From: a virus
Direction: 5' to 3' (one strand)
IMG/VR virus record: IMGVR_UViG_3300020048_000085
Length of the DNA stretch: 64,000 nucleotides
The notes beneath the pieces are model-generated. The model was not told the origin of the DNA, ran no database searches, and worked only from the letters and a program-made list of their open reading frames with translations. How positions within the stretch are numbered: the first letter of the stretch is position 1; every line of letters starts with the position of its first letter. This document shows, one piece after another, positions 1 through 64,000 of the stretch. Position numbers and translations under genes: made by a program.

Positions 1-128
1 GGTATAAATATCAGTTGATATCCAATTTCCAGTAGTGTGGTCATTATCAGATAGCGATATTGTTGCTACAGAGTTTGGTACATCAACTCTTTTTATAATT
101 GAACGGGCATATTCTTCGATTTTAGGCA
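1..128 (-). CDS. Partial CDS truncated by the window edge (start codon at 128 on the minus strand); hypothetical protein
   Basis: Reverse-complement ATG at 126-128 opens a frame that reads MPKIEEYARSIIKRVDV... through position 1. It is absent from the ORF track because it is partial. Confidence 0.3.
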
Positions 129-187
129 TAAATAAATTTATTTTATTTTTATTATATATAATTTTTTAACATTTTAAAAAATTCACA

Positions 188-2323
188 TTAAATAGAATTT
201 AATCCACTATTTATTATATTATAATAATATAATAATGGATCAGTATGTCCAGGATACACAATATTCAATCCCCCATTAGTAACACCACCAAAAGTTTCCA
301 ATGAATCATTTAATCCACCAACTAAAATATAATAACTATTTGTTCCAATAGACGACAACACAGTCAACGGAACTGGAAATCTTGATTTTCTATCTGAACC
401 AATATATATCAACTCAATAGTAGAAAAATATAAAAGTTCATCAACATTTACATTTGAACCCAAATTAAATAATTTTAAAATAAATTCATTATTTTCATTT
501 TCAAATAGAACTCCAGTTGCAAGCAACCTAATATATTCATCCATTACTAATATTTCAGCATAAGATCTACAAATATATTTTCTTTCATTATCTATTTTTT
601 TAATATACCAATCATATGTATCATTCATATAAACCTCATATAAAATATCTGATATATTTTTCAAACCATCTATGTTCTGTATTGATACTAACTGAGTTGC
701 TGGAAAAAATGGAAAAGATGACGGTTTTTCAATTATCATCTCATGTTCATTAACACTATAAATCAATGTTCTACCAGATAAAGTAACACCAGATATATTA
801 ACATATGTATATGGCTTAAAATTACTCAATAAACTTTCTGAATTATCTACTATTCTTATTCTATTATTATCAGTATACTCATATGTAAATCCTGTAAGTA
901 AATATTCATTATAAAAAGTATAACCAGAATTAAGTATTATATCATCAAGTTTATTCAAATTATCATATAATTTATAACTAATATATTGATTTTTACTAGT
1001 GAATCCACTTGTGAACCAATTATTATTATCATTAAATGAAAATATTAATGCATCATAATCAAAATATTTATCATATTCATTTATAATAGCTTTAACTATA
1101 ACCTCAATAAAATCAACATTAAAATCTCTATTAACTATACTATAATATTCAGAATATGGTGTATGATTTAATTTATAAAAAACATCATCCCAATCAGTTG
1201 CAATATTTAAATTATTTACAGAAAATGCATAAGTCTTTAAACTATTTAATATTCTATTTGGTAAAATCTCATCTAAAATTATATAATTCACACTATTAAT
1301 AACAACCAAATCTTTTATAAAAACATCAAGTGTTAATAAAACTGTTGTAGCAGAATTAAAAGTAGAACCACTATAAATATCTAATTTAATATAATCACCA
1401 TCTGAACAATTAAATGTTAATATATCATAAGGTATTAATGTAAATGTATTTAATACTTTATTTGTAATAGTAGATGTTATACCAGAAAAATAAGAGTTCT
1501 CTGTTGTTCCTGATTTTATAATATATGTTGGTTCATGTCTATAATCTATCTTTATTAATTCTGGTGAAAAATATGTTCTATCAATATCAATGTTTATATT
1601 ATCATATATTTCTGAATTTTCATTTAATTGTTTTCTAGCAACATCATAATCAGTAAATAATATTTTAGCAGCATTATTATAATTTGTATATGTACTATTT
1701 AAATCATATTTAACTAAATTTTTAAGTATAAAAGATTTACCCTCAACAAATTGTTTAGGCTCACCTGTGATTGGGAATGTATTACCAGAATTTAATAAGA
1801 AAAATTGTTTATCAAAATTATTTCCTATTTTTATACTACAACTAAATTTATCTGATTTCTCTCTATTATTTAATAAATCAGAATTTATTAAAAAATTCTT
1901 ATTTGTCACTACATAAATATCATTTTCAATATCTAAATCTTGATTTTTCAATAAAACTAAATGACCTGGTTTAAGTTTAACTCCATTTATTTGTAACCAC
2001 TGACTATATATATCAATATTAGTATCAGAAGCAACATCAACCAATGAGATATTTTTCATAACCCTATCAATAACATCATATTCATTATACATATTTATAA
2101 TAGAATAACCATCTCCAGTTAAAATATTTTTACTATAAATATCATCTAAATTATTAACATAAGTATATGTGATTCCAGTAAGATATTTATTAAATTTAAA
2201 ATAAATATCATCAACAGATATAAATCTATTAGAATCATAAGTTTCTAATCTATTTTGTTTGGTATATTTACCATCATCTTGTTTTATCCAATCAAAATTT
2301 CTTGACACTCTATTTTTATACAT
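188..2323 (-). CDS. Large N/Y/T/S-rich hypothetical protein (711 aa), possibly a virion structural or fibre-like protein
   Basis: Long uninterrupted ORF with Asn/Tyr/Thr/Ser-rich, beta-rich composition typical of phage fibres or baseplate proteins. An AT-rich TATATA-like element lies about 25 nt upstream of its start on the minus strand. No catalytic motif was recognised. Confidence 0.5.
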   Translation of the reverse strand: MYKNRVSRNFDWIKQDDGKYTKQNRLETYDSNRFISVDDIYFKFNKYLTGITYTYVNNLDDIYSKNILTGDGYSIINMYNEYDVIDRVMKNISLVDVASDTNIDIYSQWLQINGVKLKPGHLVLLKNQDLDIENDIYVVTNKNFLINSDLLNNREKSDKFSCSIKIGNNFDKQFFLLNSGNTFPITGEPKQFVEGKSFILKNLVKYDLNSTYTNYNNAAKILFTDYDVARKQLNENSEIYDNINIDIDRTYFSPELIKIDYRHEPTYIIKSGTTENSYFSGITSTITNKVLNTFTLIPYDILTFNCSDGDYIKLDIYSGSTFNSATTVLLTLDVFIKDLVVINSVNYIILDEILPNRILNSLKTYAFSVNNLNIATDWDDVFYKLNHTPYSEYYSIVNRDFNVDFIEVIVKAIINEYDKYFDYDALIFSFNDNNNWFTSGFTSKNQYISYKLYDNLNKLDDIILNSGYTFYNEYLLTGFTYEYTDNNRIRIVDNSESLLSNFKPYTYVNISGVTLSGRTLIYSVNEHEMIIEKPSSFPFFPATQLVSIQNIDGLKNISDILYEVYMNDTYDWYIKKIDNERKYICRSYAEILVMDEYIRLLATGVLFENENNEFILKLFNLGSNVNVDELLYFSTIELIYIGSDRKSRFPVPLTVLSSIGTNSYYILVGGLNDSLETFGGVTNGGLNIVYPGHTDPLLYYYNIINSGLNSI

Positions 2324-2380
2324 CTAAACTTATTCTATTTATTTGTATATATTAAATACTACATTTAAAAAACTGATTAT

Positions 2381-2635
2381 ATGATAAATTATAAAATGAA
2401 AAAAGGAGATATTGTAACACAAAGTAATAATTATTACAGAAATTGGATTGATCCTATTTTTTTCATAGAAATAGTTGATGTTAGAGGAGAAATAATAGAA
2501 TTTAAATATGAAATAACAATTACATCAAAACAAAATGTTAAAATAAATGCGAAATGTATGCATATTAGTTATTTTAAATATGACATTCAAAAAACTAGAA
2601 AGAAAAAAATAAAACAAATATATGAGCGAATTTGA
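2381..2635 (+). CDS. Small hypothetical protein with a basic K-rich C-terminal tail
   Basis: 84-aa ORF. Its stop overlaps the next gene start. The tail ...TRKKKIKQIYERI resembles the K-x-K-L-x-K-L-N tails seen on other small proteins in the window. Confidence 0.4.
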   Translation: MINYKMKKGDIVTQSNNYYRNWIDPIFFIEIVDVRGEIIEFKYEITITSKQNVKINAKCMHISYFKYDIQKTRKKKIKQIYERI

Positions 2636-2951
2636 CGAAATAGAATCTTTAAAAGATGATTCAGAAAAAAATAACAAATTAATTGAATATTATAAAGACA
2701 AAGTTAAAATTAATAGTTGGCTAAATACAACAACAAAAAACTCAATAATAGCATTCAAAGATAGAATAGAATATAAAAAAAATAACAAATATCATAGATT
2801 AAATGGACCTGCTATTGATTTTAAGAATGAAGAAAAAGATAAATATTATTATAAAGGTAAATTATATGACACAAAAAAAGAATGGGAGAAAGTAACAATA
2901 AAAGAATTAAGAAAAATTAAAATTAAAAAATTAAATAAACAAAATGAATAA
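2622..2951 (+). CDS. Small protein with a MORN/YwqK-like repeat signature
   Basis: The segment HRLNGPAIDFKNEEKDKYYYKGKLYD resembles MORN_2 (YwqK-type) repeats of the form G-P-A...Y-x-N-G-K. It ends in KELRKIKIKKLNKQNE and is followed by a hairpin terminator. Confidence 0.35.
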   Translation: MSEFDEIESLKDDSEKNNKLIEYYKDKVKINSWLNTTTKNSIIAFKDRIEYKKNNKYHRLNGPAIDFKNEEKDKYYYKGKLYDTKKEWEKVTIKELRKIKIKKLNKQNE

Positions 2952-2982
2952 AAAAGCTCAGATTTAACTCTGAGCTTTTTTC
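2951..2982. terminator. Bidirectional intrinsic terminator between convergent genes
   Basis: Stem agctcaga / tctgagct (2955-2976) with loop tttaac, flanked by an A-run upstream and a T-run downstream. Confidence 0.6.
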
Positions 2983-3253
2983 ATTTCTTATATATTATAC
3001 AATATGGAGTATTATCACACAATTCTAATACATTTTGATATTTTTTTCTAACCAAATCTGGTTCTGGATTTGGATTTAAATCTGATAACGGTATTACTTT
3101 TTTCAATACTTTATAATTAATATCATTAGGTTCTCCTTTATATATTACTTTATCTATTTTATCTGATAATATAAAATTAACAATATCTTCATTTAATTTT
3201 ACCCTCTTATCATATGTTTTAAAATATATATTATCTTTAAGATTAATTTCCAC
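2981..3253 (-). CDS. Hypothetical protein (90 aa)
   Basis: ORF only. It sits directly next to the terminator hairpin. Confidence 0.4.
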   Translation of the reverse strand: MEINLKDNIYFKTYDKRVKLNEDIVNFILSDKIDKVIYKGEPNDINYKVLKKVIPLSDLNPNPEPDLVRKKYQNVLELCDNTPYCIIYKK

Positions 3254-3312
3254 TATGTTTCTTTTTTTCTTAATATATAATCATTTAGAAAAAAAGTTTA
3301 TATTGTAAGTTA

Positions 3313-3753
3313 TTATATATTGAATTTATTAACATCATAATAATATATAATATCATCATATGTCAAATTTTCAAACATAGCAACAACTTTATCATAATCA
3401 AACAATTTAATTTTTATTGTATCATATATCACGTATTCAACACCTCTTTCATGATGTTTATGCTCAATTTTTACTATTTTTTTAATATTATCTATTATAT
3501 AATCAATAATAAATCTATGTTTTTGTGAATCACCTCCTCGATAATTAGAAAATTCTACAATTATATCATCTTTTTGTTTTTTAAAATAAATTTCTGAATA
3601 TAAAAAACTACTATCTTTATTTTTCTCAAATCTAATACTTGTGCCTTTATATGCATAATAAACTTTATATCTTTGTCTTAAAAAATTAAACATAACTGTT
3701 ATTAAATCTACACAAAAAAAAGTACTCTCAAACAATTTAAACTTTTTTATCAT
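3313..3753 (-). CDS. Member of the N-terminal FKxFE paralog family (MIKKFKLFES... ...DVNKFNI)
   Basis: It has the shared N-terminal motif M-I-K-K-F-K-L-F-E and the shared C-terminal KFNI tail. Confidence 0.55.
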   Translation of the reverse strand: MIKKFKLFESTFFCVDLITVMFNFLRQRYKVYYAYKGTSIRFEKNKDSSFLYSEIYFKKQKDDIIVEFSNYRGGDSQKHRFIIDYIIDNIKKIVKIEHKHHERGVEYVIYDTIKIKLFDYDKVVAMFENLTYDDIIYYYDVNKFNI

Positions 3754-3762
3754 TATTAATTA

Positions 3763-4548
3763 TTAATTATTAATTATTTTATCAACATGAACATCACCTT
3801 TCATAATAACTTCAGATTCTTCTCCTCCAATAAATATAGCAACATCATCAAATAACACCTCTGAAACTAAAATTGTTTGTTTAGTTGAATATATTGGTTT
3901 AAATTGTTTTCCTCCAGTAAATATATATTTTGAAAATCTTTCTGCTTCATTTAAACTAGTTGTCCAACAAGAATATTCACTTTTAATATTTGGATTATAA
4001 TCACACTTCAGACCTCGATAAATTACAATTTTTTCTGGTATATTACCATCAAACATTTCGAATGCTGTTTTATAATTCCATTTATCAATATGTCTTGTTT
4101 TTGATATTTTATCTAATATATTAGTGAGTGCTCGTTGAGAATTAAAATGATCAACAATCAAATCACTTATTCTATCAAAAGATTTATCTATATTAGGGTT
4201 CTTATAACATACAAATAAACTATATGGTATTCTACTAATTTTGTATGATTTAGTATCATATTTTCTAAGCTCATTTTGTAATTTAAAAATATCACCAAAA
4301 GTTTTTACTCCAAAAAAATCATCAATTATCTTCTTACATTCAATTGTTGAGGTTATATATTCATTTCCAATACTAACACATGGAAACTTACTAAATGATT
4401 CCATACAATCAACACCCATTCTACTATCATTTATCCAATTTTTTATTAACATTTCTCCATTATAAACATAGTATAAAAAATACAACCAAGCAACATCACA
4501 ATATAATATCTCAGCCATTTTTTCAAATTTTTTAAATTCTATTATCAT
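3763..4548 (-). CDS. Putative mono-ADP-ribosyltransferase (R-S-E class) carrying the family N-terminal motif (MIIEFKKFEK)
   Basis: Ordered motifs are present: aromatic-Arg (VIYRG), an STS-like WTTSL, and GGEESEVIM (E-x-E) about 45 aa downstream. This is the R/STS/ExE triad of C3/iota/Alt-type ARTs. The call is by motif only. Confidence 0.45.
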   Translation of the reverse strand: MIIEFKKFEKMAEILYCDVAWLYFLYYVYNGEMLIKNWINDSRMGVDCMESFSKFPCVSIGNEYITSTIECKKIIDDFFGVKTFGDIFKLQNELRKYDTKSYKISRIPYSLFVCYKNPNIDKSFDRISDLIVDHFNSQRALTNILDKISKTRHIDKWNYKTAFEMFDGNIPEKIVIYRGLKCDYNPNIKSEYSCWTTSLNEAERFSKYIFTGGKQFKPIYSTKQTILVSEVLFDDVAIFIGGEESEVIMKGDVHVDKIINN

Positions 4549-4907
4549 TTTTTATTCTCTAATTTTTCATAAATTGAAGCTCCATATTTAGTATTGAATA
4601 TATCTTGTTTAGAAACAAAATAATCACCACTTGTAAATAAATAATCCAATCTAATATATTGAGCTAAGACTATTGATTTTTTAGATCCAGTCATCAAACT
4701 ATATCTTTTAGCAACATCAAACTCTGTAGTAAAAAATGTACCACTCTTAAATTTACCAGTATAAATAATCTTGTTAAAATTGTTTTTATTTGTACCATGA
4801 TATAAATAGATATAATAATTACCATCAATAACAATTTTATCTATACCACGTTTATTTATATTATCTAATAACATATCACTAATATAATCTTCAAATATCT
4901 TAATCAC
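4545..4907 (-). CDS. FKxFE-family protein (MIKIFEDY...) with a YHGT motif
   Basis: ATGA overlap with the downstream gene. LYHGTNKNNF resembles the H-G-[ST] nicotinamide-pocket motif of H-Y-E class ARTs and Tpt1/KptA enzymes. This is weak evidence. Confidence 0.4.
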   Translation of the reverse strand: MIKIFEDYISDMLLDNINKRGIDKIVIDGNYYIYLYHGTNKNNFNKIIYTGKFKSGTFFTTEFDVAKRYSLMTGSKKSIVLAQYIRLDYLFTSGDYFVSKQDIFNTKYGASIYEKLENKK

Positions 4908-5809
4908 ATGAAACTCTTTTTTTTAATTAATATATCAACATTTGATAAATAACCACTCTTAATATGAACATTACCATTATCTTCATATAATATATCTTCA
5001 TTCTCATATTCAAAATCAAAAATATATAAGTCATAATCATCTCTTGCTGCAGGTAAATTAATAAAATTATTATTTTTGCTTAAATACAAGTTATCATAAT
5101 CATATCCAATAACTAATTTTTCAATTTCACCATTTCTATTATCAAGTGGTATTATATTATCAACTAAACCAATATTTTTTATATTATTTGATTTTTTATA
5201 TCCTCTCCAATACAAACAATAACCATGATTTATAATTTTTATCTTATAATTTATAATACTATCAATCCAAGCATCATTTTTTTCAATTTTAATACCATCT
5301 TGAACATATATTTCACCAAAAATTTCCTTTATTTTTGGTATATATTCTTTAAAAAAACTAGGTAAATTTATTCTAGAATGATTAAAATGACCACCATCAC
5401 TATCAAACCAACCACAATGTTTCAAATGTTCAACTCGTTCTTTATTTATTATAAACTTATTAGTATATTTACGTATATTTGGAATCTTATTTGTTTTGAT
5501 TTGCTCTTCAAATTCTTGTAATCTTATCTTTTTTATTGAACCATAGCCTACCTCATTTGACGGATATGTAATTGGATTTATTTTAAACTTATCACTTAAT
5601 TTATCACCATCCAATTCCAATTTAAAAATAGAAACAGGTGAATCACCAATATAATAAGACATATTCTTATTTCTAGTTGTAGAAATATTTGAGAATTTAT
5701 ATGAACTCAACGAATTAGTACTCAATATATAATCACATTTCTCCAAATCAAAAATATGATATAATTTTCCTAATTTTTTACCTTCAAATAATTTAAAATT
5801 TGTAACCAT
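4904..5809 (-). CDS. FKxFE-family protein (MVTNFKLFEG...), 301 aa, function unknown
   Basis: It has the N-terminal family motif and an ATGA overlap with 4545..4907. A TATATATA-like element lies upstream of its start. Confidence 0.5.
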   Translation of the reverse strand: MVTNFKLFEGKKLGKLYHIFDLEKCDYILSTNSLSSYKFSNISTTRNKNMSYYIGDSPVSIFKLELDGDKLSDKFKINPITYPSNEVGYGSIKKIRLQEFEEQIKTNKIPNIRKYTNKFIINKERVEHLKHCGWFDSDGGHFNHSRINLPSFFKEYIPKIKEIFGEIYVQDGIKIEKNDAWIDSIINYKIKIINHGYCLYWRGYKKSNNIKNIGLVDNIIPLDNRNGEIEKLVIGYDYDNLYLSKNNNFINLPAARDDYDLYIFDFEYENEDILYEDNGNVHIKSGYLSNVDILIKKKSFM

Positions 5810-5877
5810 AATGTTTATATATTATTTTTTACATATAAGAAAATGTTTTTTTATATATATAAGAAAAAATCATTTTT

Positions 5878-8800
5878 GTGGACAATAAAAGTTTTTTATT
5901 CTTTAATAAAGAAGGGTATCCTCACAACTTCACATACGACACCAACACAGAAAGTTGGAATGGTAAAATAATATTTGACGAAAATTCTGATCAAACATTC
6001 AAAACTCAAAGTTTATATATTTTTGAAAGTGTTGAACCGATAACTTTTGATATTGATGCAGATTTAATAGAAATGAATTATCATAATAATAGTGGAATTA
6101 CCATTGTTTCTGATACAACGTACACAAATCAAGAAATTACAAACATAATAAAAACAAACGAATCTAGTGATTTTTATTCAAAATGGGTATATGGATTAGA
6201 TTTTCATAAGAAATTTCCAATAGGAACTGTAGTATATTTATCTGGTGTAACAGGAACAACATCCACAGATTTTAATGTTGATAATTATTTTACAGTTTTA
6301 GCAGTAAAAAAGAACGCATTTCTAATAGTAACTGAAACAAGTAATGATATATTTAACTTTAGTATATTATCTGGCTACACTAGCTCTCTGAATATGATAT
6401 CAATTAATGATTATAATAGAGATTTATCAACAAATAATACATTAATACAAAACTTATACCCAAATAAAAAGTTTTCAATCATAGATTCAATATCAAATGA
6501 TTCAATAGTAACTGTTAAACAATCTGGTATAACAACATCATATTTAAATGAGATTAAAATAGATGATGAAATAGATAAAATTTTTACATTATCTCTACAA
6601 CTTTTTACTCAAAAACCTATTTTATTACAAAATAATATAATATTATATTCAGACACAATTACAACTGGAACACTTAATGTTGGCAAATATGCTTATTTAT
6701 TATCACCAGAAATAATATACACAAACACTGGTCAAGATATAAGCAAAAAAACTGTTACATTTGAAGATGAACTAGGTAATCAATTATTTGGTGGAATTGA
6801 ATTTACTATAGATTCATTAATCACAGAATCTGTATTAGGCACTAAAGATTTAATATTTAAAACTTTCTATGATGAATCTAAAGTTAAATATAGATCATAT
6901 AGTGTTATAAGTAACACAACAAAATGGAACACAATTCAATATGATAATCAATTAGATATTAAAATTGGAGATATTATATCACTAAGCGGAGTAACAACAA
7001 GCGGAAACACTGGTGCTACTTACTTAATGAATAATAGAGAATTTAGTATAATAGATGTTATTTATGATCCAATTAAAAATACAACTATGTTATTTGTATC
7101 TGGTTATATTATAGATGAAAATAATTCTGCATATATAATAACTAAAAAATTACAATCTAATCAAATAAAAAGTGTAAATTTTAGTTCAAGTGGTGATATA
7201 TCACTATTTACTGGCAATACAAATAATGCATATTGTTATTCAACTTCAAATATATTAAATTACTCACAATCTTATATTAGTGGAAATACAAATAATATAT
7301 CATATGATACTATCACAGCATTTTTAAAAAAATATAAAAATGTTTTAAATACATATGGTATAGATGCTTATTATACATCAAGAAATAATACTGATTATTT
7401 ATCTGTTGAAAGTCTATATGGTGCAAAATATAATTATTTTTCAGTATCTGGTTATACAAATGATGTTAAAATAGTAGATAATTTTGATTTAAGTGTTAAT
7501 GGAACAACAAACAAATATGATATTATAATAAATGAAAAATTAATAAATGAAAAAACAAATAAATCAGACACTGGATTATATAAACCTGATGCACATTCTG
7601 AGATTGTTTTAAATTTACAAAGTGATAATGATAGATTTGGTTTTAAATTAACATTAAATAGTATAGAATATAGTATAGATTACTCAGTTGATAGTCAAAC
7701 CACAATTAATAACTTTATAAATATATACTATGACATTATGTATAGTAATGGTTATAATATTTATAGCGGTTATACTTCTGAATATAGTGGTTACACTCTA
7801 AATATACAATCAGATATCGATATTTGGAATTTAGAAATAATAACAAATATATTATCAACATATAAAATAATTGAAAATCAAAGAAATAAATCAATATTAC
7901 TTTCAGGTAATGAATTAAAAACAACAGCAGATTTATTCAACTTAGAATTATCAACAGGTATGTTATTGAAAATAACTGGTAGTACATATAACACTAACAA
8001 CAAAGAATATAATATCATATCATTAACTGAAAATAACATAACATTATCATACCAAGGTGTATTCACAAGTGATATTAACATCATAATCACTGGAACAACA
8101 AGAGAGTTCATTAGAAAACCTAGAGGTGATTATAATAGAGATGTATATCTTAATGTTTCTTGGAAAAAACCATATGAAAATAATATAGATGAATCAATAT
8201 TTTTTTATGATATATCAGGTGATCAATTAACACCTTATAATAATATTGAAAATTTAAGATATACAGGACCAACACCATTAATAAATTTAAATGAAAATAA
8301 TATTGTTATACTAAATAACGAAGCTAATAATAAAATATCAGAGGTTAATAATCCAAAAGCACAACAAACAATATTTAATGAACTCAATTTTAAATTAGAG
8401 CAATTAGATTCATCTCTTGCTTATGATTATATACCAGAACCATTAGAAATATTTTTCGGTTACAATTCAACTGAAGAAGGCTTTAACACAAAAACAATAA
8501 ATATTAAAAAACTAATAAAATCAGAAAATAACAATAATTATTTTTCGATTAGTGGATATACAAATCCAATATCATCAATATCATTAATTAATTTTACATT
8601 AATAGATAATATTATAAATATATCAGCACCAATTAATTTTAATTTTAAAAACTATTTTGAAATAGGACAACTTATAAAATTAGAATTTATTGATCAAAAT
8701 GAATATAAACAATTAATACAAGAAAATATTAACATATATAAAATTTCAGATATATCAAGAAATAAAATATATATTGACACAGAATATACATATGAAAATG

Positions 8801-10116
8801 AAACTGGTGATTATGTATATTCTGACTCAGGTTTTACATATTTTAATACAACTGGTAATACATATTATTATAAAATCGAGGTACAACCAAAAGAAATTTT
8901 ATCTTGTGTATTATATGGACAAACAGAAATAGAAGATATTAGATTTAAAGTAAATTTAAATAATCTTGGTGTACAATTAGAAGATGATATATATGAAATA
9001 TTATATCAATCTGATATAGAAGATAAAGCAATAGATTATATATTATTAAATAAGAAAAGAAAAGAAATGCTATTAAATTATAGAGAGATTTATGATTATG
9101 TAGGTTCATATAAAGCATTAATAAATGCCATAAACTTTTTTGGATATAATGATTTATATTTATATGAATATTATAGAAATATTAATAAATCATCAGCTCT
9201 ATATGGTAAATTACATAAAATATTAATTCCTGATATGTTTGATAATAGTGTACAAGGTTGGACAGAAACAGATTTTATTAGTGCTAAATATCAAAATAAT
9301 TTATCATGGAAGAAAACCAATTTATTTAACTTATCATATTCTATAACTGATAATGATGGTGATAATATATTAATATATTCATTAGATGAAGTGCAATATA
9401 AATTAACTAAATTAAAAACATGGTTAAGAAAACATATTATACCATTATCAACAAATTTAGTGGATATAACAGGCGTAGCTAATACTGAACAAACATTATA
9501 TCAAAATTATGATGAATCAAATCAAGTTAAAAAAACAGTAGTAAATAGAAAATCTACAGTTGTTAATTTCAATTATACATCTACTTTAAATTTTGGAACA
9601 GATTATTTAGTGACAGTTAATTTTTATGTATTATCTGGTACCACTGGTACAATTTTAGACAATAATGAAATTCCAAATGAATTTTCAGTTAAAATTAAAA
9701 CTTTTTATCTTTCAGGTGAAACATTTAATAACCCAACAGAAACTTTAATTCCTGTTCAATACATAAAATTACACAAAACAGATTTAACATCATTTAGTTT
9801 CAGTTTAAATAAAAATGTGGATCCATATATTTATATTGAAACAACAACTTATGATAATGATGGTAATGGTATTGGATATATTAATAACAAATTATTCTAT
9901 TATGATGAACCAAGAAATTATTGGTTAGTTAATCACAATTTTGATTTAACAAAAATGGTATACTTACAAACAGAAAATTATATTGATAATAATAAACAAA
10001 CAGACACACAAAATATTATATATGATAATAGTACATTAATACCATCATCAGTTGAAACTATTGTAAAGGTAAATACATTAAATCAAACATATATATCACA
10101 AATATCAACAAATTAA
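5878..10116 (+). CDS. Very large (about 1400 aa) N/T/S/Y-rich hypothetical protein, probably a virion structural protein; the start is uncertain (GTG at 5878, first in-frame ATG near 6070)
   Basis: Continuous 4.2-kb frame. A TATATATA element sits about 20 nt upstream of 5878. The composition is typical of phage fibre or baseplate proteins. No motifs were recognised. Confidence 0.55.
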   Translation: MDNKSFLFFNKEGYPHNFTYDTNTESWNGKIIFDENSDQTFKTQSLYIFESVEPITFDIDADLIEMNYHNNSGITIVSDTTYTNQEITNIIKTNESSDFYSKWVYGLDFHKKFPIGTVVYLSGVTGTTSTDFNVDNYFTVLAVKKNAFLIVTETSNDIFNFSILSGYTSSLNMISINDYNRDLSTNNTLIQNLYPNKKFSIIDSISNDSIVTVKQSGITTSYLNEIKIDDEIDKIFTLSLQLFTQKPILLQNNIILYSDTITTGTLNVGKYAYLLSPEIIYTNTGQDISKKTVTFEDELGNQLFGGIEFTIDSLITESVLGTKDLIFKTFYDESKVKYRSYSVISNTTKWNTIQYDNQLDIKIGDIISLSGVTTSGNTGATYLMNNREFSIIDVIYDPIKNTTMLFVSGYIIDENNSAYIITKKLQSNQIKSVNFSSSGDISLFTGNTNNAYCYSTSNILNYSQSYISGNTNNISYDTITAFLKKYKNVLNTYGIDAYYTSRNNTDYLSVESLYGAKYNYFSVSGYTNDVKIVDNFDLSVNGTTNKYDIIINEKLINEKTNKSDTGLYKPDAHSEIVLNLQSDNDRFGFKLTLNSIEYSIDYSVDSQTTINNFINIYYDIMYSNGYNIYSGYTSEYSGYTLNIQSDIDIWNLEIITNILSTYKIIENQRNKSILLSGNELKTTADLFNLELSTGMLLKITGSTYNTNNKEYNIISLTENNITLSYQGVFTSDINIIITGTTREFIRKPRGDYNRDVYLNVSWKKPYENNIDESIFFYDISGDQLTPYNNIENLRYTGPTPLINLNENNIVILNNEANNKISEVNNPKAQQTIFNELNFKLEQLDSSLAYDYIPEPLEIFFGYNSTEEGFNTKTINIKKLIKSENNNNYFSISGYTNPISSISLINFTLIDNIINISAPINFNFKNYFEIGQLIKLEFIDQNEYKQLIQENINIYKISDISRNKIYIDTEYTYENETGDYVYSDSGFTYFNTTGNTYYYKIEVQPKEILSCVLYGQTEIEDIRFKVNLNNLGVQLEDDIYEILYQSDIEDKAIDYILLNKKRKEMLLNYREIYDYVGSYKALINAINFFGYNDLYLYEYYRNINKSSALYGKLHKILIPDMFDNSVQGWTETDFISAKYQNNLSWKKTNLFNLSYSITDNDGDNILIYSLDEVQYKLTKLKTWLRKHIIPLSTNLVDITGVANTEQTLYQNYDESNQVKKTVVNRKSTVVNFNYTSTLNFGTDYLVTVNFYVLSGTTGTILDNNEIPNEFSVKIKTFYLSGETFNNPTETLIPVQYIKLHKTDLTSFSFSLNKNVDPYIYIETTTYDNDGNGIGYINNKLFYYDEPRNYWLVNHNFDLTKMVYLQTENYIDNNKQTDTQNIIYDNSTLIPSSVETIVKVNTLNQTYISQISTN

Positions 10117-10126
10117 AAATATTAAT

Positions 10127-10444
10127 ATGACAGATTATAACACTCTTTATAATAGAAGTTTTTTTGGAGCAACAGGTAGCACAAATATTAGTAGTAACAC
10201 TATCAGTGGTACTACTAATATTTATCAATTTATTGATGATAGTGGTAATGTAACTCAAATATCAAAAATTAAAAAAAATAAATTTAAACATTATATTGAT
10301 GCACCAGAAAAAGCGATTTATCAAGGATGTATGATAGGAGTAAGTGATTCAGATAAAAACGATTTAGATCAAAACATACCATGCACATATGGTATAGCAT
10401 TAGGACTTGGAGATAATAATATGGGACTTGCTAGTTACGAGTAA
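10127..10444 (+). CDS. Hypothetical protein (105 aa)
   Basis: ORF lying immediately downstream of the large structural gene. Confidence 0.4.
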   Translation: MTDYNTLYNRSFFGATGSTNISSNTISGTTNIYQFIDDSGNVTQISKIKKNKFKHYIDAPEKAIYQGCMIGVSDSDKNDLDQNIPCTYGIALGLGDNNMGLASYE

Positions 10445-10730
10445 TTATATAATCCATATATAATCCATTCATAAATTTATCTATTGTGATACAAATCGGA
10501 AATTTTCCAAAAATATCATTTTTTTCATTATAACATCTAAAGCCAACATTTTCAATAAAATATAATCTTATTAATTTATTATCAATTAATAATCCTTGTC
10601 TTTGTGATATCATTCTAAGTTGTTCTTCATCAAATTTAATTAATAAATAATCAATAGTAGAATTTATATTCACATCATAATTTCTATATCTAAGTTTTGT
10701 TAAACTATTAACAAGTGAAAAATTACTCAT
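10431..10730 (-). CDS. Hypothetical protein (99 aa)
   Basis: ORF in a run of three minus-strand genes with 4-nt overlaps. Confidence 0.4.
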   Translation of the reverse strand: MSNFSLVNSLTKLRYRNYDVNINSTIDYLLIKFDEEQLRMISQRQGLLIDNKLIRLYFIENVGFRCYNEKNDIFGKFPICITIDKFMNGLYMDYIITRN

Positions 10731-11107
10731 CTGTTTTTAGTTTTATTTTTAGAGTCTTCTATACAAGAAACCAACAAATCATTTAAATCTCCATTTCTAT
10801 ATAATTTTGATAATACATCATCATTATCATGTTTTATTGTATAAATAGAAATATCTTTAATACTCATAAACGTATCATATGTTCCAGACATACTACTATC
10901 TATTAAATCATCCAAATTACTATCATTTATCTCTTTTGTACCATCTTTAAATATTACACTAACTACTGATAATTGACATCTCTTCATGTCTTTATAAGTA
11001 TCATGATCAGATATACTCACACCATCTCTTATTCTATTTGTTTTTGGATCAAGAATAAATAAAACCAAATTTTCAGCAATTCTAAATACAACACCATCAA
11101 ATTTCAT
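10727..11107 (-). CDS. Hypothetical protein (126 aa)
   Basis: ORF that overlaps both neighbours by 4 nt. Confidence 0.4.
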   Translation of the reverse strand: MKFDGVVFRIAENLVLFILDPKTNRIRDGVSISDHDTYKDMKRCQLSVVSVIFKDGTKEINDSNLDDLIDSSMSGTYDTFMSIKDISIYTIKHDNDDVLSKLYRNGDLNDLLVSCIEDSKNKTKNR

Positions 11108-11339
11108 ATAAGTTCTTTAATTTTAAATACCTCATTAAAGGTTTACTTTGTGCAACTAATTTATTTCTATCTATTATAACATCATTTATAGATAAAAATT
11201 CCATATCAATAACATTATAAACTATAAATTCTACTAATTCCACTCTACTTTTAAAAAAATTGTTTTTTGGAATACCATTTTTTTTAGCATAAATTATATT
11301 ATATCCTTCTATTTTTTCCTTTATTATATTATCAATCAT
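11097..11339 (-). CDS. Hypothetical protein (80 aa)
   Basis: ORF. It is divergent from 11389..12102 and shares with it a TATATATA-containing intergenic region. Confidence 0.35.
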   Translation of the reverse strand: MIDNIIKEKIEGYNIIYAKKNGIPKNNFFKSRVELVEFIVYNVIDMEFLSINDVIIDRNKLVAQSKPLMRYLKLKNLYEI

Positions 11340-11388
11340 TTAAGAGCACATTTTTATTTATATATATAAAAAAAAATCAAAACAGTTT

Positions 11389-12102
11389 ATGATATTTATT
11401 GGATTAGATGTATCTAAAATTTCAACTGCTCTATGTATTGAAAAAAATGGAATAACTAAACTATATAGTTACTCTACTCAAAAAGATAATAATATTTGGG
11501 TTAAAGAAACAACATCATTTATTACTTATAGACATATTAAATATTCATATTTAGACGAACCTGATTATAGTAAATCAGAAATATTAAAATTACAAAACTT
11601 TGATGATGTAACAGACTTAATTATAAATGATATTTATGATAACGTCGGAATACTAGATAGTATCAGAATAGGAATAGAAGGATTCTCATATAATTCAAAA
11701 GGACCAATATTTGATTTGATAGAGTTTACCACTTTACTTAAACATAAATTATTACATAAATTAAATAAATATGGAGATATACAAATATTCGCTCCAATCA
11801 CACTTAAAACTGAAGCATGTAAAATGGCTTATAATCCAAGAATAGAAAAAAAAGGGGTTAGAGTAATAAAAGAAATTATTCATATAGAAAATGAAGAAGG
11901 TAAATGTGCAAAAGATTTTGATAAATGGGACATGCTTTACGCACTACTTAAAAGTAATATAGAATTAGAACTAAAAGAATGGGTATTTAATAATAAAGAT
12001 AATATAACAAAAATAAAAAAAGTACCTAAACCAATAGACGATGAAATAGACGCAATATTTCTAAAGGAAATAGTCAAAAGAATTTATTCAAAAAATAATT
12101 AA
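11389..12102 (+). CDS. RuvC-like (RNase H fold) Holliday-junction resolvase candidate
   Basis: The N-terminal MIFIGLDVS resembles the first acidic motif of RuvC, A22 and IS110-type DEDD nucleases. There is an internal GIEGFSY (Glu) and a C-terminal DDEIDAIFL (the D-A motif at the RuvC C-terminus). Confidence 0.4.
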   Translation: MIFIGLDVSKISTALCIEKNGITKLYSYSTQKDNNIWVKETTSFITYRHIKYSYLDEPDYSKSEILKLQNFDDVTDLIINDIYDNVGILDSIRIGIEGFSYNSKGPIFDLIEFTTLLKHKLLHKLNKYGDIQIFAPITLKTEACKMAYNPRIEKKGVRVIKEIIHIENEEGKCAKDFDKWDMLYALLKSNIELELKEWVFNNKDNITKIKKVPKPIDDEIDAIFLKEIVKRIYSKNN

Positions 12103-12246
12103 TATATAATACAAATAATTACGAGAAATATAAATTATATATATAATATATCATGATCTTGCATCTTTTTTATATTTATATGAGTATTAAGTAGTTGTAA
12201 AAATGTTAAATATCAACTTTATTGAGTATAATTTATATAAGATATT

Positions 12247-12456
12247 ATGTTATTAACCAAAGAAATAAAAATAAAAGTAAATTCAACAACATTTAAACAT
12301 TATAAGGAATGCGGATATGATTTTAAATGCGGAGAAGAAATAATAATAGATGTGAATCATTTAACCAAATCATCAGAATATAAAGTTAAAGTTAAATGCG
12401 ATGTTTGTAGTAGTGAAAAACAATTATCATATGGTAAATATTTAAAAAATATATGA
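12247..12456 (+). CDS. Small Cys-containing (zinc-ribbon-like) protein
   Basis: CGYDFKCGEE ... KCDVCSSEK give two Cys pairs within 69 aa. Confidence 0.35.
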   Translation: MLLTKEIKIKVNSTTFKHYKECGYDFKCGEEIIIDVNHLTKSSEYKVKVKCDVCSSEKQLSYGKYLKNI

Positions 12457-12485
12457 TTCTGGAAAAATAAAATTTAAATTTAAAA

Positions 12486-13388
12486 ATGTTTAAAGAAGGA
12501 AAAGAATATAAAATAAATAGTAAATACATAAAAGTATTTGGTCCTAAAATCAATGAAGAACAACAAATAGATCCAAATATAATACCAAATTTTCCTATAA
12601 ATAAACCAGTTAAATTTGATGTTGAGTTGATGAAAAAAGCAATTAAATATGGTTTAGTTATACTACTCTCATATCGTGGTGAAGATGATAAATGGCGTGG
12701 TGGTAGAGAAAGAACAGTTCAACCAATGGTACTAGGTTTAAATCTTAACACTAAGAATATGTTGTTGAGGGGATTTCACCTAGAGGGTTGGTCTGTATCT
12801 CAAAGAGCAGAAACAAAAAAAGTATGGAGATTATTTAAAACAGATAATATTATATCAATGACATTCACTGGAAATTTTTTCCGTATGCCACCAGTTTCCT
12901 ACAAGATGAACGATAGAATTATGACAGAGAAGATTTTAGCAAAGGCTGATTTTAATGATATAAGAAGAAACCAGAACACTTTGTTGAAAGGTGGACAAAT
13001 TCAAGCAGAAGAAGAAACAACTATCTCAAAAGAATCCGGAGGTGTAGTTAGCATTGAGATATCTAACTCTAATAGTCAAATCGATTTGAGATATCCATCT
13101 AAGAATTTACTTATAAATAAAAATAATTATAATCCAACTAGATTTTCTAAAGATTCTAGTACGCTTTCTATGAAATTTTCAGTTATGAAAAGTATGTTTG
13201 GAAATAAATATCTTGTCATTGTTGGTGCAATTGGTACTATTAATAGACAAGTTAAAGTATACGAAGGTAAAGTATTATTAGGTAATTATAGATGCATAAA
13301 ATCATTCTTAGGTTCAGATTTAGCTAACAATAAAATTGCTGATGGTAAGAATATTTTTGATTTGTATGTATTCAATAGAAAATTATAA
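12486..13388 (+). CDS. Hypothetical protein (300 aa)
   Basis: ORF only; no motifs recognised. Confidence 0.45.
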   Translation: MFKEGKEYKINSKYIKVFGPKINEEQQIDPNIIPNFPINKPVKFDVELMKKAIKYGLVILLSYRGEDDKWRGGRERTVQPMVLGLNLNTKNMLLRGFHLEGWSVSQRAETKKVWRLFKTDNIISMTFTGNFFRMPPVSYKMNDRIMTEKILAKADFNDIRRNQNTLLKGGQIQAEEETTISKESGGVVSIEISNSNSQIDLRYPSKNLLINKNNYNPTRFSKDSSTLSMKFSVMKSMFGNKYLVIVGAIGTINRQVKVYEGKVLLGNYRCIKSFLGSDLANNKIADGKNIFDLYVFNRKL

Positions 13389-13390
13389 TT

Positions 13391-13665
13391 ATGATAAAAT
13401 TATTTGAAGAATTAATTTAATAGAAGAACCTGAAAAAGATGAAATATTAATTTGTGAAATTAAAAATAATAACAAAATTATATTTATTATTAAAATTACG
13501 TCAATACCAACAATAAGTAAAGTATATCCAAAAAGTTTTAAATTTGATACTATAGACTTAACTGAAAATTATAATGCTGAAATTTATTATAATTATATAG
13601 ATAAGTATTTATTCTCTGTAAGTGGAATACATTGTGAATTATTATTTAGAATATTTAATTTATAA
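13391..13665 (+). pseudogene. Decayed member of the FKxFE/KKFNL paralog family
   Basis: It begins ATG ATA AAA TTA TTT GAA GAA (MIKLFEELI) and then stops. The region ends ...gaatatttaatttataa (RIFNL-stop-like), which mimics the family junction. There is no long ORF in between. Confidence 0.35.
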
Positions 13666-13700
13666 AATTAATATATAAGTATACAAAAAAAAATAAAAAT

Positions 13701-14081
13701 ATGAAATATTTAAAAACTTTTGAATATAATTTATCAAACAAATCAATTTATTATAAAATAATAATTGATGGTTCATTTGATAAATTTACAATTGCTCTTG
13801 AAAAATTGGGTATGTTAGAATCTTTTTTATTTGATTGGGATATAAATGATTTTGATGATATTGAAGTAGAGAGTAAATATTTATTTTCTAATGAATATAT
13901 ATATTTAGCAATTGCTAAAAGTGAATATAGTAATAGAAGATATATTACTGATTTTACTCCAACCAATTTCATTGTCAGAAGATATATTACTGATTTTCCA
14001 GATTCTATACAAAAATTTGAATATGGTGGTGAAATAAAAATAGAAGATTATGAAATAGATTCAAAAAAATTTAATTTATGA
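13701..14081 (+). CDS. FKxFE/KKFNL family paralog (MKYLKTFEYN ... SKKFNL)
   Basis: It has both the N- and C-terminal family motifs and an ATGA overlap with the next gene. A TATATA element lies about 25 nt upstream. Confidence 0.6.
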   Translation: MKYLKTFEYNLSNKSIYYKIIIDGSFDKFTIALEKLGMLESFLFDWDINDFDDIEVESKYLFSNEYIYLAIAKSEYSNRRYITDFTPTNFIVRRYITDFPDSIQKFEYGGEIKIEDYEIDSKKFNL

Positions 14082-14422
14082 AACACATAAGATTATTTGA
14101 AGAGTTAGAATCACAATATAAAGTAGGTGATTATGTGTTAATTAAATATATACCTAAATCTAAATCATTATTAGAATTAATGAAATTTGTAAATAATTCA
14201 ATAGGTAAAATGATGTTTATTGATGAACGTAGTGTTATTTTAGAATATGTTGATATACCAGATAATATAAAGCATTATTTTAATGATAAAAATGTTGGAA
14301 ATAAAAAAATTAAAAATTCTGCTTTTTTTTGGTATCACAATAGTATAATAAATAGATTAGCTACTGAAGATGAGATAAAAGAATTTAAAGTTAAAAAAGA
14401 TTTAAATAAATTTAATTTATGA
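14078..14422 (+). CDS. FKxFE/KKFNL family paralog (MKHIRLFEEL ... LNKFNL) with a KVGDYV small-barrel motif
   Basis: Family motifs at both ends, with ATGA overlaps on both sides. Confidence 0.6.
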   Translation: MKHIRLFEELESQYKVGDYVLIKYIPKSKSLLELMKFVNNSIGKMMFIDERSVILEYVDIPDNIKHYFNDKNVGNKKIKNSAFFWYHNSIINRLATEDEIKEFKVKKDLNKFNL

Positions 14423-14820
14423 AATATATAAAAACATTTGAAAATAAAGAAAAATTTATAAAAATGACAGATAAGAATAAACTCAATAGAAACATTTATT
14501 ATTATTTGTTGTATGTGGATTCAATTGAAAAATTTGACTTCGCATTAGATAAAATAGGTATAAAAGATGATTTTTATGATGATATATGGGGTGCACAAGT
14601 TAATATTGATGAATATATTATACCTAAATTAGAAAAAGATAAAAAAATATATTTGAGTGTAGATTATTTTATTGAAAATTTTGACGTTTTTAATCATGAA
14701 CCAAGTGATGAAAAATTAGTATCACTGAGAGATGATAATGATAGAAAATGTAAAATAATATATGGTGGAGAGATATCAGTATATGATTATGAAATTATAG
14801 CAAATAAATTTAATTTATGA
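14419..14820 (+). CDS. FKxFE/KKFNL family paralog (MKYIKTFENK ... ANKFNL)
   Basis: Family motifs and ATGA overlaps. Confidence 0.6.
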   Translation: MKYIKTFENKEKFIKMTDKNKLNRNIYYYLLYVDSIEKFDFALDKIGIKDDFYDDIWGAQVNIDEYIIPKLEKDKKIYLSVDYFIENFDVFNHEPSDEKLVSLRDDNDRKCKIIYGGEISVYDYEIIANKFNL

Positions 14821-15158
14821 AACATATTAGAAAATTTAATGAGAAGAGACGACTAAAGACAGGAGATTATGTTTTAGTTAAATTAGATACTTATACACAA
14901 TCAACTGATAGAATTATACAAGCAAAAGAATATATAAACACACATATTGGTAAGTTGATTAATATAAATAATACTAGACTTGATGATGTTCGTATTGAAT
15001 ACAGAGATGTACCTGAACACATAAGAAGCTATTTTGGAACTTCTAACAAAGATGAAAATGCTTATTATAGATCAGTTGATATTGATAAAATAGTTGAATT
15101 TGGTTCAACACCAGAAGAATTAGAAGTATTTTTACAATCAAAAAAATTTAATTTATGA
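14817..15158 (+). CDS. FKxFE/KKFNL family paralog (MKHIRKFNEK ... SKKFNL)
   Basis: Family motifs and ATGA overlaps. It carries the TGDYVLVK motif. Confidence 0.6.
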   Translation: MKHIRKFNEKRRLKTGDYVLVKLDTYTQSTDRIIQAKEYINTHIGKLININNTRLDDVRIEYRDVPEHIRSYFGTSNKDENAYYRSVDIDKIVEFGSTPEELEVFLQSKKFNL

Positions 15159-15502
15159 AACACTTAATATTATTTGAAGATTTAAAAAAATCATCACCAA
15201 AATATAAAGTTGGAGATTATGTTCATATTGATATGGAACCAGATTTTGATTATGATGTTTGTTTAGCAAAAATTGTTGATGTTGATAATAATGGATTTTT
15301 AATTGAACCAGAAGATAAAGAAAGTAATGATTTTAACGATTATATTAACAAATATAATCCATTTCCATATTCAGTTAAATTTTATAAAAATGGCTGGAAT
15401 GTCGAAGAAAATTTAATAGATAGATATTTAACTGAAGATGAAATTGTATATTTTAATTTTTTAATAAAACATGGAACAGAAATAAAAAAATTTAATTTAT
15501 GA
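15155..15502 (+). CDS. FKxFE/KKFNL family paralog (MKHLILFEDL ... IKKFNL)
   Basis: Family motifs and ATGA overlaps. It carries the KYKVGDYVHID motif. Confidence 0.6.
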   Translation: MKHLILFEDLKKSSPKYKVGDYVHIDMEPDFDYDVCLAKIVDVDNNGFLIEPEDKESNDFNDYINKYNPFPYSVKFYKNGWNVEENLIDRYLTEDEIVYFNFLIKHGTEIKKFNL

Positions 15503-15765
15503 GTAAACTAAGTAATGATATTCACAAAATGTTAGGATATCTTAAAATAATACAACAATATAATTTTTTTGCACAATTAGGAAACGAAGATGATATAGAT
15601 TATTTAAAAGACAAAGTAGATAATTTATATTATATTGATGATAATGAACAACTTATTAAAGATTTTGAATGGTGTGCAAATATGGTAAATATGCTTTATG
15701 ATGAAGTAGATTCAGACTTCAAAAAGAGATTATTAATTGAAGAAAATGAAAATATAGATAATTAA
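15499..15765 (+). CDS. Hypothetical acidic small protein (88 aa), last gene of the plus-strand array
   Basis: It is translationally coupled (ATGA overlap) to the preceding gene and is followed by a hairpin terminator. Confidence 0.45.
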   Translation: MSKLSNDIHKMLGYLKIIQQYNFFAQLGNEDDIDYLKDKVDNLYYIDDNEQLIKDFEWCANMVNMLYDEVDSDFKKRLLIEENENIDN

Positions 15766-15796
15766 AAAAGTCAGATTAAATCTGACTTTCTTTTTA
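15765..15796. terminator. Bidirectional intrinsic terminator
   Basis: Stem aagtcaga / tctgactt (15767-15789) with loop ttaaa, flanked by an A-run and a T-run. It lies between convergent genes. Confidence 0.6.
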
Positions 15797-16270
15797 TTTA
15801 CCATATCTTTCACCTGGATATGTATTCTTAATTTCTTTCCACATATCAAAAGAGCGTTTGAGTAAATCAATTTTATTATTAATAAAGTCTATCACACCAT
15901 CGTCTGTAGTTACATCAATATCAAAATGATCAATAACACCTTGTGGTATAGCATTTAAATATTGTTTTACACTACCAAAATAAAAATTGTCTCTATTATC
16001 AATTCTATATTTTTCAGCAGCATTAATTAATGATTCAATAAAATGTTGATCATGATGACCATTCAATTTATCTCCCATCAAATTTATTTTTCTTTCATCG
16101 TTCTTTTCTCTTTCAATATTATATGCAGTTTGAGTGATAGATGATGATGTTGGTAATTTATCAAAATCTTCATCTTTAATAGTTTTTTTATGTTCACCAC
16201 CAATATTACCACCTTGTGGAAATTTTATATACTCTTTTATATATTCACCAAAATCTACTATTTTTCTCAT
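15794..16270 (-). CDS. Hypothetical protein (158 aa)
   Basis: ORF only. Confidence 0.45.
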   Translation of the reverse strand: MRKIVDFGEYIKEYIKFPQGGNIGGEHKKTIKDEDFDKLPTSSSITQTAYNIEREKNDERKINLMGDKLNGHHDQHFIESLINAAEKYRIDNRDNFYFGSVKQYLNAIPQGVIDHFDIDVTTDDGVIDFINNKIDLLKRSFDMWKEIKNTYPGERYGK

Positions 16271-16300
16271 AATGTTATTTTTTTAAATTATATATTAATT

Positions 16301-16621
16301 TTATAAATTGAATTTATTTGTAGCTAATAATAAATCAATATCTTCAAATTTCATTATTTTCCAATTTTCTCTATTTGTCCATTCATTATCATGGTATTTA
16401 TGAATAACAAAATCTAATCTTTTATTAGCAGCATCAATAGAGTCGAAATATGATATATTATCAATATTAATATCAATATCATTAATATTTTTTACTGTTA
16501 TAAAATCTTCTAAACCATGTCTACATAATAATAAAATTAAATAAATTTGTTCTATTGGACGATGTAAAATTAACACATATTTTTCTTTTTTCTTGAAAAT
16601 ATTAAATCTTTCTATTATCAT
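16301..16621 (-). CDS. FKxFE/KKFNL family paralog (MIIERFNIFKK ... ATNKFNL)
   Basis: Family end-motifs. Confidence 0.55.
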   Translation of the reverse strand: MIIERFNIFKKKEKYVLILHRPIEQIYLILLLCRHGLEDFITVKNINDIDINIDNISYFDSIDAANKRLDFVIHKYHDNEWTNRENWKIMKFEDIDLLLATNKFNL

Positions 16622-16624
16622 AAG

Positions 16625-17239
16625 TTATAAATTAAATTTATTTGCATCAAATAAATATGAATATTCTTTTTTTATTCTATAATGTATTTTCTCATCTTTA
16701 AATATTTTAATAAACTCAGAAGTATGCATTTCAATAAACACCTTTTGAAAATTATAATCAGTATTATAACTAAAATAATTAAAATTAGATATATCAGCAT
16801 TATTTTCTAATAAATATATAGCAACATCCCAATAATTATTTAATGCTGATGTCATTAGTGGTGATACATTACTATCATTTGATATATCTATATTTGCGCC
16901 ATTCTCAACCAACAATTTAACTATATCTAAATATCCATTATGAGCTGCTACATATAATGGAGTTGCATTAATACTATTGAAACTATTCACATTAGCATGA
17001 TATTTAATCATCAATTTAACTAATTTGATATCAGCAATATATACAGATAATGATAACATATTACCATAACAATTATTGTCATCATATATATTTGGATTAG
17101 CTCCATTTTTTAATAAATATTCAACTTTTTTTAAATTTGGTTTATTTAAACTAGCCACACTATTAATAAAATATAATAGATAGTCAATTAAATATTTAGT
17201 TTTATCTATATATTTTTCAAATTGCTTAATATATTTCAT
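16625..17239 (-). CDS. Ankyrin-repeat protein that is also a member of the FKxFE/KKFNL family (MKYIKQFEKY ... ANKFNL)
   Basis: It has at least three canonical ANK repeats, for example TPLYVAAHNGYLDIVKLLVENGANIDISNDSNVSPLMTSALNNYWDVAIYLLENNADI. Confidence 0.7.
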   Translation of the reverse strand: MKYIKQFEKYIDKTKYLIDYLLYFINSVASLNKPNLKKVEYLLKNGANPNIYDDNNCYGNMLSLSVYIADIKLVKLMIKYHANVNSFNSINATPLYVAAHNGYLDIVKLLVENGANIDISNDSNVSPLMTSALNNYWDVAIYLLENNADISNFNYFSYNTDYNFQKVFIEMHTSEFIKIFKDEKIHYRIKKEYSYLFDANKFNL

Positions 17240-17583
17240 AGATTGAATTTCTTTAAGTTTTTATTTATTTCTAATTCTTCTAATGTCTTTCCAGTTGCAA
17301 CAACATCAGAATATTTAAAACTTTTTATTCCACAATTATTTTTTTTGTCAATGAAAAACATTTTTAAATCATCTGGAATATTATCATATTTAACATAAAT
17401 TCTATACCATTGGTTTGATGGTTTTGCATAATCATCAAGTAAAAAACTATCAATTATTCCAATTGTATTATTTATAAAATTTCTCAAATCAATTAATATT
17501 TCACTCGGATAATTCGTTAATATATAATCACCAACAGAAAATTCTGGTATCATATTTTCAAATATTTTAAATTGTGTTATCAT
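17236..17583 (-). CDS. FKxFE/KKFNL family paralog (MITQFKIFEN ... LKKFNL)
   Basis: Family motifs and ATGA overlaps. Confidence 0.6.
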   Translation of the reverse strand: MITQFKIFENMIPEFSVGDYILTNYPSEILIDLRNFINNTIGIIDSFLLDDYAKPSNQWYRIYVKYDNIPDDLKMFFIDKKNNCGIKSFKYSDVVATGKTLEELEINKNLKKFNL

Positions 17584-18005
17584 ATATTAAATTTTTTTGA
17601 ATTTGTAATATATTTTGGTGTTTTATTTATAGCACGTTTAAATACATAAAATACATATTTAGTTATTGGATCACCAATATTATCTATTCTTGCATTATCT
17701 AAAATATATTTTATTTTATCATATAATAATATATCTTTTTCAAATTCTACGATTATTAATTCAATAGCATATTTTTTTACTTCATTGCGTATTCTATCGT
17801 CTATTTTATTATTTCCTTTTTTCCATGTGTTTGAACTGTAATATAAATTATATAATATAGAAAATATATAACTAAATTCTTCTGGTACCTTAAATATATT
17901 TTGAATAAATGATGTATCTTTTTTATACATTCTATCATAATAATTTAAATAATAATCAACCATAGATTGATCATATTTTTCAAATATTTTAAATTGTGTT
18001 ATCAT
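17580..18005 (-). CDS. FKxFE family paralog (MITQFKIFEK ... SKKFNI)
   Basis: Family motifs and ATGA overlaps. Confidence 0.6.
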   Translation of the reverse strand: MITQFKIFEKYDQSMVDYYLNYYDRMYKKDTSFIQNIFKVPEEFSYIFSILYNLYYSSNTWKKGNNKIDDRIRNEVKKYAIELIIVEFEKDILLYDKIKYILDNARIDNIGDPITKYVFYVFKRAINKTPKYITNSKKFNI

Positions 18006-18436
18006 AAATTAAATTTTTTAGCGTTCTCAATTAAAATCAACTTGTTTATTATATCTTTTTTTCTAGGTGGAATATAACCATAAATTGTAAATGGTGAATT
18101 AACATCAACTGAGTGAATAATATGTTCATCATTTTTTAAAATTAAATCTAATGATACAAACTCTTTTACTCTTTTTTTAGCTGTTCCTGTATAACCAATA
18201 CCACATCGTTCAACTTTACTAATAATACCATTATGTTTATTTTCATAATCAACAAGTACCTTTTTAATATTATTAAAAGAATATTTACTATAAAATTTAA
18301 CATTAGTACCAGGAATCAATAAATCAGTTAGAAATTTTTTAATTTTTGTATAACTACCATTATAATATTCTAATAATGTATTTAACATAAATGTTATTTC
18401 TTCTTGTGTATCAAATGAATCAAATTTAGTAATCAT
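18002..18436 (-). CDS. FKxFE/KKFNL family paralog (MITKFDSFDT ... AKKFNL)
   Basis: Family motifs and ATGA overlap. Confidence 0.6.
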   Translation of the reverse strand: MITKFDSFDTQEEITFMLNTLLEYYNGSYTKIKKFLTDLLIPGTNVKFYSKYSFNNIKKVLVDYENKHNGIISKVERCGIGYTGTAKKRVKEFVSLDLILKNDEHIIHSVDVNSPFTIYGYIPPRKKDIINKLILIENAKKFNL

Positions 18437-18442
18437 ATAATT

Positions 18443-18826
18443 TTATTTTTTTCTTAAATATGAAAAAACAACATCAAAAAATATTAGTTTAATACAAAAT
18501 GCTATTATAACCCATAAGAATGAAAAATTTAATACTATTATAATAGAAGCAATAATCATTAATAATTCAGATAAAAACCAAAATAAATGCCACGCATCAG
18601 TAAAAATAACAAATATAGTAGTACTACCTAAAAATTTTTCACCACTATGTGGATCATTATTTTTATATTTATTTAATGAACCTAATCCTTGCTCCCAAAA
18701 ATTTGGATTTAAATGATATTTCAAATATAATTTAGATTTATAAAATAAATTAGGAGATGATGATAAATCAGTAATTGATTTTGCAACTCCAGATAGGAAC
18801 AATAGTATTATAATTAATATTATCAT
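18443..18826 (-). CDS. Predicted small integral membrane protein (at least 3 hydrophobic helices)
   Basis: MIILIIILLFLSGVAKS... followed by a long hydrophobic C-terminal stretch. It is embedded in the paralog array. Confidence 0.4.
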   Translation of the reverse strand: MIILIIILLFLSGVAKSITDLSSSPNLFYKSKLYLKYHLNPNFWEQGLGSLNKYKNNDPHSGEKFLGSTTIFVIFTDAWHLFWFLSELLMIIASIIIVLNFSFLWVIIAFCIKLIFFDVVFSYLRKK

Positions 18827-18828
18827 AT

Positions 18829-19248
18829 TTATAAATTGAATTTTTTTGTTTCTTTATTTATATTTATTTCATCTATGATATCTTTAATATCATCAGGAAT
18901 AATACCATAAATATTCATTGGAGAATTTGTGTCTACATCATGTTTATATCTTATTCCTTTTAATTTTATTGTTAAAAAAATATAGTTAAATTCTTTATTA
19001 AAACCATAACCAAATCCCCTCACAACACCTTTATGTTGTTTATTTGAGTGCATGAAATAATTTAATCCTTTAATATCTTCTGTGCATTTTTTACATTCGA
19101 ATTTAATAACATTATTTTTAATTTCAAGTAATTTAAATATAAAATCACTTATAGATTCATTATCACCATTAAAATAACCAATAATATCATTTATTGTTAA
19201 TGTTACTTTATTTCCTGTATTTTCAAATAATTTGAATTGAGTTATCAT
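18829..19248 (-). CDS. FKxFE/KKFNL family paralog (MITQFKLFEN ... TKKFNL)
   Basis: Family motifs. The element ttatatatac lies immediately upstream of its ATG on the minus strand. Confidence 0.6.
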   Translation of the reverse strand: MITQFKLFENTGNKVTLTINDIIGYFNGDNESISDFIFKLLEIKNNVIKFECKKCTEDIKGLNYFMHSNKQHKGVVRGFGYGFNKEFNYIFLTIKLKGIRYKHDVDTNSPMNIYGIIPDDIKDIIDEININKETKKFNL

Positions 19249-19302
19249 ACAGGTATATATAATTATTTAAAATTATTTTTTAATGTTTAATTTAATGAAT
19301 AA

Positions 19303-20322
19303 TTAAAATAATTCCTTTAAAATATGTGTTCTTGATGCATAATTATATGCAACTTTTTCATTTTTTATAAAATCTTTTTTATTATTATATTTAGATGCGA
19401 CTTCTAAACATAATTCTTTATTCCAAAATAATCTACCATTTTTCATATGTGAACACACATCATCTATCCAATTACTTCTAGAACATCTTAAATATGATCC
19501 AGTTGAATTTTCATAAAAATCTTTTTTACAATTATATTTTAACGCTTCTTCTTTACATTTATTTTTTGTCCATTTTATAATACTACCACCTACACCTCCG
19601 CCTTTTATCTCATTTAATATATTATAATTGTTATTTCTATATTCTTCAATTTTCTCATCTTCCATTTTTTTAATAATATCAATATCTAAATAATCTGTCA
19701 ATTGTTTAAATATATAATTTACTTTTGTTTTGTGTTTATATTTGTATACTTGACTTTTTTTGTTGGTTTTGTGATAATAATTTCTAATATTTATATCATA
19801 TGTTAACCCTATATACACAGAATTATCATCAAATTCATAAATATATAAGCATCTTCTTTTTAAATTTCCACGATATATCATATGTTCACAAATTTCATCT
19901 ATCCATTTATTTTTGTGTGATATACTATATGCTGACATAGAATTAAATTTAAAATCGCTTTTATTATCATATTTTAATGCTTCTTCTTTACATCGTTCAA
20001 AATTCCAATAGTTTTTACATTTTTGATATTCTATCATATGCTCACAAATTTCATCCAACCAGTTATTTTTTCTTGAATATTCATAATATTTTTTGGAATT
20101 TTTTTGAAAATCAGTTCTTTTTGAATATTTATTTGCTTCATTTTTACACTCTATTTTAGAATATATTTTACAATTTTTATGCTTCATGTGTGAGCAAACA
20201 TCATCTAAAATATGATTGAAATATGCATAATTATATGCATAATTATCATTATTCATAAAATCTTGTTTAAATTTATATTTTAGTGCTATTTCTTGACATA
20301 ATTCTTTTGTGTATTTTATCAT
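19303..20322 (-). CDS. GIY-YIG endonuclease with tandem Cys/His-containing repeats of about 40 aa (W..E.C..HM / YxKCKE..LKY modules); the start is placed at the internal Met (MIKYTKELCQ), although the longest ORF extends to 20358
   Basis: GIY-YIG core YIYEFDDNSVYIGLTYDINIRNYYH, flanked by repeats such as KNKWIDEICEHM. The 20322 start is chosen because an RHH ORF occupies 20325..20498 in another frame, mirroring the paralogous cassette at 61809..63182. Confidence 0.55.
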   Translation of the reverse strand: MIKYTKELCQEIALKYKFKQDFMNNDNYAYNYAYFNHILDDVCSHMKHKNCKIYSKIECKNEANKYSKRTDFQKNSKKYYEYSRKNNWLDEICEHMIEYQKCKNYWNFERCKEEALKYDNKSDFKFNSMSAYSISHKNKWIDEICEHMIYRGNLKRRCLYIYEFDDNSVYIGLTYDINIRNYYHKTNKKSQVYKYKHKTKVNYIFKQLTDYLDIDIIKKMEDEKIEEYRNNNYNILNEIKGGGVGGSIIKWTKNKCKEEALKYNCKKDFYENSTGSYLRCSRSNWIDDVCSHMKNGRLFWNKELCLEVASKYNNKKDFIKNEKVAYNYASRTHILKELF

Positions 20323-20324
20323 AA

Positions 20325-20498
20325 TTATAATTTTATTTTTGATGTATTTATTCCACATTTATTAAAATAATCTAGCATTGCAAATTCTATATATTTTGAC
20401 TTGTTTGTAGTACTATCTAAAATCAAATCGTGTAATTCTGGAGACATAGAAATAGAAATTCTTATTTTTCTATCTTCTTCTTTTTTTAATGTTTTCAT
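20325..20498 (-). CDS. Small ribbon-helix-helix (CopG-like) protein immediately upstream of the GIY-YIG gene
   Basis: A 57-codon ORF (MKTLKKEEDRKIRISISMSPELHDLILDSTTNKSKYIEF...KIKL) with a beta-strand/helix-helix pattern. It is a paralog of the ORF at 63024..63182 and is too short for the ORF track. Confidence 0.35.
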   Translation of the reverse strand: MKTLKKEEDRKIRISISMSPELHDLILDSTTNKSKYIEFAMLDYFNKCGINTSKIKL

Positions 20499-20615
20499 AA
20501 TTTTCTTTTTATTGTATATATAAATATTTTAAAGTCAAAAGGTGTAATTATATAGTAATTTTAAAAATATTCAAACATTTTCTATAAAAAATTATATTAT
20601 ATAATAAATTATAAT

Positions 20616-20623
20616 TATCTTTG
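20616..20623 (+). promoter_or_regulatory. TATCTTTG promoter -7-like motif abutting the RHH gene start
   Basis: An exact copy of the recurring 9-mer TATCTTTGT. It matches the Bacteroidetes sigma-A -7 consensus TAnnTTTG. Confidence 0.35.
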
Positions 20624-20624
20624 T

Positions 20625-20789
20625 ATGAGGAATAGAATTAAAAATGAAGAAAAAAATGTTAAAGTTGGAATTACAATACATCCAGATTTATCTAAAATAT
20701 TAGATGAATATTCAAAAGAAAATAAAATAACCAAATCTAAAGTCATTCAAAATATTATGAATGAGCATTTTAAAAATAAAAATAAATAA
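20625..20789 (+). CDS. Small ribbon-helix-helix (CopG-like) protein, divergent from the minus-strand RHH and immediately upstream of sbcDC
   Basis: MRNRIKNEEKNVKVGITIHPDLSKILDEYSKENKITKSKVIQNIM... A paralog is at 63290..63481. It is under 60 aa and so absent from the track. Confidence 0.4.
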   Translation: MRNRIKNEEKNVKVGITIHPDLSKILDEYSKENKITKSKVIQNIMNEHFKNKNK

Positions 20790-20792
20790 ATA

Positions 20793-23700
20793 ATGAAAAT
20801 TGTACACTTGGCTGATGTTCATATCAGAAATATTGAAAGACATGATGAATACAATACTATTTTTAGTAAAATAGTAAATAAATTAAAAGAATTAAAACCA
20901 GATAGAATAGTTATAGTTGGTGATTTGTTTGAAAGTTATATTGAAATTTCAAATGAAGCACAAATTATTGCAGGATTTTTTTTGACTGAATTATCTAAAA
21001 TTGCTAAAGTTATAATTACTCGTGGTAATCATGATATTCGTAAAAAGAATATAAACAGAGTAGATAGTATAGAAACAGTTATAAAATTGCTCAATAATAA
21101 AAATATTAATTACTATGATAAAACTGGTTTTTATGATGATGAAGATGATTTTGTTTGGGTTGTATATGAACACGCAGACAAATTAAATAATCCTTGGTCA
21201 AATAAGAAAAAAGAAGATGATAAAATATATATTGGTTTATTTCATGATCCAATTTTAAACGTCACGTCTAATACAGGTAGAATATTTAATGATTCTGCTA
21301 AATATAAAAATATTAATTATTTTAAAAATAATAATTTTTTGATGATTGGTGATATCCATAAACGCCAATTTTTAAGAGAAAATAAATCTGCTGCATATTG
21401 TGGTTCAACAATTCAACAAACATTTGGAGAAACAGTTGAAAAACATGGTTTCCTATTATGGGATATAAAATCATCTACTGATTTTGATATTACTGAATGT
21501 GATATTAAAAATGAATATACATTAATAAATTTATTTGTTGATGAAAATTCTGATTATGATAACTTAAATTTATCTGCAGATAATATTGGATTATATCCTG
21601 AATTTAAAGTACATTGGAAAGATTATTCTTCTAATATTAACACAGTAAATGAAAAAAAGATACGAGATTATATTAAAGAAAAATTTAATACAACTCAAGT
21701 AATTTTTGATAAAACTTATTTATATACAGATGTTTTATCATCTAAAATGCTTTCAGAATCTATTGATTTGACAGATGCTCAAACACAAAGAGAAATATTT
21801 GAAGAATATTTAAAAGAGCAAAAATATAAAACAGATGATATTGAATCAATACTTAATATTGATGATATTATTAATAGTAGAATTCAATTAACAGAACAAT
21901 TAAAAAATAATGAATGGAGTATTGATAAATTTTGGTTCAGCAATTTTAAATCTTATGGTGATGATAATGTTGTTGATTGGAGTGATATTTCAGGTTTAGT
22001 ACAAATTCATGGAGAAAATCAAGAAGGTAAAACTACAATTCTTGATGCTCTTATGTATATACTATATGGTAAAACAACCACAACATTAAGTCCAGAAAAA
22101 TTTGGAGATAATAGATATATAAACAATAAAAGGGATTTAAATAGTGTTAGTGGTGGAGCAATAATTAGTACTAATGGTAATAAATTTGTTATTCAAAGAA
22201 GCACAGAAAGAGTTTGGAATAAAAATAAAACTGCTTTAAGTGGTTGTCCAACTGTGTTAGATTTTTATAAGAGTGATGTTATTTGTGAAGAAAATAAGAT
22301 AACTGGTGAGCTTAAAAGTACAACACAAAAAGAATTAGATATAATATTAGGTGATTTGAAAGATTTCATTAGACTATCATTCACAAATGCTGATAATTTA
22401 AATGATTTATTATCTGAAACTAGAAGTGTGTTTATGGATAGTATTATTAGAGATGCTGGATATGATATATTTGAGACTAAATTAAATGAATTTAAGGAAT
22501 ATAAGAAAGAATTAACAGAAGAAAAATTAATAATTAATATTCAAGATTCTGAATTAACAATAGCTGATTTGAAATCTGATATTGATAGTAAGAGAGAAGA
22601 TATAAAGATTAATGATATTCAAATAATAGAATTTGTTGTTGATTTAAAAACAAATAATAAAAGTAGAGATAATTTAAATAAAAATTTAAATAATATTGAT
22701 TCTTCTATGATTAATTTTGATGAGGATTTGAATTTAAATTCAATTGAAAATTACAAAGATAAAATTGAAGAAGCGAAAATACAAACAACTATTTTAAATA
22801 GAGAAATTGATAAATTACCAGATAATTTTGATCCAACTAAATTAAATGAGTATAAAATTAAGTTAAAACAAACAAACAATAAAATATCTGAAAGGAAAGA
22901 TGAAATATCAAATCTTAGAAGATCATTAACAGAATCAGACAATAAAATAGATAAGGTAGATTCTAAAATAGTAGAATTGAAACAATCTGAAATTAAAAAG
23001 ATTTCTTTGAAAATTAGTGATAATGAATTAAATATTGAAGTTATTAAGAACAAAAAAGAGAATATAATAAAAGATGAATTAAAACAATTAACATCATCTA
23101 TTCAAAAAATTGAATTGGATAAAAGTGAAATAACATCTCAAATGAAACTATTACAACGAGATGGTGTAAATTCTAAAAAGTCGAATGATGAATTAGATAA
23201 AGAAATTGAAACCTTTAGAGATTCAAAATCTTGTCCAAGTTGTGGTCGTGATTATGATAAAAATGATCCAAAATATTCAGAGCACATATTACATTTAGAA
23301 GAAAAAATTAAAAGTCTTGAAAATAAAAAAGATGCTAATGATTTAATAATTCAAAAAAGTCTAAGTGAATATAATAAATTGAAATTGTCTATATCTGATT
23401 TTGATGATAAAATATCAAAATTAAAAGATAATAAAGATGATATAATAAAAGGAGTTTACTCAGAAGATATTCTAACTAAATTGAAAGTTGTTGGTAGTAG
23501 TAACCAATTAAAACAAGATAATATTGATTTAAATATATTAATAAATAATATAGAAAATGATAAATTTGAAAATTTAGATTCATTAAAAGAAAATATTGAA
23601 AAAGGTAATAAATTAAAAGAAAATATTGAAAAAAGTAAATCAGATACATTATTAGTCATAAAAAATATTGAATCAGAATTAAAAAATTTTGATATAGATG

Positions 23701-24542
23701 GTATTGAAAATGATATATCTATTGAAGAAACAAACAGAGATAATTTTGAATTAAGAAATAAAAAAGTTTCAAAGAAAGATAATATACAATTAACTATTGA
23801 AAATTTTAATTTAAAAATTAAAGATTTAAATTCAGAAATTGATAAATATCAATCACACAAAATTAAAATAGAAGAAAATAAACTAATACAAGATGATATT
23901 GATGAAATTGATAAAAAGATAACATCTATTAATGATGAAATTAAAAAATTAGAACAAGATAATATCAACAAGGAAAAGGATATGCTTCTTAAGCAAAATG
24001 AGATTCATTTAATTGTAACTAAAATTGAAAAGTATTTAGAACAAAAGAAAAAAGAAGAATTGCTGAAAGAATATCAGAAATGTATATCAAGAGATGGTTT
24101 ACCAACATTCTTATTGAAAAAATCTATTCATCTAATCAATAAAGAAATGTCTGAATTGTTAGTTAATGTTGATTTTACTTTATTTTTTGATGAAAATTTA
24201 ATATTAAGACTTAGTGCAAATGATAGATTGGATGTTAGTCAAAATGCAATTGAGAGTTCAGGTAAAGAAAGAACATTCTGTGCATTAGCACTTAAAATTT
24301 CATTAAGACAAATAAATGTAAAATCAAAACCAACATTTATAGTATTAGATGAAATAATGGGGAAATTAATTGATGGTAAAAAAACCAAATCAATAGAGCA
24401 ATTTGCAAATTTCTTAGATGATTTAAAACACAAAGTAAATAAAATAATAATAATTGAACATGTGCATAATATAAATTATGATGCATTAATTGAAGTTGAA
24501 AAAGATGAAAATTTAATTTCACATTTGGAATTAAATTATTAA
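20793..24542 (+). CDS. sbcCD: Single-polypeptide SbcD(Mre11)-SbcC(Rad50) fusion, a DNA double-strand-break processing nuclease/ATPase
   Basis: N-terminal calcineurin-like phosphoesterase motifs (DVH, VGDLF, RGNHD). These are followed by the Rad50/SbcC Walker A GENQEGKTT, a long coiled coil with a CPSCGR zinc hook, and a C-terminal Walker B/D-loop FIVLDEIMGKL. Confidence 0.8.
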   Translation: MKIVHLADVHIRNIERHDEYNTIFSKIVNKLKELKPDRIVIVGDLFESYIEISNEAQIIAGFFLTELSKIAKVIITRGNHDIRKKNINRVDSIETVIKLLNNKNINYYDKTGFYDDEDDFVWVVYEHADKLNNPWSNKKKEDDKIYIGLFHDPILNVTSNTGRIFNDSAKYKNINYFKNNNFLMIGDIHKRQFLRENKSAAYCGSTIQQTFGETVEKHGFLLWDIKSSTDFDITECDIKNEYTLINLFVDENSDYDNLNLSADNIGLYPEFKVHWKDYSSNINTVNEKKIRDYIKEKFNTTQVIFDKTYLYTDVLSSKMLSESIDLTDAQTQREIFEEYLKEQKYKTDDIESILNIDDIINSRIQLTEQLKNNEWSIDKFWFSNFKSYGDDNVVDWSDISGLVQIHGENQEGKTTILDALMYILYGKTTTTLSPEKFGDNRYINNKRDLNSVSGGAIISTNGNKFVIQRSTERVWNKNKTALSGCPTVLDFYKSDVICEENKITGELKSTTQKELDIILGDLKDFIRLSFTNADNLNDLLSETRSVFMDSIIRDAGYDIFETKLNEFKEYKKELTEEKLIINIQDSELTIADLKSDIDSKREDIKINDIQIIEFVVDLKTNNKSRDNLNKNLNNIDSSMINFDEDLNLNSIENYKDKIEEAKIQTTILNREIDKLPDNFDPTKLNEYKIKLKQTNNKISERKDEISNLRRSLTESDNKIDKVDSKIVELKQSEIKKISLKISDNELNIEVIKNKKENIIKDELKQLTSSIQKIELDKSEITSQMKLLQRDGVNSKKSNDELDKEIETFRDSKSCPSCGRDYDKNDPKYSEHILHLEEKIKSLENKKDANDLIIQKSLSEYNKLKLSISDFDDKISKLKDNKDDIIKGVYSEDILTKLKVVGSSNQLKQDNIDLNILINNIENDKFENLDSLKENIEKGNKLKENIEKSKSDTLLVIKNIESELKNFDIDGIENDISIEETNRDNFELRNKKVSKKDNIQLTIENFNLKIKDLNSEIDKYQSHKIKIEENKLIQDDIDEIDKKITSINDEIKKLEQDNINKEKDMLLKQNEIHLIVTKIEKYLEQKKKEELLKEYQKCISRDGLPTFLLKKSIHLINKEMSELLVNVDFTLFFDENLILRLSANDRLDVSQNAIESSGKERTFCALALKISLRQINVKSKPTFIVLDEIMGKLIDGKKTKSIEQFANFLDDLKHKVNKIIIIEHVHNINYDALIEVEKDENLISHLELNY

Positions 24543-24557
24543 AAATAATTATAATGA

Positions 24558-24815
24558 ATGGGATTTATTAGAACAATTAAGGGTGAAGATAATAAACCTT
24601 TTATTTCACTAGAAGATTTAATTTCTGAAATTGAATATACTAAGAATTTTAATAATGAATATAAAAAAGAATTTTCACAGAATATAAATTATATTGATAT
24701 ATTTTTATCAACATTATATAAAATGGAAGAAGATTATTATGGTGATTTTATATTTAGATTAAATAAAGATGATGAAAATGATGATATTGAAAAAAAGAAA
24801 AAAAAGAAAAAATAA
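24558..24815 (+). CDS. Hypothetical small protein with a poly-Lys C-terminus
   Basis: ORF. The C-terminal KKKKKKK is encoded by an A-rich homopolymeric tract. Confidence 0.35.
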   Translation: MGFIRTIKGEDNKPFISLEDLISEIEYTKNFNNEYKKEFSQNINYIDIFLSTLYKMEEDYYGDFIFRLNKDDENDDIEKKKKKKK

Positions 24816-24817
24816 TT

Positions 24818-25156
24818 ATGACTGGAACTACATTAAATTTATCATATATTCAATGTCCAAATTTACTAACTATACATACACCATCAGACAATTCTAAAGA
24901 TTTGTTACAAATAACCAATAATGGCGAAGTGTATTATAGATATAATGATGAGATGTTGAAAGTTAATTGTCCAGATGATGTCACAGAAGCATTAACTTAT
25001 ACTGTATTAAATTATAACAATTCTTCAATAGAAGATATCTTATTTAATAAATATTTGAATAAAATTTCAACTGGACAAATCACCAATGAACAAACTAGTA
25101 TGCTTGAAAATGTATTTAGAAAATTAAAAATTCAAAAATTAAATGATAATAGATAA
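24818..25156 (+). CDS. Hypothetical protein (112 aa)
   Basis: ORF only. Confidence 0.4.
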   Translation: MTGTTLNLSYIQCPNLLTIHTPSDNSKDLLQITNNGEVYYRYNDEMLKVNCPDDVTEALTYTVLNYNNSSIEDILFNKYLNKISTGQITNEQTSMLENVFRKLKIQKLNDNR

Positions 25157-25700
25157 TAATTTAATACAAAAATCTATTTATAAATGGGCTCCTATTATGA
25201 TTTCATTAGGACTAAAAAATAATAGATTAGCAGGTACACTTTCTTTATTTGCTGAATTATATTCATATAACACAATATATAACCATAATAATAAACTAAT
25301 TATTAATTTAAATGATAGAATTAATGCTACTTTATTACCAATAATGCTGAGAACATTAACATCTTTAAATTTAGAACTAGTCAATTTAATTATAGATAAT
25401 GATAATAAATATGAATTAAATACATATAGCATTAAATTAAAACATATTATTGATGATATTGATGATATTGATGATAGTTTTTGTGTTGATAAATTAATAA
25501 TAGATACTATAACAAATGAAATAAACGAAAAAATTAAAAAAGAAAAATCAGATAAAATGATAATTAGATATGATTTTATCAATTGTGATGTTTCAGAAAA
25601 TTATATAAATTTAACATTAAATTATCTATTGACTAGTATAAAAAAAGAAAGAAGTGATAAAATAAATAAAATAAATAAATTATTAATAACAAATAAATAA
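25143..25700 (+). CDS. Hypothetical protein (185 aa)
   Basis: ORF. It lies directly upstream of the M16 peptidase gene with a 1-nt gap. Confidence 0.4.
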   Translation: MIIDNNLIQKSIYKWAPIMISLGLKNNRLAGTLSLFAELYSYNTIYNHNNKLIINLNDRINATLLPIMLRTLTSLNLELVNLIIDNDNKYELNTYSIKLKHIIDDIDDIDDSFCVDKLIIDTITNEINEKIKKEKSDKMIIRYDFINCDVSENYINLTLNYLLTSIKKERSDKINKINKLLITNK

Positions 25701-26855
25701 ATGGTAATAAACGTAAAGAGTGAGACTGCAATGTCTGGATTTTATATTATATTTAAAGGATCAACTATGAATGAAAAACCTGGTTGGTATGGAATTAGTC
25801 ACCTATGTGAACATATTCTTTGTAAGGCTATATTTCATTTACAAGATACATATCAACAAAAAAATATAAAATGGAATGCATATACTTCGGTAGATACTGT
25901 AGTTTTTTATATGACAGGGATTGATAGACACATAAACAAATATAAAAATGATTTTTTAAATTTATTATTAGATTTTAAACCTACACAAAAACAATTGGAT
26001 AATGAAAAGAAAATTGTTTTAGAAGAGTATAAAATGAGTTTCAATTCACAAATTGAATCTCACTATTTTAATTTACAGAGAAAGATGTTAAGTTATTATA
26101 ATCCTATTGGACTCAGATCTGATATTGAAAATATAACATTACAAGATTGTAATGATTATTTAGATTTATATTTTAAGAATCCAACAAAAATAATAAATGT
26201 ATCAAAATTTAATGATTTTGAAACAGATATAAAATTCAAAGTTGAGATAGATGTTAAACCATTTGAATTTAAAATAAATGATAATTTGTATATTATAACA
26301 TCTGACGATAATACAGATGTACCTAAAGGTATGATACCATTAGAAATTATCACAGAATTTAAAAATAAAGTTAGTATAATTGATGTCTCAACTATGCTTA
26401 CAAAAGATTTTGCATATGCATCATTTGTGTGTGAGATGTTAAGTTCAGGTTTAAATTCTCCATTATATAAAGAGGTTAGAGAAAAATTAGGATTAGTTTA
26501 TTACATAAGTTGTTCATTAGATAAATTAAATGATAAATCTTGTTCAATAAGTATTATCACTAACACATCTAAAAATAATATTGAACGTGTACAACATGAG
26601 ATAAAGAATATATTACAAAACAAAGAAATATATTTAACTCAAGAAAGATTTGATATCATAAAAGATAAGCAACTCACAAAAATTGAAGAAAATGAGATTT
26701 TAAATAATAATATTTCTAAATATATGGAAAATCCTGAATGGATGATTGAAAATATTATAAACACTATAACATTAGATGATGTGTATAGAGTGGTTGATGA
26801 ATATCTAAATTGGGATAATATGTATAAATCTGTAGATATTAATGAATTTTCTTAA
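25701..26855 (+). CDS. M16-family (insulinase/pitrilysin/MPP-like) zinc metallopeptidase
   Basis: An inverted zinc-binding motif HxxEH in the typical context GISHLCEHILCK, close to the N-terminus. The size is consistent with one M16 active unit. Confidence 0.55.
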   Translation: MVINVKSETAMSGFYIIFKGSTMNEKPGWYGISHLCEHILCKAIFHLQDTYQQKNIKWNAYTSVDTVVFYMTGIDRHINKYKNDFLNLLLDFKPTQKQLDNEKKIVLEEYKMSFNSQIESHYFNLQRKMLSYYNPIGLRSDIENITLQDCNDYLDLYFKNPTKIINVSKFNDFETDIKFKVEIDVKPFEFKINDNLYIITSDDNTDVPKGMIPLEIITEFKNKVSIIDVSTMLTKDFAYASFVCEMLSSGLNSPLYKEVREKLGLVYYISCSLDKLNDKSCSISIITNTSKNNIERVQHEIKNILQNKEIYLTQERFDIIKDKQLTKIEENEILNNNISKYMENPEWMIENIINTITLDDVYRVVDEYLNWDNMYKSVDINEFS

Positions 26856-26967
26856 TTAATATATAAATATATTTTTTTAACTATATTATAAATCACTAAT
26901 TATCAATAAGTTATAATTATTATTCAAAATATATAATAAAATGTTTTTTTATTATGATTATTATTAG

Positions 26968-26975
26968 TAAATTTG
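26968..26975 (+). promoter_or_regulatory. Weak TAAATTTG (TAnnTTTG-type) candidate promoter upstream of clpS
   Basis: It matches TAnnTTTG about 50 nt upstream of the clpS ATG. There is no clear -33 TTTG. Confidence 0.2.
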
Positions 26976-27026
26976 CACTGTCAATTAATAATTAAAAATT
27001 ATAATAAAGTTAATATATAACAAATT

Positions 27027-27323
27027 ATGGAAATAAACACAAAAACCAAGTCTTTGGAAGAAATTTTATCTGAGAATGGAATTTCTACAAACACAGAAAA
27101 AGAAAGTAAATTGATATTATGGAATGATGATGTCAACTCTTTTGAATGGGTAATAATATGTTTAATAATGTATTTAAAGTTTACACCAGAAAGAGCAGAA
27201 ACAACAGCTTATAATGTTCATCTTAAAGGAAAAGATATTATTAAAACTGGCTCAAAAGAAGATTTAGAGCCATATAAAAAATTACTAGAAGAAAGAGGAT
27301 TAAGTTTAACAATAGAAACATAA
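27027..27323 (+). CDS. clpS: ClpS, the N-degron (N-end rule) adaptor for ClpA/ClpC
   Basis: LILWNDDVNSFEWVI...AYNVHLKGK aligns with the ClpS core, including the NDD substrate-pocket residues and the conserved His. It has the size and operon position of canonical clpS-clpA. Confidence 0.8.
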   Translation: MEINTKTKSLEEILSENGISTNTEKESKLILWNDDVNSFEWVIICLIMYLKFTPERAETTAYNVHLKGKDIIKTGSKEDLEPYKKLLEERGLSLTIET

Positions 27324-27324
27324 A

Positions 27325-27555
27325 ATGAAAAAAATAATAATAAATTATATTTTATATGTTTATCACAATTATATTCAAAATGATGAATTTGATAATATAT
27401 ATAAAGAGTGGGCTAAACCTTTTATGATGGTACTTAAATATATACACAATGTATACATGTGGATATTTTGTATTATATTTTTTCCAGTTATTTTAATCTT
27501 AATGATGATTGATAGCTATATGAAAAAAAATAGAAAAAAAATAAAAAAATTATGA
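27325..27555 (+). CDS. Small hydrophobic protein between clpS and the unfoldase gene
   Basis: 76 aa with a predicted TM helix (IFCIIFFPVILILMMI). It is tightly packed with ATGA-type overlaps on both sides. Confidence 0.35.
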   Translation: MKKIIINYILYVYHNYIQNDEFDNIYKEWAKPFMMVLKYIHNVYMWIFCIIFFPVILILMMIDSYMKKNRKKIKKL

Positions 27556-30095
27556 ATTATTCAAAAGATGTAGAATTTGCGATTAAAACAAGTAAGGATA
27601 TTGCTATTAAAATTGGCTCAAATACAATTAGACCTGAGCATATTTTTTTAGCTATGATTGAGGATGAATATTCTGACGCATGTCTTATTATGAAAGAGTT
27701 AAACTTAAATGTTGACGCAATCAAACAGACTATTTATCAGTGGTCTATGGTTGAACAATCAGGTAAAGGAATAAACAATCTTAGGAAAAATGCAGCAATT
27801 CCTCTTGATATGGAAACAGAGAAAATATTAAAAAGTTCTGTTGTTTTTGCCAAATCAATGGAATCAGATGACGTAGAGATTGATCATGTTTTTTATTCAA
27901 TTTTAGATAATGAAAACAATATAGTTAATTTATTATTAAATAAATCGCCTGGTATTTTAAATAGTTTAAAACGTAGATTGAAGAATGAAGATATTGATGA
28001 TTATACAAACAACTTAAATGAAGATAGTATGGAAGAAGGTATGGAAGAAGGAGAAGTAAAAACAGATTCAAAAAATAAATCAAAAACAAAATTACTTGAT
28101 CAATTTGGTACAAATTTAACAAACTTAGCAAAAGAAGGTAAGTTAGATCCAGTGGTTGGTCGTGTAAATGAGATTAAAAGAATCTCACAAATTTTATCCA
28201 GACGTAAGAAAAATAATCCTGTTTTGATTGGTGAGCCAGGTGTTGGTAAATCAGCTATTGCTGAAGGAATTGCTCAATTAATTGCAGATGGTAAAGTACC
28301 TGAAAATTTACAAAACAAGAGAATCATCACACTTGATATGGGTTCGTTAGTTGCGGGAACTAAATATAGAGGTGAGTTTGAGCAAAGAATGAAAGGTATT
28401 GTTAAAGAAATGGAAGAGAATAGTGATATTATTCTTTTCATTGATGAGATACATACTATTATTGGCGCTGGAGCATCACAAGGATCTCTAGATGCATCTA
28501 ATATGTTAAAACCAGCTTTGGGAAAAGGTACTTTTAGATGTATTGGTGCAACAACATTAGATGAATATCGTAAATATATTGAAAAGGACCCAGCATTAGA
28601 ACGTAGATTTCAAAAAGTTATAGTTGATTCTACTACAAAATCTGAAACATTAGAAATTCTTAAAAATATAAAAGCTCAATATGAGACTCATCATAAAGTT
28701 AAATATACTGATGACGCTTTAATCGCTTGTGTAGAATTATCAGATAAATACATATCAGACAAATTTTTACCTGATAAGGCAATTGATGCACTTGATGAAG
28801 CAGGTGCTATGGTTCATGTTAATAGAACAAGTGATATTCCAGATAAATTAGTAAATCTAAATAATAAAATCAAAGAATCTACTATTTTAAAATTAGATTG
28901 TGTAAAAAATCAAAAATTTGAATTGGCTGCTGAACACAGAGACAATGAGAAACAATGGAAATTAGAAGTTGATGAAATAAGAACAAATTGGAAGCAAGAA
29001 ATATCTAATACTATATCAACTGTAACTAAAGATGATGTGGCAGCAGTTATTTCACTTATGACAAAAATTCCAATTGATAGTGTATCTACAGATGAAAATG
29101 ATAAACTTATCGGTATGCCAGAAAAAGTTAAAAAACTTGTTATTGGTCAAGATGACGCAGTAGATAAAATTGTACAATCTGTTAAAAGATCAAGAATTGG
29201 ATTAAATAGCCATAATAAGCCAGTAGGTACATTTATTTTCTTAGGACCAACAGGAGTAGGTAAAACATACTTAGCAAAAATTATGGCAAAAGAATTATTT
29301 GGTTCCGAGGATTCATTAATTAGAATAGATATGAGTGAATTTATGGAGAAATTTTCTGTATCTCGTTTAGTTGGTGCACCTCCAGGATATGTTGGATATG
29401 AAGATGGTGGAAAATTAACAGAAGCAGTTAGACGCAAACCTTATTCAATTGTTCTTTTCGATGAAATGGAAAAAGCTCATTCAGATGTTCAAAATATTTT
29501 ACTTCAAGTATTAGATGATGGTTTTTTAACTGATAGTAATGGTCGCAAAGTTGATTTTAGAAATACTATTATTATTATGACATCAAATGCTGGTTCTAGA
29601 AAAGTAAAAGATTTTGGGAATGGTATTGGATTTGGTAGTATCTCTTCAAATAATCAAGAAAAGAGAAATGATGTTATAAAAAAAGAACTCGAAAAATTAT
29701 TTAGTCCAGAGTTTTTAAATAGAATTGATGAAATTGTAAATTTCAACTCTTTAAGTAAAGAAAATATCATTTCTATTATTGATGTAGAATGTAAATATTT
29801 GATTAATAATCTTAAAGAAAAAGGTTATGATGTCACAATATCAAACTCACTTAAAGATTACTTAGTTGAAAATGGATATGATGAAAATTATGGTGCAAGA
29901 CCACTCAAGAGAGCAATACAAAAACATATTGAAGATAGACTTATAGACGCTATCATAAGTAAAGAAATTGCTGTAGGTGATACAATATCATTATTATATG
30001 ATACTGAAAGTCAATCTGTTAAAATTTCAAAATTATCACCAAACTTTTTGGTTGATAATGTATTAAAATTAAATGAAAGTACTCCTGAAGTTTAA
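27552..30095 (+). CDS. clpC: ClpA/ClpC-type Hsp100 AAA+ unfoldase (Clp_N domain, two AAA modules, IGF ClpP-docking loop)
   Basis: Clp N-domain at the N-terminus. Walker A motifs GEPGVGKSAIAEG and LGPTGVGKTYLAK. A short UVR-like linker rather than a ClpB M-domain. SNAGSRKVKDFGNGIGFGS aligns with the ClpA IGL ClpP-binding loop, which is absent from ClpB. Confidence 0.85.
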   Translation: MNYSKDVEFAIKTSKDIAIKIGSNTIRPEHIFLAMIEDEYSDACLIMKELNLNVDAIKQTIYQWSMVEQSGKGINNLRKNAAIPLDMETEKILKSSVVFAKSMESDDVEIDHVFYSILDNENNIVNLLLNKSPGILNSLKRRLKNEDIDDYTNNLNEDSMEEGMEEGEVKTDSKNKSKTKLLDQFGTNLTNLAKEGKLDPVVGRVNEIKRISQILSRRKKNNPVLIGEPGVGKSAIAEGIAQLIADGKVPENLQNKRIITLDMGSLVAGTKYRGEFEQRMKGIVKEMEENSDIILFIDEIHTIIGAGASQGSLDASNMLKPALGKGTFRCIGATTLDEYRKYIEKDPALERRFQKVIVDSTTKSETLEILKNIKAQYETHHKVKYTDDALIACVELSDKYISDKFLPDKAIDALDEAGAMVHVNRTSDIPDKLVNLNNKIKESTILKLDCVKNQKFELAAEHRDNEKQWKLEVDEIRTNWKQEISNTISTVTKDDVAAVISLMTKIPIDSVSTDENDKLIGMPEKVKKLVIGQDDAVDKIVQSVKRSRIGLNSHNKPVGTFIFLGPTGVGKTYLAKIMAKELFGSEDSLIRIDMSEFMEKFSVSRLVGAPPGYVGYEDGGKLTEAVRRKPYSIVLFDEMEKAHSDVQNILLQVLDDGFLTDSNGRKVDFRNTIIIMTSNAGSRKVKDFGNGIGFGSISSNNQEKRNDVIKKELEKLFSPEFLNRIDEIVNFNSLSKENIISIIDVECKYLINNLKEKGYDVTISNSLKDYLVENGYDENYGARPLKRAIQKHIEDRLIDAIISKEIAVGDTISLLYDTESQSVKISKLSPNFLVDNVLKLNESTPEV

Positions 30096-30110
30096 TTATA
30101 AATTGAAAAT

Positions 30111-30148
30111 AAAAAAGCTCAAAATTAAAATTTTGAGCTTTTTTTTAT
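30111..30148. terminator. Bidirectional intrinsic terminator after clpC
   Basis: Stem gctcaaaatt / aattttgagc with a T-run of 9. It lies between convergent genes. Confidence 0.6.
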
Positions 30149-30684
30149 TGTTTATTTTCCAATAATTTAATCAATCCAAATATAGAATAATTAATCATAT
30201 CGAAATAATTAGCATCTATACCTTCTGATATTAATGCTCCTTTATTATCTTCCATTTGTTTTGTTCTATATATCTTCATTAAAATTAAATCAGTATATGA
30301 CTCCATACGCATTAGTCTCCACACTTCATTATAATCATGATTTTTGTTCATCATTAAATTTTTAGCCTGATTAATATATTTATCATATAATATTAAACAT
30401 TTATCATAAGGTAAATCATCAACATCTGAAAAATTAAGTTCTAATTGAATTAATCCTATTATACCATAATTAACAATACCAATTAATTCAGAATCAATTC
30501 CTTCATTTACTTTCTTCTCTATTTTTGTTTCTATACTTCTAATTCTATTTGCTTTAATAAATATTTGATCTGTTACAGATGTTGGTCTTAATATTCTCCA
30601 TGATGCACCGTAATCTTTCATCTTATTTGAAAAAATATTTTTACAAATAGATATTATTTCATCATACTCTTCATTTGTTTCCAT
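30145..30684 (-). CDS. Protein with two tandem repeats of about 85 aa (K..DYG.SWR motif), possibly DUF1599-like
   Basis: Internal duplication: KNIFSNKMKDYGASWRILRPTSVTDQIFIKANRIRSIE versus KNLMMNKNHDYNEVWRLMRMESYTDLILMKIYRTKQME. Confidence 0.35.
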   Translation of the reverse strand: METNEEYDEIISICKNIFSNKMKDYGASWRILRPTSVTDQIFIKANRIRSIETKIEKKVNEGIDSELIGIVNYGIIGLIQLELNFSDVDDLPYDKCLILYDKYINQAKNLMMNKNHDYNEVWRLMRMESYTDLILMKIYRTKQMEDNKGALISEGIDANYFDMINYSIFGLIKLLENKQ

Positions 30685-30685
30685 T

Positions 30686-31300
30686 TTAATTATTTTTTTT
30701 AATTATTTTATTAAGTTTATCTACTCTTTTTTCTTTTATTGATAATGTATTATTCTCATATAAAATATCATCAAATTCAAAATTTACTTTCAAATTACTA
30801 AAATCACAAGTTCCATTATTAAATTTAAAATTATTTTTAATTTTTGTGAAATGAAAATTTGTGTAGCAAAGTGTTAATATATCAGATATTTTTATTTTTA
30901 CTGAAAATTTAGTTTTATTATTTATTAATTGCATAATATATTCATATGGTTGAATTCTATTACCAATAAAATCACAAGAAAAAGAAAAATAATCATCTTC
31001 AATATTAGTCAATGAATCAACTAATAACTTAGTTTTTTCTGTATCCAATAAAAAATCTACATTATATGGTAATATTGATAATTTATTCGGAGTAGTCCAA
31101 ACATAACTATTATTAGTTGTGTTAGTATATCCATATAGTGGATTATTAAAAATTGTGTTATTATCTAAAATATTATGATATACTCCTGTGCTATCTAATG
31201 ATGTATCTATTGCCATATCTGATGATATTGTTAGTGATGATTTTCCTATTGCTGGTGACCATGATGATTCAGATGTTGTACTTTGGTTTGTTGTTGACAT
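30686..31300 (-). CDS. Hypothetical protein (204 aa)
   Basis: ORF with a 2-nt gap to the downstream gene. Confidence 0.45.
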   Translation of the reverse strand: MSTTNQSTTSESSWSPAIGKSSLTISSDMAIDTSLDSTGVYHNILDNNTIFNNPLYGYTNTTNNSYVWTTPNKLSILPYNVDFLLDTEKTKLLVDSLTNIEDDYFSFSCDFIGNRIQPYEYIMQLINNKTKFSVKIKISDILTLCYTNFHFTKIKNNFKFNNGTCDFSNLKVNFEFDDILYENNTLSIKEKRVDKLNKIIKKNN

Positions 31301-31381
31301 AAAAAGTTTTTTTATTATTTATTATTTTTATATTATAAAGTTTATTTTTTTATATATAGAAAAAAAGATAATTAAGGTAAT

Positions 31382-33262
31382 ATGTCAAATAGTTCAAAAA
31401 TTATGAAGATTAATGCAAATGTTTTAATGGAATGGACATTTGATAGTGAAAATAATATAAGTGAAAATTATAAAGTTATAACCAATCTTAACGAAAAAAA
31501 GAAAAGAAGCTTTCTTTCTAATTCTACAACAAATAATATTGATAATAACTTGTTTTTATTGGATTCAGTATTGAGAAAATATACTAATATTAATACATCT
31601 AAATATAATTTTTTACAATATCAGGATTATAATACAGCTCCTATTCCATATGATAAAGTAAAATTATATTTACCAACAAATTATAATTTTGTAACAAATG
31701 GTTATGTAGGTTTATATATCAAAATTTATACATATGATTATTATAATGAAAAAGTTTTTGAGTTATCAAATATATTCTTTGATTCAACATCGAGTGTATC
31801 AGGAATTGCTCAACTATCAACACCATTTATATATGATGAACAAGAATGGGGTAAATATTATGAATTTCAAATACCATCTATAGATTATGTTTCTAATCAG
31901 AGATCAATTTCTATAACTGGTAATACAGTATGGAATAATACAATAAATGATGATTTGACTCTTGGTGTAGGATTAAGTCAAACTTCACCTATATTTGTAG
32001 ATTTTCAATATTTAGTATCAAAAGAAATTGTTCTTGGTACAACATATTATTATTCATCTGAATCTTATCGTACATCATTTCCAAAAGCTGCAGAATATAG
32101 TACATTAGCTGTAAATATAAATGAATCTACAGAAGGTGATTTTTTTGAAATATTTGGAACTTATGATGGCTCCACAGAAAATTTAGATAACTTTATACGA
32201 GAGCAAGAAAATAAAGGTCGTAGAATACGTATTGAATATGATATTTATTTATACGAAGAAAATATTCAAACAAATATGCAAACTGTGGTTGTTGCAGGCG
32301 GTGGTCCAAATGATGATTTTACAAAGAAAATTTTATATAGACCAATTTTAACTTTTTCAAATACAACTGCTTTCATAAAAGTTATTATGAGAGTTATAGA
32401 TTTAGTTGATATTAGTACAATTGAAAGAACAGCAACATTAGGATTAAGTAGTAATATTCAAAAATATGGCAAAAAATTAATAAGTTTGAATATACAAAAT
32501 ATTAACAAATTAAAAATATATAATGCAAAACCAGATGAAATAGTATTAGGTAATGATTATTTATCAGGAAATATTACAACAGAAATAGTAAAAGTAAATT
32601 CTCCACAATTAATAGAAGTTGGTAAAATTATTGTTAATAGTTCAGCATCATCATCAACAAATAGTGAATATAAATCAATGGGTTTACTAAATATAGTTAT
32701 CACACCATTTGATAATATTATTCAATTTAGATTAGCGTCACTTACATCAACTAGTAAATCAACTAATCAACTAGAAATATATAATTTATCCAATATACTA
32801 AATAATGCTGAATTAGTATTAATATTTAAATCTGATACAGAAATAATAGAAAAAACTATTTATAAAGAATCTAATAATGATTATGTAAATGGTATTGTAA
32901 ATTTTAAAATAATAGAAAATGATATAAAAGTATTAAAATCAATATATTCTAAAGGATTTACTAATTTTTATTTGACATTAGTAGCAAATAATCAATCAGC
33001 AACCAGTACAATTCAAGTTATGGGAAAAGATAAGGTTAGAACATTGTTATATTCTGGTACATATACACTATTTGAAAATATCACATTTGTTGATAATAAT
33101 ATTAATTATGTGTCAGATTTAAGTGATTCTATTCCAATATCATCAACTACAAATAATATATCAACAGATAATACTACTATATCAGAACCAGAATGGCCTA
33201 AAGCAGGTAGAACAGTTATTATATACACTAAATATAAAGATACATCTTCTACATCAAATTAA
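31382..33262 (+). CDS. Hypothetical large protein (626 aa), possibly structural
   Basis: ORF with N/T/S/Y-rich composition. A TATATATAGAAAAAAA element lies about 25 nt upstream. Confidence 0.5.
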   Translation: MSNSSKIMKINANVLMEWTFDSENNISENYKVITNLNEKKKRSFLSNSTTNNIDNNLFLLDSVLRKYTNINTSKYNFLQYQDYNTAPIPYDKVKLYLPTNYNFVTNGYVGLYIKIYTYDYYNEKVFELSNIFFDSTSSVSGIAQLSTPFIYDEQEWGKYYEFQIPSIDYVSNQRSISITGNTVWNNTINDDLTLGVGLSQTSPIFVDFQYLVSKEIVLGTTYYYSSESYRTSFPKAAEYSTLAVNINESTEGDFFEIFGTYDGSTENLDNFIREQENKGRRIRIEYDIYLYEENIQTNMQTVVVAGGGPNDDFTKKILYRPILTFSNTTAFIKVIMRVIDLVDISTIERTATLGLSSNIQKYGKKLISLNIQNINKLKIYNAKPDEIVLGNDYLSGNITTEIVKVNSPQLIEVGKIIVNSSASSSTNSEYKSMGLLNIVITPFDNIIQFRLASLTSTSKSTNQLEIYNLSNILNNAELVLIFKSDTEIIEKTIYKESNNDYVNGIVNFKIIENDIKVLKSIYSKGFTNFYLTLVANNQSATSTIQVMGKDKVRTLLYSGTYTLFENITFVDNNINYVSDLSDSIPISSTTNNISTDNTTISEPEWPKAGRTVIIYTKYKDTSSTSN

Positions 33263-33274
33263 AATATTTAATAA

Positions 33275-34528
33275 ATGATAACAACAACTACTACAACATT
33301 AAATAACAAAAATGATTTACAACAAACATTAAATATATCATCTGGTACATCGTTGAGTTATAATTCATCAATTGAGAATATTATCAACACTCAAGGTGGT
33401 ACAGTCTTATATTCGTATGATAATATAATTATTGCATCTGAAATAACTGATGCATTTTATAATGAATTATATAAAAATCCATATATTGAATATATTGAAT
33501 CTGTACCATTAAAAAAATATGGAGATTTAACTAATATACCAAATAATACAACAATTTATACTATCACTGGTATTAATACTGGTACTGATGTTAATGCTGT
33601 TACAAATACAGTCACTACTAGTGGCTATACAAATAGTTTCATAGAAGGAGTTAATATGACAGGTTACACAAATGTTATAACAGATTATATTAACACATTA
33701 AATACTTATACAACAACACTACAAGATGGTGTATCAGGAAAAACAACTCAATTAAATATAAATAAAATTTCTCCTATTATCACAAATAATATTTTTAGTT
33801 TAACTGGAGATACTCTTAATTCATTTGAATATAATATTATATCAACTGGAACAAAACCTATTAAATATGAAATAATAACACCATCTAATTATACTGGAAA
33901 ATTAATTCTAGATTTAAATAAAATTATTGGAACACCAGATAAAGGAGGTATTTATACATTTATTATTAAAGCGATTAATTATTATGGTTCTGATTCAAAA
34001 GAATTGGTATTAAGCACAACTGAATATATTAAAATATTAAATACTAATTTAACAATACTTAATACTTTAGGATCACTTGTAACATATCAAATATTAGCAA
34101 ATGGTAATCCAACATCTTACTCAGCAACATCGTTACCTAGTGGACTAAGTATAAATACAATTACTGGTGTTATTAGTGGAGTTTGTACATCAACTGGAAC
34201 AACAACAGCAACTATATCTGCATCAGGAACAACTGGAATAGATACTAAAGAATTGGTAATAATAGCAGGAAACAAACCAATTATAACAAGTTTAGGTACA
34301 GTAACAGGTAAAACATTTATACCATTTAATTATGATATAACATCAACTGTTAGCAACCCTACATATATAATAATTGGTGATTTACCTAGTGGATTAAGTT
34401 TTAAAAGAAATAATATAAGTGGATATCCTACTACACCAGGAATATCAAACATTAAAATAAAAACAACTAATGATTTTGGTGAGAGTACTAAAGATTTAGT
34501 AATAACAATAACTAATTCATCTAAATAA
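33275..34528 (+). CDS. Protein with two putative-Ig (He_PIG / cadherin-like) repeats and an N-terminal domain that is duplicated in the next gene
   Basis: LPSGLSINTITGVISGVCTSTGTTTATISASG and LPSGLSFKRNNISGYPTTPGISNIKIKTTNDFGESTKDLVITI fit the L-P-x-G-L-S...G-x-P-T Ig-like repeat. The N-terminus TQGGTVLYSYDNIIIASEITDAFYNELYKNPYIEYIESVPLKKYG is paralogous to 34548..34805. Confidence 0.5.
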   Translation: MITTTTTTLNNKNDLQQTLNISSGTSLSYNSSIENIINTQGGTVLYSYDNIIIASEITDAFYNELYKNPYIEYIESVPLKKYGDLTNIPNNTTIYTITGINTGTDVNAVTNTVTTSGYTNSFIEGVNMTGYTNVITDYINTLNTYTTTLQDGVSGKTTQLNINKISPIITNNIFSLTGDTLNSFEYNIISTGTKPIKYEIITPSNYTGKLILDLNKIIGTPDKGGIYTFIIKAINYYGSDSKELVLSTTEYIKILNTNLTILNTLGSLVTYQILANGNPTSYSATSLPSGLSINTITGVISGVCTSTGTTTATISASGTTGIDTKELVIIAGNKPIITSLGTVTGKTFIPFNYDITSTVSNPTYIIIGDLPSGLSFKRNNISGYPTTPGISNIKIKTTNDFGESTKDLVITITNSSK

Positions 34529-34547
34529 TAAACAATAAATAGAATAT

Positions 34548-34805
34548 ATGGCATCATCAACACAAAGCTCATTATTTAAAGGATTATCATATAGCAACGA
34601 AATAAAAAATGAAATTATTTCAAGTGGTGGCACAATCGTTTTCATGAGAGATAATATAATAATGGCATCTGAAGTATCAGAAGCAGAATATAGACAACTA
34701 TTAAATAATCCATATATATCTAAAATAGATGTATTACCACTAAAAAGGTATGGAAATCAAGGTATTCAATATACAATATCTACTGAAACAACAACAATAA
34801 AATGA
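34548..34805 (+). CDS. Small protein paralogous to the N-terminal domain of 33275..34528
   Basis: SSGGTIVFMRDNIIMASEVSEAEYRQLLNNPYISKIDVLPLKRYG aligns with the N-terminus of the upstream gene. Confidence 0.45.
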   Translation: MASSTQSSLFKGLSYSNEIKNEIISSGGTIVFMRDNIIMASEVSEAEYRQLLNNPYISKIDVLPLKRYGNQGIQYTISTETTTIK

Positions 34806-34810
34806 AATAT

Positions 34811-36355
34811 TTAAAAATTATTTGAATATATCATTTTTAAATTACCAGAATCATATATTCTATAATATTTTAGTTCTAACATTATTTCATGTTCTGTTTT
34901 ATTAGAATCGTATCCATTTTTAATTAATATGTTTTTCTTGAAATTGAATCTATTATACCTAATATTATCAATTATATAATAATATTCAGGATTGGTAATA
35001 CTATTCAATTCAAATCCAATTTTTTCATATTTATCTATATTGTTTTTTGTTCTATCTATATGAACTATTATTTTATCATGATTATAATTATTAATAAAAT
35101 AATTAAAAAGTGCTGATATACTATCTATTATATTAGTATTAATTTTATTACAAAATCTTAACATCTCATAATTATTATTTTTATCTTTGTTTTTTATCAT
35201 ACCAAATATCATAATACTAACTAATTCATTTTTATAAAAAAGTCCAATTTTTACTTTAGAGCCAATATATCCTTGAATATGATTAGTATTAAGAAAATAT
35301 TTAACTAATTTATCATCAAAAATTTCTTTTATTTCACAATCAGTAATATCAATATTGTTTTCTAGTAAATATAATTTGTTTAATATCAAAGATTTAATCA
35401 AATCTTGTTTATATAACCACTCATCTTCAAAAATATGAATTAATTGTACTCCTTTTTTTTCACATAAATTAGTTTTATTTAAATGATAATTATTTTCTTT
35501 ATATAATTCAGAATGCCAATGTATTCCATTAAACTCAAATGCTAATTTTAAATCAGGTAAATATATATCAATTTCATATGGTTTAGTAATATTCTTAGAA
35601 TTTAATATTATTATACCATTATAATTATCACTAATAAAATTTTTAAGTTGAATTTCAAGTCCTGATATTTGTTTTGATACAGGATTACAAGTTGTACATA
35701 ATATAGTATTACATTTTTTCCTGGCATAAAAAAGAGTATCATTAATTAAATAATTATTATCACAAATATCACAATGAGCTAAATAATTATGATCTATAAC
35801 ATCAATTATATTATTGTCTATTATCATTTGTTCTCTAATTTTTAAATTATATTTTTTTCTAAATTCTTTATGTTGAAATGTGTTTTTTACTCCATATCTT
35901 TCTATATTTGTTTTTTCTATTTTGTTTTTGAATTCATCATATTGAATAGCAAATTCAACATTATATTTTTTTAACATACTAGATTTCATAAGTTCTATAT
36001 TTTGAAGAGGAGTAGCATAACCATATCTTTCTATGTTTGTATTCTTTTGTTTTTCTTTACATTTATCTAATTTAGATGGATATTCTATTCCATATCTTTC
36101 TAAATTTGTTCGTCTCATTTTTTTTAACACATCTTTATTTTGCGTTGTAGCAACGCAACCATATCTTTCTAAATTAGTAATTTTAGCTTTTTCTGCTGAA
36201 CATTTATGACAATAGCATTTTTCTATCATTCCTTTTGTTATTTTAAAATATGTTCTATATTCCATTTCTTTCTCTCTACCACATATATCACAACTAGTAT
36301 TTATAATATAATGACTACCTTTTGTTAATTCTGTTTGTAATTCTGTTAGTATCAT
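34811..36355 (-). CDS. Putative homing-type endonuclease: N-terminal Cys cluster, at least 5 tandem N[IL]ERYG repeats, and a C-terminal Vsr/PD-(D/E)xK-like nuclease fold
   Basis: Repeats TNLERYGC..., TNLERYGIEY..., TNIERYGYAT..., TNIERYGVKN... The C-terminal EIDIYLPDLKLAFEFNGIHWHSE resembles the Vsr FxDGxFWH core. Confidence 0.45.
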   Translation of the reverse strand: MILTELQTELTKGSHYIINTSCDICGREKEMEYRTYFKITKGMIEKCYCHKCSAEKAKITNLERYGCVATTQNKDVLKKMRRTNLERYGIEYPSKLDKCKEKQKNTNIERYGYATPLQNIELMKSSMLKKYNVEFAIQYDEFKNKIEKTNIERYGVKNTFQHKEFRKKYNLKIREQMIIDNNIIDVIDHNYLAHCDICDNNYLINDTLFYARKKCNTILCTTCNPVSKQISGLEIQLKNFISDNYNGIIILNSKNITKPYEIDIYLPDLKLAFEFNGIHWHSELYKENNYHLNKTNLCEKKGVQLIHIFEDEWLYKQDLIKSLILNKLYLLENNIDITDCEIKEIFDDKLVKYFLNTNHIQGYIGSKVKIGLFYKNELVSIMIFGMIKNKDKNNNYEMLRFCNKINTNIIDSISALFNYFINNYNHDKIIVHIDRTKNNIDKYEKIGFELNSITNPEYYYIIDNIRYNRFNFKKNILIKNGYDSNKTEHEIMLELKYYRIYDSGNLKMIYSNNF

Positions 36356-36465
36356 TTGTTTTTATTATTTTTTAAAACATACCTACTATCAAAGAGTATA
36401 TTTTTACTATATATAATTTTTTATATTCTATATTTTAATATATAGATAAAAAGTAATAAAATACA

Positions 36466-37113
36466 ATGAGAATAAGTTCACAAAATAATCAATTTTTATT
36501 TAATTTTCCTAGTGACTTTATATCAAAGGAAGTTGATGATAGAATTAAAAAATATATGTATAATAATTGGATTCCATATATGGATTCTATGTCATATTTG
36601 AACAGTAGTATTAAGGAAATTGTGTTTCCAAGTATAACATATGAAGGATCTGAGCAAACACATAAATATGGTAAAAAGATTGAATATAAACCAGCAGGAA
36701 ATATTCACGATACATATAATAATACATTAGATATTACTTTTAGAAGTGTGGATTCACATTCTAATTATTTTATGATGCAACAAATTTTTAATGAATATTA
36801 TAATAATACTAAAAAATATTATATCCCTGATATTAGTTTACATATATTAGACAAAGATGGTGATTTTTTATATTCTGTTGTATTTAGATCATCATTACTT
36901 AAATCATTATCAGAAACAAGATTTATGTATCAATCAATAGATGTATCAGAGCAAACATTTACTGTAACATTCAAATTCAATTTTATAGATATATTTTGGA
37001 ATTTAAGTGATGATCCTTATTATAAGCAAGATAATATATTCTATTCTCAGACTTGGGATCACACTAACGAAGTACTTCCTATGAAAAGACCACAAAATAA
37101 TTATAATTTATAA
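36466..37113 (+). CDS. Hypothetical protein (215 aa)
   Basis: ORF with a TATATAGATAAAAAG element about 22 nt upstream. Confidence 0.45.
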   Translation: MRISSQNNQFLFNFPSDFISKEVDDRIKKYMYNNWIPYMDSMSYLNSSIKEIVFPSITYEGSEQTHKYGKKIEYKPAGNIHDTYNNTLDITFRSVDSHSNYFMMQQIFNEYYNNTKKYYIPDISLHILDKDGDFLYSVVFRSSLLKSLSETRFMYQSIDVSEQTFTVTFKFNFIDIFWNLSDDPYYKQDNIFYSQTWDHTNEVLPMKRPQNNYNL

Positions 37114-37154
37114 ACTTTTTATTTATTATTCTATATATTATTTCTAATTTTAGA

Positions 37155-37397
37155 GTGATGATTATAGATAAAAAATATGGTGACTGGAATTTATTAAATC
37201 CCACTGAAAACGATGATTTTGCATATTACTTATATTTGATAGAAACTAAAAACAAATATAATAATAATATACTTTTTTTATCTCAACAAGAGTTTACATT
37301 TATGTTTTATGATTATGATTATACACATAATTCTTATTATATAAAAGCCACAAAAGAAATAAGAAAAATAAAATTGAAAAAATTGAATTTAAAATAA
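37155..37397 (+). CDS. Small protein (MMIIDKKYGDWNLLNPTENDDFAYYLYL...) paralogous to 53758..54078, with an RKIKLKKLN tail
   Basis: Shared N-terminal IIDKxYGxWxLxNP...DxAYYL and a C-terminal K-x-K-L-x-K-L-N tail. Confidence 0.45.
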   Translation: MMIIDKKYGDWNLLNPTENDDFAYYLYLIETKNKYNNNILFLSQQEFTFMFYDYDYTHNSYYIKATKEIRKIKLKKLNLK

Positions 37398-37477
37398 AAC
37401 TTTTTTATTTTTATGTCATATAATCTCTAAATACAAAAAAAAATAAATAAATTATTAACTTTTTAAAAAAAACAAAC

Positions 37478-38638
37478 ATGAACAAAGAATTAATTGAAGG
37501 AGTAAATATTGGAAATTTACCTGATCCATTTCCATACTTAAACAACAATAAAATTAGAAAAATCAAAAGTTCTGGTGATCTTAATGAAGAATACAGGGCA
37601 ATGTACGAAAAAATGGAATTATCTTTATCGACAACTAAAGAAGTTAGAGTAAATGAGGTAGTTACAGGTACAATAAAATCAATAAACCAAAAAGAAATTT
37701 TAATTGATTTTGGATTTAAAGATTTTATATATGTTGAAAAACCAAAATTAAATACAGTAATTACAGAATTAGTAACAGGTGAGATTATTGATGTATTAAT
37801 CACTAGTGTATCAGAAAAACCATATTTAATAAAGGGTTCTATAACTGAACTTATCAAGCAGAATGTTCATAATAAAATGAAATCTTATTATGACGGTAAT
37901 TTAACACTTATTGCAGAAGTTAAATCAATTATTCCAGCAGGATATAATATGAATATTATTATGGATAATGTTAAGATAGAAGCATTTATGCCAAATACAC
38001 TAGCAGATGTAAACAAATTAACAGACTCTGAATCTATCTTAGGTTCAACATTTGAAGTTATGTTAGAAACATTACAACAAGAAAAAGGAGTATATGTTGT
38101 ATCAAGAAGAAAGTATTTACAATCATTAATACCAGAAGAAATAACTAAATTAAAACATGATATTGTTTATCAAGGTTATATTACAGGCACAACACCATTT
38201 GGAATATTTGTTCAATTTAAAGCAACAGAAGATGGTCCTAATTGCTTAACTGGTATGGTTCATAAAGCTAATATTGCAGAAAATTGGCAAAGTAAATGGG
38301 ATAGTATACTTCCTGGTATGACAATCGAATTTTATGTTAAAGAAGTAATAAAAGGAAATAAAATAATCTTAACACAAATATTAAAAGAATCCTTATGGGA
38401 TAGTATTAAAGTTGGCAAAATATTAACTGGTAAAATAAGAGTAATTAAAAATTTTGGTGCACTTATAGCATTAGATGATGAAACTACTGGTTTAATTCAA
38501 ACGTCATATATTAATAGATATGATAAAAAATTAAATGTTGGTGATGAAGTTAAAGTTAAAGTAATATCTTTAATAAAAGATGATAGAAAAATTTATCTAA
38601 ATTTCGCTGATGCAAAATACAAAAGAGATGATGTATAA
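37478..38638 (+). CDS. Ribosomal protein S1-like protein with four S1 (OB-fold) domains
   Basis: Repeated S1 signatures, for example YQGYITGTTPFGIFVQFKATEDGPNCLTGMVHKANI and LTGKIRVIKNFGALIALDDETTGLIQTSYI...VGDEVKVKVISLIKDDRKIYL. Confidence 0.6.
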   Translation: MNKELIEGVNIGNLPDPFPYLNNNKIRKIKSSGDLNEEYRAMYEKMELSLSTTKEVRVNEVVTGTIKSINQKEILIDFGFKDFIYVEKPKLNTVITELVTGEIIDVLITSVSEKPYLIKGSITELIKQNVHNKMKSYYDGNLTLIAEVKSIIPAGYNMNIIMDNVKIEAFMPNTLADVNKLTDSESILGSTFEVMLETLQQEKGVYVVSRRKYLQSLIPEEITKLKHDIVYQGYITGTTPFGIFVQFKATEDGPNCLTGMVHKANIAENWQSKWDSILPGMTIEFYVKEVIKGNKIILTQILKESLWDSIKVGKILTGKIRVIKNFGALIALDDETTGLIQTSYINRYDKKLNVGDEVKVKVISLIKDDRKIYLNFADAKYKRDDV

Positions 38639-38640
38639 AA

Positions 38641-38672
38641 AAAGAGAGAATCAAATGATTCTCTCTTTTTTG
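38641..38672 (+). terminator. Intrinsic terminator after the S1-like gene
   Basis: Stem gagagaatc / gattctctc (38644-38665) with loop aaat and a T-run of 6. Confidence 0.65.
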
Positions 38673-38721
38673 TTTATATTGTTTCTGTATATTATATCAA
38701 TAATATAATCTTTTTTATTTT

Positions 38722-38757
38722 TAATAAAAAAAACACCACAAATTGTGGTGTTTTTTA
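38722..38757. terminator. Bidirectional intrinsic terminator (serves nusG on the minus strand)
   Basis: Stem acaccaca / tgtggtgt with a 3-nt loop, an A7 run upstream and a T5 run downstream. Confidence 0.6.
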
Positions 38758-38764
38758 ATGATAA

Positions 38765-39283
38765 CTAATCTAAATCTTTAATAAATTGTGTTCCAATTAA
38801 ATCTAATATAACTTCTCTGTCGAATACATTAACTGCAACTTTATATTTTTGTTTTTGTTTATTAATATCAATATTCTTTATAACACCTTTGAATGTATTA
38901 AATGGACCATCAATTATTCTTACTTTTTCTTTAATATAAAAAACATCTATATCACTAACAACATCATTAGATGGTGTTTTATCTAATAATCTATTAACTT
39001 CAGATTCTCTTAATGGTTTAGTCAATAATGATTGAACACCATCTATATATTTAACAAATCCAGCAACCTCATTTACCAAATCACATTCAACAAAAATATA
39101 ACCTGGAATAATAATTTTTTCTACATTTATTTTTTTACCATTTCTTAATTGTTGAGCTTTATTTGAAGGTACTAATATATTTATTATTAAATTATTTAGT
39201 TCTTTTCTTTTTAATTCAGCTTCAATTAATTCTTTTACTTTTTTTTCTTTACCATTTGCAACTTTTATAACATACCATTTCAT
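38765..39283 (-). CDS. nusG: NusG-like transcription antitermination/elongation factor (NGN + KOW domains); the start is at the internal Met (MKWYVIKV), not the 39337 start of the longest ORF
   Basis: NGN domain WYVIKVANGKEKKVKELIE... and KOW motif VRIIDGPFNTFKGVIKNIDI...KVAVNVFDREV. The 18-codon upstream extension is rejected because it runs into a 16-bp perfect terminator hairpin. Confidence 0.7.
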   Translation of the reverse strand: MKWYVIKVANGKEKKVKELIEAELKRKELNNLIINILVPSNKAQQLRNGKKINVEKIIIPGYIFVECDLVNEVAGFVKYIDGVQSLLTKPLRESEVNRLLDKTPSNDVVSDIDVFYIKEKVRIIDGPFNTFKGVIKNIDINKQKQKYKVAVNVFDREVILDLIGTQFIKDLD

Positions 39284-39327
39284 GTTTTTTATTTTATTTT
39301 TATAATTATTATATAAACATTTAAAAT

Positions 39328-39362
39328 AAAAGTTCAAAAAATATTATATTTTTTGAACTTTT
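39328..39362 (-). terminator. Strong intrinsic terminator (16-bp perfect stem) between two minus-strand genes
   Basis: aaaagttcaaaaaata - tta - tattttttgaactttt. On the minus strand it is followed by a U-rich tract. It lies between 39367..39837 and nusG. Confidence 0.65.
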
Positions 39363-39366
39363 ATTT

Positions 39367-39837
39367 TTAATATCTTCTTATAATAGTTTTATATTTTGGT
39401 GGTTCTACTGAAGGTATATAATTAGGCTCACCATTAGCTTTATCATTATACTCATCTCTGAATATATTATTTTTTTCTATGTTTTGATTTCTAGGTATTG
39501 ATATAGAATCATCATTTTTTTTTCTATCTCTTTTTTCATCTTTTTTTAATCTTTGATTAATAAATTCTCTAATATAATTATGGGCAGATTTTAAATCATT
39601 CTTCTTTTTATTTCTTAACCTGATGTTTTCACCTTCTGATGTTTTTTTAAAAATCTTACAAATAAAAAAACTACCAGATTTTTCTATTTTAGCAAAATAA
39701 TAGGGAGTACTATTTCCAGATTTATATTTTATCTCACCAGCATATACTTTAGGATTATATTTGGCTTTACCACTAGTAAATAAATTATCATCTATGATAT
39801 TATTTTTCCAAGTTTCGAATGTTTTAATATTTTTCAT
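39367..39837 (-). CDS. Basic protein starting MKNIKTFETW (dispersed FKxFE-family N-terminus), function unknown
   Basis: It has the N-terminal family motif. The C-terminal half is Lys/Arg-rich. Confidence 0.45.
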   Translation of the reverse strand: MKNIKTFETWKNNIIDDNLFTSGKAKYNPKVYAGEIKYKSGNSTPYYFAKIEKSGSFFICKIFKKTSEGENIRLRNKKKNDLKSAHNYIREFINQRLKKDEKRDRKKNDDSISIPRNQNIEKNNIFRDEYNDKANGEPNYIPSVEPPKYKTIIRRY

Positions 39838-39895
39838 ATCATCTATATATAAAACTTTTCATTTTATTTTTTCTATATAAAAATAAATTCAACAA

Positions 39896-40018
39896 ATGGG
39901 TAAGTCAAGAAAAGTAAAAGTTAGTAAAATTAAGAAAAATAGTAAGAATTATACTAAGAATCAGAAGAGAATGCAAGATAATATGAAAATAATTAATGAA
40001 TTAAAAAACAATAAATAA
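39896..40018 (+). CDS. Tiny, highly basic ORF (40 aa, MGKSRKVKVSKIKKNSKNYTKNQKR...)
   Basis: In-frame ATG to TAA with a TATATAAAAATAAA element 22 nt upstream. It is under 60 aa and so absent from the ORF track. The call is speculative. Confidence 0.25.
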   Translation: MGKSRKVKVSKIKKNSKNYTKNQKRMQDNMKIINELKNNK

Positions 40019-40024
40019 ATTAGA

Positions 40025-40300
40025 ATGAAAAATTCTTTCCTAAAAATGAGAATAGATGATGATGAATATCAAAAATTTCAAGAATCATGTGAAAATAAAG
40101 GCAAAACTATGAGCGAAGTTATGAGAGCCTTTATTAACTCATATAATAACGGTAAAAATATAATTCTATTAGATATTGATAATGACACATTTGATCAAAG
40201 TCTAAACTTATGTAAAGAGAAAAAAATTAAACTTAATGATGTTGTGAAATATTTATTGCACAAAGCAATTAAAAATAAAGACAAATTAAATTTTAAATAA
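40025..40300 (+). CDS. Small RHH/CopG-like DNA-binding protein candidate
   Basis: LKMRIDDDEYQKFQESCENKGKTMSEVMRAFINSY is a strand-helix-helix pattern, with a second similar segment downstream. Confidence 0.35.
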   Translation: MKNSFLKMRIDDDEYQKFQESCENKGKTMSEVMRAFINSYNNGKNIILLDIDNDTFDQSLNLCKEKKIKLNDVVKYLLHKAIKNKDKLNFK

Positions 40301-40350
40301 AAACAAATAGTGTCTCTATTTAATTAATAATAGTTATAATAAAAAATAAG

Positions 40351-40385
40351 TCTTGAATAATTTTGTTTGTTCAAGATTTTTTTTT
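40351..40385 (+). terminator. Intrinsic terminator hairpin plus T9, forming part of a repeated terminator-promoter cassette
   Basis: tcttgaataa - ttttgt - ttgttcaaga (one G-U pair) followed by TTTTTTTTT. It is nearly identical to the cassette at 59838. Confidence 0.6.
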
Positions 40386-40392
40386 ATCTTTG
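40385..40392 (+). promoter_or_regulatory. TATCTTTG -7-like promoter element with TTTG 19 nt upstream
   Basis: A copy of the recurring 9-mer TATCTTTGT, about 33 nt upstream of the ATG at 40426. Confidence 0.4.
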
Positions 40393-40425
40393 TATTTCAA
40401 TTTAAAATTAAAAAAATGGAACACA

Positions 40426-41630
40426 AATTTGAAGATTACAATAAAAAAGAACAAAGAGATATAATTTTTGAAATTATCAGACAAAAATATATAAATGATC
40501 CAGATATGAATGGATTTGGTAAAAACACAAAATATATGATTAAAGTCTTAAAAGATTTTGAATCTGATAATATATCACAAGAATCAGCAAAACAAAAAAT
40601 AGTAGATTTTTATGATTATTTTAATACAGAAATAGCATCAGAAGTATTATTTTATTTCTATCATATTGCAGAAGGAGTAGCAGAAGATTCAACTGGAATA
40701 AAATCTGAAAAGTATAGAAAAGTATGTGAAATAATAAGTAATATTATCAATATTGATGATTTGAAAAAAAGAGTACAACCACCAGAAGACAAACTCACAA
40801 ATACAGACAAATCAAATGGTGGATTTGTAGTACAAACTTACAGTAGATATCCAGATCCAAAATCATATGTAGCTCCAACTAAACCTCCAAAAGTACACAA
40901 TTTTCCTAATCCATATATCAATAAAGATTTCAAATCAATTTGTGATTATGTAAGATATAAATTTTTCGAATTAATGGAAGAATCACACATTGAAAATTTT
41001 CAAAATTTAGATGCTGAAATAAGTGTTTCATATTTAGTACCAGATTCAGATGAATTTATTAATTTTCCTCAAGTTGAATATGATGGAGAAGAAGAAGACT
41101 TAGATTTTGAAAATACAGGAGATTTTATTATAAATGATGAAAATAGTATTACCTTTGGTGGTGGTGGAGATTGGCAAGAACCAAAAACATTTAGTTTTAA
41201 ACTTGAAAAGAATGGAAAGGTAAAAGCATTTGATATAGTTGATGATTACGATGATAGTAATTGGACAAGTAATCCTGAAATGATATTGAAAGTAATTTGT
41301 AAATTATTTGGACTTAATATTAAAAATTATAATCCAGACAGTGTAAATCCTGATGATGTAAAACTATTATATGATGATATGGTTGCAAATAAAGATTATA
41401 AGTTGACTGTACCATCAAATATTACAACTGATGATTGTGTTAAAGCAATATGTAAATACTTTAGAAAAAATGATAAATATCTTGATGATATGACAGAACC
41501 AAAAAATTGGAAAAGATTATCAAAAAAAGGTACACACATATGTATTAGAATATTCGAAAATAAAGTAACAAAAAGTCAAGTCAAAGTTACTTCAACTAAC
41601 ACAAAAATTATAAAGGTAGAACAAATTTAA
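40426..41630 (+). CDS. Hypothetical protein (about 400 aa); the start is at MEHKFEDY rather than the upstream extension at 40353
   Basis: The longest ORF (from 40353) runs through the terminator hairpin and promoter motif. The first ATG after the promoter is at 40426. Confidence 0.5.
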
Positions 41631-41672
41631 TTTTATTAACATAATATAATTTGGATATTCAAATAATTAAAT

Positions 41673-41680
41673 TATCTTTG
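41673..41680 (+). promoter_or_regulatory. TATCTTTG -7-like promoter element upstream of nfeD-flotillin
   Basis: TATCTTTGT lies 35 nt upstream of the ATG at 41715. Confidence 0.35.
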
Positions 41681-41714
41681 TTAAGTATTTAATAATAATT
41701 TAAAAATAAAAAGT

Positions 41715-42281
41715 ATGATAGAATTTTTTAACTCTCTAGATATGTTTAGTAAAACATTATTTTTTATGGCTTTTGGAACAGGTGTATTATTTATTATCCA
41801 AAATTTAATTGTGTTTTTAGGAATGGATCATGATAGTGATATTGATACTGATTCAGATATTGATTCAGAACACAACTCTGGTAAATCATTTGGTTGGTTT
41901 TCATTTAAAAACGTTGTTAATTTTATTCTAATTTTTTCATTAGTAGGATTAATAACAGTAGGTTCTGGAATATCAAAACCAGTATCATTATTAATAGCAT
42001 CAATAGCAGGTATTATATTTGTTTATGTGATGATATTATTATTCAATCTAATGAAAAAACTCTCTCAAGATAATACACCAACATTAACTGATTTAGTTGG
42101 AGAAACTGGTGTAGTATATTTAAAAATACCTGCAGTAGGAAATGGAAAAATAAAAATAATGCATGGCGGAGCAATTCAAATATTAGATGCGTGTTCAGAA
42201 GGTATAGTAATCACAAGAGATTCAAATGTTAAGGTGTCTAAAATTGTAGGACATACTATAATAGTAGAAGAAATAAAATAA
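41715..42281 (+). CDS. NfeD-like membrane protein (short form, YuaF/YqiJ-like) partnered with flotillin
   Basis: N-terminal transmembrane helices plus a C-terminal beta-rich OB-like segment (GVVYLKIPAVGNGKIKIMHGGAIQILDA). It sits immediately upstream of an SPFH protein, as in bacterial nfeD-floT operons. Confidence 0.55.
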   Translation: MIEFFNSLDMFSKTLFFMAFGTGVLFIIQNLIVFLGMDHDSDIDTDSDIDSEHNSGKSFGWFSFKNVVNFILIFSLVGLITVGSGISKPVSLLIASIAGIIFVYVMILLFNLMKKLSQDNTPTLTDLVGETGVVYLKIPAVGNGKIKIMHGGAIQILDACSEGIVITRDSNVKVSKIVGHTIIVEEIK

Positions 42282-42328
42282 TCAATAAAAATAATTTATA
42301 AATAAAAACAATTTAATTTAAAAAAAAC

Positions 42329-43831
42329 ATGAGTAGTACATTAACGTTAATTTTAATCGTAGTAGTTGCGATTTCAGTATTTTCAATTATTGTTGCCTTA
42401 GTAAAAAGGTACAAACGTTGCCCATCAGATAAACTTTTAGTTATTTATGGTAAAACAGGCAAAACTGATGGTAAAGCATCAGCAGCAAAAGTAATTCATG
42501 GTGGTGGTGCATTTGTTTGGCCAGTCATTCAGGATTATACTTTCTTAGATTTGAAACCAATTTCAATTGATATTAATTTGAAAGGTGCATTATCTAAACA
42601 AAACATACGTATTGATGTTCCATCAGTATTTACAGTTGCAATATCAGGTGGAGATGGAATACGTGAGAATGCTGCTGAGAAATTACTTGGACTTCAAAAA
42701 CAAGAAATAGCACAATTAGCACAAGATATTATTCTTGGTCAAATGCGTTTAGTTATCGCAATGATGAACATTGAAGAAATAAATGCTGACCGTGACAAAT
42801 TTCTTGAAAATATTCAAAAAAATCTTGAAGATGAGCTTCAAAAAATTGGTCTAAGACTTATTAATGTAAATATCACAGATATTAGTGATGAATCAAACTA
42901 CATTAAATCATTAGGACAGAATGCAGCATCAGGAGCTATTAATGAAGCTGCAATTCAAGTTGCACAGAAGAATAAAGATGGTGCTATTGGTGTTGCAACA
43001 GCAGATAGAGAAAAACGTGTGAGTGTTGCTGCTGCGCAAGCAGAAGCACAAATTGGTGAAGCTGATGCAAGTCAAAAAATGAGAGCAGAAACTGCTGCAT
43101 TAAATGCAAAGGCTATTGCTGGTGAAAATAGTGCATTTGTTGAAATAGCAAAAACTAATGCTAGTAGACAAATTGCAGAAGCTGATGCAAAGAAAGACTC
43201 AGTTACTGCTGAAAATGTAAAAGCAGCAGAAGCAAAACAAGCATCATATGATGCTGAAAAATTAGCAGAAACAAAACGTGCTGAAAGAGATAAAGCAACT
43301 CAATATGCAAATATTGTTGTACCTGCTGAAATAGCAAAAGAAAAACTTATTGTTGAAGCTGCTGCAAATGCAGAATCAACTAGAGTAATTGCAAAAGGTG
43401 ATGCTGATGCAATGTTTGCTAAAATGGAAGCAGAAGCAAGAGGTATAAATGAAATACTAACAAAGCAAGCTGAAGGTTTTGCAAAGTTAGTTCAAGCTGC
43501 TGGTGGAGATGCTGCAAAAGCTGTTCAATTGATGATTGCTGATAAATTACCAGAACTTACAAGAATTCAAGTTGATGCTATCAAAAATATCAAATTTGAT
43601 AAGATTACAGTTTGGGATAATGGTGGAAATGGCTCAGGAAATTCTACTGCAAATTTTGCAAAAAATTTATTTTCAATGATTCCACCACTTACTGACATTT
43701 TCAAACAAGTTGGTGCTGAATTACCAGCATTTATGCAAGGTGCAGGAGAACAAAAAACAAATGAACTTGAAGCAGAAAACTCTGTCACTAAAGTAATAAA
43801 AGACGAAACAACTGATAATAGTAAATCATAA
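42329..43831 (+). CDS. Flotillin-like SPFH/band-7 protein (FloT/YqiK type) with Ala/Glu-rich coiled-coil repeats
   Basis: N-terminal TM anchor and an SPFH core (VIHGGGAFVWPVIQDYTFLDLKP...). There is a long EA-repeat region (AAQAEAQIGEADASQKMRAETAALNAKA...). GC is visibly higher than in the surrounding sequence. Confidence 0.75.
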   Translation: MSSTLTLILIVVVAISVFSIIVALVKRYKRCPSDKLLVIYGKTGKTDGKASAAKVIHGGGAFVWPVIQDYTFLDLKPISIDINLKGALSKQNIRIDVPSVFTVAISGGDGIRENAAEKLLGLQKQEIAQLAQDIILGQMRLVIAMMNIEEINADRDKFLENIQKNLEDELQKIGLRLINVNITDISDESNYIKSLGQNAASGAINEAAIQVAQKNKDGAIGVATADREKRVSVAAAQAEAQIGEADASQKMRAETAALNAKAIAGENSAFVEIAKTNASRQIAEADAKKDSVTAENVKAAEAKQASYDAEKLAETKRAERDKATQYANIVVPAEIAKEKLIVEAAANAESTRVIAKGDADAMFAKMEAEARGINEILTKQAEGFAKLVQAAGGDAAKAVQLMIADKLPELTRIQVDAIKNIKFDKITVWDNGGNGSGNSTANFAKNLFSMIPPLTDIFKQVGAELPAFMQGAGEQKTNELEAENSVTKVIKDETTDNSKS

Positions 43832-43839
43832 AATTAAAT

Positions 43840-43870
43840 AAAAAGTCCTGTTTTTTGCAGGACTTTTTAT
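43840..43870. terminator. Bidirectional intrinsic terminator after the flotillin gene
   Basis: Stem aaagtcctg / caggacttt with a T-rich loop and a T-run. Confidence 0.6.
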
Positions 43871-44079
43871 GTTGTTATAATAAAATTTGCCAATTCTTTA
43901 CAATCAGATTCAATATAATCAATATAATTTACTTTTATTTGATCACCAACTGGGAAATTCATTAAATTATCAAATAGTATAACATAAGAACTATCTTCTT
44001 CTATATTATTGTTTAATAACATAATATATAAACCTTTATTTGATGTACTATTTATGTGCTTATAAATTGTTCCTTGCAT
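43867..44079 (-). CDS. Hypothetical small protein (70 aa)
   Basis: ORF only. Confidence 0.35.
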   Translation of the reverse strand: MQGTIYKHINSTSNKGLYIMLLNNNIEEDSSYVILFDNLMNFPVGDQIKVNYIDYIESDCKELANFIITT

Positions 44080-44102
44080 AATTAATTTTTTAACTATATA
44101 TT

Positions 44103-44135
44103 AAAAAAAAATCCTGCTTTCGCAGGATTTTTTTA
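44103..44135. terminator. Intrinsic terminator (A-run, stem atcctgc / gcaggat, T-run)
   Basis: Perfect 7-bp GC-containing stem with tetraloop tttc, flanked by an A8 run and a T7 run. Confidence 0.6.
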
Positions 44136-44339
44136 TACCCATTCCTCTTCTTCGAGATATTCTGGATTATATATTAAACCAAGTTCATTAATTTTTTTAT
44201 AAATATCATTTTTGTTTCTTGTTTCGAAAAGTTCATTCATAGTCTCTAATTCACATTCAATGTTTTTTAGTAATAAAACATCTTTTGTTTCTGCATCCCA
44301 AATCAATTTCCATACACTACCATTTTCAAGTTTTTTCAT
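44133..44339 (-). CDS. Hypothetical small acidic protein (68 aa)
   Basis: ORF only. Confidence 0.35.
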   Translation of the reverse strand: MKKLENGSVWKLIWDAETKDVLLLKNIECELETMNELFETRNKNDIYKKINELGLIYNPEYLEEEEWV

Positions 44340-44483
44340 AAAAAATTATTTTTTTTTTGTAAATGTTGTTGAAAAATTCAACTTTTTTGTTTTTATTTTA
44401 TACTACATTTTATAGTATTTCAACTCAAGTATATATTAATATTAATAAATTCAAAAAAAGTCAATCATACTAATATATTGATA

Positions 44484-44507
44484 ATCAAGTATATATAATC
44501 ACTTGAT
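44484..44507 (+). promoter_or_regulatory. Inverted repeat ATCAAGT-N10-ACTTGAT enclosing a TATATATA box upstream of tk; candidate operator/promoter
   Basis: Perfect 7-bp arms with a 10-nt spacer. A direct repeat of TCAAGTATATAT also occurs at 44424-44436. Confidence 0.35.
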
Positions 44508-44535
44508 ATTCAACAATAAAAAAAATAATTAAAAA

Positions 44536-45141
44536 ATGGCTAAACTTTTTTATAGATATTCAACTATGAATGCTGGTAAAAGTATTGATTTAATTAGAAT
44601 AAATCATAATTATATAGAAAACGGTAAAAGAACAATGTGCTTTACTTCTAGTAAAGATGATAGATATGGAGTAGGTAAAATAACATCAAGAATAGGTGTT
44701 TCAGTTGATGCAATACCTGTCAATATTGATACAAATATATTTGATATAGTTAATAATTATTTTAGCGTAGATGGTGAAGATGAAATTGCTTGTGTATTTG
44801 TAGATGAAGTTCAGTTCTTAACTAAGAAACATATATTTCAATTATTAGATATTGTTGATGAATTAGATATACCAGTGATGTGTTATGGACTTAGAACTAA
44901 TTATATGTTAGAAATTTTTGAGGGTTCAAAATATTTAATGTCATTATCAGATAATATTGAGGAGATCAAAACTATTTGCGCTCATTGTAAATCAAAAAAA
45001 GCAATCATAAACACAAAAATGAGTGATGGTATAATAATAACAGAGGGTGAGGAGATTCAAATTGGTGGTAATGATAGTTATCAGCCTCTATGTAGAAAAT
45101 GCTATAAGAAACTATTAAAACAACAAATTAATACATTATGA
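44536..45141 (+). CDS. tdk: Thymidine kinase (TK1 family)
   Basis: P-loop STMNAGKS near the N-terminus. The fold order is TK1-like. The C-terminal zinc ribbon is CAHCKSKKA...CRKCY. Confidence 0.85.
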   Translation: MAKLFYRYSTMNAGKSIDLIRINHNYIENGKRTMCFTSSKDDRYGVGKITSRIGVSVDAIPVNIDTNIFDIVNNYFSVDGEDEIACVFVDEVQFLTKKHIFQLLDIVDELDIPVMCYGLRTNYMLEIFEGSKYLMSLSDNIEEIKTICAHCKSKKAIINTKMSDGIIITEGEEIQIGGNDSYQPLCRKCYKKLLKQQINTL

Positions 45142-45368
45142 AAGAAGATTTAGAAAAAAAAGAAGATTTAGAAAAAATTCAAAAGTTAATAGATGAAGGT
45201 AATAAAAGACTTGCAATAGTATCAACAATTTGGGCTGCATCAACAACACCAATAGTTTTTTTATTTCCTGAAAAATATATTCCAGTATTTGTTATCTGTT
45301 GGATGATTTGGGCTATTATTGGAGTTTTTTTATCACCTAAAATTATAAATAAAATATGGCAAAAGTAG
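45138..45368 (+). CDS. Small membrane protein (2 predicted TM helices)
   Basis: IVSTIWAASTTPIVFLFP and VFVICWMIWAIIGVFL hydrophobic segments. It overlaps its neighbours by a few nt. Confidence 0.4.
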   Translation: MKEDLEKKEDLEKIQKLIDEGNKRLAIVSTIWAASTTPIVFLFPEKYIPVFVICWMIWAIIGVFLSPKIINKIWQK

Positions 45369-45769
45369 ATTTTATAACACTAGCAAATATCATCTTTAAA
45401 GATAAAGATAAATATAAATTTGTTTCTGATGAAGAAAAAGAAGATACATTTTTTATGCTTAATAGAAAATTTGCATATAAGTATATAAAGAAAGCTCAAT
45501 TCTTTAATAATAAAAACACAAATAAAGCATCATCTATTGATATTTGGTATAAAATATTCTATAATACAACAAATGGTACTCCTCAATGGTGGTGGCAAAC
45601 AAAACAACCTTCAAAAAATAAAGTTAAATCTGAATTTAATAATAATGATTTGAAATTTATAAAGGATTATTATGATATTAAAGATAGAGATATTGAGTTT
45701 TTGATAAAATATTATAATCAAGAACTAAAAGATGATATTAAAAGACTGAAAAAATTTAGTAAAGAATAA
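45356..45769 (+). CDS. Hypothetical protein (137 aa)
   Basis: ORF followed by a hairpin terminator. Confidence 0.4.
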   Translation: MAKVDFITLANIIFKDKDKYKFVSDEEKEDTFFMLNRKFAYKYIKKAQFFNNKNTNKASSIDIWYKIFYNTTNGTPQWWWQTKQPSKNKVKSEFNNNDLKFIKDYYDIKDRDIEFLIKYYNQELKDDIKRLKKFSKE

Positions 45770-45803
45770 AAAAGTGGATTACAATGTAATCCACTTTTTT
45801 TAT
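45769..45803. terminator. Bidirectional intrinsic terminator
   Basis: aagtggattaca / tgtaatccactt inverted repeat followed by T7. Confidence 0.6.
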
Positions 45804-46561
45804 ATTGTAATGTTTAATGCGACATGACGTTGATTTGTTATATAATATGATTTTGTTGTTTTTATTTTATCTAAATATTTCCCATTTCTTAATATTATTA
45901 TATCATATAAATTACCTCTATTACTCTTTATTTCTCTATATAAACCCAAATAATTAGTATTAAAACTTAATGAACCATCTGATTCAATTTTTATGTTATC
46001 TTCTACTCTACATTGATTAAGAAATGGTTTTACTTGAAGAGTAAATTTTTCATTATTGTATATAAATGAGCCATCAATACCAGAAATATCTTCAGCGACA
46101 GTTGGATTTGTTATTTTACCACCAATAAGTTTTTCAAAAGCTTTTTTCACTTCAATTTCTCCTCTAGAACCTTTGTTTGATGTGCGTGTTATAATAGTAT
46201 ATGAGTTATCAAAAAAAACTCCATCGTAATGAAATAACTGAAATAAATTATTTTTTATATATTTGAAAAAAGTCTCTTTATCTCTTATTTCATTTCTTTT
46301 AATTATACTATTGTAGTTTTTAAAATTATGAATAAATTTACCAATATATTCTGTTTTATATTTTTTATCATTTATTTCAATAATTTTATTTACTCCATAT
46401 ACAAATCCAAATTTAGAATAAACACTATCAAGATATTTATGAATATAATCATCTATTTCATTTAAATCATGTTTCGTTAATTCTATTTCTACATATTCTT
46501 TATTCATATTAATATAAGATAACTTTTTTATTTCAGGTATCTTCTGCGTATTATCTATCAT
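45800..46561 (-). CDS. Hypothetical protein (253 aa)
   Basis: ORF. It is preceded on the minus strand by the terminator of the candidate small RNA. Confidence 0.45.
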   Translation of the reverse strand: MIDNTQKIPEIKKLSYINMNKEYVEIELTKHDLNEIDDYIHKYLDSVYSKFGFVYGVNKIIEINDKKYKTEYIGKFIHNFKNYNSIIKRNEIRDKETFFKYIKNNLFQLFHYDGVFFDNSYTIITRTSNKGSRGEIEVKKAFEKLIGGKITNPTVAEDISGIDGSFIYNNEKFTLQVKPFLNQCRVEDNIKIESDGSLSFNTNYLGLYREIKSNRGNLYDIIILRNGKYLDKIKTTKSYYITNQRHVALNITI

Positions 46562-46599
46562 ATTTATTTAATTAGTTATTAATCAATACAAATATAACG

Positions 46600-46780
46600 A
46601 AAAAAAGTGAAACAACCTAATGTTTCACCTTTTAATTTAAAAAATAAATAAGAGAGATAGCTTACACACACCTAAAAATTATTTAATTCGCCAGGACCTT
46701 ACCCTGAATCTCTCCGTTTGTATAAATACAAAAACCTAGAAAACTTTAAAAAAGTTTCACTAGGTTTGTCATATTTAATA
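46600..46780 (-). ncRNA. Candidate structured small RNA (about 180 nt) with its own intrinsic terminator; function unknown
   Basis: A 330-bp ORF-free island with clearly higher GC. Minus-strand reading gives a long imperfect hairpin (aaacctagtgaaac...gtttcactaggttt on the plus strand at 46732-46767), a closing stem gagagat/atctctc (46652-58 with 46708-14), and a terminal hairpin gtgaaaca-N6-tgtttcac (46607-28) followed by U7. No tRNA-like T-arm was found. Confidence 0.35.
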
Positions 46781-46891
46781 TTATAATAACAGATGTTTTA
46801 TTCATAAATTGTATATTATATATAAATCATTTTATTTGATTTTTTTCTAATAAATATAACTTAATTATTTATTATTTAAATTCTAAATTGA

Positions 46892-47440
46892 TTATAATTT
46901 ACATATTCTATCACCAGCACTAGATGCTCCATATGCAAAAGGCTTACCCATAACTTTATATTTTTCTCCACATAACCAACCCATTACATCATTATATATT
47001 TTGTTTGATTTATTATTAGACATTCTTGCTCCATTTCTTGTGGATTTTGTTGAATTTAAATCTACATGTATCTCAACTAATTTTTCTGGTATTGAATTAT
47101 CATAATAATTTCTATCAAATTTATAGTAGTAATTACCCCTTAAAGAATCATCCAATGATTCAGCAATTTTGTGAGCTGCAACTGCTTCATCCCATAATTT
47201 TGTTATCATATCTTTCTTAGGTACATTATATTTAGTATAAACTACATGAGCACCATTTCTTTTAAATTCATTATAAAATACAACTGTAATAGCATAACTA
47301 GTTTGTCTTGATCGAGTATTAGAATCACAACCAACAATAATTTTACTTTTATTATCTATATTTTTAACATAATTTAATACATATTCATTTATGTTTGAAA
47401 TTTTTTCACCGTTTGCTTTTTTCCATACTAAGTTTGTCAT
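46892..47440 (-). CDS. Hypothetical protein (182 aa)
   Basis: ORF only; no motif recognised. Confidence 0.45.
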   Translation of the reverse strand: MTNLVWKKANGEKISNINEYVLNYVKNIDNKSKIIVGCDSNTRSRQTSYAITVVFYNEFKRNGAHVVYTKYNVPKKDMITKLWDEAVAAHKIAESLDDSLRGNYYYKFDRNYYDNSIPEKLVEIHVDLNSTKSTRNGARMSNNKSNKIYNDVMGWLCGEKYKVMGKPFAYGASSAGDRICKL

Positions 47441-47710
47441 AAGTCTTATTTATTTTTATTAAAAACAATATATTTGTTATTTTCATATAAGTTTATCATT
47501 TAATTGATATTTATTGTTTTTTTATTATAATATAATCTATATAAATAAAATATTATAACAATTACAATAATTATAGAACAATACAATATATTTAGTATCT
47601 TTGATAGTGGTTTATAATAATACTTATATCGTTTTTATAACATTTTTTAATTCAAAAAATATAAACTTATTTGATAATTGTATGTATATATTTCAAAAAT
47701 AATATAAATA

Positions 47711-47947
47711 ATGAAACATTTCAGAATATTACAAATAAAAAATAAGAATAAATATTATATTATTCAATATAATGTTAGTTTATTTATTGGTTTAAACTAT
47801 TGGACTAATTATAATAACATTAAATACAACAAATACGAAGATGCTATTAATATAGTAAAAGAAAATATAAATAAATCAGATTACGAAACAAATTCAATAG
47901 TGTATCATTATATTGACGCTTATAAATTATATAAGATTAAAAAATAA
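47711..47947 (+). CDS. Hypothetical small protein (78 aa)
   Basis: ORF only. Confidence 0.35.
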   Translation: MKHFRILQIKNKNKYYIIQYNVSLFIGLNYWTNYNNIKYNKYEDAINIVKENINKSDYETNSIVYHYIDAYKLYKIKK

Positions 47948-47979
47948 TGACTCAGTATTATTAACTAAAAAAGATTATA

Positions 47980-48708
47980 ATGTCAAAAATTAAAACAAAT
48001 AAAGAATATACTATTAAAATAGAACATCCAACATTAGGTATTTATTACTATTCATATTGTGGATTTAATGATAAATTTAGACCATTTGTATTTACAAAGA
48101 ATTTATCAAAAGTACAAACATGGAAAACAACAAAATTTGTTGAGAAACATATAGAGTCAATTCTATCAAAAATAAATCAAAAGTCTGGTAAAATTTATTT
48201 ATCACTTGGAACTGAACCAGATGAAAATTTATCCAGAGAATTAAAAGAAAATTCTATTATATCAAGAAAAATGAATTATTATATAATAGAAAAAACAGAT
48301 AATATTAGATCAAAGATAGGTTTGATAACAGCAGAAGAAAATATAAAAGAATTAGATGTTACTCTAATACAAGATTCTGATATGATTGCAAATGAATATA
48401 TTAATATTAAAAATAATTTTTATATTAACAAAATAAATAAAATTTCTAATGATAATATAAACGTAAGCGAAATTATAACAAATATTGATAATACATTACT
48501 ATCTATGAATAGTTTTGATTGTATACAAAAAAAATTTTATGATAAAGTAAATAAATATAATAAAGATATATTTTGTTATAAAGAATCTTGTAAAATTATT
48601 AAAGAAGAAAAAAACTATAATGGATTATATTTAGAAATATATGATGCATCTAATAAATTTAGAAAATTAAAGATACAAACATTAAGACAACTACAATCAA
48701 ATGAATAA
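47980..48708 (+). CDS. Hypothetical protein (242 aa)
   Basis: ORF only. Confidence 0.45.
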   Translation: MSKIKTNKEYTIKIEHPTLGIYYYSYCGFNDKFRPFVFTKNLSKVQTWKTTKFVEKHIESILSKINQKSGKIYLSLGTEPDENLSRELKENSIISRKMNYYIIEKTDNIRSKIGLITAEENIKELDVTLIQDSDMIANEYINIKNNFYINKINKISNDNINVSEIITNIDNTLLSMNSFDCIQKKFYDKVNKYNKDIFCYKESCKIIKEEKNYNGLYLEIYDASNKFRKLKIQTLRQLQSNE

Positions 48709-48738
48709 AAATTTGCAATTTGCAAATTGCAAATTTTT
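48707..48738. repeat. Triple TTGCAA palindromic repeat (aaatTTGCAAtTTGCAAaTTGCAAattt) between convergent genes; a terminator and/or operator-like site
   Basis: Three copies of the self-complementary hexamer TTGCAA at 7-8 nt spacing, within an A-run / T-run context. Confidence 0.45.
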
Positions 48739-49348
48739 ATATTAATTCTTTAACCAAGTCAATTTTACTATTAGAACATATCCAACCAACTCTTTTTTGT
48801 CCTGTTTTTGGATCAGTTAAAAATTTATTATACCTGCAACCAATAGACAACAAATCATCTTTAATTTTTCTAGTATCTTCACCAAATATTGCATATGCTT
48901 TATCTGAATATTTAATTATTTCAATATTATCCTTTTTGTCAAATGTGTTTATTGATTTAATGTGTTTTAATTTAGATACTTTTGGAGCTTTTGTAATTTC
49001 AGTTTTTTCAGGTGAATACATCAAGAAAACTTCAGTTAATGACATTAGATTACCTTCTTTATCTTCCCAATGTTGAGAAAAATTGTGTTGAGAAATTTTG
49101 TGTTTTTTTAGTAACGTTCTAACCAAAGCAGTATCAATCTTTGTATTTAAATTTCCAATTTTAACTAATTCTAATGGTGTTGTCCAACTACCCTTACCTA
49201 ATCCACTTTTAACTTTATGAGATTTCATTTCAAGATATACAGAATTATCTTCTTTATCTAATAATATTTCTGCTGTAACATCATTGTAGTCATATTCCCA
49301 TTGATAGTAGCTTTTATTCTTTACTAACACTTCAAGATTATCAATCAT
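48737..49348 (-). CDS. Hypothetical protein (203 aa)
   Basis: ORF. The plus-strand ORF 48720..49076 overlapping it is treated as spurious. Confidence 0.45.
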   Translation of the reverse strand: MIDNLEVLVKNKSYYQWEYDYNDVTAEILLDKEDNSVYLEMKSHKVKSGLGKGSWTTPLELVKIGNLNTKIDTALVRTLLKKHKISQHNFSQHWEDKEGNLMSLTEVFLMYSPEKTEITKAPKVSKLKHIKSINTFDKKDNIEIIKYSDKAYAIFGEDTRKIKDDLLSIGCRYNKFLTDPKTGQKRVGWICSNSKIDLVKELI

Positions 49349-49419
49349 ATTTATAAATTAATTTTATGTTCTATATATAAAAAAATAAACTTTTTTATTT
49401 TTATAATATAAAAACAAAC

Positions 49420-49725
49420 ATGAAAACAATATATTTGACTATTAATAATAATTTAGAATTTAGTTTTGATTTAGAATCAGAGAAAGCTTTTTATAGACAC
49501 AGAAGAGAAATTGAAGAAATGTGTGAAACATATTTATTTGAGTTTAATTCAGAGCAAACTATGACAGAAATAAAAAATAAAATATTACAAATATTAAGTA
49601 CTGATATACAAAATATTAGAAAAAATAAACTCAAAAAAATTGATGAGTCATGTGGAATAAAAAGTGAACAAAAAATGAGATGGTTTGATATAAAATTTGA
49701 AATTACATCAAATAAATTAAATTAA
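49420..49725 (+). CDS. Hypothetical protein (101 aa)
   Basis: ORF only. Confidence 0.4.
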   Translation: MKTIYLTINNNLEFSFDLESEKAFYRHRREIEEMCETYLFEFNSEQTMTEIKNKILQILSTDIQNIRKNKLKKIDESCGIKSEQKMRWFDIKFEITSNKLN

Positions 49726-49735
49726 ATTTAAAAAT

Positions 49736-50185
49736 ATGTCGTTACCTCATTTTACTAAACAAAATTATAATCAAATGTATTCAAATACAATTCATCAAAG
49801 TCAATATGAAGTTATGTTTGAAAATGAATATTTATCGGAGTCTTGCTATGCCATTGAAAATAATATCATGAAATTTAATTTGAATATAATATATGGTAAT
49901 TTACAACCATTTGAATATATTAATTATATGATTATAAATAATAAAAATATAAGATATTTAAAAATAAACAATTATAACAAAGAAGGTGATGTTGTATATA
50001 GTATTTTTCTGAAAAACTTTAAATTTAGTAAAACTAATATATTAGATTTTAATTGGAAAGATAATGATATTAAGGAATTATATGTCAATTTCGAATATGA
50101 AAATATTAAATTGATAACAGCAAAAAATATTAATTCTTTTTTAAGAAAGATTAAGTTGGAGTACTTAAAAGAAAAAGAGTCATAA
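49736..50185 (+). CDS. Hypothetical protein (149 aa)
   Basis: ORF followed by a hairpin terminator. Confidence 0.4.
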   Translation: MSLPHFTKQNYNQMYSNTIHQSQYEVMFENEYLSESCYAIENNIMKFNLNIIYGNLQPFEYINYMIINNKNIRYLKINNYNKEGDVVYSIFLKNFKFSKTNILDFNWKDNDIKELYVNFEYENIKLITAKNINSFLRKIKLEYLKEKES

Positions 50186-50199
50186 TTGACTCTTTTTTA
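50172..50199. terminator. Bidirectional intrinsic terminator
   Basis: Stem aagagtca / tgactctt with loop taat and a T-run of 6. It lies between convergent genes. Confidence 0.6.
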
Positions 50200-50200
50200 T

Positions 50201-50617
50201 TTAATCTTCTTCTTGAATATCATACTGAACATCATCCTGAACATCATCTTCATCTAGAAATTCGATTTCGTCATCATCATCAATATTAATTAATTTAATA
50301 TCATCTGAATAAACAACATATTCTTTAAGTTTTTCTAATTCATCATAGAATTCTATCTCAGATAAATTATCTAGTATATCAGCCAATTCACCTTTAGATA
50401 GCTCATAATTTTCTTCATCTTTATATTCATCTAAAGATATTTCACCTTGAGTATCTAATATTTCTAATATTTGATCAATAGCATCATGCTTATATTCCCA
50501 AAATGATTCTGTTTCTCCATTTATTCTAACTTCCCATTTGTTGTCATTTTCATCTTGTGTATCATCAAGTATATTTTCTTTAACATAGTTAAATTCTGCA
50601 AATTTTTTAAGACTCAT
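50201..50617 (-). CDS. Highly acidic small protein (138 aa), candidate DNA-mimic / anti-restriction-like protein
   Basis: Asp/Glu make up about 35% of residues, with C-terminal DDDDEIEFLDEDDVQDDVQYDIQEED. There are no hydrophobic segments. Confidence 0.45.
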   Translation of the reverse strand: MSLKKFAEFNYVKENILDDTQDENDNKWEVRINGETESFWEYKHDAIDQILEILDTQGEISLDEYKDEENYELSKGELADILDNLSEIEFYDELEKLKEYVVYSDDIKLINIDDDDEIEFLDEDDVQDDVQYDIQEED

Positions 50618-50652
50618 AATAGTTTTCTTTTTTTTGTATATATAAAAAATGC

Positions 50653-51780
50653 TTATTTCAGTTTATCAATAATATCAATTATTTGTTCTAATGATAATCC
50701 TTGTTTCATATATTTATAAACATCAAATCTATCAACATCAAGGCTAGATTTATAATGTTTATATAATTCATTATTTAGTATATTATATTTATTTATATCA
50801 TCCATATTTTTAAACTCATTACCTTCATATCTTATTGATTCAATATTAATTGTTTCTTTTGGGTTGAAAATTGCATATGTATTATGATTATCTTCTTTTG
50901 CTACATATCCACTAAAACCAAGTGCTTTAATTGAACTAGAAACAGAATCATTTTCATAATATCTCCAAGTATTAGATAATTTTATATTTTTTGGTTTTTT
51001 ATTCCATGGTTTTTCTACAGTTTTTGAATAATCTTCCATCATATCTTTTTTACCAATTTCAAATAATTCAACACCTTTATTATATTCTTCATCTGTTAAT
51101 TCAAATCCACCATATGCCTTTTGATGTTTTCTACTAAGAAATAAACCTGTCAAATGATCAGATATATTATATATTGATACTCCTTTATTTTTAACTACAT
51201 CTTTAACATAATCAATAAATTCTTTAAAGTGTTTACGATACTCATATCCAAAGTGATGATTACCATATGATACTGATGATGCTCCTTCTAAATAATAATT
51301 AAAGTTTTTTTTGTCTATTGTATAAACATTATCATCATCTATTCTAACTACAATAAATTTATCAACAGGATATGATGGATCAGGAATTTCATCTCCAATT
51401 TTAGCAGTTAAAATATCAGGATTTGGCTCTATAATATCATCACCTTTTAATAATTCTAATATATCATCTTTTGTAAAATCATGCGGAAAACAAAAATTTG
51501 TCATATAACAAGTCACCTTATCAGGTAATTTATTTTTTAATTTTTGTAAATGTTCTCCATTGTTAGCATCAAATATTTCACCATTTAATTTACATATATA
51601 AACAATAGGCTCAGCATCCATTTCATTATCCATTGATTTTTCACTAGCATATTCCCAAGCAAATTTTGGATTATCTGAAAAAAATGTTATTCTATTTTTA
51701 AACTCACTAAATAAATACGGAGATCCATGATATAATACAAAATTTGACATCATTTTCTCAAAGGTTTTTAAATATTTCAT
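50653..51780 (-). CDS. Protein starting MKYLKTFEKM (FKxFE-family N-terminus) with a VLYHGSPYLF (H-G-S) motif; possible H-Y-E class ADP-ribosyltransferase or Tpt1-like enzyme
   Basis: It has the family N-terminus. The H-G-S motif immediately follows it, as in the PARP/DT-type nicotinamide pocket. The assignment is weak. Confidence 0.4.
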   Translation of the reverse strand: MKYLKTFEKMMSNFVLYHGSPYLFSEFKNRITFFSDNPKFAWEYASEKSMDNEMDAEPIVYICKLNGEIFDANNGEHLQKLKNKLPDKVTCYMTNFCFPHDFTKDDILELLKGDDIIEPNPDILTAKIGDEIPDPSYPVDKFIVVRIDDDNVYTIDKKNFNYYLEGASSVSYGNHHFGYEYRKHFKEFIDYVKDVVKNKGVSIYNISDHLTGLFLSRKHQKAYGGFELTDEEYNKGVELFEIGKKDMMEDYSKTVEKPWNKKPKNIKLSNTWRYYENDSVSSSIKALGFSGYVAKEDNHNTYAIFNPKETINIESIRYEGNEFKNMDDINKYNILNNELYKHYKSSLDVDRFDVYKYMKQGLSLEQIIDIIDKLK

Positions 51781-51831
51781 ATATTATTAATTTTTATTAC
51801 TACTATATATTATTATTTCAAATCTTTTTTG

Positions 51832-51839
51832 TATCTTTG
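51832..51839 (+). promoter_or_regulatory. TATCTTTG -7-like promoter element heading the long plus-strand gene run 51868-61787
   Basis: TATCTTTGT lies 28 nt upstream of the ATG at 51868. Confidence 0.35.
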
Positions 51840-51867
51840 TCTCTTAAATATATTAAATAGTAAAAAT

Positions 51868-52380
51868 ATGGATAATTTTGAGACATTTTTTAAATTCTGG
51901 ATAAATAAGAAAGTAAGAAAACAACTTAATGTGATAGATGAAATTTCAAAAGAAACTGGAATTGATGCTAAGAATTGGTTTATTAATGATTTTTTAGTTA
52001 GAAATATTAATAACCATGCTGGTGATGAATTTTTAGATGTTTTACTTGAAAATTTTCTATTAGAATTGTCAAATAAATTTGAGTATCTATTTAAGGATTA
52101 TATAGAACCAGAAAGGTATAATATTTACAAAGAACCAATCTTTGATATTAATATTAGTCTTGACTATGATTATAAAAACAATTGTATTATTATTGATGAA
52201 TATACTACAGATGATGACAAAGAACATATCATAAAAATAATAAAATCTTTGACTTTGGAACAAAAATTAGAATTGATGAATAATAAAATTTTTTCATATG
52301 TTATAAATAAAACAAAATTAGAAGTTTTTTCAATTAAAGATATAAGGGCTTTAAAATTAAAAAGTCTAAATGGATTATAA
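51868..52380 (+). CDS. Hypothetical protein; the start is moved to MDNFETFF (the track ORF begins at 51829 inside the promoter)
   Basis: It is the first ATG downstream of the TATCTTTGT element. Confidence 0.45.
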   Translation: MDNFETFFKFWINKKVRKQLNVIDEISKETGIDAKNWFINDFLVRNINNHAGDEFLDVLLENFLLELSNKFEYLFKDYIEPERYNIYKEPIFDINISLDYDYKNNCIIIDEYTTDDDKEHIIKIIKSLTLEQKLELMNNKIFSYVINKTKLEVFSIKDIRALKLKSLNGL

Positions 52381-52591
52381 TTTCAAATATAAAGTTGGAG
52401 ATGTTATAGATAAAAATCATTTTATATGTACTATTAAACATTTAGATTATCATTATTATGATATAGAATATTATGATTCGAATAATATTAAAAAATATAC
52501 ATTTGTTGATGCAATATATTTAGACGCAGCATCAAAATTAGAGTTAAAATATAGTAGAAAAGAAAAATTGAAAATAATAAATGAGTCATAA
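52370..52591 (+). CDS. Small protein with a KYKVGD small-barrel motif and an ELKYSRKEKLK tail
   Basis: It is paralogous to 52581..52814 and has an overlapping start/stop. Confidence 0.45.
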   Translation: MDYNFKYKVGDVIDKNHFICTIKHLDYHYYDIEYYDSNNIKKYTFVDAIYLDAASKLELKYSRKEKLKIINES

Positions 52592-52814
52592 GTGTAAATA
52601 TAAAGCAGGTGATATTGTAGTTTATTTTGGAGTATTAATTAATATTAAATTGGTTGATTTTCCTAAATATGGTATTGAATATATTAATCACATTAATACA
52701 CAGTATTCTGCAATTGATTCAAATTTTTTAGATTTAAATTCAGAATTAGAGTTAAAATATAGTAGAAAAGAAAAAATAAAAAAATTAAATGAAACTTCAA
52801 CAATGGTTAAATAG
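52581..52814 (+). CDS. Paralog of 52370..52591 (KYKAGDIV ... ELKYSRKEKIKKLN)
   Basis: It shares the N-terminal G-D-hydrophobic motif and the C-terminal tail. Confidence 0.45.
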   Translation: MSHKCKYKAGDIVVYFGVLINIKLVDFPKYGIEYINHINTQYSAIDSNFLDLNSELELKYSRKEKIKKLNETSTMVK

Positions 52815-53364
52815 TGCATATTTTTTAGAAAAAAATCAATTTGAAAAACGTGAATTATTAAAAGGTAGTATACTCACTGATAATTATTGTAATATCGGTA
52901 ATAATGTTACATGTTTTGATACTGAACCATATTGTTCTAAGATGAATGAGAGATTTTATTCTAAATCATCAAATAAATCTTGTGATTTAACTATTGGTAA
53001 ATCATATGAAATATTAGATCATAGAAAAGGAAAAATAAAAATATCTAATGATAGTAATAAGATAGTGTATGTCACAATTCATAGATTTATGTATTCTATC
53101 AAATATGAAAGAAAAGAAAAATTAATTAATATAAATAACTCAGAAGAAAATATTTTAAATGATACAACAAATAAAAAATTAATTTGTGTGTTGTGTGGTC
53201 AAGAATGGGGTAACATAAATAAATTCACAAATACTTGTGAAAATGAAAATTGTAGAGGATTTTGTACATGGGGATACGAGCCAATGAAACCTGAAAGTTT
53301 TGATATTAACGAAAATAATTTTTGGATTTTAAAAACAATACCTAAAAATATCAATGATTTATAA
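52789..53364 (+). CDS. Cys-rich hypothetical protein (191 aa) with an internal YERKEKLININ motif
   Basis: CVLCGQEW...CENENCRGFC cysteine cluster. Confidence 0.4.
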   Translation: MKLQQWLNSAYFLEKNQFEKRELLKGSILTDNYCNIGNNVTCFDTEPYCSKMNERFYSKSSNKSCDLTIGKSYEILDHRKGKIKISNDSNKIVYVTIHRFMYSIKYERKEKLININNSEENILNDTTNKKLICVLCGQEWGNINKFTNTCENENCRGFCTWGYEPMKPESFDINENNFWILKTIPKNINDL

Positions 53365-53378
53365 TAATTTTTAATAAT

Positions 53379-53768
53379 ATGCTAGATAATATTTCAACTA
53401 AAAAAATAAAAGAACATGTAATTAATACTGGTAAATTAATTGATGTCAAAAGTGGTAGATGTAGATATAACTACAAATGCCATATGAATGCTGTAAGTGA
53501 TGCATTAAGTAGTAAACAGAATAGTATTGGGATGTGTGTTTGTATAAATGATAATAATTGTTTTATTCATTTTGTCAACATATCAAAAAATAATACATAT
53601 ATTGATAATACACTAGGACAATGGTCTATTAATTATGATTATTATTTAATTGATATTATAGACAAAAAAGATTTTTTTAGTGTAAATGAAATATTTACTA
53701 AATATAGAAAGAAATTACACCAAAAATTACCACTATTATTAAGAATGGTAAATACTGTTGAGTTTTAA
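53379..53768 (+). CDS. Hypothetical protein (129 aa)
   Basis: ORF only. Confidence 0.4.
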   Translation: MLDNISTKKIKEHVINTGKLIDVKSGRCRYNYKCHMNAVSDALSSKQNSIGMCVCINDNNCFIHFVNISKNNTYIDNTLGQWSINYDYYLIDIIDKKDFFSVNEIFTKYRKKLHQKLPLLLRMVNTVEF

Positions 53769-54078
53769 TATTATGATTATAGATAAAACATATGGAATTT
53801 GGGATTTAATAAATCCTCCAATAATTGATGATATTGCATATTATTTATGTATGAAAGATTATATTTTTTATTGTAATCATTGTATTTATTTAAATGATTT
53901 TAATGTTATAACAAAATATGATCCACCATGTCAAAGTTGGGTTAAAGTTGTAAGATGTTATAAATGGTGTGATAACATTGTTAATTATTATGAAAAAGCA
54001 ACACACATAGTAGAGAAAAAAATTAGAAAAGAAAAATTAACAAAATTATATAATGAAGAAAAAAGTGGTTGTTTTTAG
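53758..54078 (+). CDS. Small protein paralogous to 37155..37397 (IIDKTYGIWDLINP...DIAYYL ... RKEKLTKLYN)
   Basis: Shared N-terminal and tail motifs. Confidence 0.45.
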   Translation: MSFNIMIIDKTYGIWDLINPPIIDDIAYYLCMKDYIFYCNHCIYLNDFNVITKYDPPCQSWVKVVRCYKWCDNIVNYYEKATHIVEKKIRKEKLTKLYNEEKSGCF

Positions 54079-54718
54079 TGGAGCCGGATTAGATGCTGAA
54101 AGTGGAGTTTCAACTTTCAGAACAGATAACGGATTGTGGGAAAATTATGATGTAAAAGATGTTGCAAATATTGATGGATGGAGAAATAATAGACAATTAG
54201 TATTAAACTTTTATAATGAAAGACATAAACAATTAGATGCAGTAGAACCGAATTCTGCACATTATTATCTTGCTGAATTAGAAAAAAAACATGATGTTTT
54301 TCACATAACTCAAAATATTACAGATTTACTTGAACGAGCTGGTTGTACAAATGTGTTACACCTCCATGGAGAATTAACAAAAATGAGAGGATTTAATAGT
54401 GGAACAATTTATGATTGGGATAAAGACTTTGATATTCAAACTCATAGTGTAGATGAAAATGGTGATACACTTCGTCCACATGTAGTTTGGTTTGGAGAAG
54501 ATGTTCCAAACATGGTAAAAGCTGAGAAATTAGTTAGAGATGCTGATGTGTTAATTATTATTGGCACGTCTTTATTAGTTTATCCTGCAGCAAACTTAGT
54601 ATATAAAGTTAAATTTAGAACTCCTATATATTATATTGATCCATCAAATTCAGATATTGATGATGTTATACACATCAAAGATGTTGCAACAGATGGTGTT
54701 AAAAAATTAAATTTATAA
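54053..54718 (+). CDS. Sir2-family NAD-dependent deacylase / ADP-ribosyltransferase (sirtuin), apparently lacking the zinc-binding cysteines
   Basis: GAGLDAESGVSTFR, TQNITDLLERAG and LHLHGEL are present in the canonical order. No CxxC pairs are visible in the small-domain region. Confidence 0.75.
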   Translation: MKKKVVVFSGAGLDAESGVSTFRTDNGLWENYDVKDVANIDGWRNNRQLVLNFYNERHKQLDAVEPNSAHYYLAELEKKHDVFHITQNITDLLERAGCTNVLHLHGELTKMRGFNSGTIYDWDKDFDIQTHSVDENGDTLRPHVVWFGEDVPNMVKAEKLVRDADVLIIIGTSLLVYPAANLVYKVKFRTPIYYIDPSNSDIDDVIHIKDVATDGVKKLNL

Positions 54719-54722
54719 AAAT

Positions 54723-55142
54723 ATGATAGATTTAGAAAAATTAAAAGAATTATTAAATGATCCTGAAACTCAGTTGAAATGGCAACAAAAAATTCAACTT
54801 GAAGAGAATCAAAAGAATAATAATATTGAAAGAGTCAAAAAAATGTTTAATGATCAAAAAACATTTGATGATTTGATGTTTAAAATATTAAGTAAAAATG
54901 GAGATGAACGTAAAGATATGTGTTATAAGAAAGGATATATGCCATATCCATCTACCTTATTATCTGTTATTTTTGATTTAGCTGAACAAGAAGGTGTAGA
55001 GATAGTTGAGTCAATCGATGATTTGACTGAACATTTTCCTAGTGCTATTTATAATTATAACGATTGGACATTTTCTTTGACTTTTGGACAAGGTACAAGT
55101 AGTAGCATATACTATAATAAAAAATTAATGTATAGTGATTGA
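54723..55142 (+). CDS. Hypothetical protein (139 aa)
   Basis: ORF only. Confidence 0.4.
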   Translation: MIDLEKLKELLNDPETQLKWQQKIQLEENQKNNNIERVKKMFNDQKTFDDLMFKILSKNGDERKDMCYKKGYMPYPSTLLSVIFDLAEQEGVEIVESIDDLTEHFPSAIYNYNDWTFSLTFGQGTSSSIYYNKKLMYSD

Positions 55143-55381
55143 AAACAATAAAATCAAGATATAGTTTAACAACAATTAATTCTAATAATTTTGGAACGTT
55201 ACAGATAAGTGGAACATCACAATATCCAATGTTAACAACTTTAAGTGGTGGTAACCTTACTCAAGGTTATGTTTTTGTTCCATATATAATATCTAATGTA
55301 TTAGAAGATATAATAATGAAAAGAAAATTATTAAGAGAAGAAAGAATACAGAAACTCAATAAAGTAGCAAAAAATGAATAA
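55139..55381 (+). CDS. Small protein with an RKLLREERIQKLNK tail
   Basis: ORF with an ATGA-type overlap. Confidence 0.4.
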   Translation: MKTIKSRYSLTTINSNNFGTLQISGTSQYPMLTTLSGGNLTQGYVFVPYIISNVLEDIIMKRKLLREERIQKLNKVAKNE

Positions 55382-55595
55382 TTCTAAAATAATAGAAGAA
55401 GAAATTTATAAACGAGCGTTTGTAATATTTGTTACATTTATTTCTGTTGAAACTAATATTAGTTATGAAAAAACACTTGATATGATTAGTTATGATGTTT
55501 TTATTTCTGATACGAATAAAATTTGTAATTTTTTAGAATTAGCTAAAAAACAATTAAGAAAAGAAAAACTCACTAAAATCAATAGATATGTGTGA
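55374..55595 (+). CDS. Small protein with a KKQLRKEKLTKIN tail
   Basis: ORF with the tail motif. Confidence 0.4.
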   Translation: MNNSKIIEEEIYKRAFVIFVTFISVETNISYEKTLDMISYDVFISDTNKICNFLELAKKQLRKEKLTKINRYV

Positions 55596-55866
55596 ATTTA
55601 AAATTGGAGATGATGTGATATTTTTTGATAATGATGATCATGATTATGACAATATTTTAATTGTTGGACAAGCATATAAAATAACTCGTGTTTATAGTGG
55701 AAAAATAACAAAAATACAACATATTACTGTCGAAACTCAACTAATATATCCAAAATATACTAGTGGATTTTCAAGTAGATTTTTATCTAAAAAAGATTAC
55801 AATATAAAACAACGAGCACAGAAACTCAATAAACTCACATCAAATGAACAAGTTCAAAAAATATGA
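55588..55866 (+). CDS. Small protein (FKIGDDVIFF ... KKDYNIKQRAQKLNK)
   Basis: It is paralogous to the next gene. Confidence 0.4.
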   Translation: MCEFKIGDDVIFFDNDDHDYDNILIVGQAYKITRVYSGKITKIQHITVETQLIYPKYTSGFSSRFLSKKDYNIKQRAQKLNKLTSNEQVQKI

Positions 55867-56083
55867 ACATGTAGTTTGTATTGAAAATATGTTTTTCAGT
55901 TATAGCTTATGTATAGGTAAAGTATATGTTGTTGTTAAAATCTTATTACCAGATTTTATGATAGTTGAAGATATTAATAAAACTATTGTAACCGTTTCTG
56001 TTCCAATCGAATACTTTATGAGTCAAAAAGATTTCAACATAAAACAAAGAAAAGAAAAACTAATTAAAATAAATTTATTATAA
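55844..56083 (+). CDS. Paralog of 55588..55866 (... QKDFNIKQRKEKLIKIN)
   Basis: Shared tail and an overlapping start. Confidence 0.4.
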   Translation: MNKFKKYEHVVCIENMFFSYSLCIGKVYVVVKILLPDFMIVEDINKTIVTVSVPIEYFMSQKDFNIKQRKEKLIKINLL

Positions 56084-56087
56084 TAAT

Positions 56088-56402
56088 ATGACAAAGATAT
56101 ATTTTAAAGGTGGAAGTGGAATTGAAAATCCAGTTGATTTTTATGGTAATAAAATTAAAGAAGGAGATATATTAACATTTGATTGGTTTATAAAAGATGA
56201 AAATTATTATGAACACTTTCATGAACATTATCCTCAATTATCAGATGAAGAAATAGAAAAAAGAGTTCATGAACCTAGAGTTATAGTAAAATGGAACGAA
56301 AATGGATACTTCTATGGCGAAGGTTTTGATGACAATGAAAGACATAGACTATATATGCATGACTTTTGTTTTAAACACACAAAAAAAATAAATAATAAAT
56401 AA
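56088..56402 (+). CDS. Hypothetical protein (104 aa)
   Basis: ORF whose stop lies inside an AAT microsatellite. Confidence 0.4.
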   Translation: MTKIYFKGGSGIENPVDFYGNKIKEGDILTFDWFIKDENYYEHFHEHYPQLSDEEIEKRVHEPRVIVKWNENGYFYGEGFDDNERHRLYMHDFCFKHTKKINNK

Positions 56403-56431
56403 TAATAATAATAATAATAATAAATAATAAA
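56389..56431. repeat. (AAT)n microsatellite spanning a stop codon and the following intergenic spacer
   Basis: taaataataaataataataataataataataaataataa with about 7 perfect AAT units. The next ATG is at 56437. Confidence 0.7.
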
Positions 56432-56436
56432 AACAT

Positions 56437-56673
56437 ATGAAGATTTTAAGAAAAAATGACATTTTTAAAAAAGTACCTGATAGTAGTATTGTTGATGCTG
56501 TCGCAATTAAAGGTTTTATTGAACAAGGTTGGAAATATTGCTCAAGAAAAGAATATAAAGAATTTTTCGGTGGTGTAAAAGATTTACAACAAAAAGATTT
56601 AAAATCTGAAAATATTAAACCAGAAGATAATATTCAACCAACAAAAAAGAAAAAACACGGTAAAAATAAATGA
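56437..56673 (+). CDS. Hypothetical small basic protein (78 aa)
   Basis: ORF with an ATGA overlap with def. Confidence 0.4.
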   Translation: MKILRKNDIFKKVPDSSIVDAVAIKGFIEQGWKYCSRKEYKEFFGGVKDLQQKDLKSENIKPEDNIQPTKKKKHGKNK

Positions 56674-57107
56674 TTTTAGATATAATTAAGTATACTGATA
56701 CATATTATGGAAAATTGAGAAAACCTAATGTTGATGTTAAAAAAGAAAATCCTTTTTTAAATCAATTAATTAAAGATATGTTTGAAACTCTTAATTATTA
56801 TAAATTTGAATTTGGATTATCTGCACCACAAGTTGGACACAATTTAAATTTATTTGTTATCAATACTCCTGATTTAAAAGAAGTTTTTATTAATCCAGAA
56901 ATACATCTTGAAGGCTTAATTATACAAAATAAAGAAGAATGCCTGAGTTTTCCTGGTATGCAATTTGCAGCAAATAGAAGAAGTAATATCGAAATTAAAT
57001 ATTATGATAGTGATTGGAATCTTAGAATATGTAAATATAAAGATTTAAATTCAATCGCAATACAACATGAATATGATCACTTAAAAGGTAGATTAATAAT
57101 TGACTAA
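56670..57107 (+). CDS. def: Peptide deformylase
   Basis: All three PDF motifs are present: GLSAPQVG (GxGxAAxQ-like), EECLSFPG (EGCLS) and IQHEYDHLKG (QHExDH). Confidence 0.85.
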   Translation: MILDIIKYTDTYYGKLRKPNVDVKKENPFLNQLIKDMFETLNYYKFEFGLSAPQVGHNLNLFVINTPDLKEVFINPEIHLEGLIIQNKEECLSFPGMQFAANRRSNIEIKYYDSDWNLRICKYKDLNSIAIQHEYDHLKGRLIID

Positions 57108-57124
57108 AAAATAATGAATAATGA

Positions 57125-57382
57125 ATGTTAGGTAAAGAATTATTGGATAGTATCTTAGATAATTATCCAGATGAAGAAATTTTATCCGCTGATGGTTTAG
57201 ACGATGCTATAATTGGACTTGAAATGAATTCAATGAAATTGATATACTCAGTTTCAAAATGTCTTGAAAAATTTGTAGAAGATGGTATGACAGAAGATGA
57301 AGCAATTGAATATTTTGAATATAATGTTTTTTGTGCATATGTTGGTGATCACACACCAATATGGTGCTATGATGATTTTTAA
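57125..57382 (+). CDS. Hypothetical acidic small protein (85 aa)
   Basis: ORF only. Confidence 0.4.
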   Translation: MLGKELLDSILDNYPDEEILSADGLDDAIIGLEMNSMKLIYSVSKCLEKFVEDGMTEDEAIEYFEYNVFCAYVGDHTPIWCYDDF

Positions 57383-57396
57383 AAATAATAACTAAT

Positions 57397-57729
57397 ATGA
57401 AAAAATTTTTAGATAATGAATATAGAAAATTTATTTGGAATAGATCTAAAAAATTAATTGATAAAATATCAACAGTCATTGATATTGATAGAGTTATTGT
57501 TCTTGGTAGTTTCACCACAAAGAAAGATAGACCAGCAGACGTTGATTTTATTATTATGATTAAAACGAAGGATAATGACGATGGTTGGTCAACAGATATT
57601 CAATTTGTACCGTCTACAAAATTTGGGCAAGATATCATCATTGATGCTGAAAATTGGATGAAAGAGAAATATGGTAAGGATAATTATCAAACATTTGATT
57701 TTAGTATTGAAGAATTTAAATCTGATTAA
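57397..57729 (+). CDS. Minimal nucleotidyltransferase (Pol-beta superfamily, MNT-like)
   Basis: RVIVLGSFTTKKDRPADVDFIIM matches the G-S-x(9-13)-D-x-D NTase signature. The size is about 110 aa. Confidence 0.5.
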   Translation: MKKFLDNEYRKFIWNRSKKLIDKISTVIDIDRVIVLGSFTTKKDRPADVDFIIMIKTKDNDDGWSTDIQFVPSTKFGQDIIIDAENWMKEKYGKDNYQTFDFSIEEFKSD

Positions 57730-57755
57730 TAATATAATATAATATAATATAATAT
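57730..57755. repeat. (AATAT)5 pentanucleotide repeat filling the intergenic spacer and ending in the ATG of the next gene
   Basis: aatataatataatataatataatATG, lying between the stop at 57729 and the start at 57754. Confidence 0.7.
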
Positions 57756-57960
57756 GATAGAAGATAAAAATGAAGTAGAACAAATATATTTTAATTGGGT
57801 TAAAGAATCTGGAATTAGTAATTTGACTGGAAATCAAGTTAAAGTAATAAAAACACTAATTGAGAATAGAAAAGAATTAATAAATATTGGTGGCTTTTTT
57901 GGTGTAACTAAAAGTATTATTAAATATTTAAAGAATAATCGTGAAAAAATAAAATATTAA
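57754..57960 (+). CDS. Hypothetical small protein (68 aa), possibly DNA-binding
   Basis: ORF only; a helix-turn-helix-like segment cannot be confirmed. Confidence 0.35.
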   Translation: MIEDKNEVEQIYFNWVKESGISNLTGNQVKVIKTLIENRKELINIGGFFGVTKSIIKYLKNNREKIKY

Positions 57961-57967
57961 AAAAATT

Positions 57968-58822
57968 ATGAGTTTAAAAGCATATGATGGTATGATGACT
58001 AGAAATGGTTTAGCATATATACAAGAAGAAATATTAAAAAGATTTGATAGGTTTGAATTAGCATCACAAAACGCATTAGCTAAAACATACGCTAATATGA
58101 TTGTTTCTCATATTGATAAAAAATATGACATAATTGAACAAATATCATTTATGGCAATAAATGAAAGTCAATCAGTAAAATATGAAATTAAAAATATTGA
58201 AATAAAAGACACAACAACATTAATATCATATTTATTTAAAGCAGGAAATATTTTATCAAAAGGACAATATCAAAATGATTTTATGGTAGATTTAAAATTA
58301 TATATTGATTGTATAGATGATAAAATATTAATAAATCCAGGTATTAATGTACAAGAACACAAAAAAATATTATTAGAGTTTCTTACTGATTGGTATTGCC
58401 AAAATCAGTCTGATACTGTCGAAGATGTACCAGAGGATGAATGGAACGAAAGAACAAAAGATTGGTATGCGTTTAATGAGCATAAAGGACTTTCAATGAA
58501 TATTATGATATATGATCCTAAACACTATTGGAATAATTTTAATGAATTTTTTAGAGGAGATATTTTATTTCAGAAAATATTTGAAAATATTCCATCAGAT
58601 GAAAAAAGAAAACGAAAAATTGCAACTAACCTTTTAATTGAGGAAAAATCTAAACAATCAAAAGAAGAAGATTCATATTCAAGAGTATGGAATATAATGA
58701 ACGAATTATCAAAAGATGGTAACACAGAAATAGATGATTATATTAGTTCACATGACATAGAGTTAGTTAAAATAGATTATAATTTTTTAGAAACACAATT
58801 ATTAAAAAACACATCAATTTAA
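57968..58822 (+). CDS. Hypothetical protein (284 aa)
   Basis: ORF followed by a hairpin terminator. Confidence 0.45.
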   Translation: MSLKAYDGMMTRNGLAYIQEEILKRFDRFELASQNALAKTYANMIVSHIDKKYDIIEQISFMAINESQSVKYEIKNIEIKDTTTLISYLFKAGNILSKGQYQNDFMVDLKLYIDCIDDKILINPGINVQEHKKILLEFLTDWYCQNQSDTVEDVPEDEWNERTKDWYAFNEHKGLSMNIMIYDPKHYWNNFNEFFRGDILFQKIFENIPSDEKRKRKIATNLLIEEKSKQSKEEDSYSRVWNIMNELSKDGNTEIDDYISSHDIELVKIDYNFLETQLLKNTSI

Positions 58823-58838
58823 GATGTGTTTTTTATTT
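58806..58838 (+). terminator. Intrinsic terminator overlapping the stop of 57968..58822
   Basis: Stem aacacatc / gatgtgtt with loop aatttaa and a T-run. Confidence 0.55.
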
Positions 58839-58988
58839 TTATATATACATAAAATATAATAACGTAGATGGAAATTTATAATTTTAAAGAATATAACGAA
58901 TATGTTCCAAATGAATTTTATATAACCAACACAGAATATAGAGATATATTAAAATATATGGAAAATTCAGAATTATATAAATTGAATA

Positions 58989-59816
58989 TTGATGCTAATA
59001 AATTTAACTTATAATATGAATAAAAAAATTAAAAATTGGATTTCTTTCATTTTAGAACAACAAAATAATAGTATTAATTTTTCAATATTTGATTGGGATG
59101 ATAATATTTTAATTATGAACACACCTTTGCATTTACAACATTTTGAAAATGGTAGATGGATAAATAAAGATGTATCAATTCAAGAGTTTTCCAATATTCG
59201 TTTAAAATATCCAGATAATTATGTTGATAATTCAGAATGGAAAGCTGATAAAAATTCTTTCATTGAGTTTACTGATTGTGGAACAAGAGTAGAAAATGTT
59301 TTTTTAGATGATGTAAAGGTTGCAATAAAAAATAAAGAATTTGGTCCATCTTGGACAGAATTTATTGACACTTTAAAAAATGGTAACTTATTTGCAATAA
59401 TAACAATTAGAGGACATGAATCAAATTCAATAAGAAAAGCAATTAGACATATTATTGACTATGTTTTAGAACCTAATATAAAAGAACAATTAATTGAAAA
59501 TATTCAAAGATATAATAATCTATTTAAAAACAAATCAATTGATTTAATTGAACAATATTTAGATTGTTGTTATTTTATCGGATTGATGTCACAAGAATTT
59601 AAAGATGAATATAGTTATTCTCCTGTTGGAAATAAACTAAATGAAGGTAGACAAGACGCAATTAATAAATTTAGTAACTATGTTAAATCTATTTATCCAA
59701 ATGCTACAAAAGAAGTATTTGTGAACATGGAGAAATCATTGAATTTTCCTGAAATACAATACACTAGAAGTACTTCTGATAATAAGATTCCTATCGGAGT
59801 AAGAGTAAAAATATAA
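58989..59816 (+). CDS. Hypothetical protein (275 aa), weak HAD-phosphatase-like N-terminal motif
   Basis: SIFDWDDNIL resembles HAD motif I (hhhDxDx[TV]L), but with N in place of T/V. A later IITIRGHE segment follows. The assignment is weak. Confidence 0.35.
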   Translation: MMLINLTYNMNKKIKNWISFILEQQNNSINFSIFDWDDNILIMNTPLHLQHFENGRWINKDVSIQEFSNIRLKYPDNYVDNSEWKADKNSFIEFTDCGTRVENVFLDDVKVAIKNKEFGPSWTEFIDTLKNGNLFAIITIRGHESNSIRKAIRHIIDYVLEPNIKEQLIENIQRYNNLFKNKSIDLIEQYLDCCYFIGLMSQEFKDEYSYSPVGNKLNEGRQDAINKFSNYVKSIYPNATKEVFVNMEKSLNFPEIQYTRSTSDNKIPIGVRVKI

Positions 59817-59837
59817 AAATATAATTTTAAAAATATA

Positions 59838-59872
59838 TCTTGAATAATTTGGTTTATTCAAGATTTTTTTTT
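59838..59872 (+). terminator. Intrinsic terminator hairpin plus T9; the second copy of the terminator-promoter cassette
   Basis: tcttgaataa - tttggt - ttattcaaga is a perfect 10-bp stem, followed by TTTTTTTTT. Confidence 0.65.
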
Positions 59873-59879
59873 ATCTTTG
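59872..59879 (+). promoter_or_regulatory. TATCTTTG -7-like promoter element with TTTG 20 nt upstream, driving ligA
   Basis: TATCTTTGT lies about 40 nt upstream of the ATG at 59916. It is embedded in the repeated cassette. Confidence 0.4.
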
Positions 59880-59915
59880 TTTTTCAAAATATAAACAATA
59901 AAAATAATAATTATT

Positions 59916-61787
59916 ATGAGTGTGTCAGAAATATATAAATTACTAGAAAACGATTTGTTTTCAGAAGCTTCTATTGAAATTAAGAAACTAAATCAGAAAT
60001 ATCGTGATGGTGATCCTCAAATTAGTGATATAGATTATGATAAATTGATTGAATTGTTTCAAAGATTAGATCCAGATAATGAATTTTTTAAATCATCTGT
60101 TGTTGATGATGTTAATCCTGATAGAAAAGAAGCTTTGAAATTTCCAATGTTCTCTTTGGATAAATATCATTCTATTGAAGATATTCATAAGTGGTTAAAT
60201 AATAAAGGAATATCACTAGATGTAGAATTAGTTTGTACATCAAAGTATGATGGTATATCTATTCTTAAAGATGAATTTAATCAACTTGCATGGTCAAGAG
60301 GTGATGGTTTAGTAGGTGAGACTATGCATGAACATTGTAAAAAATTAAAATCTGATAATAAGAAAATCGATTTATTTACTATTGGAGAGATGCTTTTTTC
60401 AAAACCTTTTTTTAATAGTAAAATATTTTATAGAGATAATGGTGAACCATTTAAAAATGCTCGTAATATGATTGCAGGACTTAAAAATTCTGATACAGTA
60501 TCAGAATATTTAGTTGATGCTAAACATATTCGTTATGGATATGCTAATGAAGATTTTTCATTGAATAAATCTGAACAATTAGATTTTATTAATGAAAATT
60601 TCTCTACTGTACCATACAAAATAATTAAAGCAAAAGAATTGAATATTGATATGTTAAATGAGCTTTTTGTTAAGTGGGGCGAAGAGTATGATATTGATGG
60701 ATTAGTCTTTGATATTGATGATAAAAATATCAGAAAAAATCTAGGTCGTGAAAGGAACAACAATCCAGCATATGCCAGAGCGTTTAAAAATCCTCAATGG
60801 TCAGAAGCAAAAGAAACTATAATTCTTGATATAGAATGGAATATCAGTAAGAACGGATTACTTAAGCCAGTTGGAATATTACAACCTATTGATTTAGAAG
60901 GTGTTATAGTTTCAAGGGTGACATTGAACAATGCGAAGTTCGTCAAGGACTTCTGCATTGGAAAGAACACAATTTTGAAAATTTTGAGATCTGGTTTTGT
61001 CATACCAAAAGTGCAGAGTATTATAAAATCTACTGGATATGTTGAACCTGTTGTTGGAAACTCAAAAGTTTTCTGGAACGAAAATGGTGTAGAATTGATG
61101 GTTGAAGGTACGGAAGAACAGGAAATCAAAAAACTCATTTCTTTTTTTGAAATTCTTGGTGCAGAAAACGTGTCAGAAGGTATTATTAATCAATTGTATA
61201 ATTCTGGTTATAAAACTATTAAACAAATTTTAGATTTGACAACTGATGATTTAGAAAAACTTGAACGCTTTGGTGAACGGAAATCACAAATCGTTTTTCA
61301 ATCCATACATAATGCGGTTACAGACTTAAAATTATCTAAACTTATGCATGCAACAAATATTTTTAAAAATCTAGGATCGAAGAAACTTGATTTGTTGATG
61401 CATTTTGAAGGTAAACCAACATTTGAAGAAATACTTAAAGTCGATGGGTTTTCTGATATCTCAGCAAAAGCATATCTTGATGGATATGATGAATTTTATA
61501 ATTGGTTAAGTGATATGACAAAAATAACTATAGAAACTAAAAAAGAAAAAAACATTATGGAAAAAAATGATTTAGAAGGAACAGTATGGGTGTTTACTGG
61601 AATTCGATTAAAAACTGCTGAAGAATTGTTAATTGATAGAGGTGCAAAAATTACAACCTCTGTAAGTAAGAATACCACTCACTTGGTGTGTAAAGATCCA
61701 AATAGCGGATCAAGTAAATTGCTGAAAGCTATTGAGTTAGGTGTAGAAATTATGAGTGTAGAAGACTTTGAAGATTTTTTAAGTTGA
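59916..61787 (+). CDS. ligA: NAD-dependent DNA ligase (LigA type) with a C-terminal BRCT domain; no tetracysteine zinc-finger module is visible
   Basis: N-terminal Ia-like helical domain. Adenylation motif I TSKYDGISI (KxDG). OB and HhH regions. A C-terminal BRCT (WVFTGIRLKTAEELLIDRGAKITTSVSKNTTHLV). No Cys4 cluster lies between the OB and HhH regions. Confidence 0.88.
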   Translation: MSVSEIYKLLENDLFSEASIEIKKLNQKYRDGDPQISDIDYDKLIELFQRLDPDNEFFKSSVVDDVNPDRKEALKFPMFSLDKYHSIEDIHKWLNNKGISLDVELVCTSKYDGISILKDEFNQLAWSRGDGLVGETMHEHCKKLKSDNKKIDLFTIGEMLFSKPFFNSKIFYRDNGEPFKNARNMIAGLKNSDTVSEYLVDAKHIRYGYANEDFSLNKSEQLDFINENFSTVPYKIIKAKELNIDMLNELFVKWGEEYDIDGLVFDIDDKNIRKNLGRERNNNPAYARAFKNPQWSEAKETIILDIEWNISKNGLLKPVGILQPIDLEGVIVSRVTLNNAKFVKDFCIGKNTILKILRSGFVIPKVQSIIKSTGYVEPVVGNSKVFWNENGVELMVEGTEEQEIKKLISFFEILGAENVSEGIINQLYNSGYKTIKQILDLTTDDLEKLERFGERKSQIVFQSIHNAVTDLKLSKLMHATNIFKNLGSKKLDLLMHFEGKPTFEEILKVDGFSDISAKAYLDGYDEFYNWLSDMTKITIETKKEKNIMEKNDLEGTVWVFTGIRLKTAEELLIDRGAKITTSVSKNTTHLVCKDPNSGSSKLLKAIELGVEIMSVEDFEDFLS

Positions 61788-61794
61788 TGAATTA

Positions 61795-61828
61795 AAAAAC
61801 GTGGTGTATTATGCACCACGTTTTTTAT
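61795..61828. terminator. Bidirectional intrinsic terminator between ligA and the convergent GIY-YIG gene
   Basis: Stem aacgtggtg / caccacgtt followed by T6. Confidence 0.6.
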
Positions 61829-63020
61829 ATTTTGGAAAAAATTCATCTAACCAACCATTAATAGAAGAATAATTATATGCACTCCAAACACTTTTTCGAA
61901 ACTCACATCTAGAATTATATTTTTTAGATTCTTTTTCACACAATTCTTTATTATTCCAATATCTAAATATTGTTTTTGTTCTTATTGGATCAAGTAAATG
62001 TTGCCAATCTTTTTTTAGAATTGTAGTATATGCTCCTCCTGAATATTTAATAAAATCTGATAATTTTTCATATTTTTCGACTTCAATTTTACAAGATTCT
62101 ATTGTCCATTTTAAATCATGTGAACCAATTCCACCAGTTTTAACTTCATTTAATAATATCCATCCATTATTTTTATAATCATTAAGAGTTTCACCTTCTA
62201 ATAAAATTGCCAAATCAACATCTATGTAATCTGATTTTATTTTCAAAATAGGTTTCAGATTTGTTTCGTTCATATATTTTTTTACTGAACTTTTATCTTT
62301 TCCTATAATGTGCTGATTATTTCTTCTTTTTATATTTCCAGTTAACCCTACATAACAATGATTATCAGAAAATTCATAAGTATATATTAAACGTTTATAT
62401 TTATTTCCAATTTTCTTCAAATGTGATAATAATTCTAACCAATTTTCTTTATAAATTTTATTGTGTGCTGATACATATTTACTTTTCAACTCCTTTTTTG
62501 TCTCACATTTTAATGCAACTTCTTTACATTTTTCATAAGTCCAATAATTGTTACATTTTACTATCTTCATAGTTTTTGGCATCAATTCACTCCAATTATT
62601 TTTTAATATTTTTTCATATGCTGAACTACACTTACACTTTAATTCTGTGTTAGTTTTACAACTAGATGATATTTCTTTACACTTTTCATATGTCCAATAA
62701 TTTTTAGGTTTTTTATTTTCAAAAAAGTGTGAAAACAATTCTATCCAATTATTTTTCAAAATATTTCTATATGCGGAGCCATACAATAACATAAATTTGG
62801 TTATGCTCTCACATTCTAAAGCGGCATATTTACAATTTTCGTAATCCCAATATCCTTTTGGTTTTTTTCTCGCTATAATATGTGATATTAATTCATTCCA
62901 TTCATTCTTATTAATTGTATAATATGCGGTATAATATTTATTTTTTAATTCATTTTTGCTGGTGCATTACAACGCAGCTTCTTTACATTTCTCATATGTC
63001 CAATAATTTTTAGGTTTCAT
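61809..63020 (-). pseudogene. GIY-YIG endonuclease with tandem YEKCKE..LKC..ELK repeats, interrupted by a single in-frame TAA (plus-strand 62967..62969); the intact ORF is 61809..62792
   Basis: GIY-YIG core LIYTYEFSDNHCYVGLTGNIKRRNNQH. Reading the minus strand from the ATG at 63020 gives MKPKNYWTYEKCKEAAL, then a stop, then CTSKNELKNKYY...; this is in frame with and continuous into the 61809..62792 ORF. The repeat consensus shows a Lys codon at the stop position (AAA changed to TAA). Confidence 0.45.
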
Positions 63021-63023
63021 ATT

Positions 63024-63182
63024 TTACAATTTTATTTTTTTAATTCTATCATCTGCATATTTTTCATTTAAGTCATTATATATCAGCCATTCAATATATT
63101 TTGATTTATTTGAAATTAATTCTATCATTAAGTTATCTAATTCTTTGTTTATAGATATTCTAATATTTGATTTTTTTACCAT
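63024..63182 (-). CDS. Small ribbon-helix-helix protein immediately upstream of the GIY-YIG gene (paralog of 20325..20498)
   Basis: MVKKSNIRISINKELDNLMIELISNKSKYIEWLIYNDL...KIKL. Its stop lies 3 nt before the GIY-YIG start. It is 52 aa and so absent from the ORF track. Confidence 0.35.
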   Translation of the reverse strand: MVKKSNIRISINKELDNLMIELISNKSKYIEWLIYNDLNEKYADDRIKKIKL

Positions 63183-63289
63183 TACCTTTTTTATTGTATA
63201 TATAAATATATAAAAGTTATAAAGTGATTTTTTGGTGATTTTTTATAAACTTTTTTAAAATAAATTTATAATATAAATAAAAATATTAT

Positions 63290-63481
63290 ATGTCAAGACA
63301 TAAACTATCAGATGAAAACAAAAAGCCTAAAATAAGCATAACATTAAATAAAGATTTGGATATTATTTTACAGAATTATATAAAAAATAATGATTTAAAC
63401 CGTTCAAAATATATTGAAAATCTCATAAAGAGTGATATGGAAAAAAGAGGATATAAAATAAAAGAAGATTTTGAGAAATAA
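63290..63481 (+). CDS. Small ribbon-helix-helix (CopG-like) protein, divergent partner of 63024..63182 (paralog of 20625..20789)
   Basis: KISITLNKDLDIILQNYIKNNDLNRSKYIENLI aligns with KVGITIHPDLSKILDEYSKENKITKSKVIQNIM. Confidence 0.4.
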   Translation: MSRHKLSDENKKPKISITLNKDLDIILQNYIKNNDLNRSKYIENLIKSDMEKRGYKIKEDFEK

Positions 63482-63506
63482 GTTTGGTAGATTAAAATAA
63501 TTTTAT

Positions 63507-63514
63507 TATCTTTG
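63507..63514 (+). promoter_or_regulatory. TATCTTTG -7-like promoter element
   Basis: TATCTTTGT lies 22 nt upstream of the ATG at 63538. Confidence 0.35.
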
Positions 63515-63537
63515 TTATACAAAAATAAAGCACAAAT

Positions 63538-63858
63538 ATGGGATGGGGAACAAACTTTAATATGAACTTATATCTTAGTCATATGACATTTGATAGTATT
63601 CAAGATGTAAGAGATAAAATAACTGAAAATGATAATTATATAAATGATGCAAAGCAAAAAATAAAAATGTTTGCATCATCTACTCCTAGTAGTATTGTAC
63701 CAGAAGATTGGAAAGATGAACCAATCAATTGGCTTAATGCTGAAATTGAATCATTAATTGATGAGATGACTGAATCAATCAAAGAAAATGTTTTATTGGA
63801 TCAATACTTTCAATTTTTAGAAAATAAAGAAATTGACAATAATTTAAAAACAGAATAA
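63538..63858 (+). CDS. Hypothetical acidic protein (106 aa)
   Basis: ORF downstream of the promoter motif. Confidence 0.45.
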   Translation: MGWGTNFNMNLYLSHMTFDSIQDVRDKITENDNYINDAKQKIKMFASSTPSSIVPEDWKDEPINWLNAEIESLIDEMTESIKENVLLDQYFQFLENKEIDNNLKTE

Positions 63859-63861
63859 TTA

Positions 63862-64000
63862 ATGACTATAATTGATTTTTTTGACATATTAAAAAATGAT
63901 AATTGTTTTTTAGAATATAATTTTAATTTTAATTCTATAGCACCACATAATGGTTCTAATTTTGATCCTAATATGTTATGTTTTAATATAAAAAATAGAA
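63862..64000 (+). CDS. Partial CDS running off the window end (MTIIDFFDILKNDNCF...)
   Basis: The ATG at 63862 is 3 nt after the previous stop. The frame is open to the window end. Confidence 0.3.
   Translation, partial: MTIIDFFDILKNDNCFLEYNFNFNSIAPHNGSNFDPNMLCFNIKNR

What the first reader, a model, noticed from the sequence alone, without database searches (positions are those of the whole stretch)
61809..63481. Copy 2 of the GIY-YIG / RHH cassette carries an in-frame stop in the endonuclease
This copy has the same layout as copy 1. The RHH gene at 63024..63182 (minus) ends 3 nt before the GIY-YIG start at 63020, and a divergent RHH gene sits at 63290..63481. The GIY-YIG reading frame is continuous from 63020 to 61809 except for one TAA (plus-strand 62967..62969) inside the first YEKCKE..LK repeat. 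A Lys codon is expected at that position from the other repeats. The copy is therefore either a recently inactivated selfish element, a case of programmed readthrough or reinitiation, or a sequencing error.
Basis: seen in the sequence. Interest (0 to 1): 0.6.

Follow-up and report, generated by a model that had tools for sequence, protein, structure and literature searches.

The report
Phage homing-endonuclease gene with nonsense mutation
A selfish DNA-cutting enzyme gene in an uncultivated, very AT-rich phage carries a real one-base mutation to a stop codon at codon 18; this is the ordinary decay expected of such genes, but it sits in a recurring, undescribed three-gene mobile cassette with two small regulator genes.

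Summary
The minus-strand frame 63020..61809 has 403 sense codons and is open except for TAA at 62967..62969 (codon 18). RHH gene positions are as stated.

The stop is very unlikely to be an error. Two independent ENA assemblies are identical to the window across it.

It is not recoding. TAA ends 57 of 77 window genes, 23 of them in the same TAA-T context, and the window has no tRNA genes.

Orthologues at the same ligase-adjacent site are intact and start with the same M-K-(K)-P-x-(G)-Y-W-T-Y-E-K-C motif.

ATG 63020 has a strong start context. ATG 62792, the start of the public 327-aa gene call, lies mid-repeat with a context worse than all 77 real starts.

The rest of the gene shows no decay and the catalytic residues are intact. 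This points to a very recent knockout of a free-standing GIY-YIG homing-type endonuclease.

The cassette (RHH_B, divergent from RHH_A plus GIY-YIG) recurs in at least 13 other loci, is absent from the same site in close relatives, and is mosaic.

The stop itself is ordinary. The cassette is mildly novel.

The parts
61809..63020 (-). Ancestral reading frame of the GIY-YIG endonuclease: 403 sense codons plus the terminal TAA, interrupted once at codon 18.
   Evidence: Translation. 64% identity over 98% of its length to the intact 449-aa orthologue P0003.
62967..62969 (-). In-frame TAA, codon 18, followed by T (TAA-T context).
   Evidence: Identical in ENA contigs L001 and L090. L021 has GAA at this position.
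62970..63020 (-). The 17 sense codons that remain translatable from the authentic start ATG 63020 (MKPKNYWTYEKCKEAAL).
   Evidence: Start-context score is 7.3, better than 79% of the 77 true starts; only 0.2% of internal ATGs score higher. The N-terminal motif is the same as in all intact family members.
61809..62792 (-). Residual 327-aa ORF, which is the public gene call P0001. It starts in the middle of repeat 2.
   Evidence: Start-context score is -15.1, below all 77 true starts. No other family member starts mid-repeat.
62409..63020 (-). Four N-terminal helical repeats with an exact 51-aa period. The W-x-Y-E-x-C cores lie at aa 7, 58, 109 and 160.
   Evidence: The AF2 model shows 3-4-helix modules. 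Repeat number varies from 0 to at least 7 across the family.
62169..62390 (-). GIY-YIG catalytic core, aa 211-284 of the restored protein, with all family-invariant residues present.
61812..62126 (-). Two C-terminal helical repeats, with cores at aa 305 and 355.
61793..61827 (.). Bidirectional terminator hairpin shared by the convergent ligase and GIY-YIG genes. It contains the last GIY-YIG codons and its stop codon.
   Evidence: Terminator scan. RNA fold of -17.7 kcal/mol, z -7.9.
63024..63182 (-). RHH_A, an intact 52-aa gene that ends 3 nt before the nuclease start (coupled arrangement).
   Evidence: Custom RHH HMM E 1e-19. 81% aa and 87% nt identity to L021 RHH_A.
63183..63289 (.). Divergent control region. 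It contains the direct repeats AAAAAATCAC at 63244-63235 and 63233-63224 (11-bp period). It also contains a sigma-70-like promoter for RHH_A, with -35 ATAACT at 63220-63215 and -10 TACAAT at 63198-63193.
   Evidence: For the direct repeat, 4 of 1000 shuffles reach the observed length. The promoter block is conserved in 12 cassettes.
63290..63481 (+). RHH_B, an intact 63-aa gene transcribed away from the nuclease and towards the downstream phage genes.
   Evidence: HMM E 2e-26. 87% aa and 90% nt identity to L021 RHH_B. Weak Arc-like and CopG-like PHROG hits.

Best explanation
The TAA is a genuine single-base nonsense mutation at codon 18 of a free-standing GIY-YIG homing-type endonuclease gene. 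The most likely change is GAA to TAA.

**The cassette.** The gene belongs to a three-gene mobile cassette.
- Two paralogous ribbon-helix-helix genes are transcribed back to back from a short control region that carries tandem operator-like repeats.
- The nuclease gene follows the leftward RHH gene (RHH_A) with only a 3-nt gap, so the two are probably translationally coupled (inferred).
- In this lineage the cassette lies between the NAD-dependent DNA ligase gene and the next operon.

**Consequence of the stop (inferred).**
- Ribosomes that start at the authentic ATG 63020 terminate after 17 residues.
- The next in-frame ATG has a very poor start context, so little or no nuclease should be made.
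- The rest of the gene is untouched: the frame is intact, the catalytic residues are present, and the 5' segment shows no excess divergence. The knockout is therefore very recent.
- This matches the usual life cycle of homing endonuclease genes, which decay once they have no empty sites left to invade.
- Both RHH genes remain intact and well conserved.

**Shown:** the stop and its reproducibility, the true start, the intact orthologues, the cassette's recurrence and presence/absence polymorphism, and the GIY-YIG fold.

**Inferred:** loss of nuclease activity, homing as the mode of spread, and repression by RHH proteins at the repeats.
For: **The stop is real.**
- There is a single in-frame TAA.
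- The sequence is identical in L001 (ERZ27262919) and L090 (ERZ27262918).

**It is not recoding.**
- TAA ends 57 of 77 genes, 23 of them as TAA-T.
- The window has no tRNA genes.
- Only three adjacent same-frame gene pairs are separated by a lone TAA, and each downstream gene has its own start codon at or just after that stop, so nothing suggests stop-codon reassignment.

**The ancestral start is ATG 63020.**
- Start-context score is 7.3 for ATG 63020 against -15.1 for ATG 62792.
- Almost all of the intact family genes examined begin at a repeat boundary with an M-K-(K)-P-x-G-Y-W-T-Y-E-x-C-like motif. None of the other 93 family ORFs has repeat sequence in frame upstream of a stop.

**Orthologues are intact.** The ligase-adjacent orthologues in L002, L003, L004, L005, L011, L012 and L021 are all uninterrupted.

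**The likely ancestral codon is GAA.** L021 reads GAA at this codon within near-identical flanking sequence.

**The knockout is recent.**
- Identity to P0003 is 59% for aa 1-76 and 60% for aa 77-206.
- The catalytic invariants are retained.

**The cassette is mobile.**
- It is absent downstream of the ligase gene in L006 and L007, whose ligases are 75% and 71% identical.
- It lies on the other side of the ligase gene in L016 and L017.
- In L035 it lies between homologues of window genes 11389 and 12486, a site where the window has no cassette.
- In copy 1 it lies upstream of the Mre11-Rad50 fusion gene.

**Background.** Homing endonuclease genes degenerate after invasion (PMC4059233 abstract). 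T4 carries a defunct I-TevIII (PMC2790892 title).
Against: - No read-level data are available, and the three assemblies may share a sampling series. The allele frequency in the population is therefore unknown.
- A shorter enzyme could still be made. ATG 62582 (MPKTMKIVKCNNYWTYEKC...) has a borderline start context: score 0.0, the 13th percentile of true starts. It would give a 257-aa protein with one N-terminal repeat, the architecture of natural short members such as P0020 (253 aa).
- Genes here lack Shine-Dalgarno motifs (3 of 77), so the rules for internal initiation are poorly defined.
- Homing itself, meaning site-specific cleavage followed by gene conversion, is not demonstrated. Mosaicism in the ligase gene gave no clean co-conversion gradient.
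Confidence: 0.7

Rival explanations
1. The nonsense mutation is real but tolerated. A shorter active endonuclease is made from an internal start, either ATG 62582 (257 aa) or less plausibly ATG 62792 (327 aa). On this view the cassette is remodelled and not dead.
For: - N-terminal repeat number varies naturally from 0 to at least 7. Short natural members exist: P0020 (253 aa, one N-terminal repeat), P0014 (252 aa, two), and L074 1962..3080 (none).
- ATG 62582 scores 0.0, within the range of true starts.
- The catalytic core and C-terminal repeats are untouched.
- Initiation in this genome does not depend on Shine-Dalgarno motifs.
Against: - ATG 62792 scores -15.1 and ATG 62570 scores -13.1, both below every true start.
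- Coupling to RHH_A translation is lost.
- An untranslated stretch of 175-390 nt after a premature stop normally provokes polarity. This rests on general knowledge and was not tested.
- No family member starts at the equivalent internal position with an MPKT motif.
Confidence: 0.15
2. The TAA is a sequencing or assembly artefact, or a minority allele that happened to be assembled. The phage population actually carries an intact gene.
For: - Only metagenome assemblies exist.
- The gene contains near-identical 38-nt repeat segments.
- The ENA contigs are short (762 and 1518 bp), which suggests low coverage.
Against: - Three assemblies from at least two ENA analyses plus the 83-kb contig are 100% identical across the site.
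- The stop lies outside the near-identical repeat segment.
- It is a substitution and not a homopolymer indel.
Confidence: 0.06
3. The stop is programmed. Readthrough, suppression or termination-reinitiation delivers a low dose of full-length nuclease as a way of throttling a toxic enzyme.
For: - Homing endonucleases are known to be tightly down-regulated (T4 review PMC2988022).
- The frame is perfectly continuous on both sides of the stop.
Against: - TAA-T is a normal terminator for 23 genes here, and TAA ends 57 of 77 genes.
- The window has no tRNA genes.
- The feature is absent from all other family members examined, so it is not conserved.
- No in-frame start codon lies within 175 nt after the stop.
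- UAA-U is the strongest bacterial termination context. This rests on general knowledge.
Confidence: 0.02
4. The cassette is not a homing element. It would instead be an addiction or competition module, with RHH_A acting as an antitoxin-like inhibitor or regulator of a GIY-YIG toxin. This resembles a type II toxin-antitoxin pair, or P22 immI with a nuclease in the place of ant. On this view the stop disarms the toxin.
For: - A small RHH gene lies immediately upstream of, and is coupled to, a nuclease gene.
- The best PDB profile hits include RHH antitoxins, Rv0298 and HicB3.
- RHH_A has a conserved hydrophobic C-terminal tail, I-K-K-I-x-L.
- The divergent RHH/RHH layout resembles Arc/Mnt of P22. 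This comparison is from memory.
Against: - There are no PADLOC or NCBIfam toxin-antitoxin hits above noise.
- The nuclease core is closest to the homing enzyme I-TevI.
- The cassette sits in intergenic sites beside conserved DNA-metabolism genes, with presence/absence polymorphism, as the T4 seg genes do.
- Most family members have no RHH partner.
Confidence: 0.08

Closest known systems
Free-standing GIY-YIG homing endonucleases of T4-like phages (SegA-SegG)
   Same: - Both have a GIY-YIG catalytic domain.
- Both genes sit on their own in an intergenic site between conserved DNA-metabolism genes, not inside an intron. The T4 examples are segF between soc and 56, and segG between 32 and 59 (PMC2988022).
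- Both show presence/absence variation between related phages.
   Different: - The DNA-binding part here consists of tandem 51-aa helical repeats on both sides of the core. These have no Pfam match and no fold match in the PDB.
- The gene is coupled to an upstream RHH gene and paired with a second, divergent RHH gene.
- Cleavage and homing are untested.
I-TevI, the td intron endonuclease of phage T4
   Same: - Expression of I-TevI is held down by operator binding at its own promoter (PMC2988022).
   Different: - I-TevI is intron-encoded and represses itself through its own DNA-binding domain.
- Here, separate RHH proteins are the likely repressors, and no intron is present.
Defunct or degenerate homing endonuclease genes, such as T4 I-TevIII, and the invasion-degeneration cycle
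   Same: A selfish nuclease gene disabled by a simple lesion while its surroundings persist (PMC2790892 title; PMC4059233 abstract).
   Different: Here the lesion is a single nonsense codon with no further decay. This is an earlier stage than the deleted or truncated examples.
Phage P22 immI region (Arc and Mnt)
   Same: Two small RHH repressor genes are transcribed divergently from a compact operator/promoter region, and one of them leads an effector gene. This comparison is from memory and was not tested.
   Different: There is no detectable specific homology beyond the RHH fold (PHROG Arc-like E 1e-5 to 6e-3). The effector here is a nuclease and not an antirepressor.

Membership tests
GIY-YIG nuclease superfamily | GIY-YIG alpha/beta core with the conserved Tyr, Tyr, Arg, His, Glu and Asn residues | tested here: met
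   - Pfam PF01541 scores 23.5 bits against a cutoff of 22.6.
- Y137, Y147, G149, R157, E199 and N215 are invariant and H161 is nearly invariant in a 23-sequence alignment, and all are present in this copy.
Free-standing homing endonuclease gene (Seg-like) | Stand-alone gene in an intergenic site next to a conserved gene | tested here: met
   The gene is convergent with the NAD-dependent ligase gene and shares a terminator with it. The same placement is seen in L002, L004, L005, L011, L012, L021 and L032.
Free-standing homing endonuclease gene (Seg-like) | Sporadic presence or absence at the same site among related genomes | tested here: met
   L006 and L007, with ligases 75% and 71% identical, lack the cassette. 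L035 has a cassette between homologues of window genes 11389 and 12486, where the window has none.
Free-standing homing endonuclease gene (Seg-like) | Co-conversion of flanking markers around the insertion | tested here: inconclusive
   The ligase gene is strongly mosaic: 97-100% identical to L006 in most 40-aa windows across alignment columns 321-600, but about 40-57% at the C-terminus. The pattern does not track cassette presence.
Free-standing homing endonuclease gene (Seg-like) | Site-specific cleavage of the cassette-less allele, followed by gene conversion | not testable with these tools
   This needs in vitro cleavage assays or mixed-infection crosses.
Ribbon-helix-helix (Arc/MetJ/CopG) DNA-binding proteins | N-terminal beta-strand followed by two helices, with sequence-profile similarity to known RHH proteins | tested here: met
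   - A 24-member profile hits only RHH proteins among its top PDB matches, at E 0.002-0.15.
- Pfam RHH_3, RHH_1 and RepB-RCR_reg match 6, 3 and 3 members.
- RHH_A of copy 2 is linked only through the family HMM, at E 1e-19.
Ribbon-helix-helix (Arc/MetJ/CopG) DNA-binding proteins | Binding to tandem or inverted operator repeats | tested here: inconclusive
   Direct repeats with a 10-12 bp period (22 bp in L016) lie just upstream of the -35 hexamer in 9 of 12 cassettes. Each is reached by at most 5.5% of shuffles, and the motif differs between cassettes. Binding itself was not tested.
Type II toxin-antitoxin module | Membership of a known antitoxin/toxin family, or neutralisation of the toxin by the antitoxin | tested here: not met
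   PADLOC and NCBIfam give only sub-threshold noise, for example MazE at 18 bits against a cutoff of 65. Neutralisation cannot be tested here.
Stop-codon-recoded phage gene (alternative genetic code) | The stop codon in question is depleted as a terminator, recurs in frame within genes, and is accompanied by a suppressor tRNA | tested here: not met
   TAA ends 57 of 77 genes. The window has no tRNA genes. No excess of genes interrupted in frame was found.

The most novel reading that the evidence does not exclude
The regulatory half of the cassette has been domesticated. This half comprises RHH_B, the operator/promoter block and RHH_A. It would supply the promoter and repressor for the adjacent phage DNA-metabolism operon, while the nuclease half is a swappable and expendable payload. 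On this reading the nonsense allele is a cassette caught in the act of losing its nuclease while keeping its regulators.

Three observations fit this reading:
- The RHH genes are 87-90% identical in nucleotide sequence to L021, while the nuclease body is only about 35-55% identical to L021 in amino acids and is closest to a different lineage, L002.
- RHH_B always reads directly into a flanking phage gene. That gene is the Mre11-Rad50 fusion in copy 1, the ligase in L016/L017, and the 12486 homologue in L035.
- Both RHH genes are intact here.
Probability: 0.2. Interest if true: 0.55.

Novelty: new variant of a known kind. Interest (0 to 1): 0.3.

Why it matters
The stop codon is a routine example of a selfish nuclease gene starting to decay. 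Its main practical consequence concerns annotation. The public 327-aa gene call is a truncation artefact and should be recorded as a pseudogene, or as a disrupted 403-codon gene.

The context is of more interest. A recurring three-gene module joins two small repressor-like genes to a GIY-YIG nuclease with tandem helical repeats. It moves between sites next to DNA-repair and replication genes in very AT-rich uncultivated phages.

I found no description of this module in the literature I searched. The nuclease family (PHROG 20046) is still labelled 'unknown function'.

A naturally disarmed allele next to intact relatives gives a ready-made control for testing what the nuclease and its regulators do.

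Tried and rejected
- **Other alleles of the site.** Degenerate DNA pattern scans (NNN at the codon) of viral contigs and metagenome contigs found nothing, not even the source contig.
- **The rest of the 83-kb contig.** Exact-protein look-ups of the ligase and of the 106-aa neighbour returned nothing on record.
- **Global stop-codon recoding.** Rejected.
- **Frameshifting.** Rejected, because the frame is the same on both sides of the stop.
- **Reinitiation close to the stop.** The only nearby ATGs are out of frame and open 2-5-codon mini-ORFs (read from the sequence).
- **Co-conversion signal in the ligase gene.** The mosaic pattern does not correlate with cassette presence.
- **Sigma-70 promoter scan.** Not informative in 23% GC DNA: 28 hits against 20 expected. 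I relied on cross-locus conservation instead.
- **Pfam, PHROG, NCBIfam and PADLOC.** None gave a named family for the repeats, for RHH_A, or for the neighbouring genes.
- **Literature.** No paper links RHH genes with GIY-YIG homing endonucleases in phages.
Full report
**1. The observation**

On the minus strand, 63020..61809 translates into 403 sense codons plus a terminal stop. There is exactly one internal stop, at codon 18: MKPKNYWTYEKCKEAAL*CTSKNELK. That codon lies at plus-strand coordinates 62967..62969.

The 52-aa RHH gene (RHH_A) at 63024..63182 (-) ends three bases before ATG 63020. A 63-aa RHH gene (RHH_B) lies divergently at 63290..63481 (+).

A second cassette has the same layout at 19303..20789. 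Its nuclease is only about 35% identical, so the two 'copies' are old paralogues.

The window is 22.8% G+C. It has no tRNA genes and no Rfam matches.

**2. Is the stop real?**

The public protein collection holds the 327-aa ORF that starts at ATG 62792 (P0001). Two other assemblies carry the region:
- ENA ERZ27262919 k141_143182 (1518 bp, L001)
- ENA ERZ27262918 k141_275702 (762 bp, L090)

Both are 100% identical to the window across the TAA.

The change is a substitution outside the near-identical parts of the internal repeats. A random sequencing or assembly error is therefore unlikely. I could not establish that the assemblies come from independent samples. Pattern scans for alternative alleles in the two large DNA collections found nothing.

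**3. Is it recoding or readthrough?**

Among 77 confidently placed genes in the window, TAA is the stop codon for 57, and 23 of those have the same TAA-T context.

Only three adjacent same-frame gene pairs are separated by a lone TAA. In each, the downstream gene has its own start codon at or just after that stop. The frame is identical on both sides of the stop, which excludes frameshifting.

I examined 93 family ORFs in fetched loci, about 70 of them distinct. Only this gene, and its identical copy in L001, has repeat sequence in frame upstream of a stop. The feature is therefore not conserved and not programmed.

**4. Where does the gene really start?**

Only 3 of 77 genes have a Shine-Dalgarno-like motif, so initiation here does not depend on one. 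I built a start-context matrix from the 77 starts and scored it against 1330 internal ATGs.

| Candidate start | Score | Position relative to true starts and internal ATGs |
|---|---|---|
| ATG 63020 | 7.3 | Better than 79% of true starts; 0.2% of internal ATGs score higher |
| ATG 62792 | -15.1 | Worse than every true start; 86% of internal ATGs score higher |
| ATG 62582 | 0.0 | 13th percentile of true starts |

Almost all intact relatives start at a repeat boundary with an M-K-(K)-P-x-G-Y-W-T-Y-E-x-C-like motif. ATG 62792 lies in the middle of repeat 2. The 327-aa gene call is therefore a truncation artefact.

The only borderline internal start is ATG 62582. It would give a 257-aa protein with the architecture of natural short members such as P0020 (253 aa). 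A residual short enzyme cannot be excluded.

**5. What was the codon before the mutation?**

The closest DNA relative is L021. Its RHH_A is 87% and its RHH_B 90% identical in nucleotide sequence. L021 reads GAA GCT GCG TTA GAA TGT where the window reads GAA GCT GCG TTG TAA TGC.

Glu (GAA→TAA, a G→T change) is therefore the simplest ancestor. Lys (AAA) is the family consensus at this repeat position, and is also one step away. Orthologues carry M, I, L, N, E or T at this position.

**6. How old is the lesion?**

Identity to the best orthologue, P0003 (449 aa), is 59% over aa 1-76 and 60% over aa 77-206. There are no further frame disruptions, and all catalytic invariants are present. The knockout is recent.

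**7. What the protein is**

- Pfam GIY-YIG matches aa 211-284.
- An AF2 model of P0001, built on a 23-sequence alignment, has a mean pLDDT of 82. It shows a beta-beta-alpha-alpha-beta-alpha core flanked by 3-4-helix modules.
- The N-terminal modules repeat with an exact 51-aa period, at aa 7, 58, 109 and 160. Two more follow the core.
- The modules have no Pfam match and no fold match in the PDB. Their role in DNA binding is inferred by analogy with the modular DNA-binding regions of other homing endonucleases.
- The family is PHROG 20046, labelled 'unknown function'.
- It also occurs in Vibrio schizoT4-like phages, Rhizobium phages and huge uncultivated phages.

**8. The cassette**

I built a custom HMM from the RHH genes. 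It finds only four such genes in the window, two per cassette.

It also finds the same arrangement (RHH_B divergent from RHH_A plus GIY-YIG) in four groups of fetched loci:
- L002 to L005
- L011, L012/L013, L016 and L017/L018
- L021/L022/L025
- L032, L035, L080 and L082/L084

A profile of 24 of these proteins hits only RHH proteins among its top PDB matches: the Rv0298 antitoxin, SIRV 56B, NikR, CopG and HicB3. Several members match Pfam RHH_3 or RHH_1.

The intergenic region carries a conserved sigma-70-like promoter in front of RHH_A, TTGACT-N16-TAnnAT. Immediately upstream of it, 9 of 12 cassettes have direct repeats with a 10-12 bp period (22 bp in L016). The repeat motif differs from cassette to cassette:
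- AAAAAATCAC, twice, in copy 2
- AATTAC in copy 1
- TGTTAA in L002, L004 and L005
- AAAGTAT in L032

This is the pattern expected for RHH operators, but binding is untested.

In copy 2 the -35 hexamer reads ATAACT. It is TTGACT in L011 and ATGACC in L021.

About a quarter of the sampled family members have a small DNA-binding gene coupled upstream. These include other RHH types (L074, L057, L024) and a probable helix-turn-helix protein (L050; judged from its sequence and not checked against a database).

**9. Mobility**

The nuclease is convergent with the NAD-dependent ligase gene in the window, L002, L004, L005, L011, L012, L021 and L032. The two genes share a strong bidirectional terminator at 61793..61827.

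Several observations point to a mobile unit:
- In L016 and L017 the ligase gene lies directly downstream of RHH_B instead.
- In copy 1, RHH_B leads into a Mre11-Rad50 fusion gene.
- In L035 the cassette lies between homologues of window genes 11389..12102 and 12486..13388, where the window has no cassette.
- L006 and L007, whose ligases are 75% and 71% identical, have no cassette and no RHH gene after the ligase.

All three genes are thus gained and lost together. This matches the free-standing seg genes of T4, which sit between conserved genes and target a neighbouring gene (PMC2988022).

The cassette is also internally mosaic. Its regulatory half is L021-like. The nuclease body is closest to L002 (70-90% amino-acid identity in the core), while L021 is only about 35-55% identical there.

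The ligase gene is mosaic too, but without a clean co-conversion signal.

**10. Verdict**

The stop is a real and recent nonsense mutation in a homing-type GIY-YIG endonuclease gene. This is the start of the degeneration expected for such elements (PMC4059233; compare T4's defunct I-TevIII, PMC2790892).

There are no PADLOC or NCBIfam matches to suggest a known defence or toxin-antitoxin family.

The lesion is ordinary. The RHH/RHH/GIY-YIG cassette is a modestly new variant of the free-standing homing endonuclease theme, and I found no paper describing it.

Noticed in passing
window 61809..63481, compared with L021 3558..5368 and L002 3410..5238: The cassette is a mosaic. RHH_B, the control region, RHH_A and the first 17 or so nuclease codons are 87-90% identical in nucleotide sequence to L021. 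The nuclease core is closest to L002 (70-90% amino-acid identity) and only about 35-55% identical to L021. The switch in similarity falls near the stop codon, inside the repeats.
   Followed up: partly
window 63215..63220 and 63268..63296: The conserved -35 hexamer in front of RHH_A is degraded in this copy: ATAACT against TTGACT in copy 1, L002, L004, L005 and L011. A near-consensus TTGACA-N17-TATTAT lies further upstream and overlaps the RHH_B start codon. It is not conserved in L011 or L021, and it may be a chance match in AT-rich DNA.
   Followed up: partly
window 12103..12485 (ORF 12247..12456, +): At the site where L035 carries a cassette, the window has a 384-bp gap instead. The gap holds a 69-aa ORF with two Cys pairs (MLLTKEIKIKVNSTTFKHYKECGYDFKCGEE...VKCDVCSSEKQL). 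It has no Pfam hit and may be the remnant of another mobile nuclease.
   Followed up: partly
window 13701..15765 (+) and 16301..19248 (-): Two facing arrays of small genes include paralogues at 28-37% identity. Many share a near-identical A-rich leader, AAAAAAATTTAATTT, directly before the ATG. None has a Pfam hit.
   Followed up: partly
whole window: Only 3 of 77 genes have a Shine-Dalgarno-like motif, and leaders are A/T-rich. This suggests a host that initiates translation without Shine-Dalgarno pairing. The nearest ligase relatives are the 630-640 kb uncultivated phages LR745206 and LR756502 (43% aa), followed by Bacteroides phages.
   Followed up: partly
ENA contig in ERZ1426628 carrying P0008 (no DNA available): In a related phage contig, about 5 kb from the RHH_B side of its cassette, two adjacent ORFs hit release-factor domains (PCRF and RF-1), as if a release-factor gene were split or recoded.
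   Followed up: no
window 59916..61787, compared with L006 1090..2964: The ligase gene is sharply mosaic. It is 97-100% identical in amino acids to L006 in most 40-aa windows across alignment columns 321-600, but only about 40-60% identical at both ends. This indicates recent recombination inside the gene.
   Followed up: partly
window 20793..24542 (+): A single 1249-aa ORF fuses an Mre11-like phosphoesterase domain to a Rad50/SbcC-like ATPase. It starts 3 nt after the copy-1 RHH_B stop codon.
   Followed up: no
window 20320..20358 (-): The longest-ORF start for the copy-1 nuclease, ATG 20358, overlaps RHH_A and has a poor start context (-5.5). ATG 20322 scores 4.4 and lies 2 nt after the RHH_A stop, so it is the likely true start.
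   Followed up: yes
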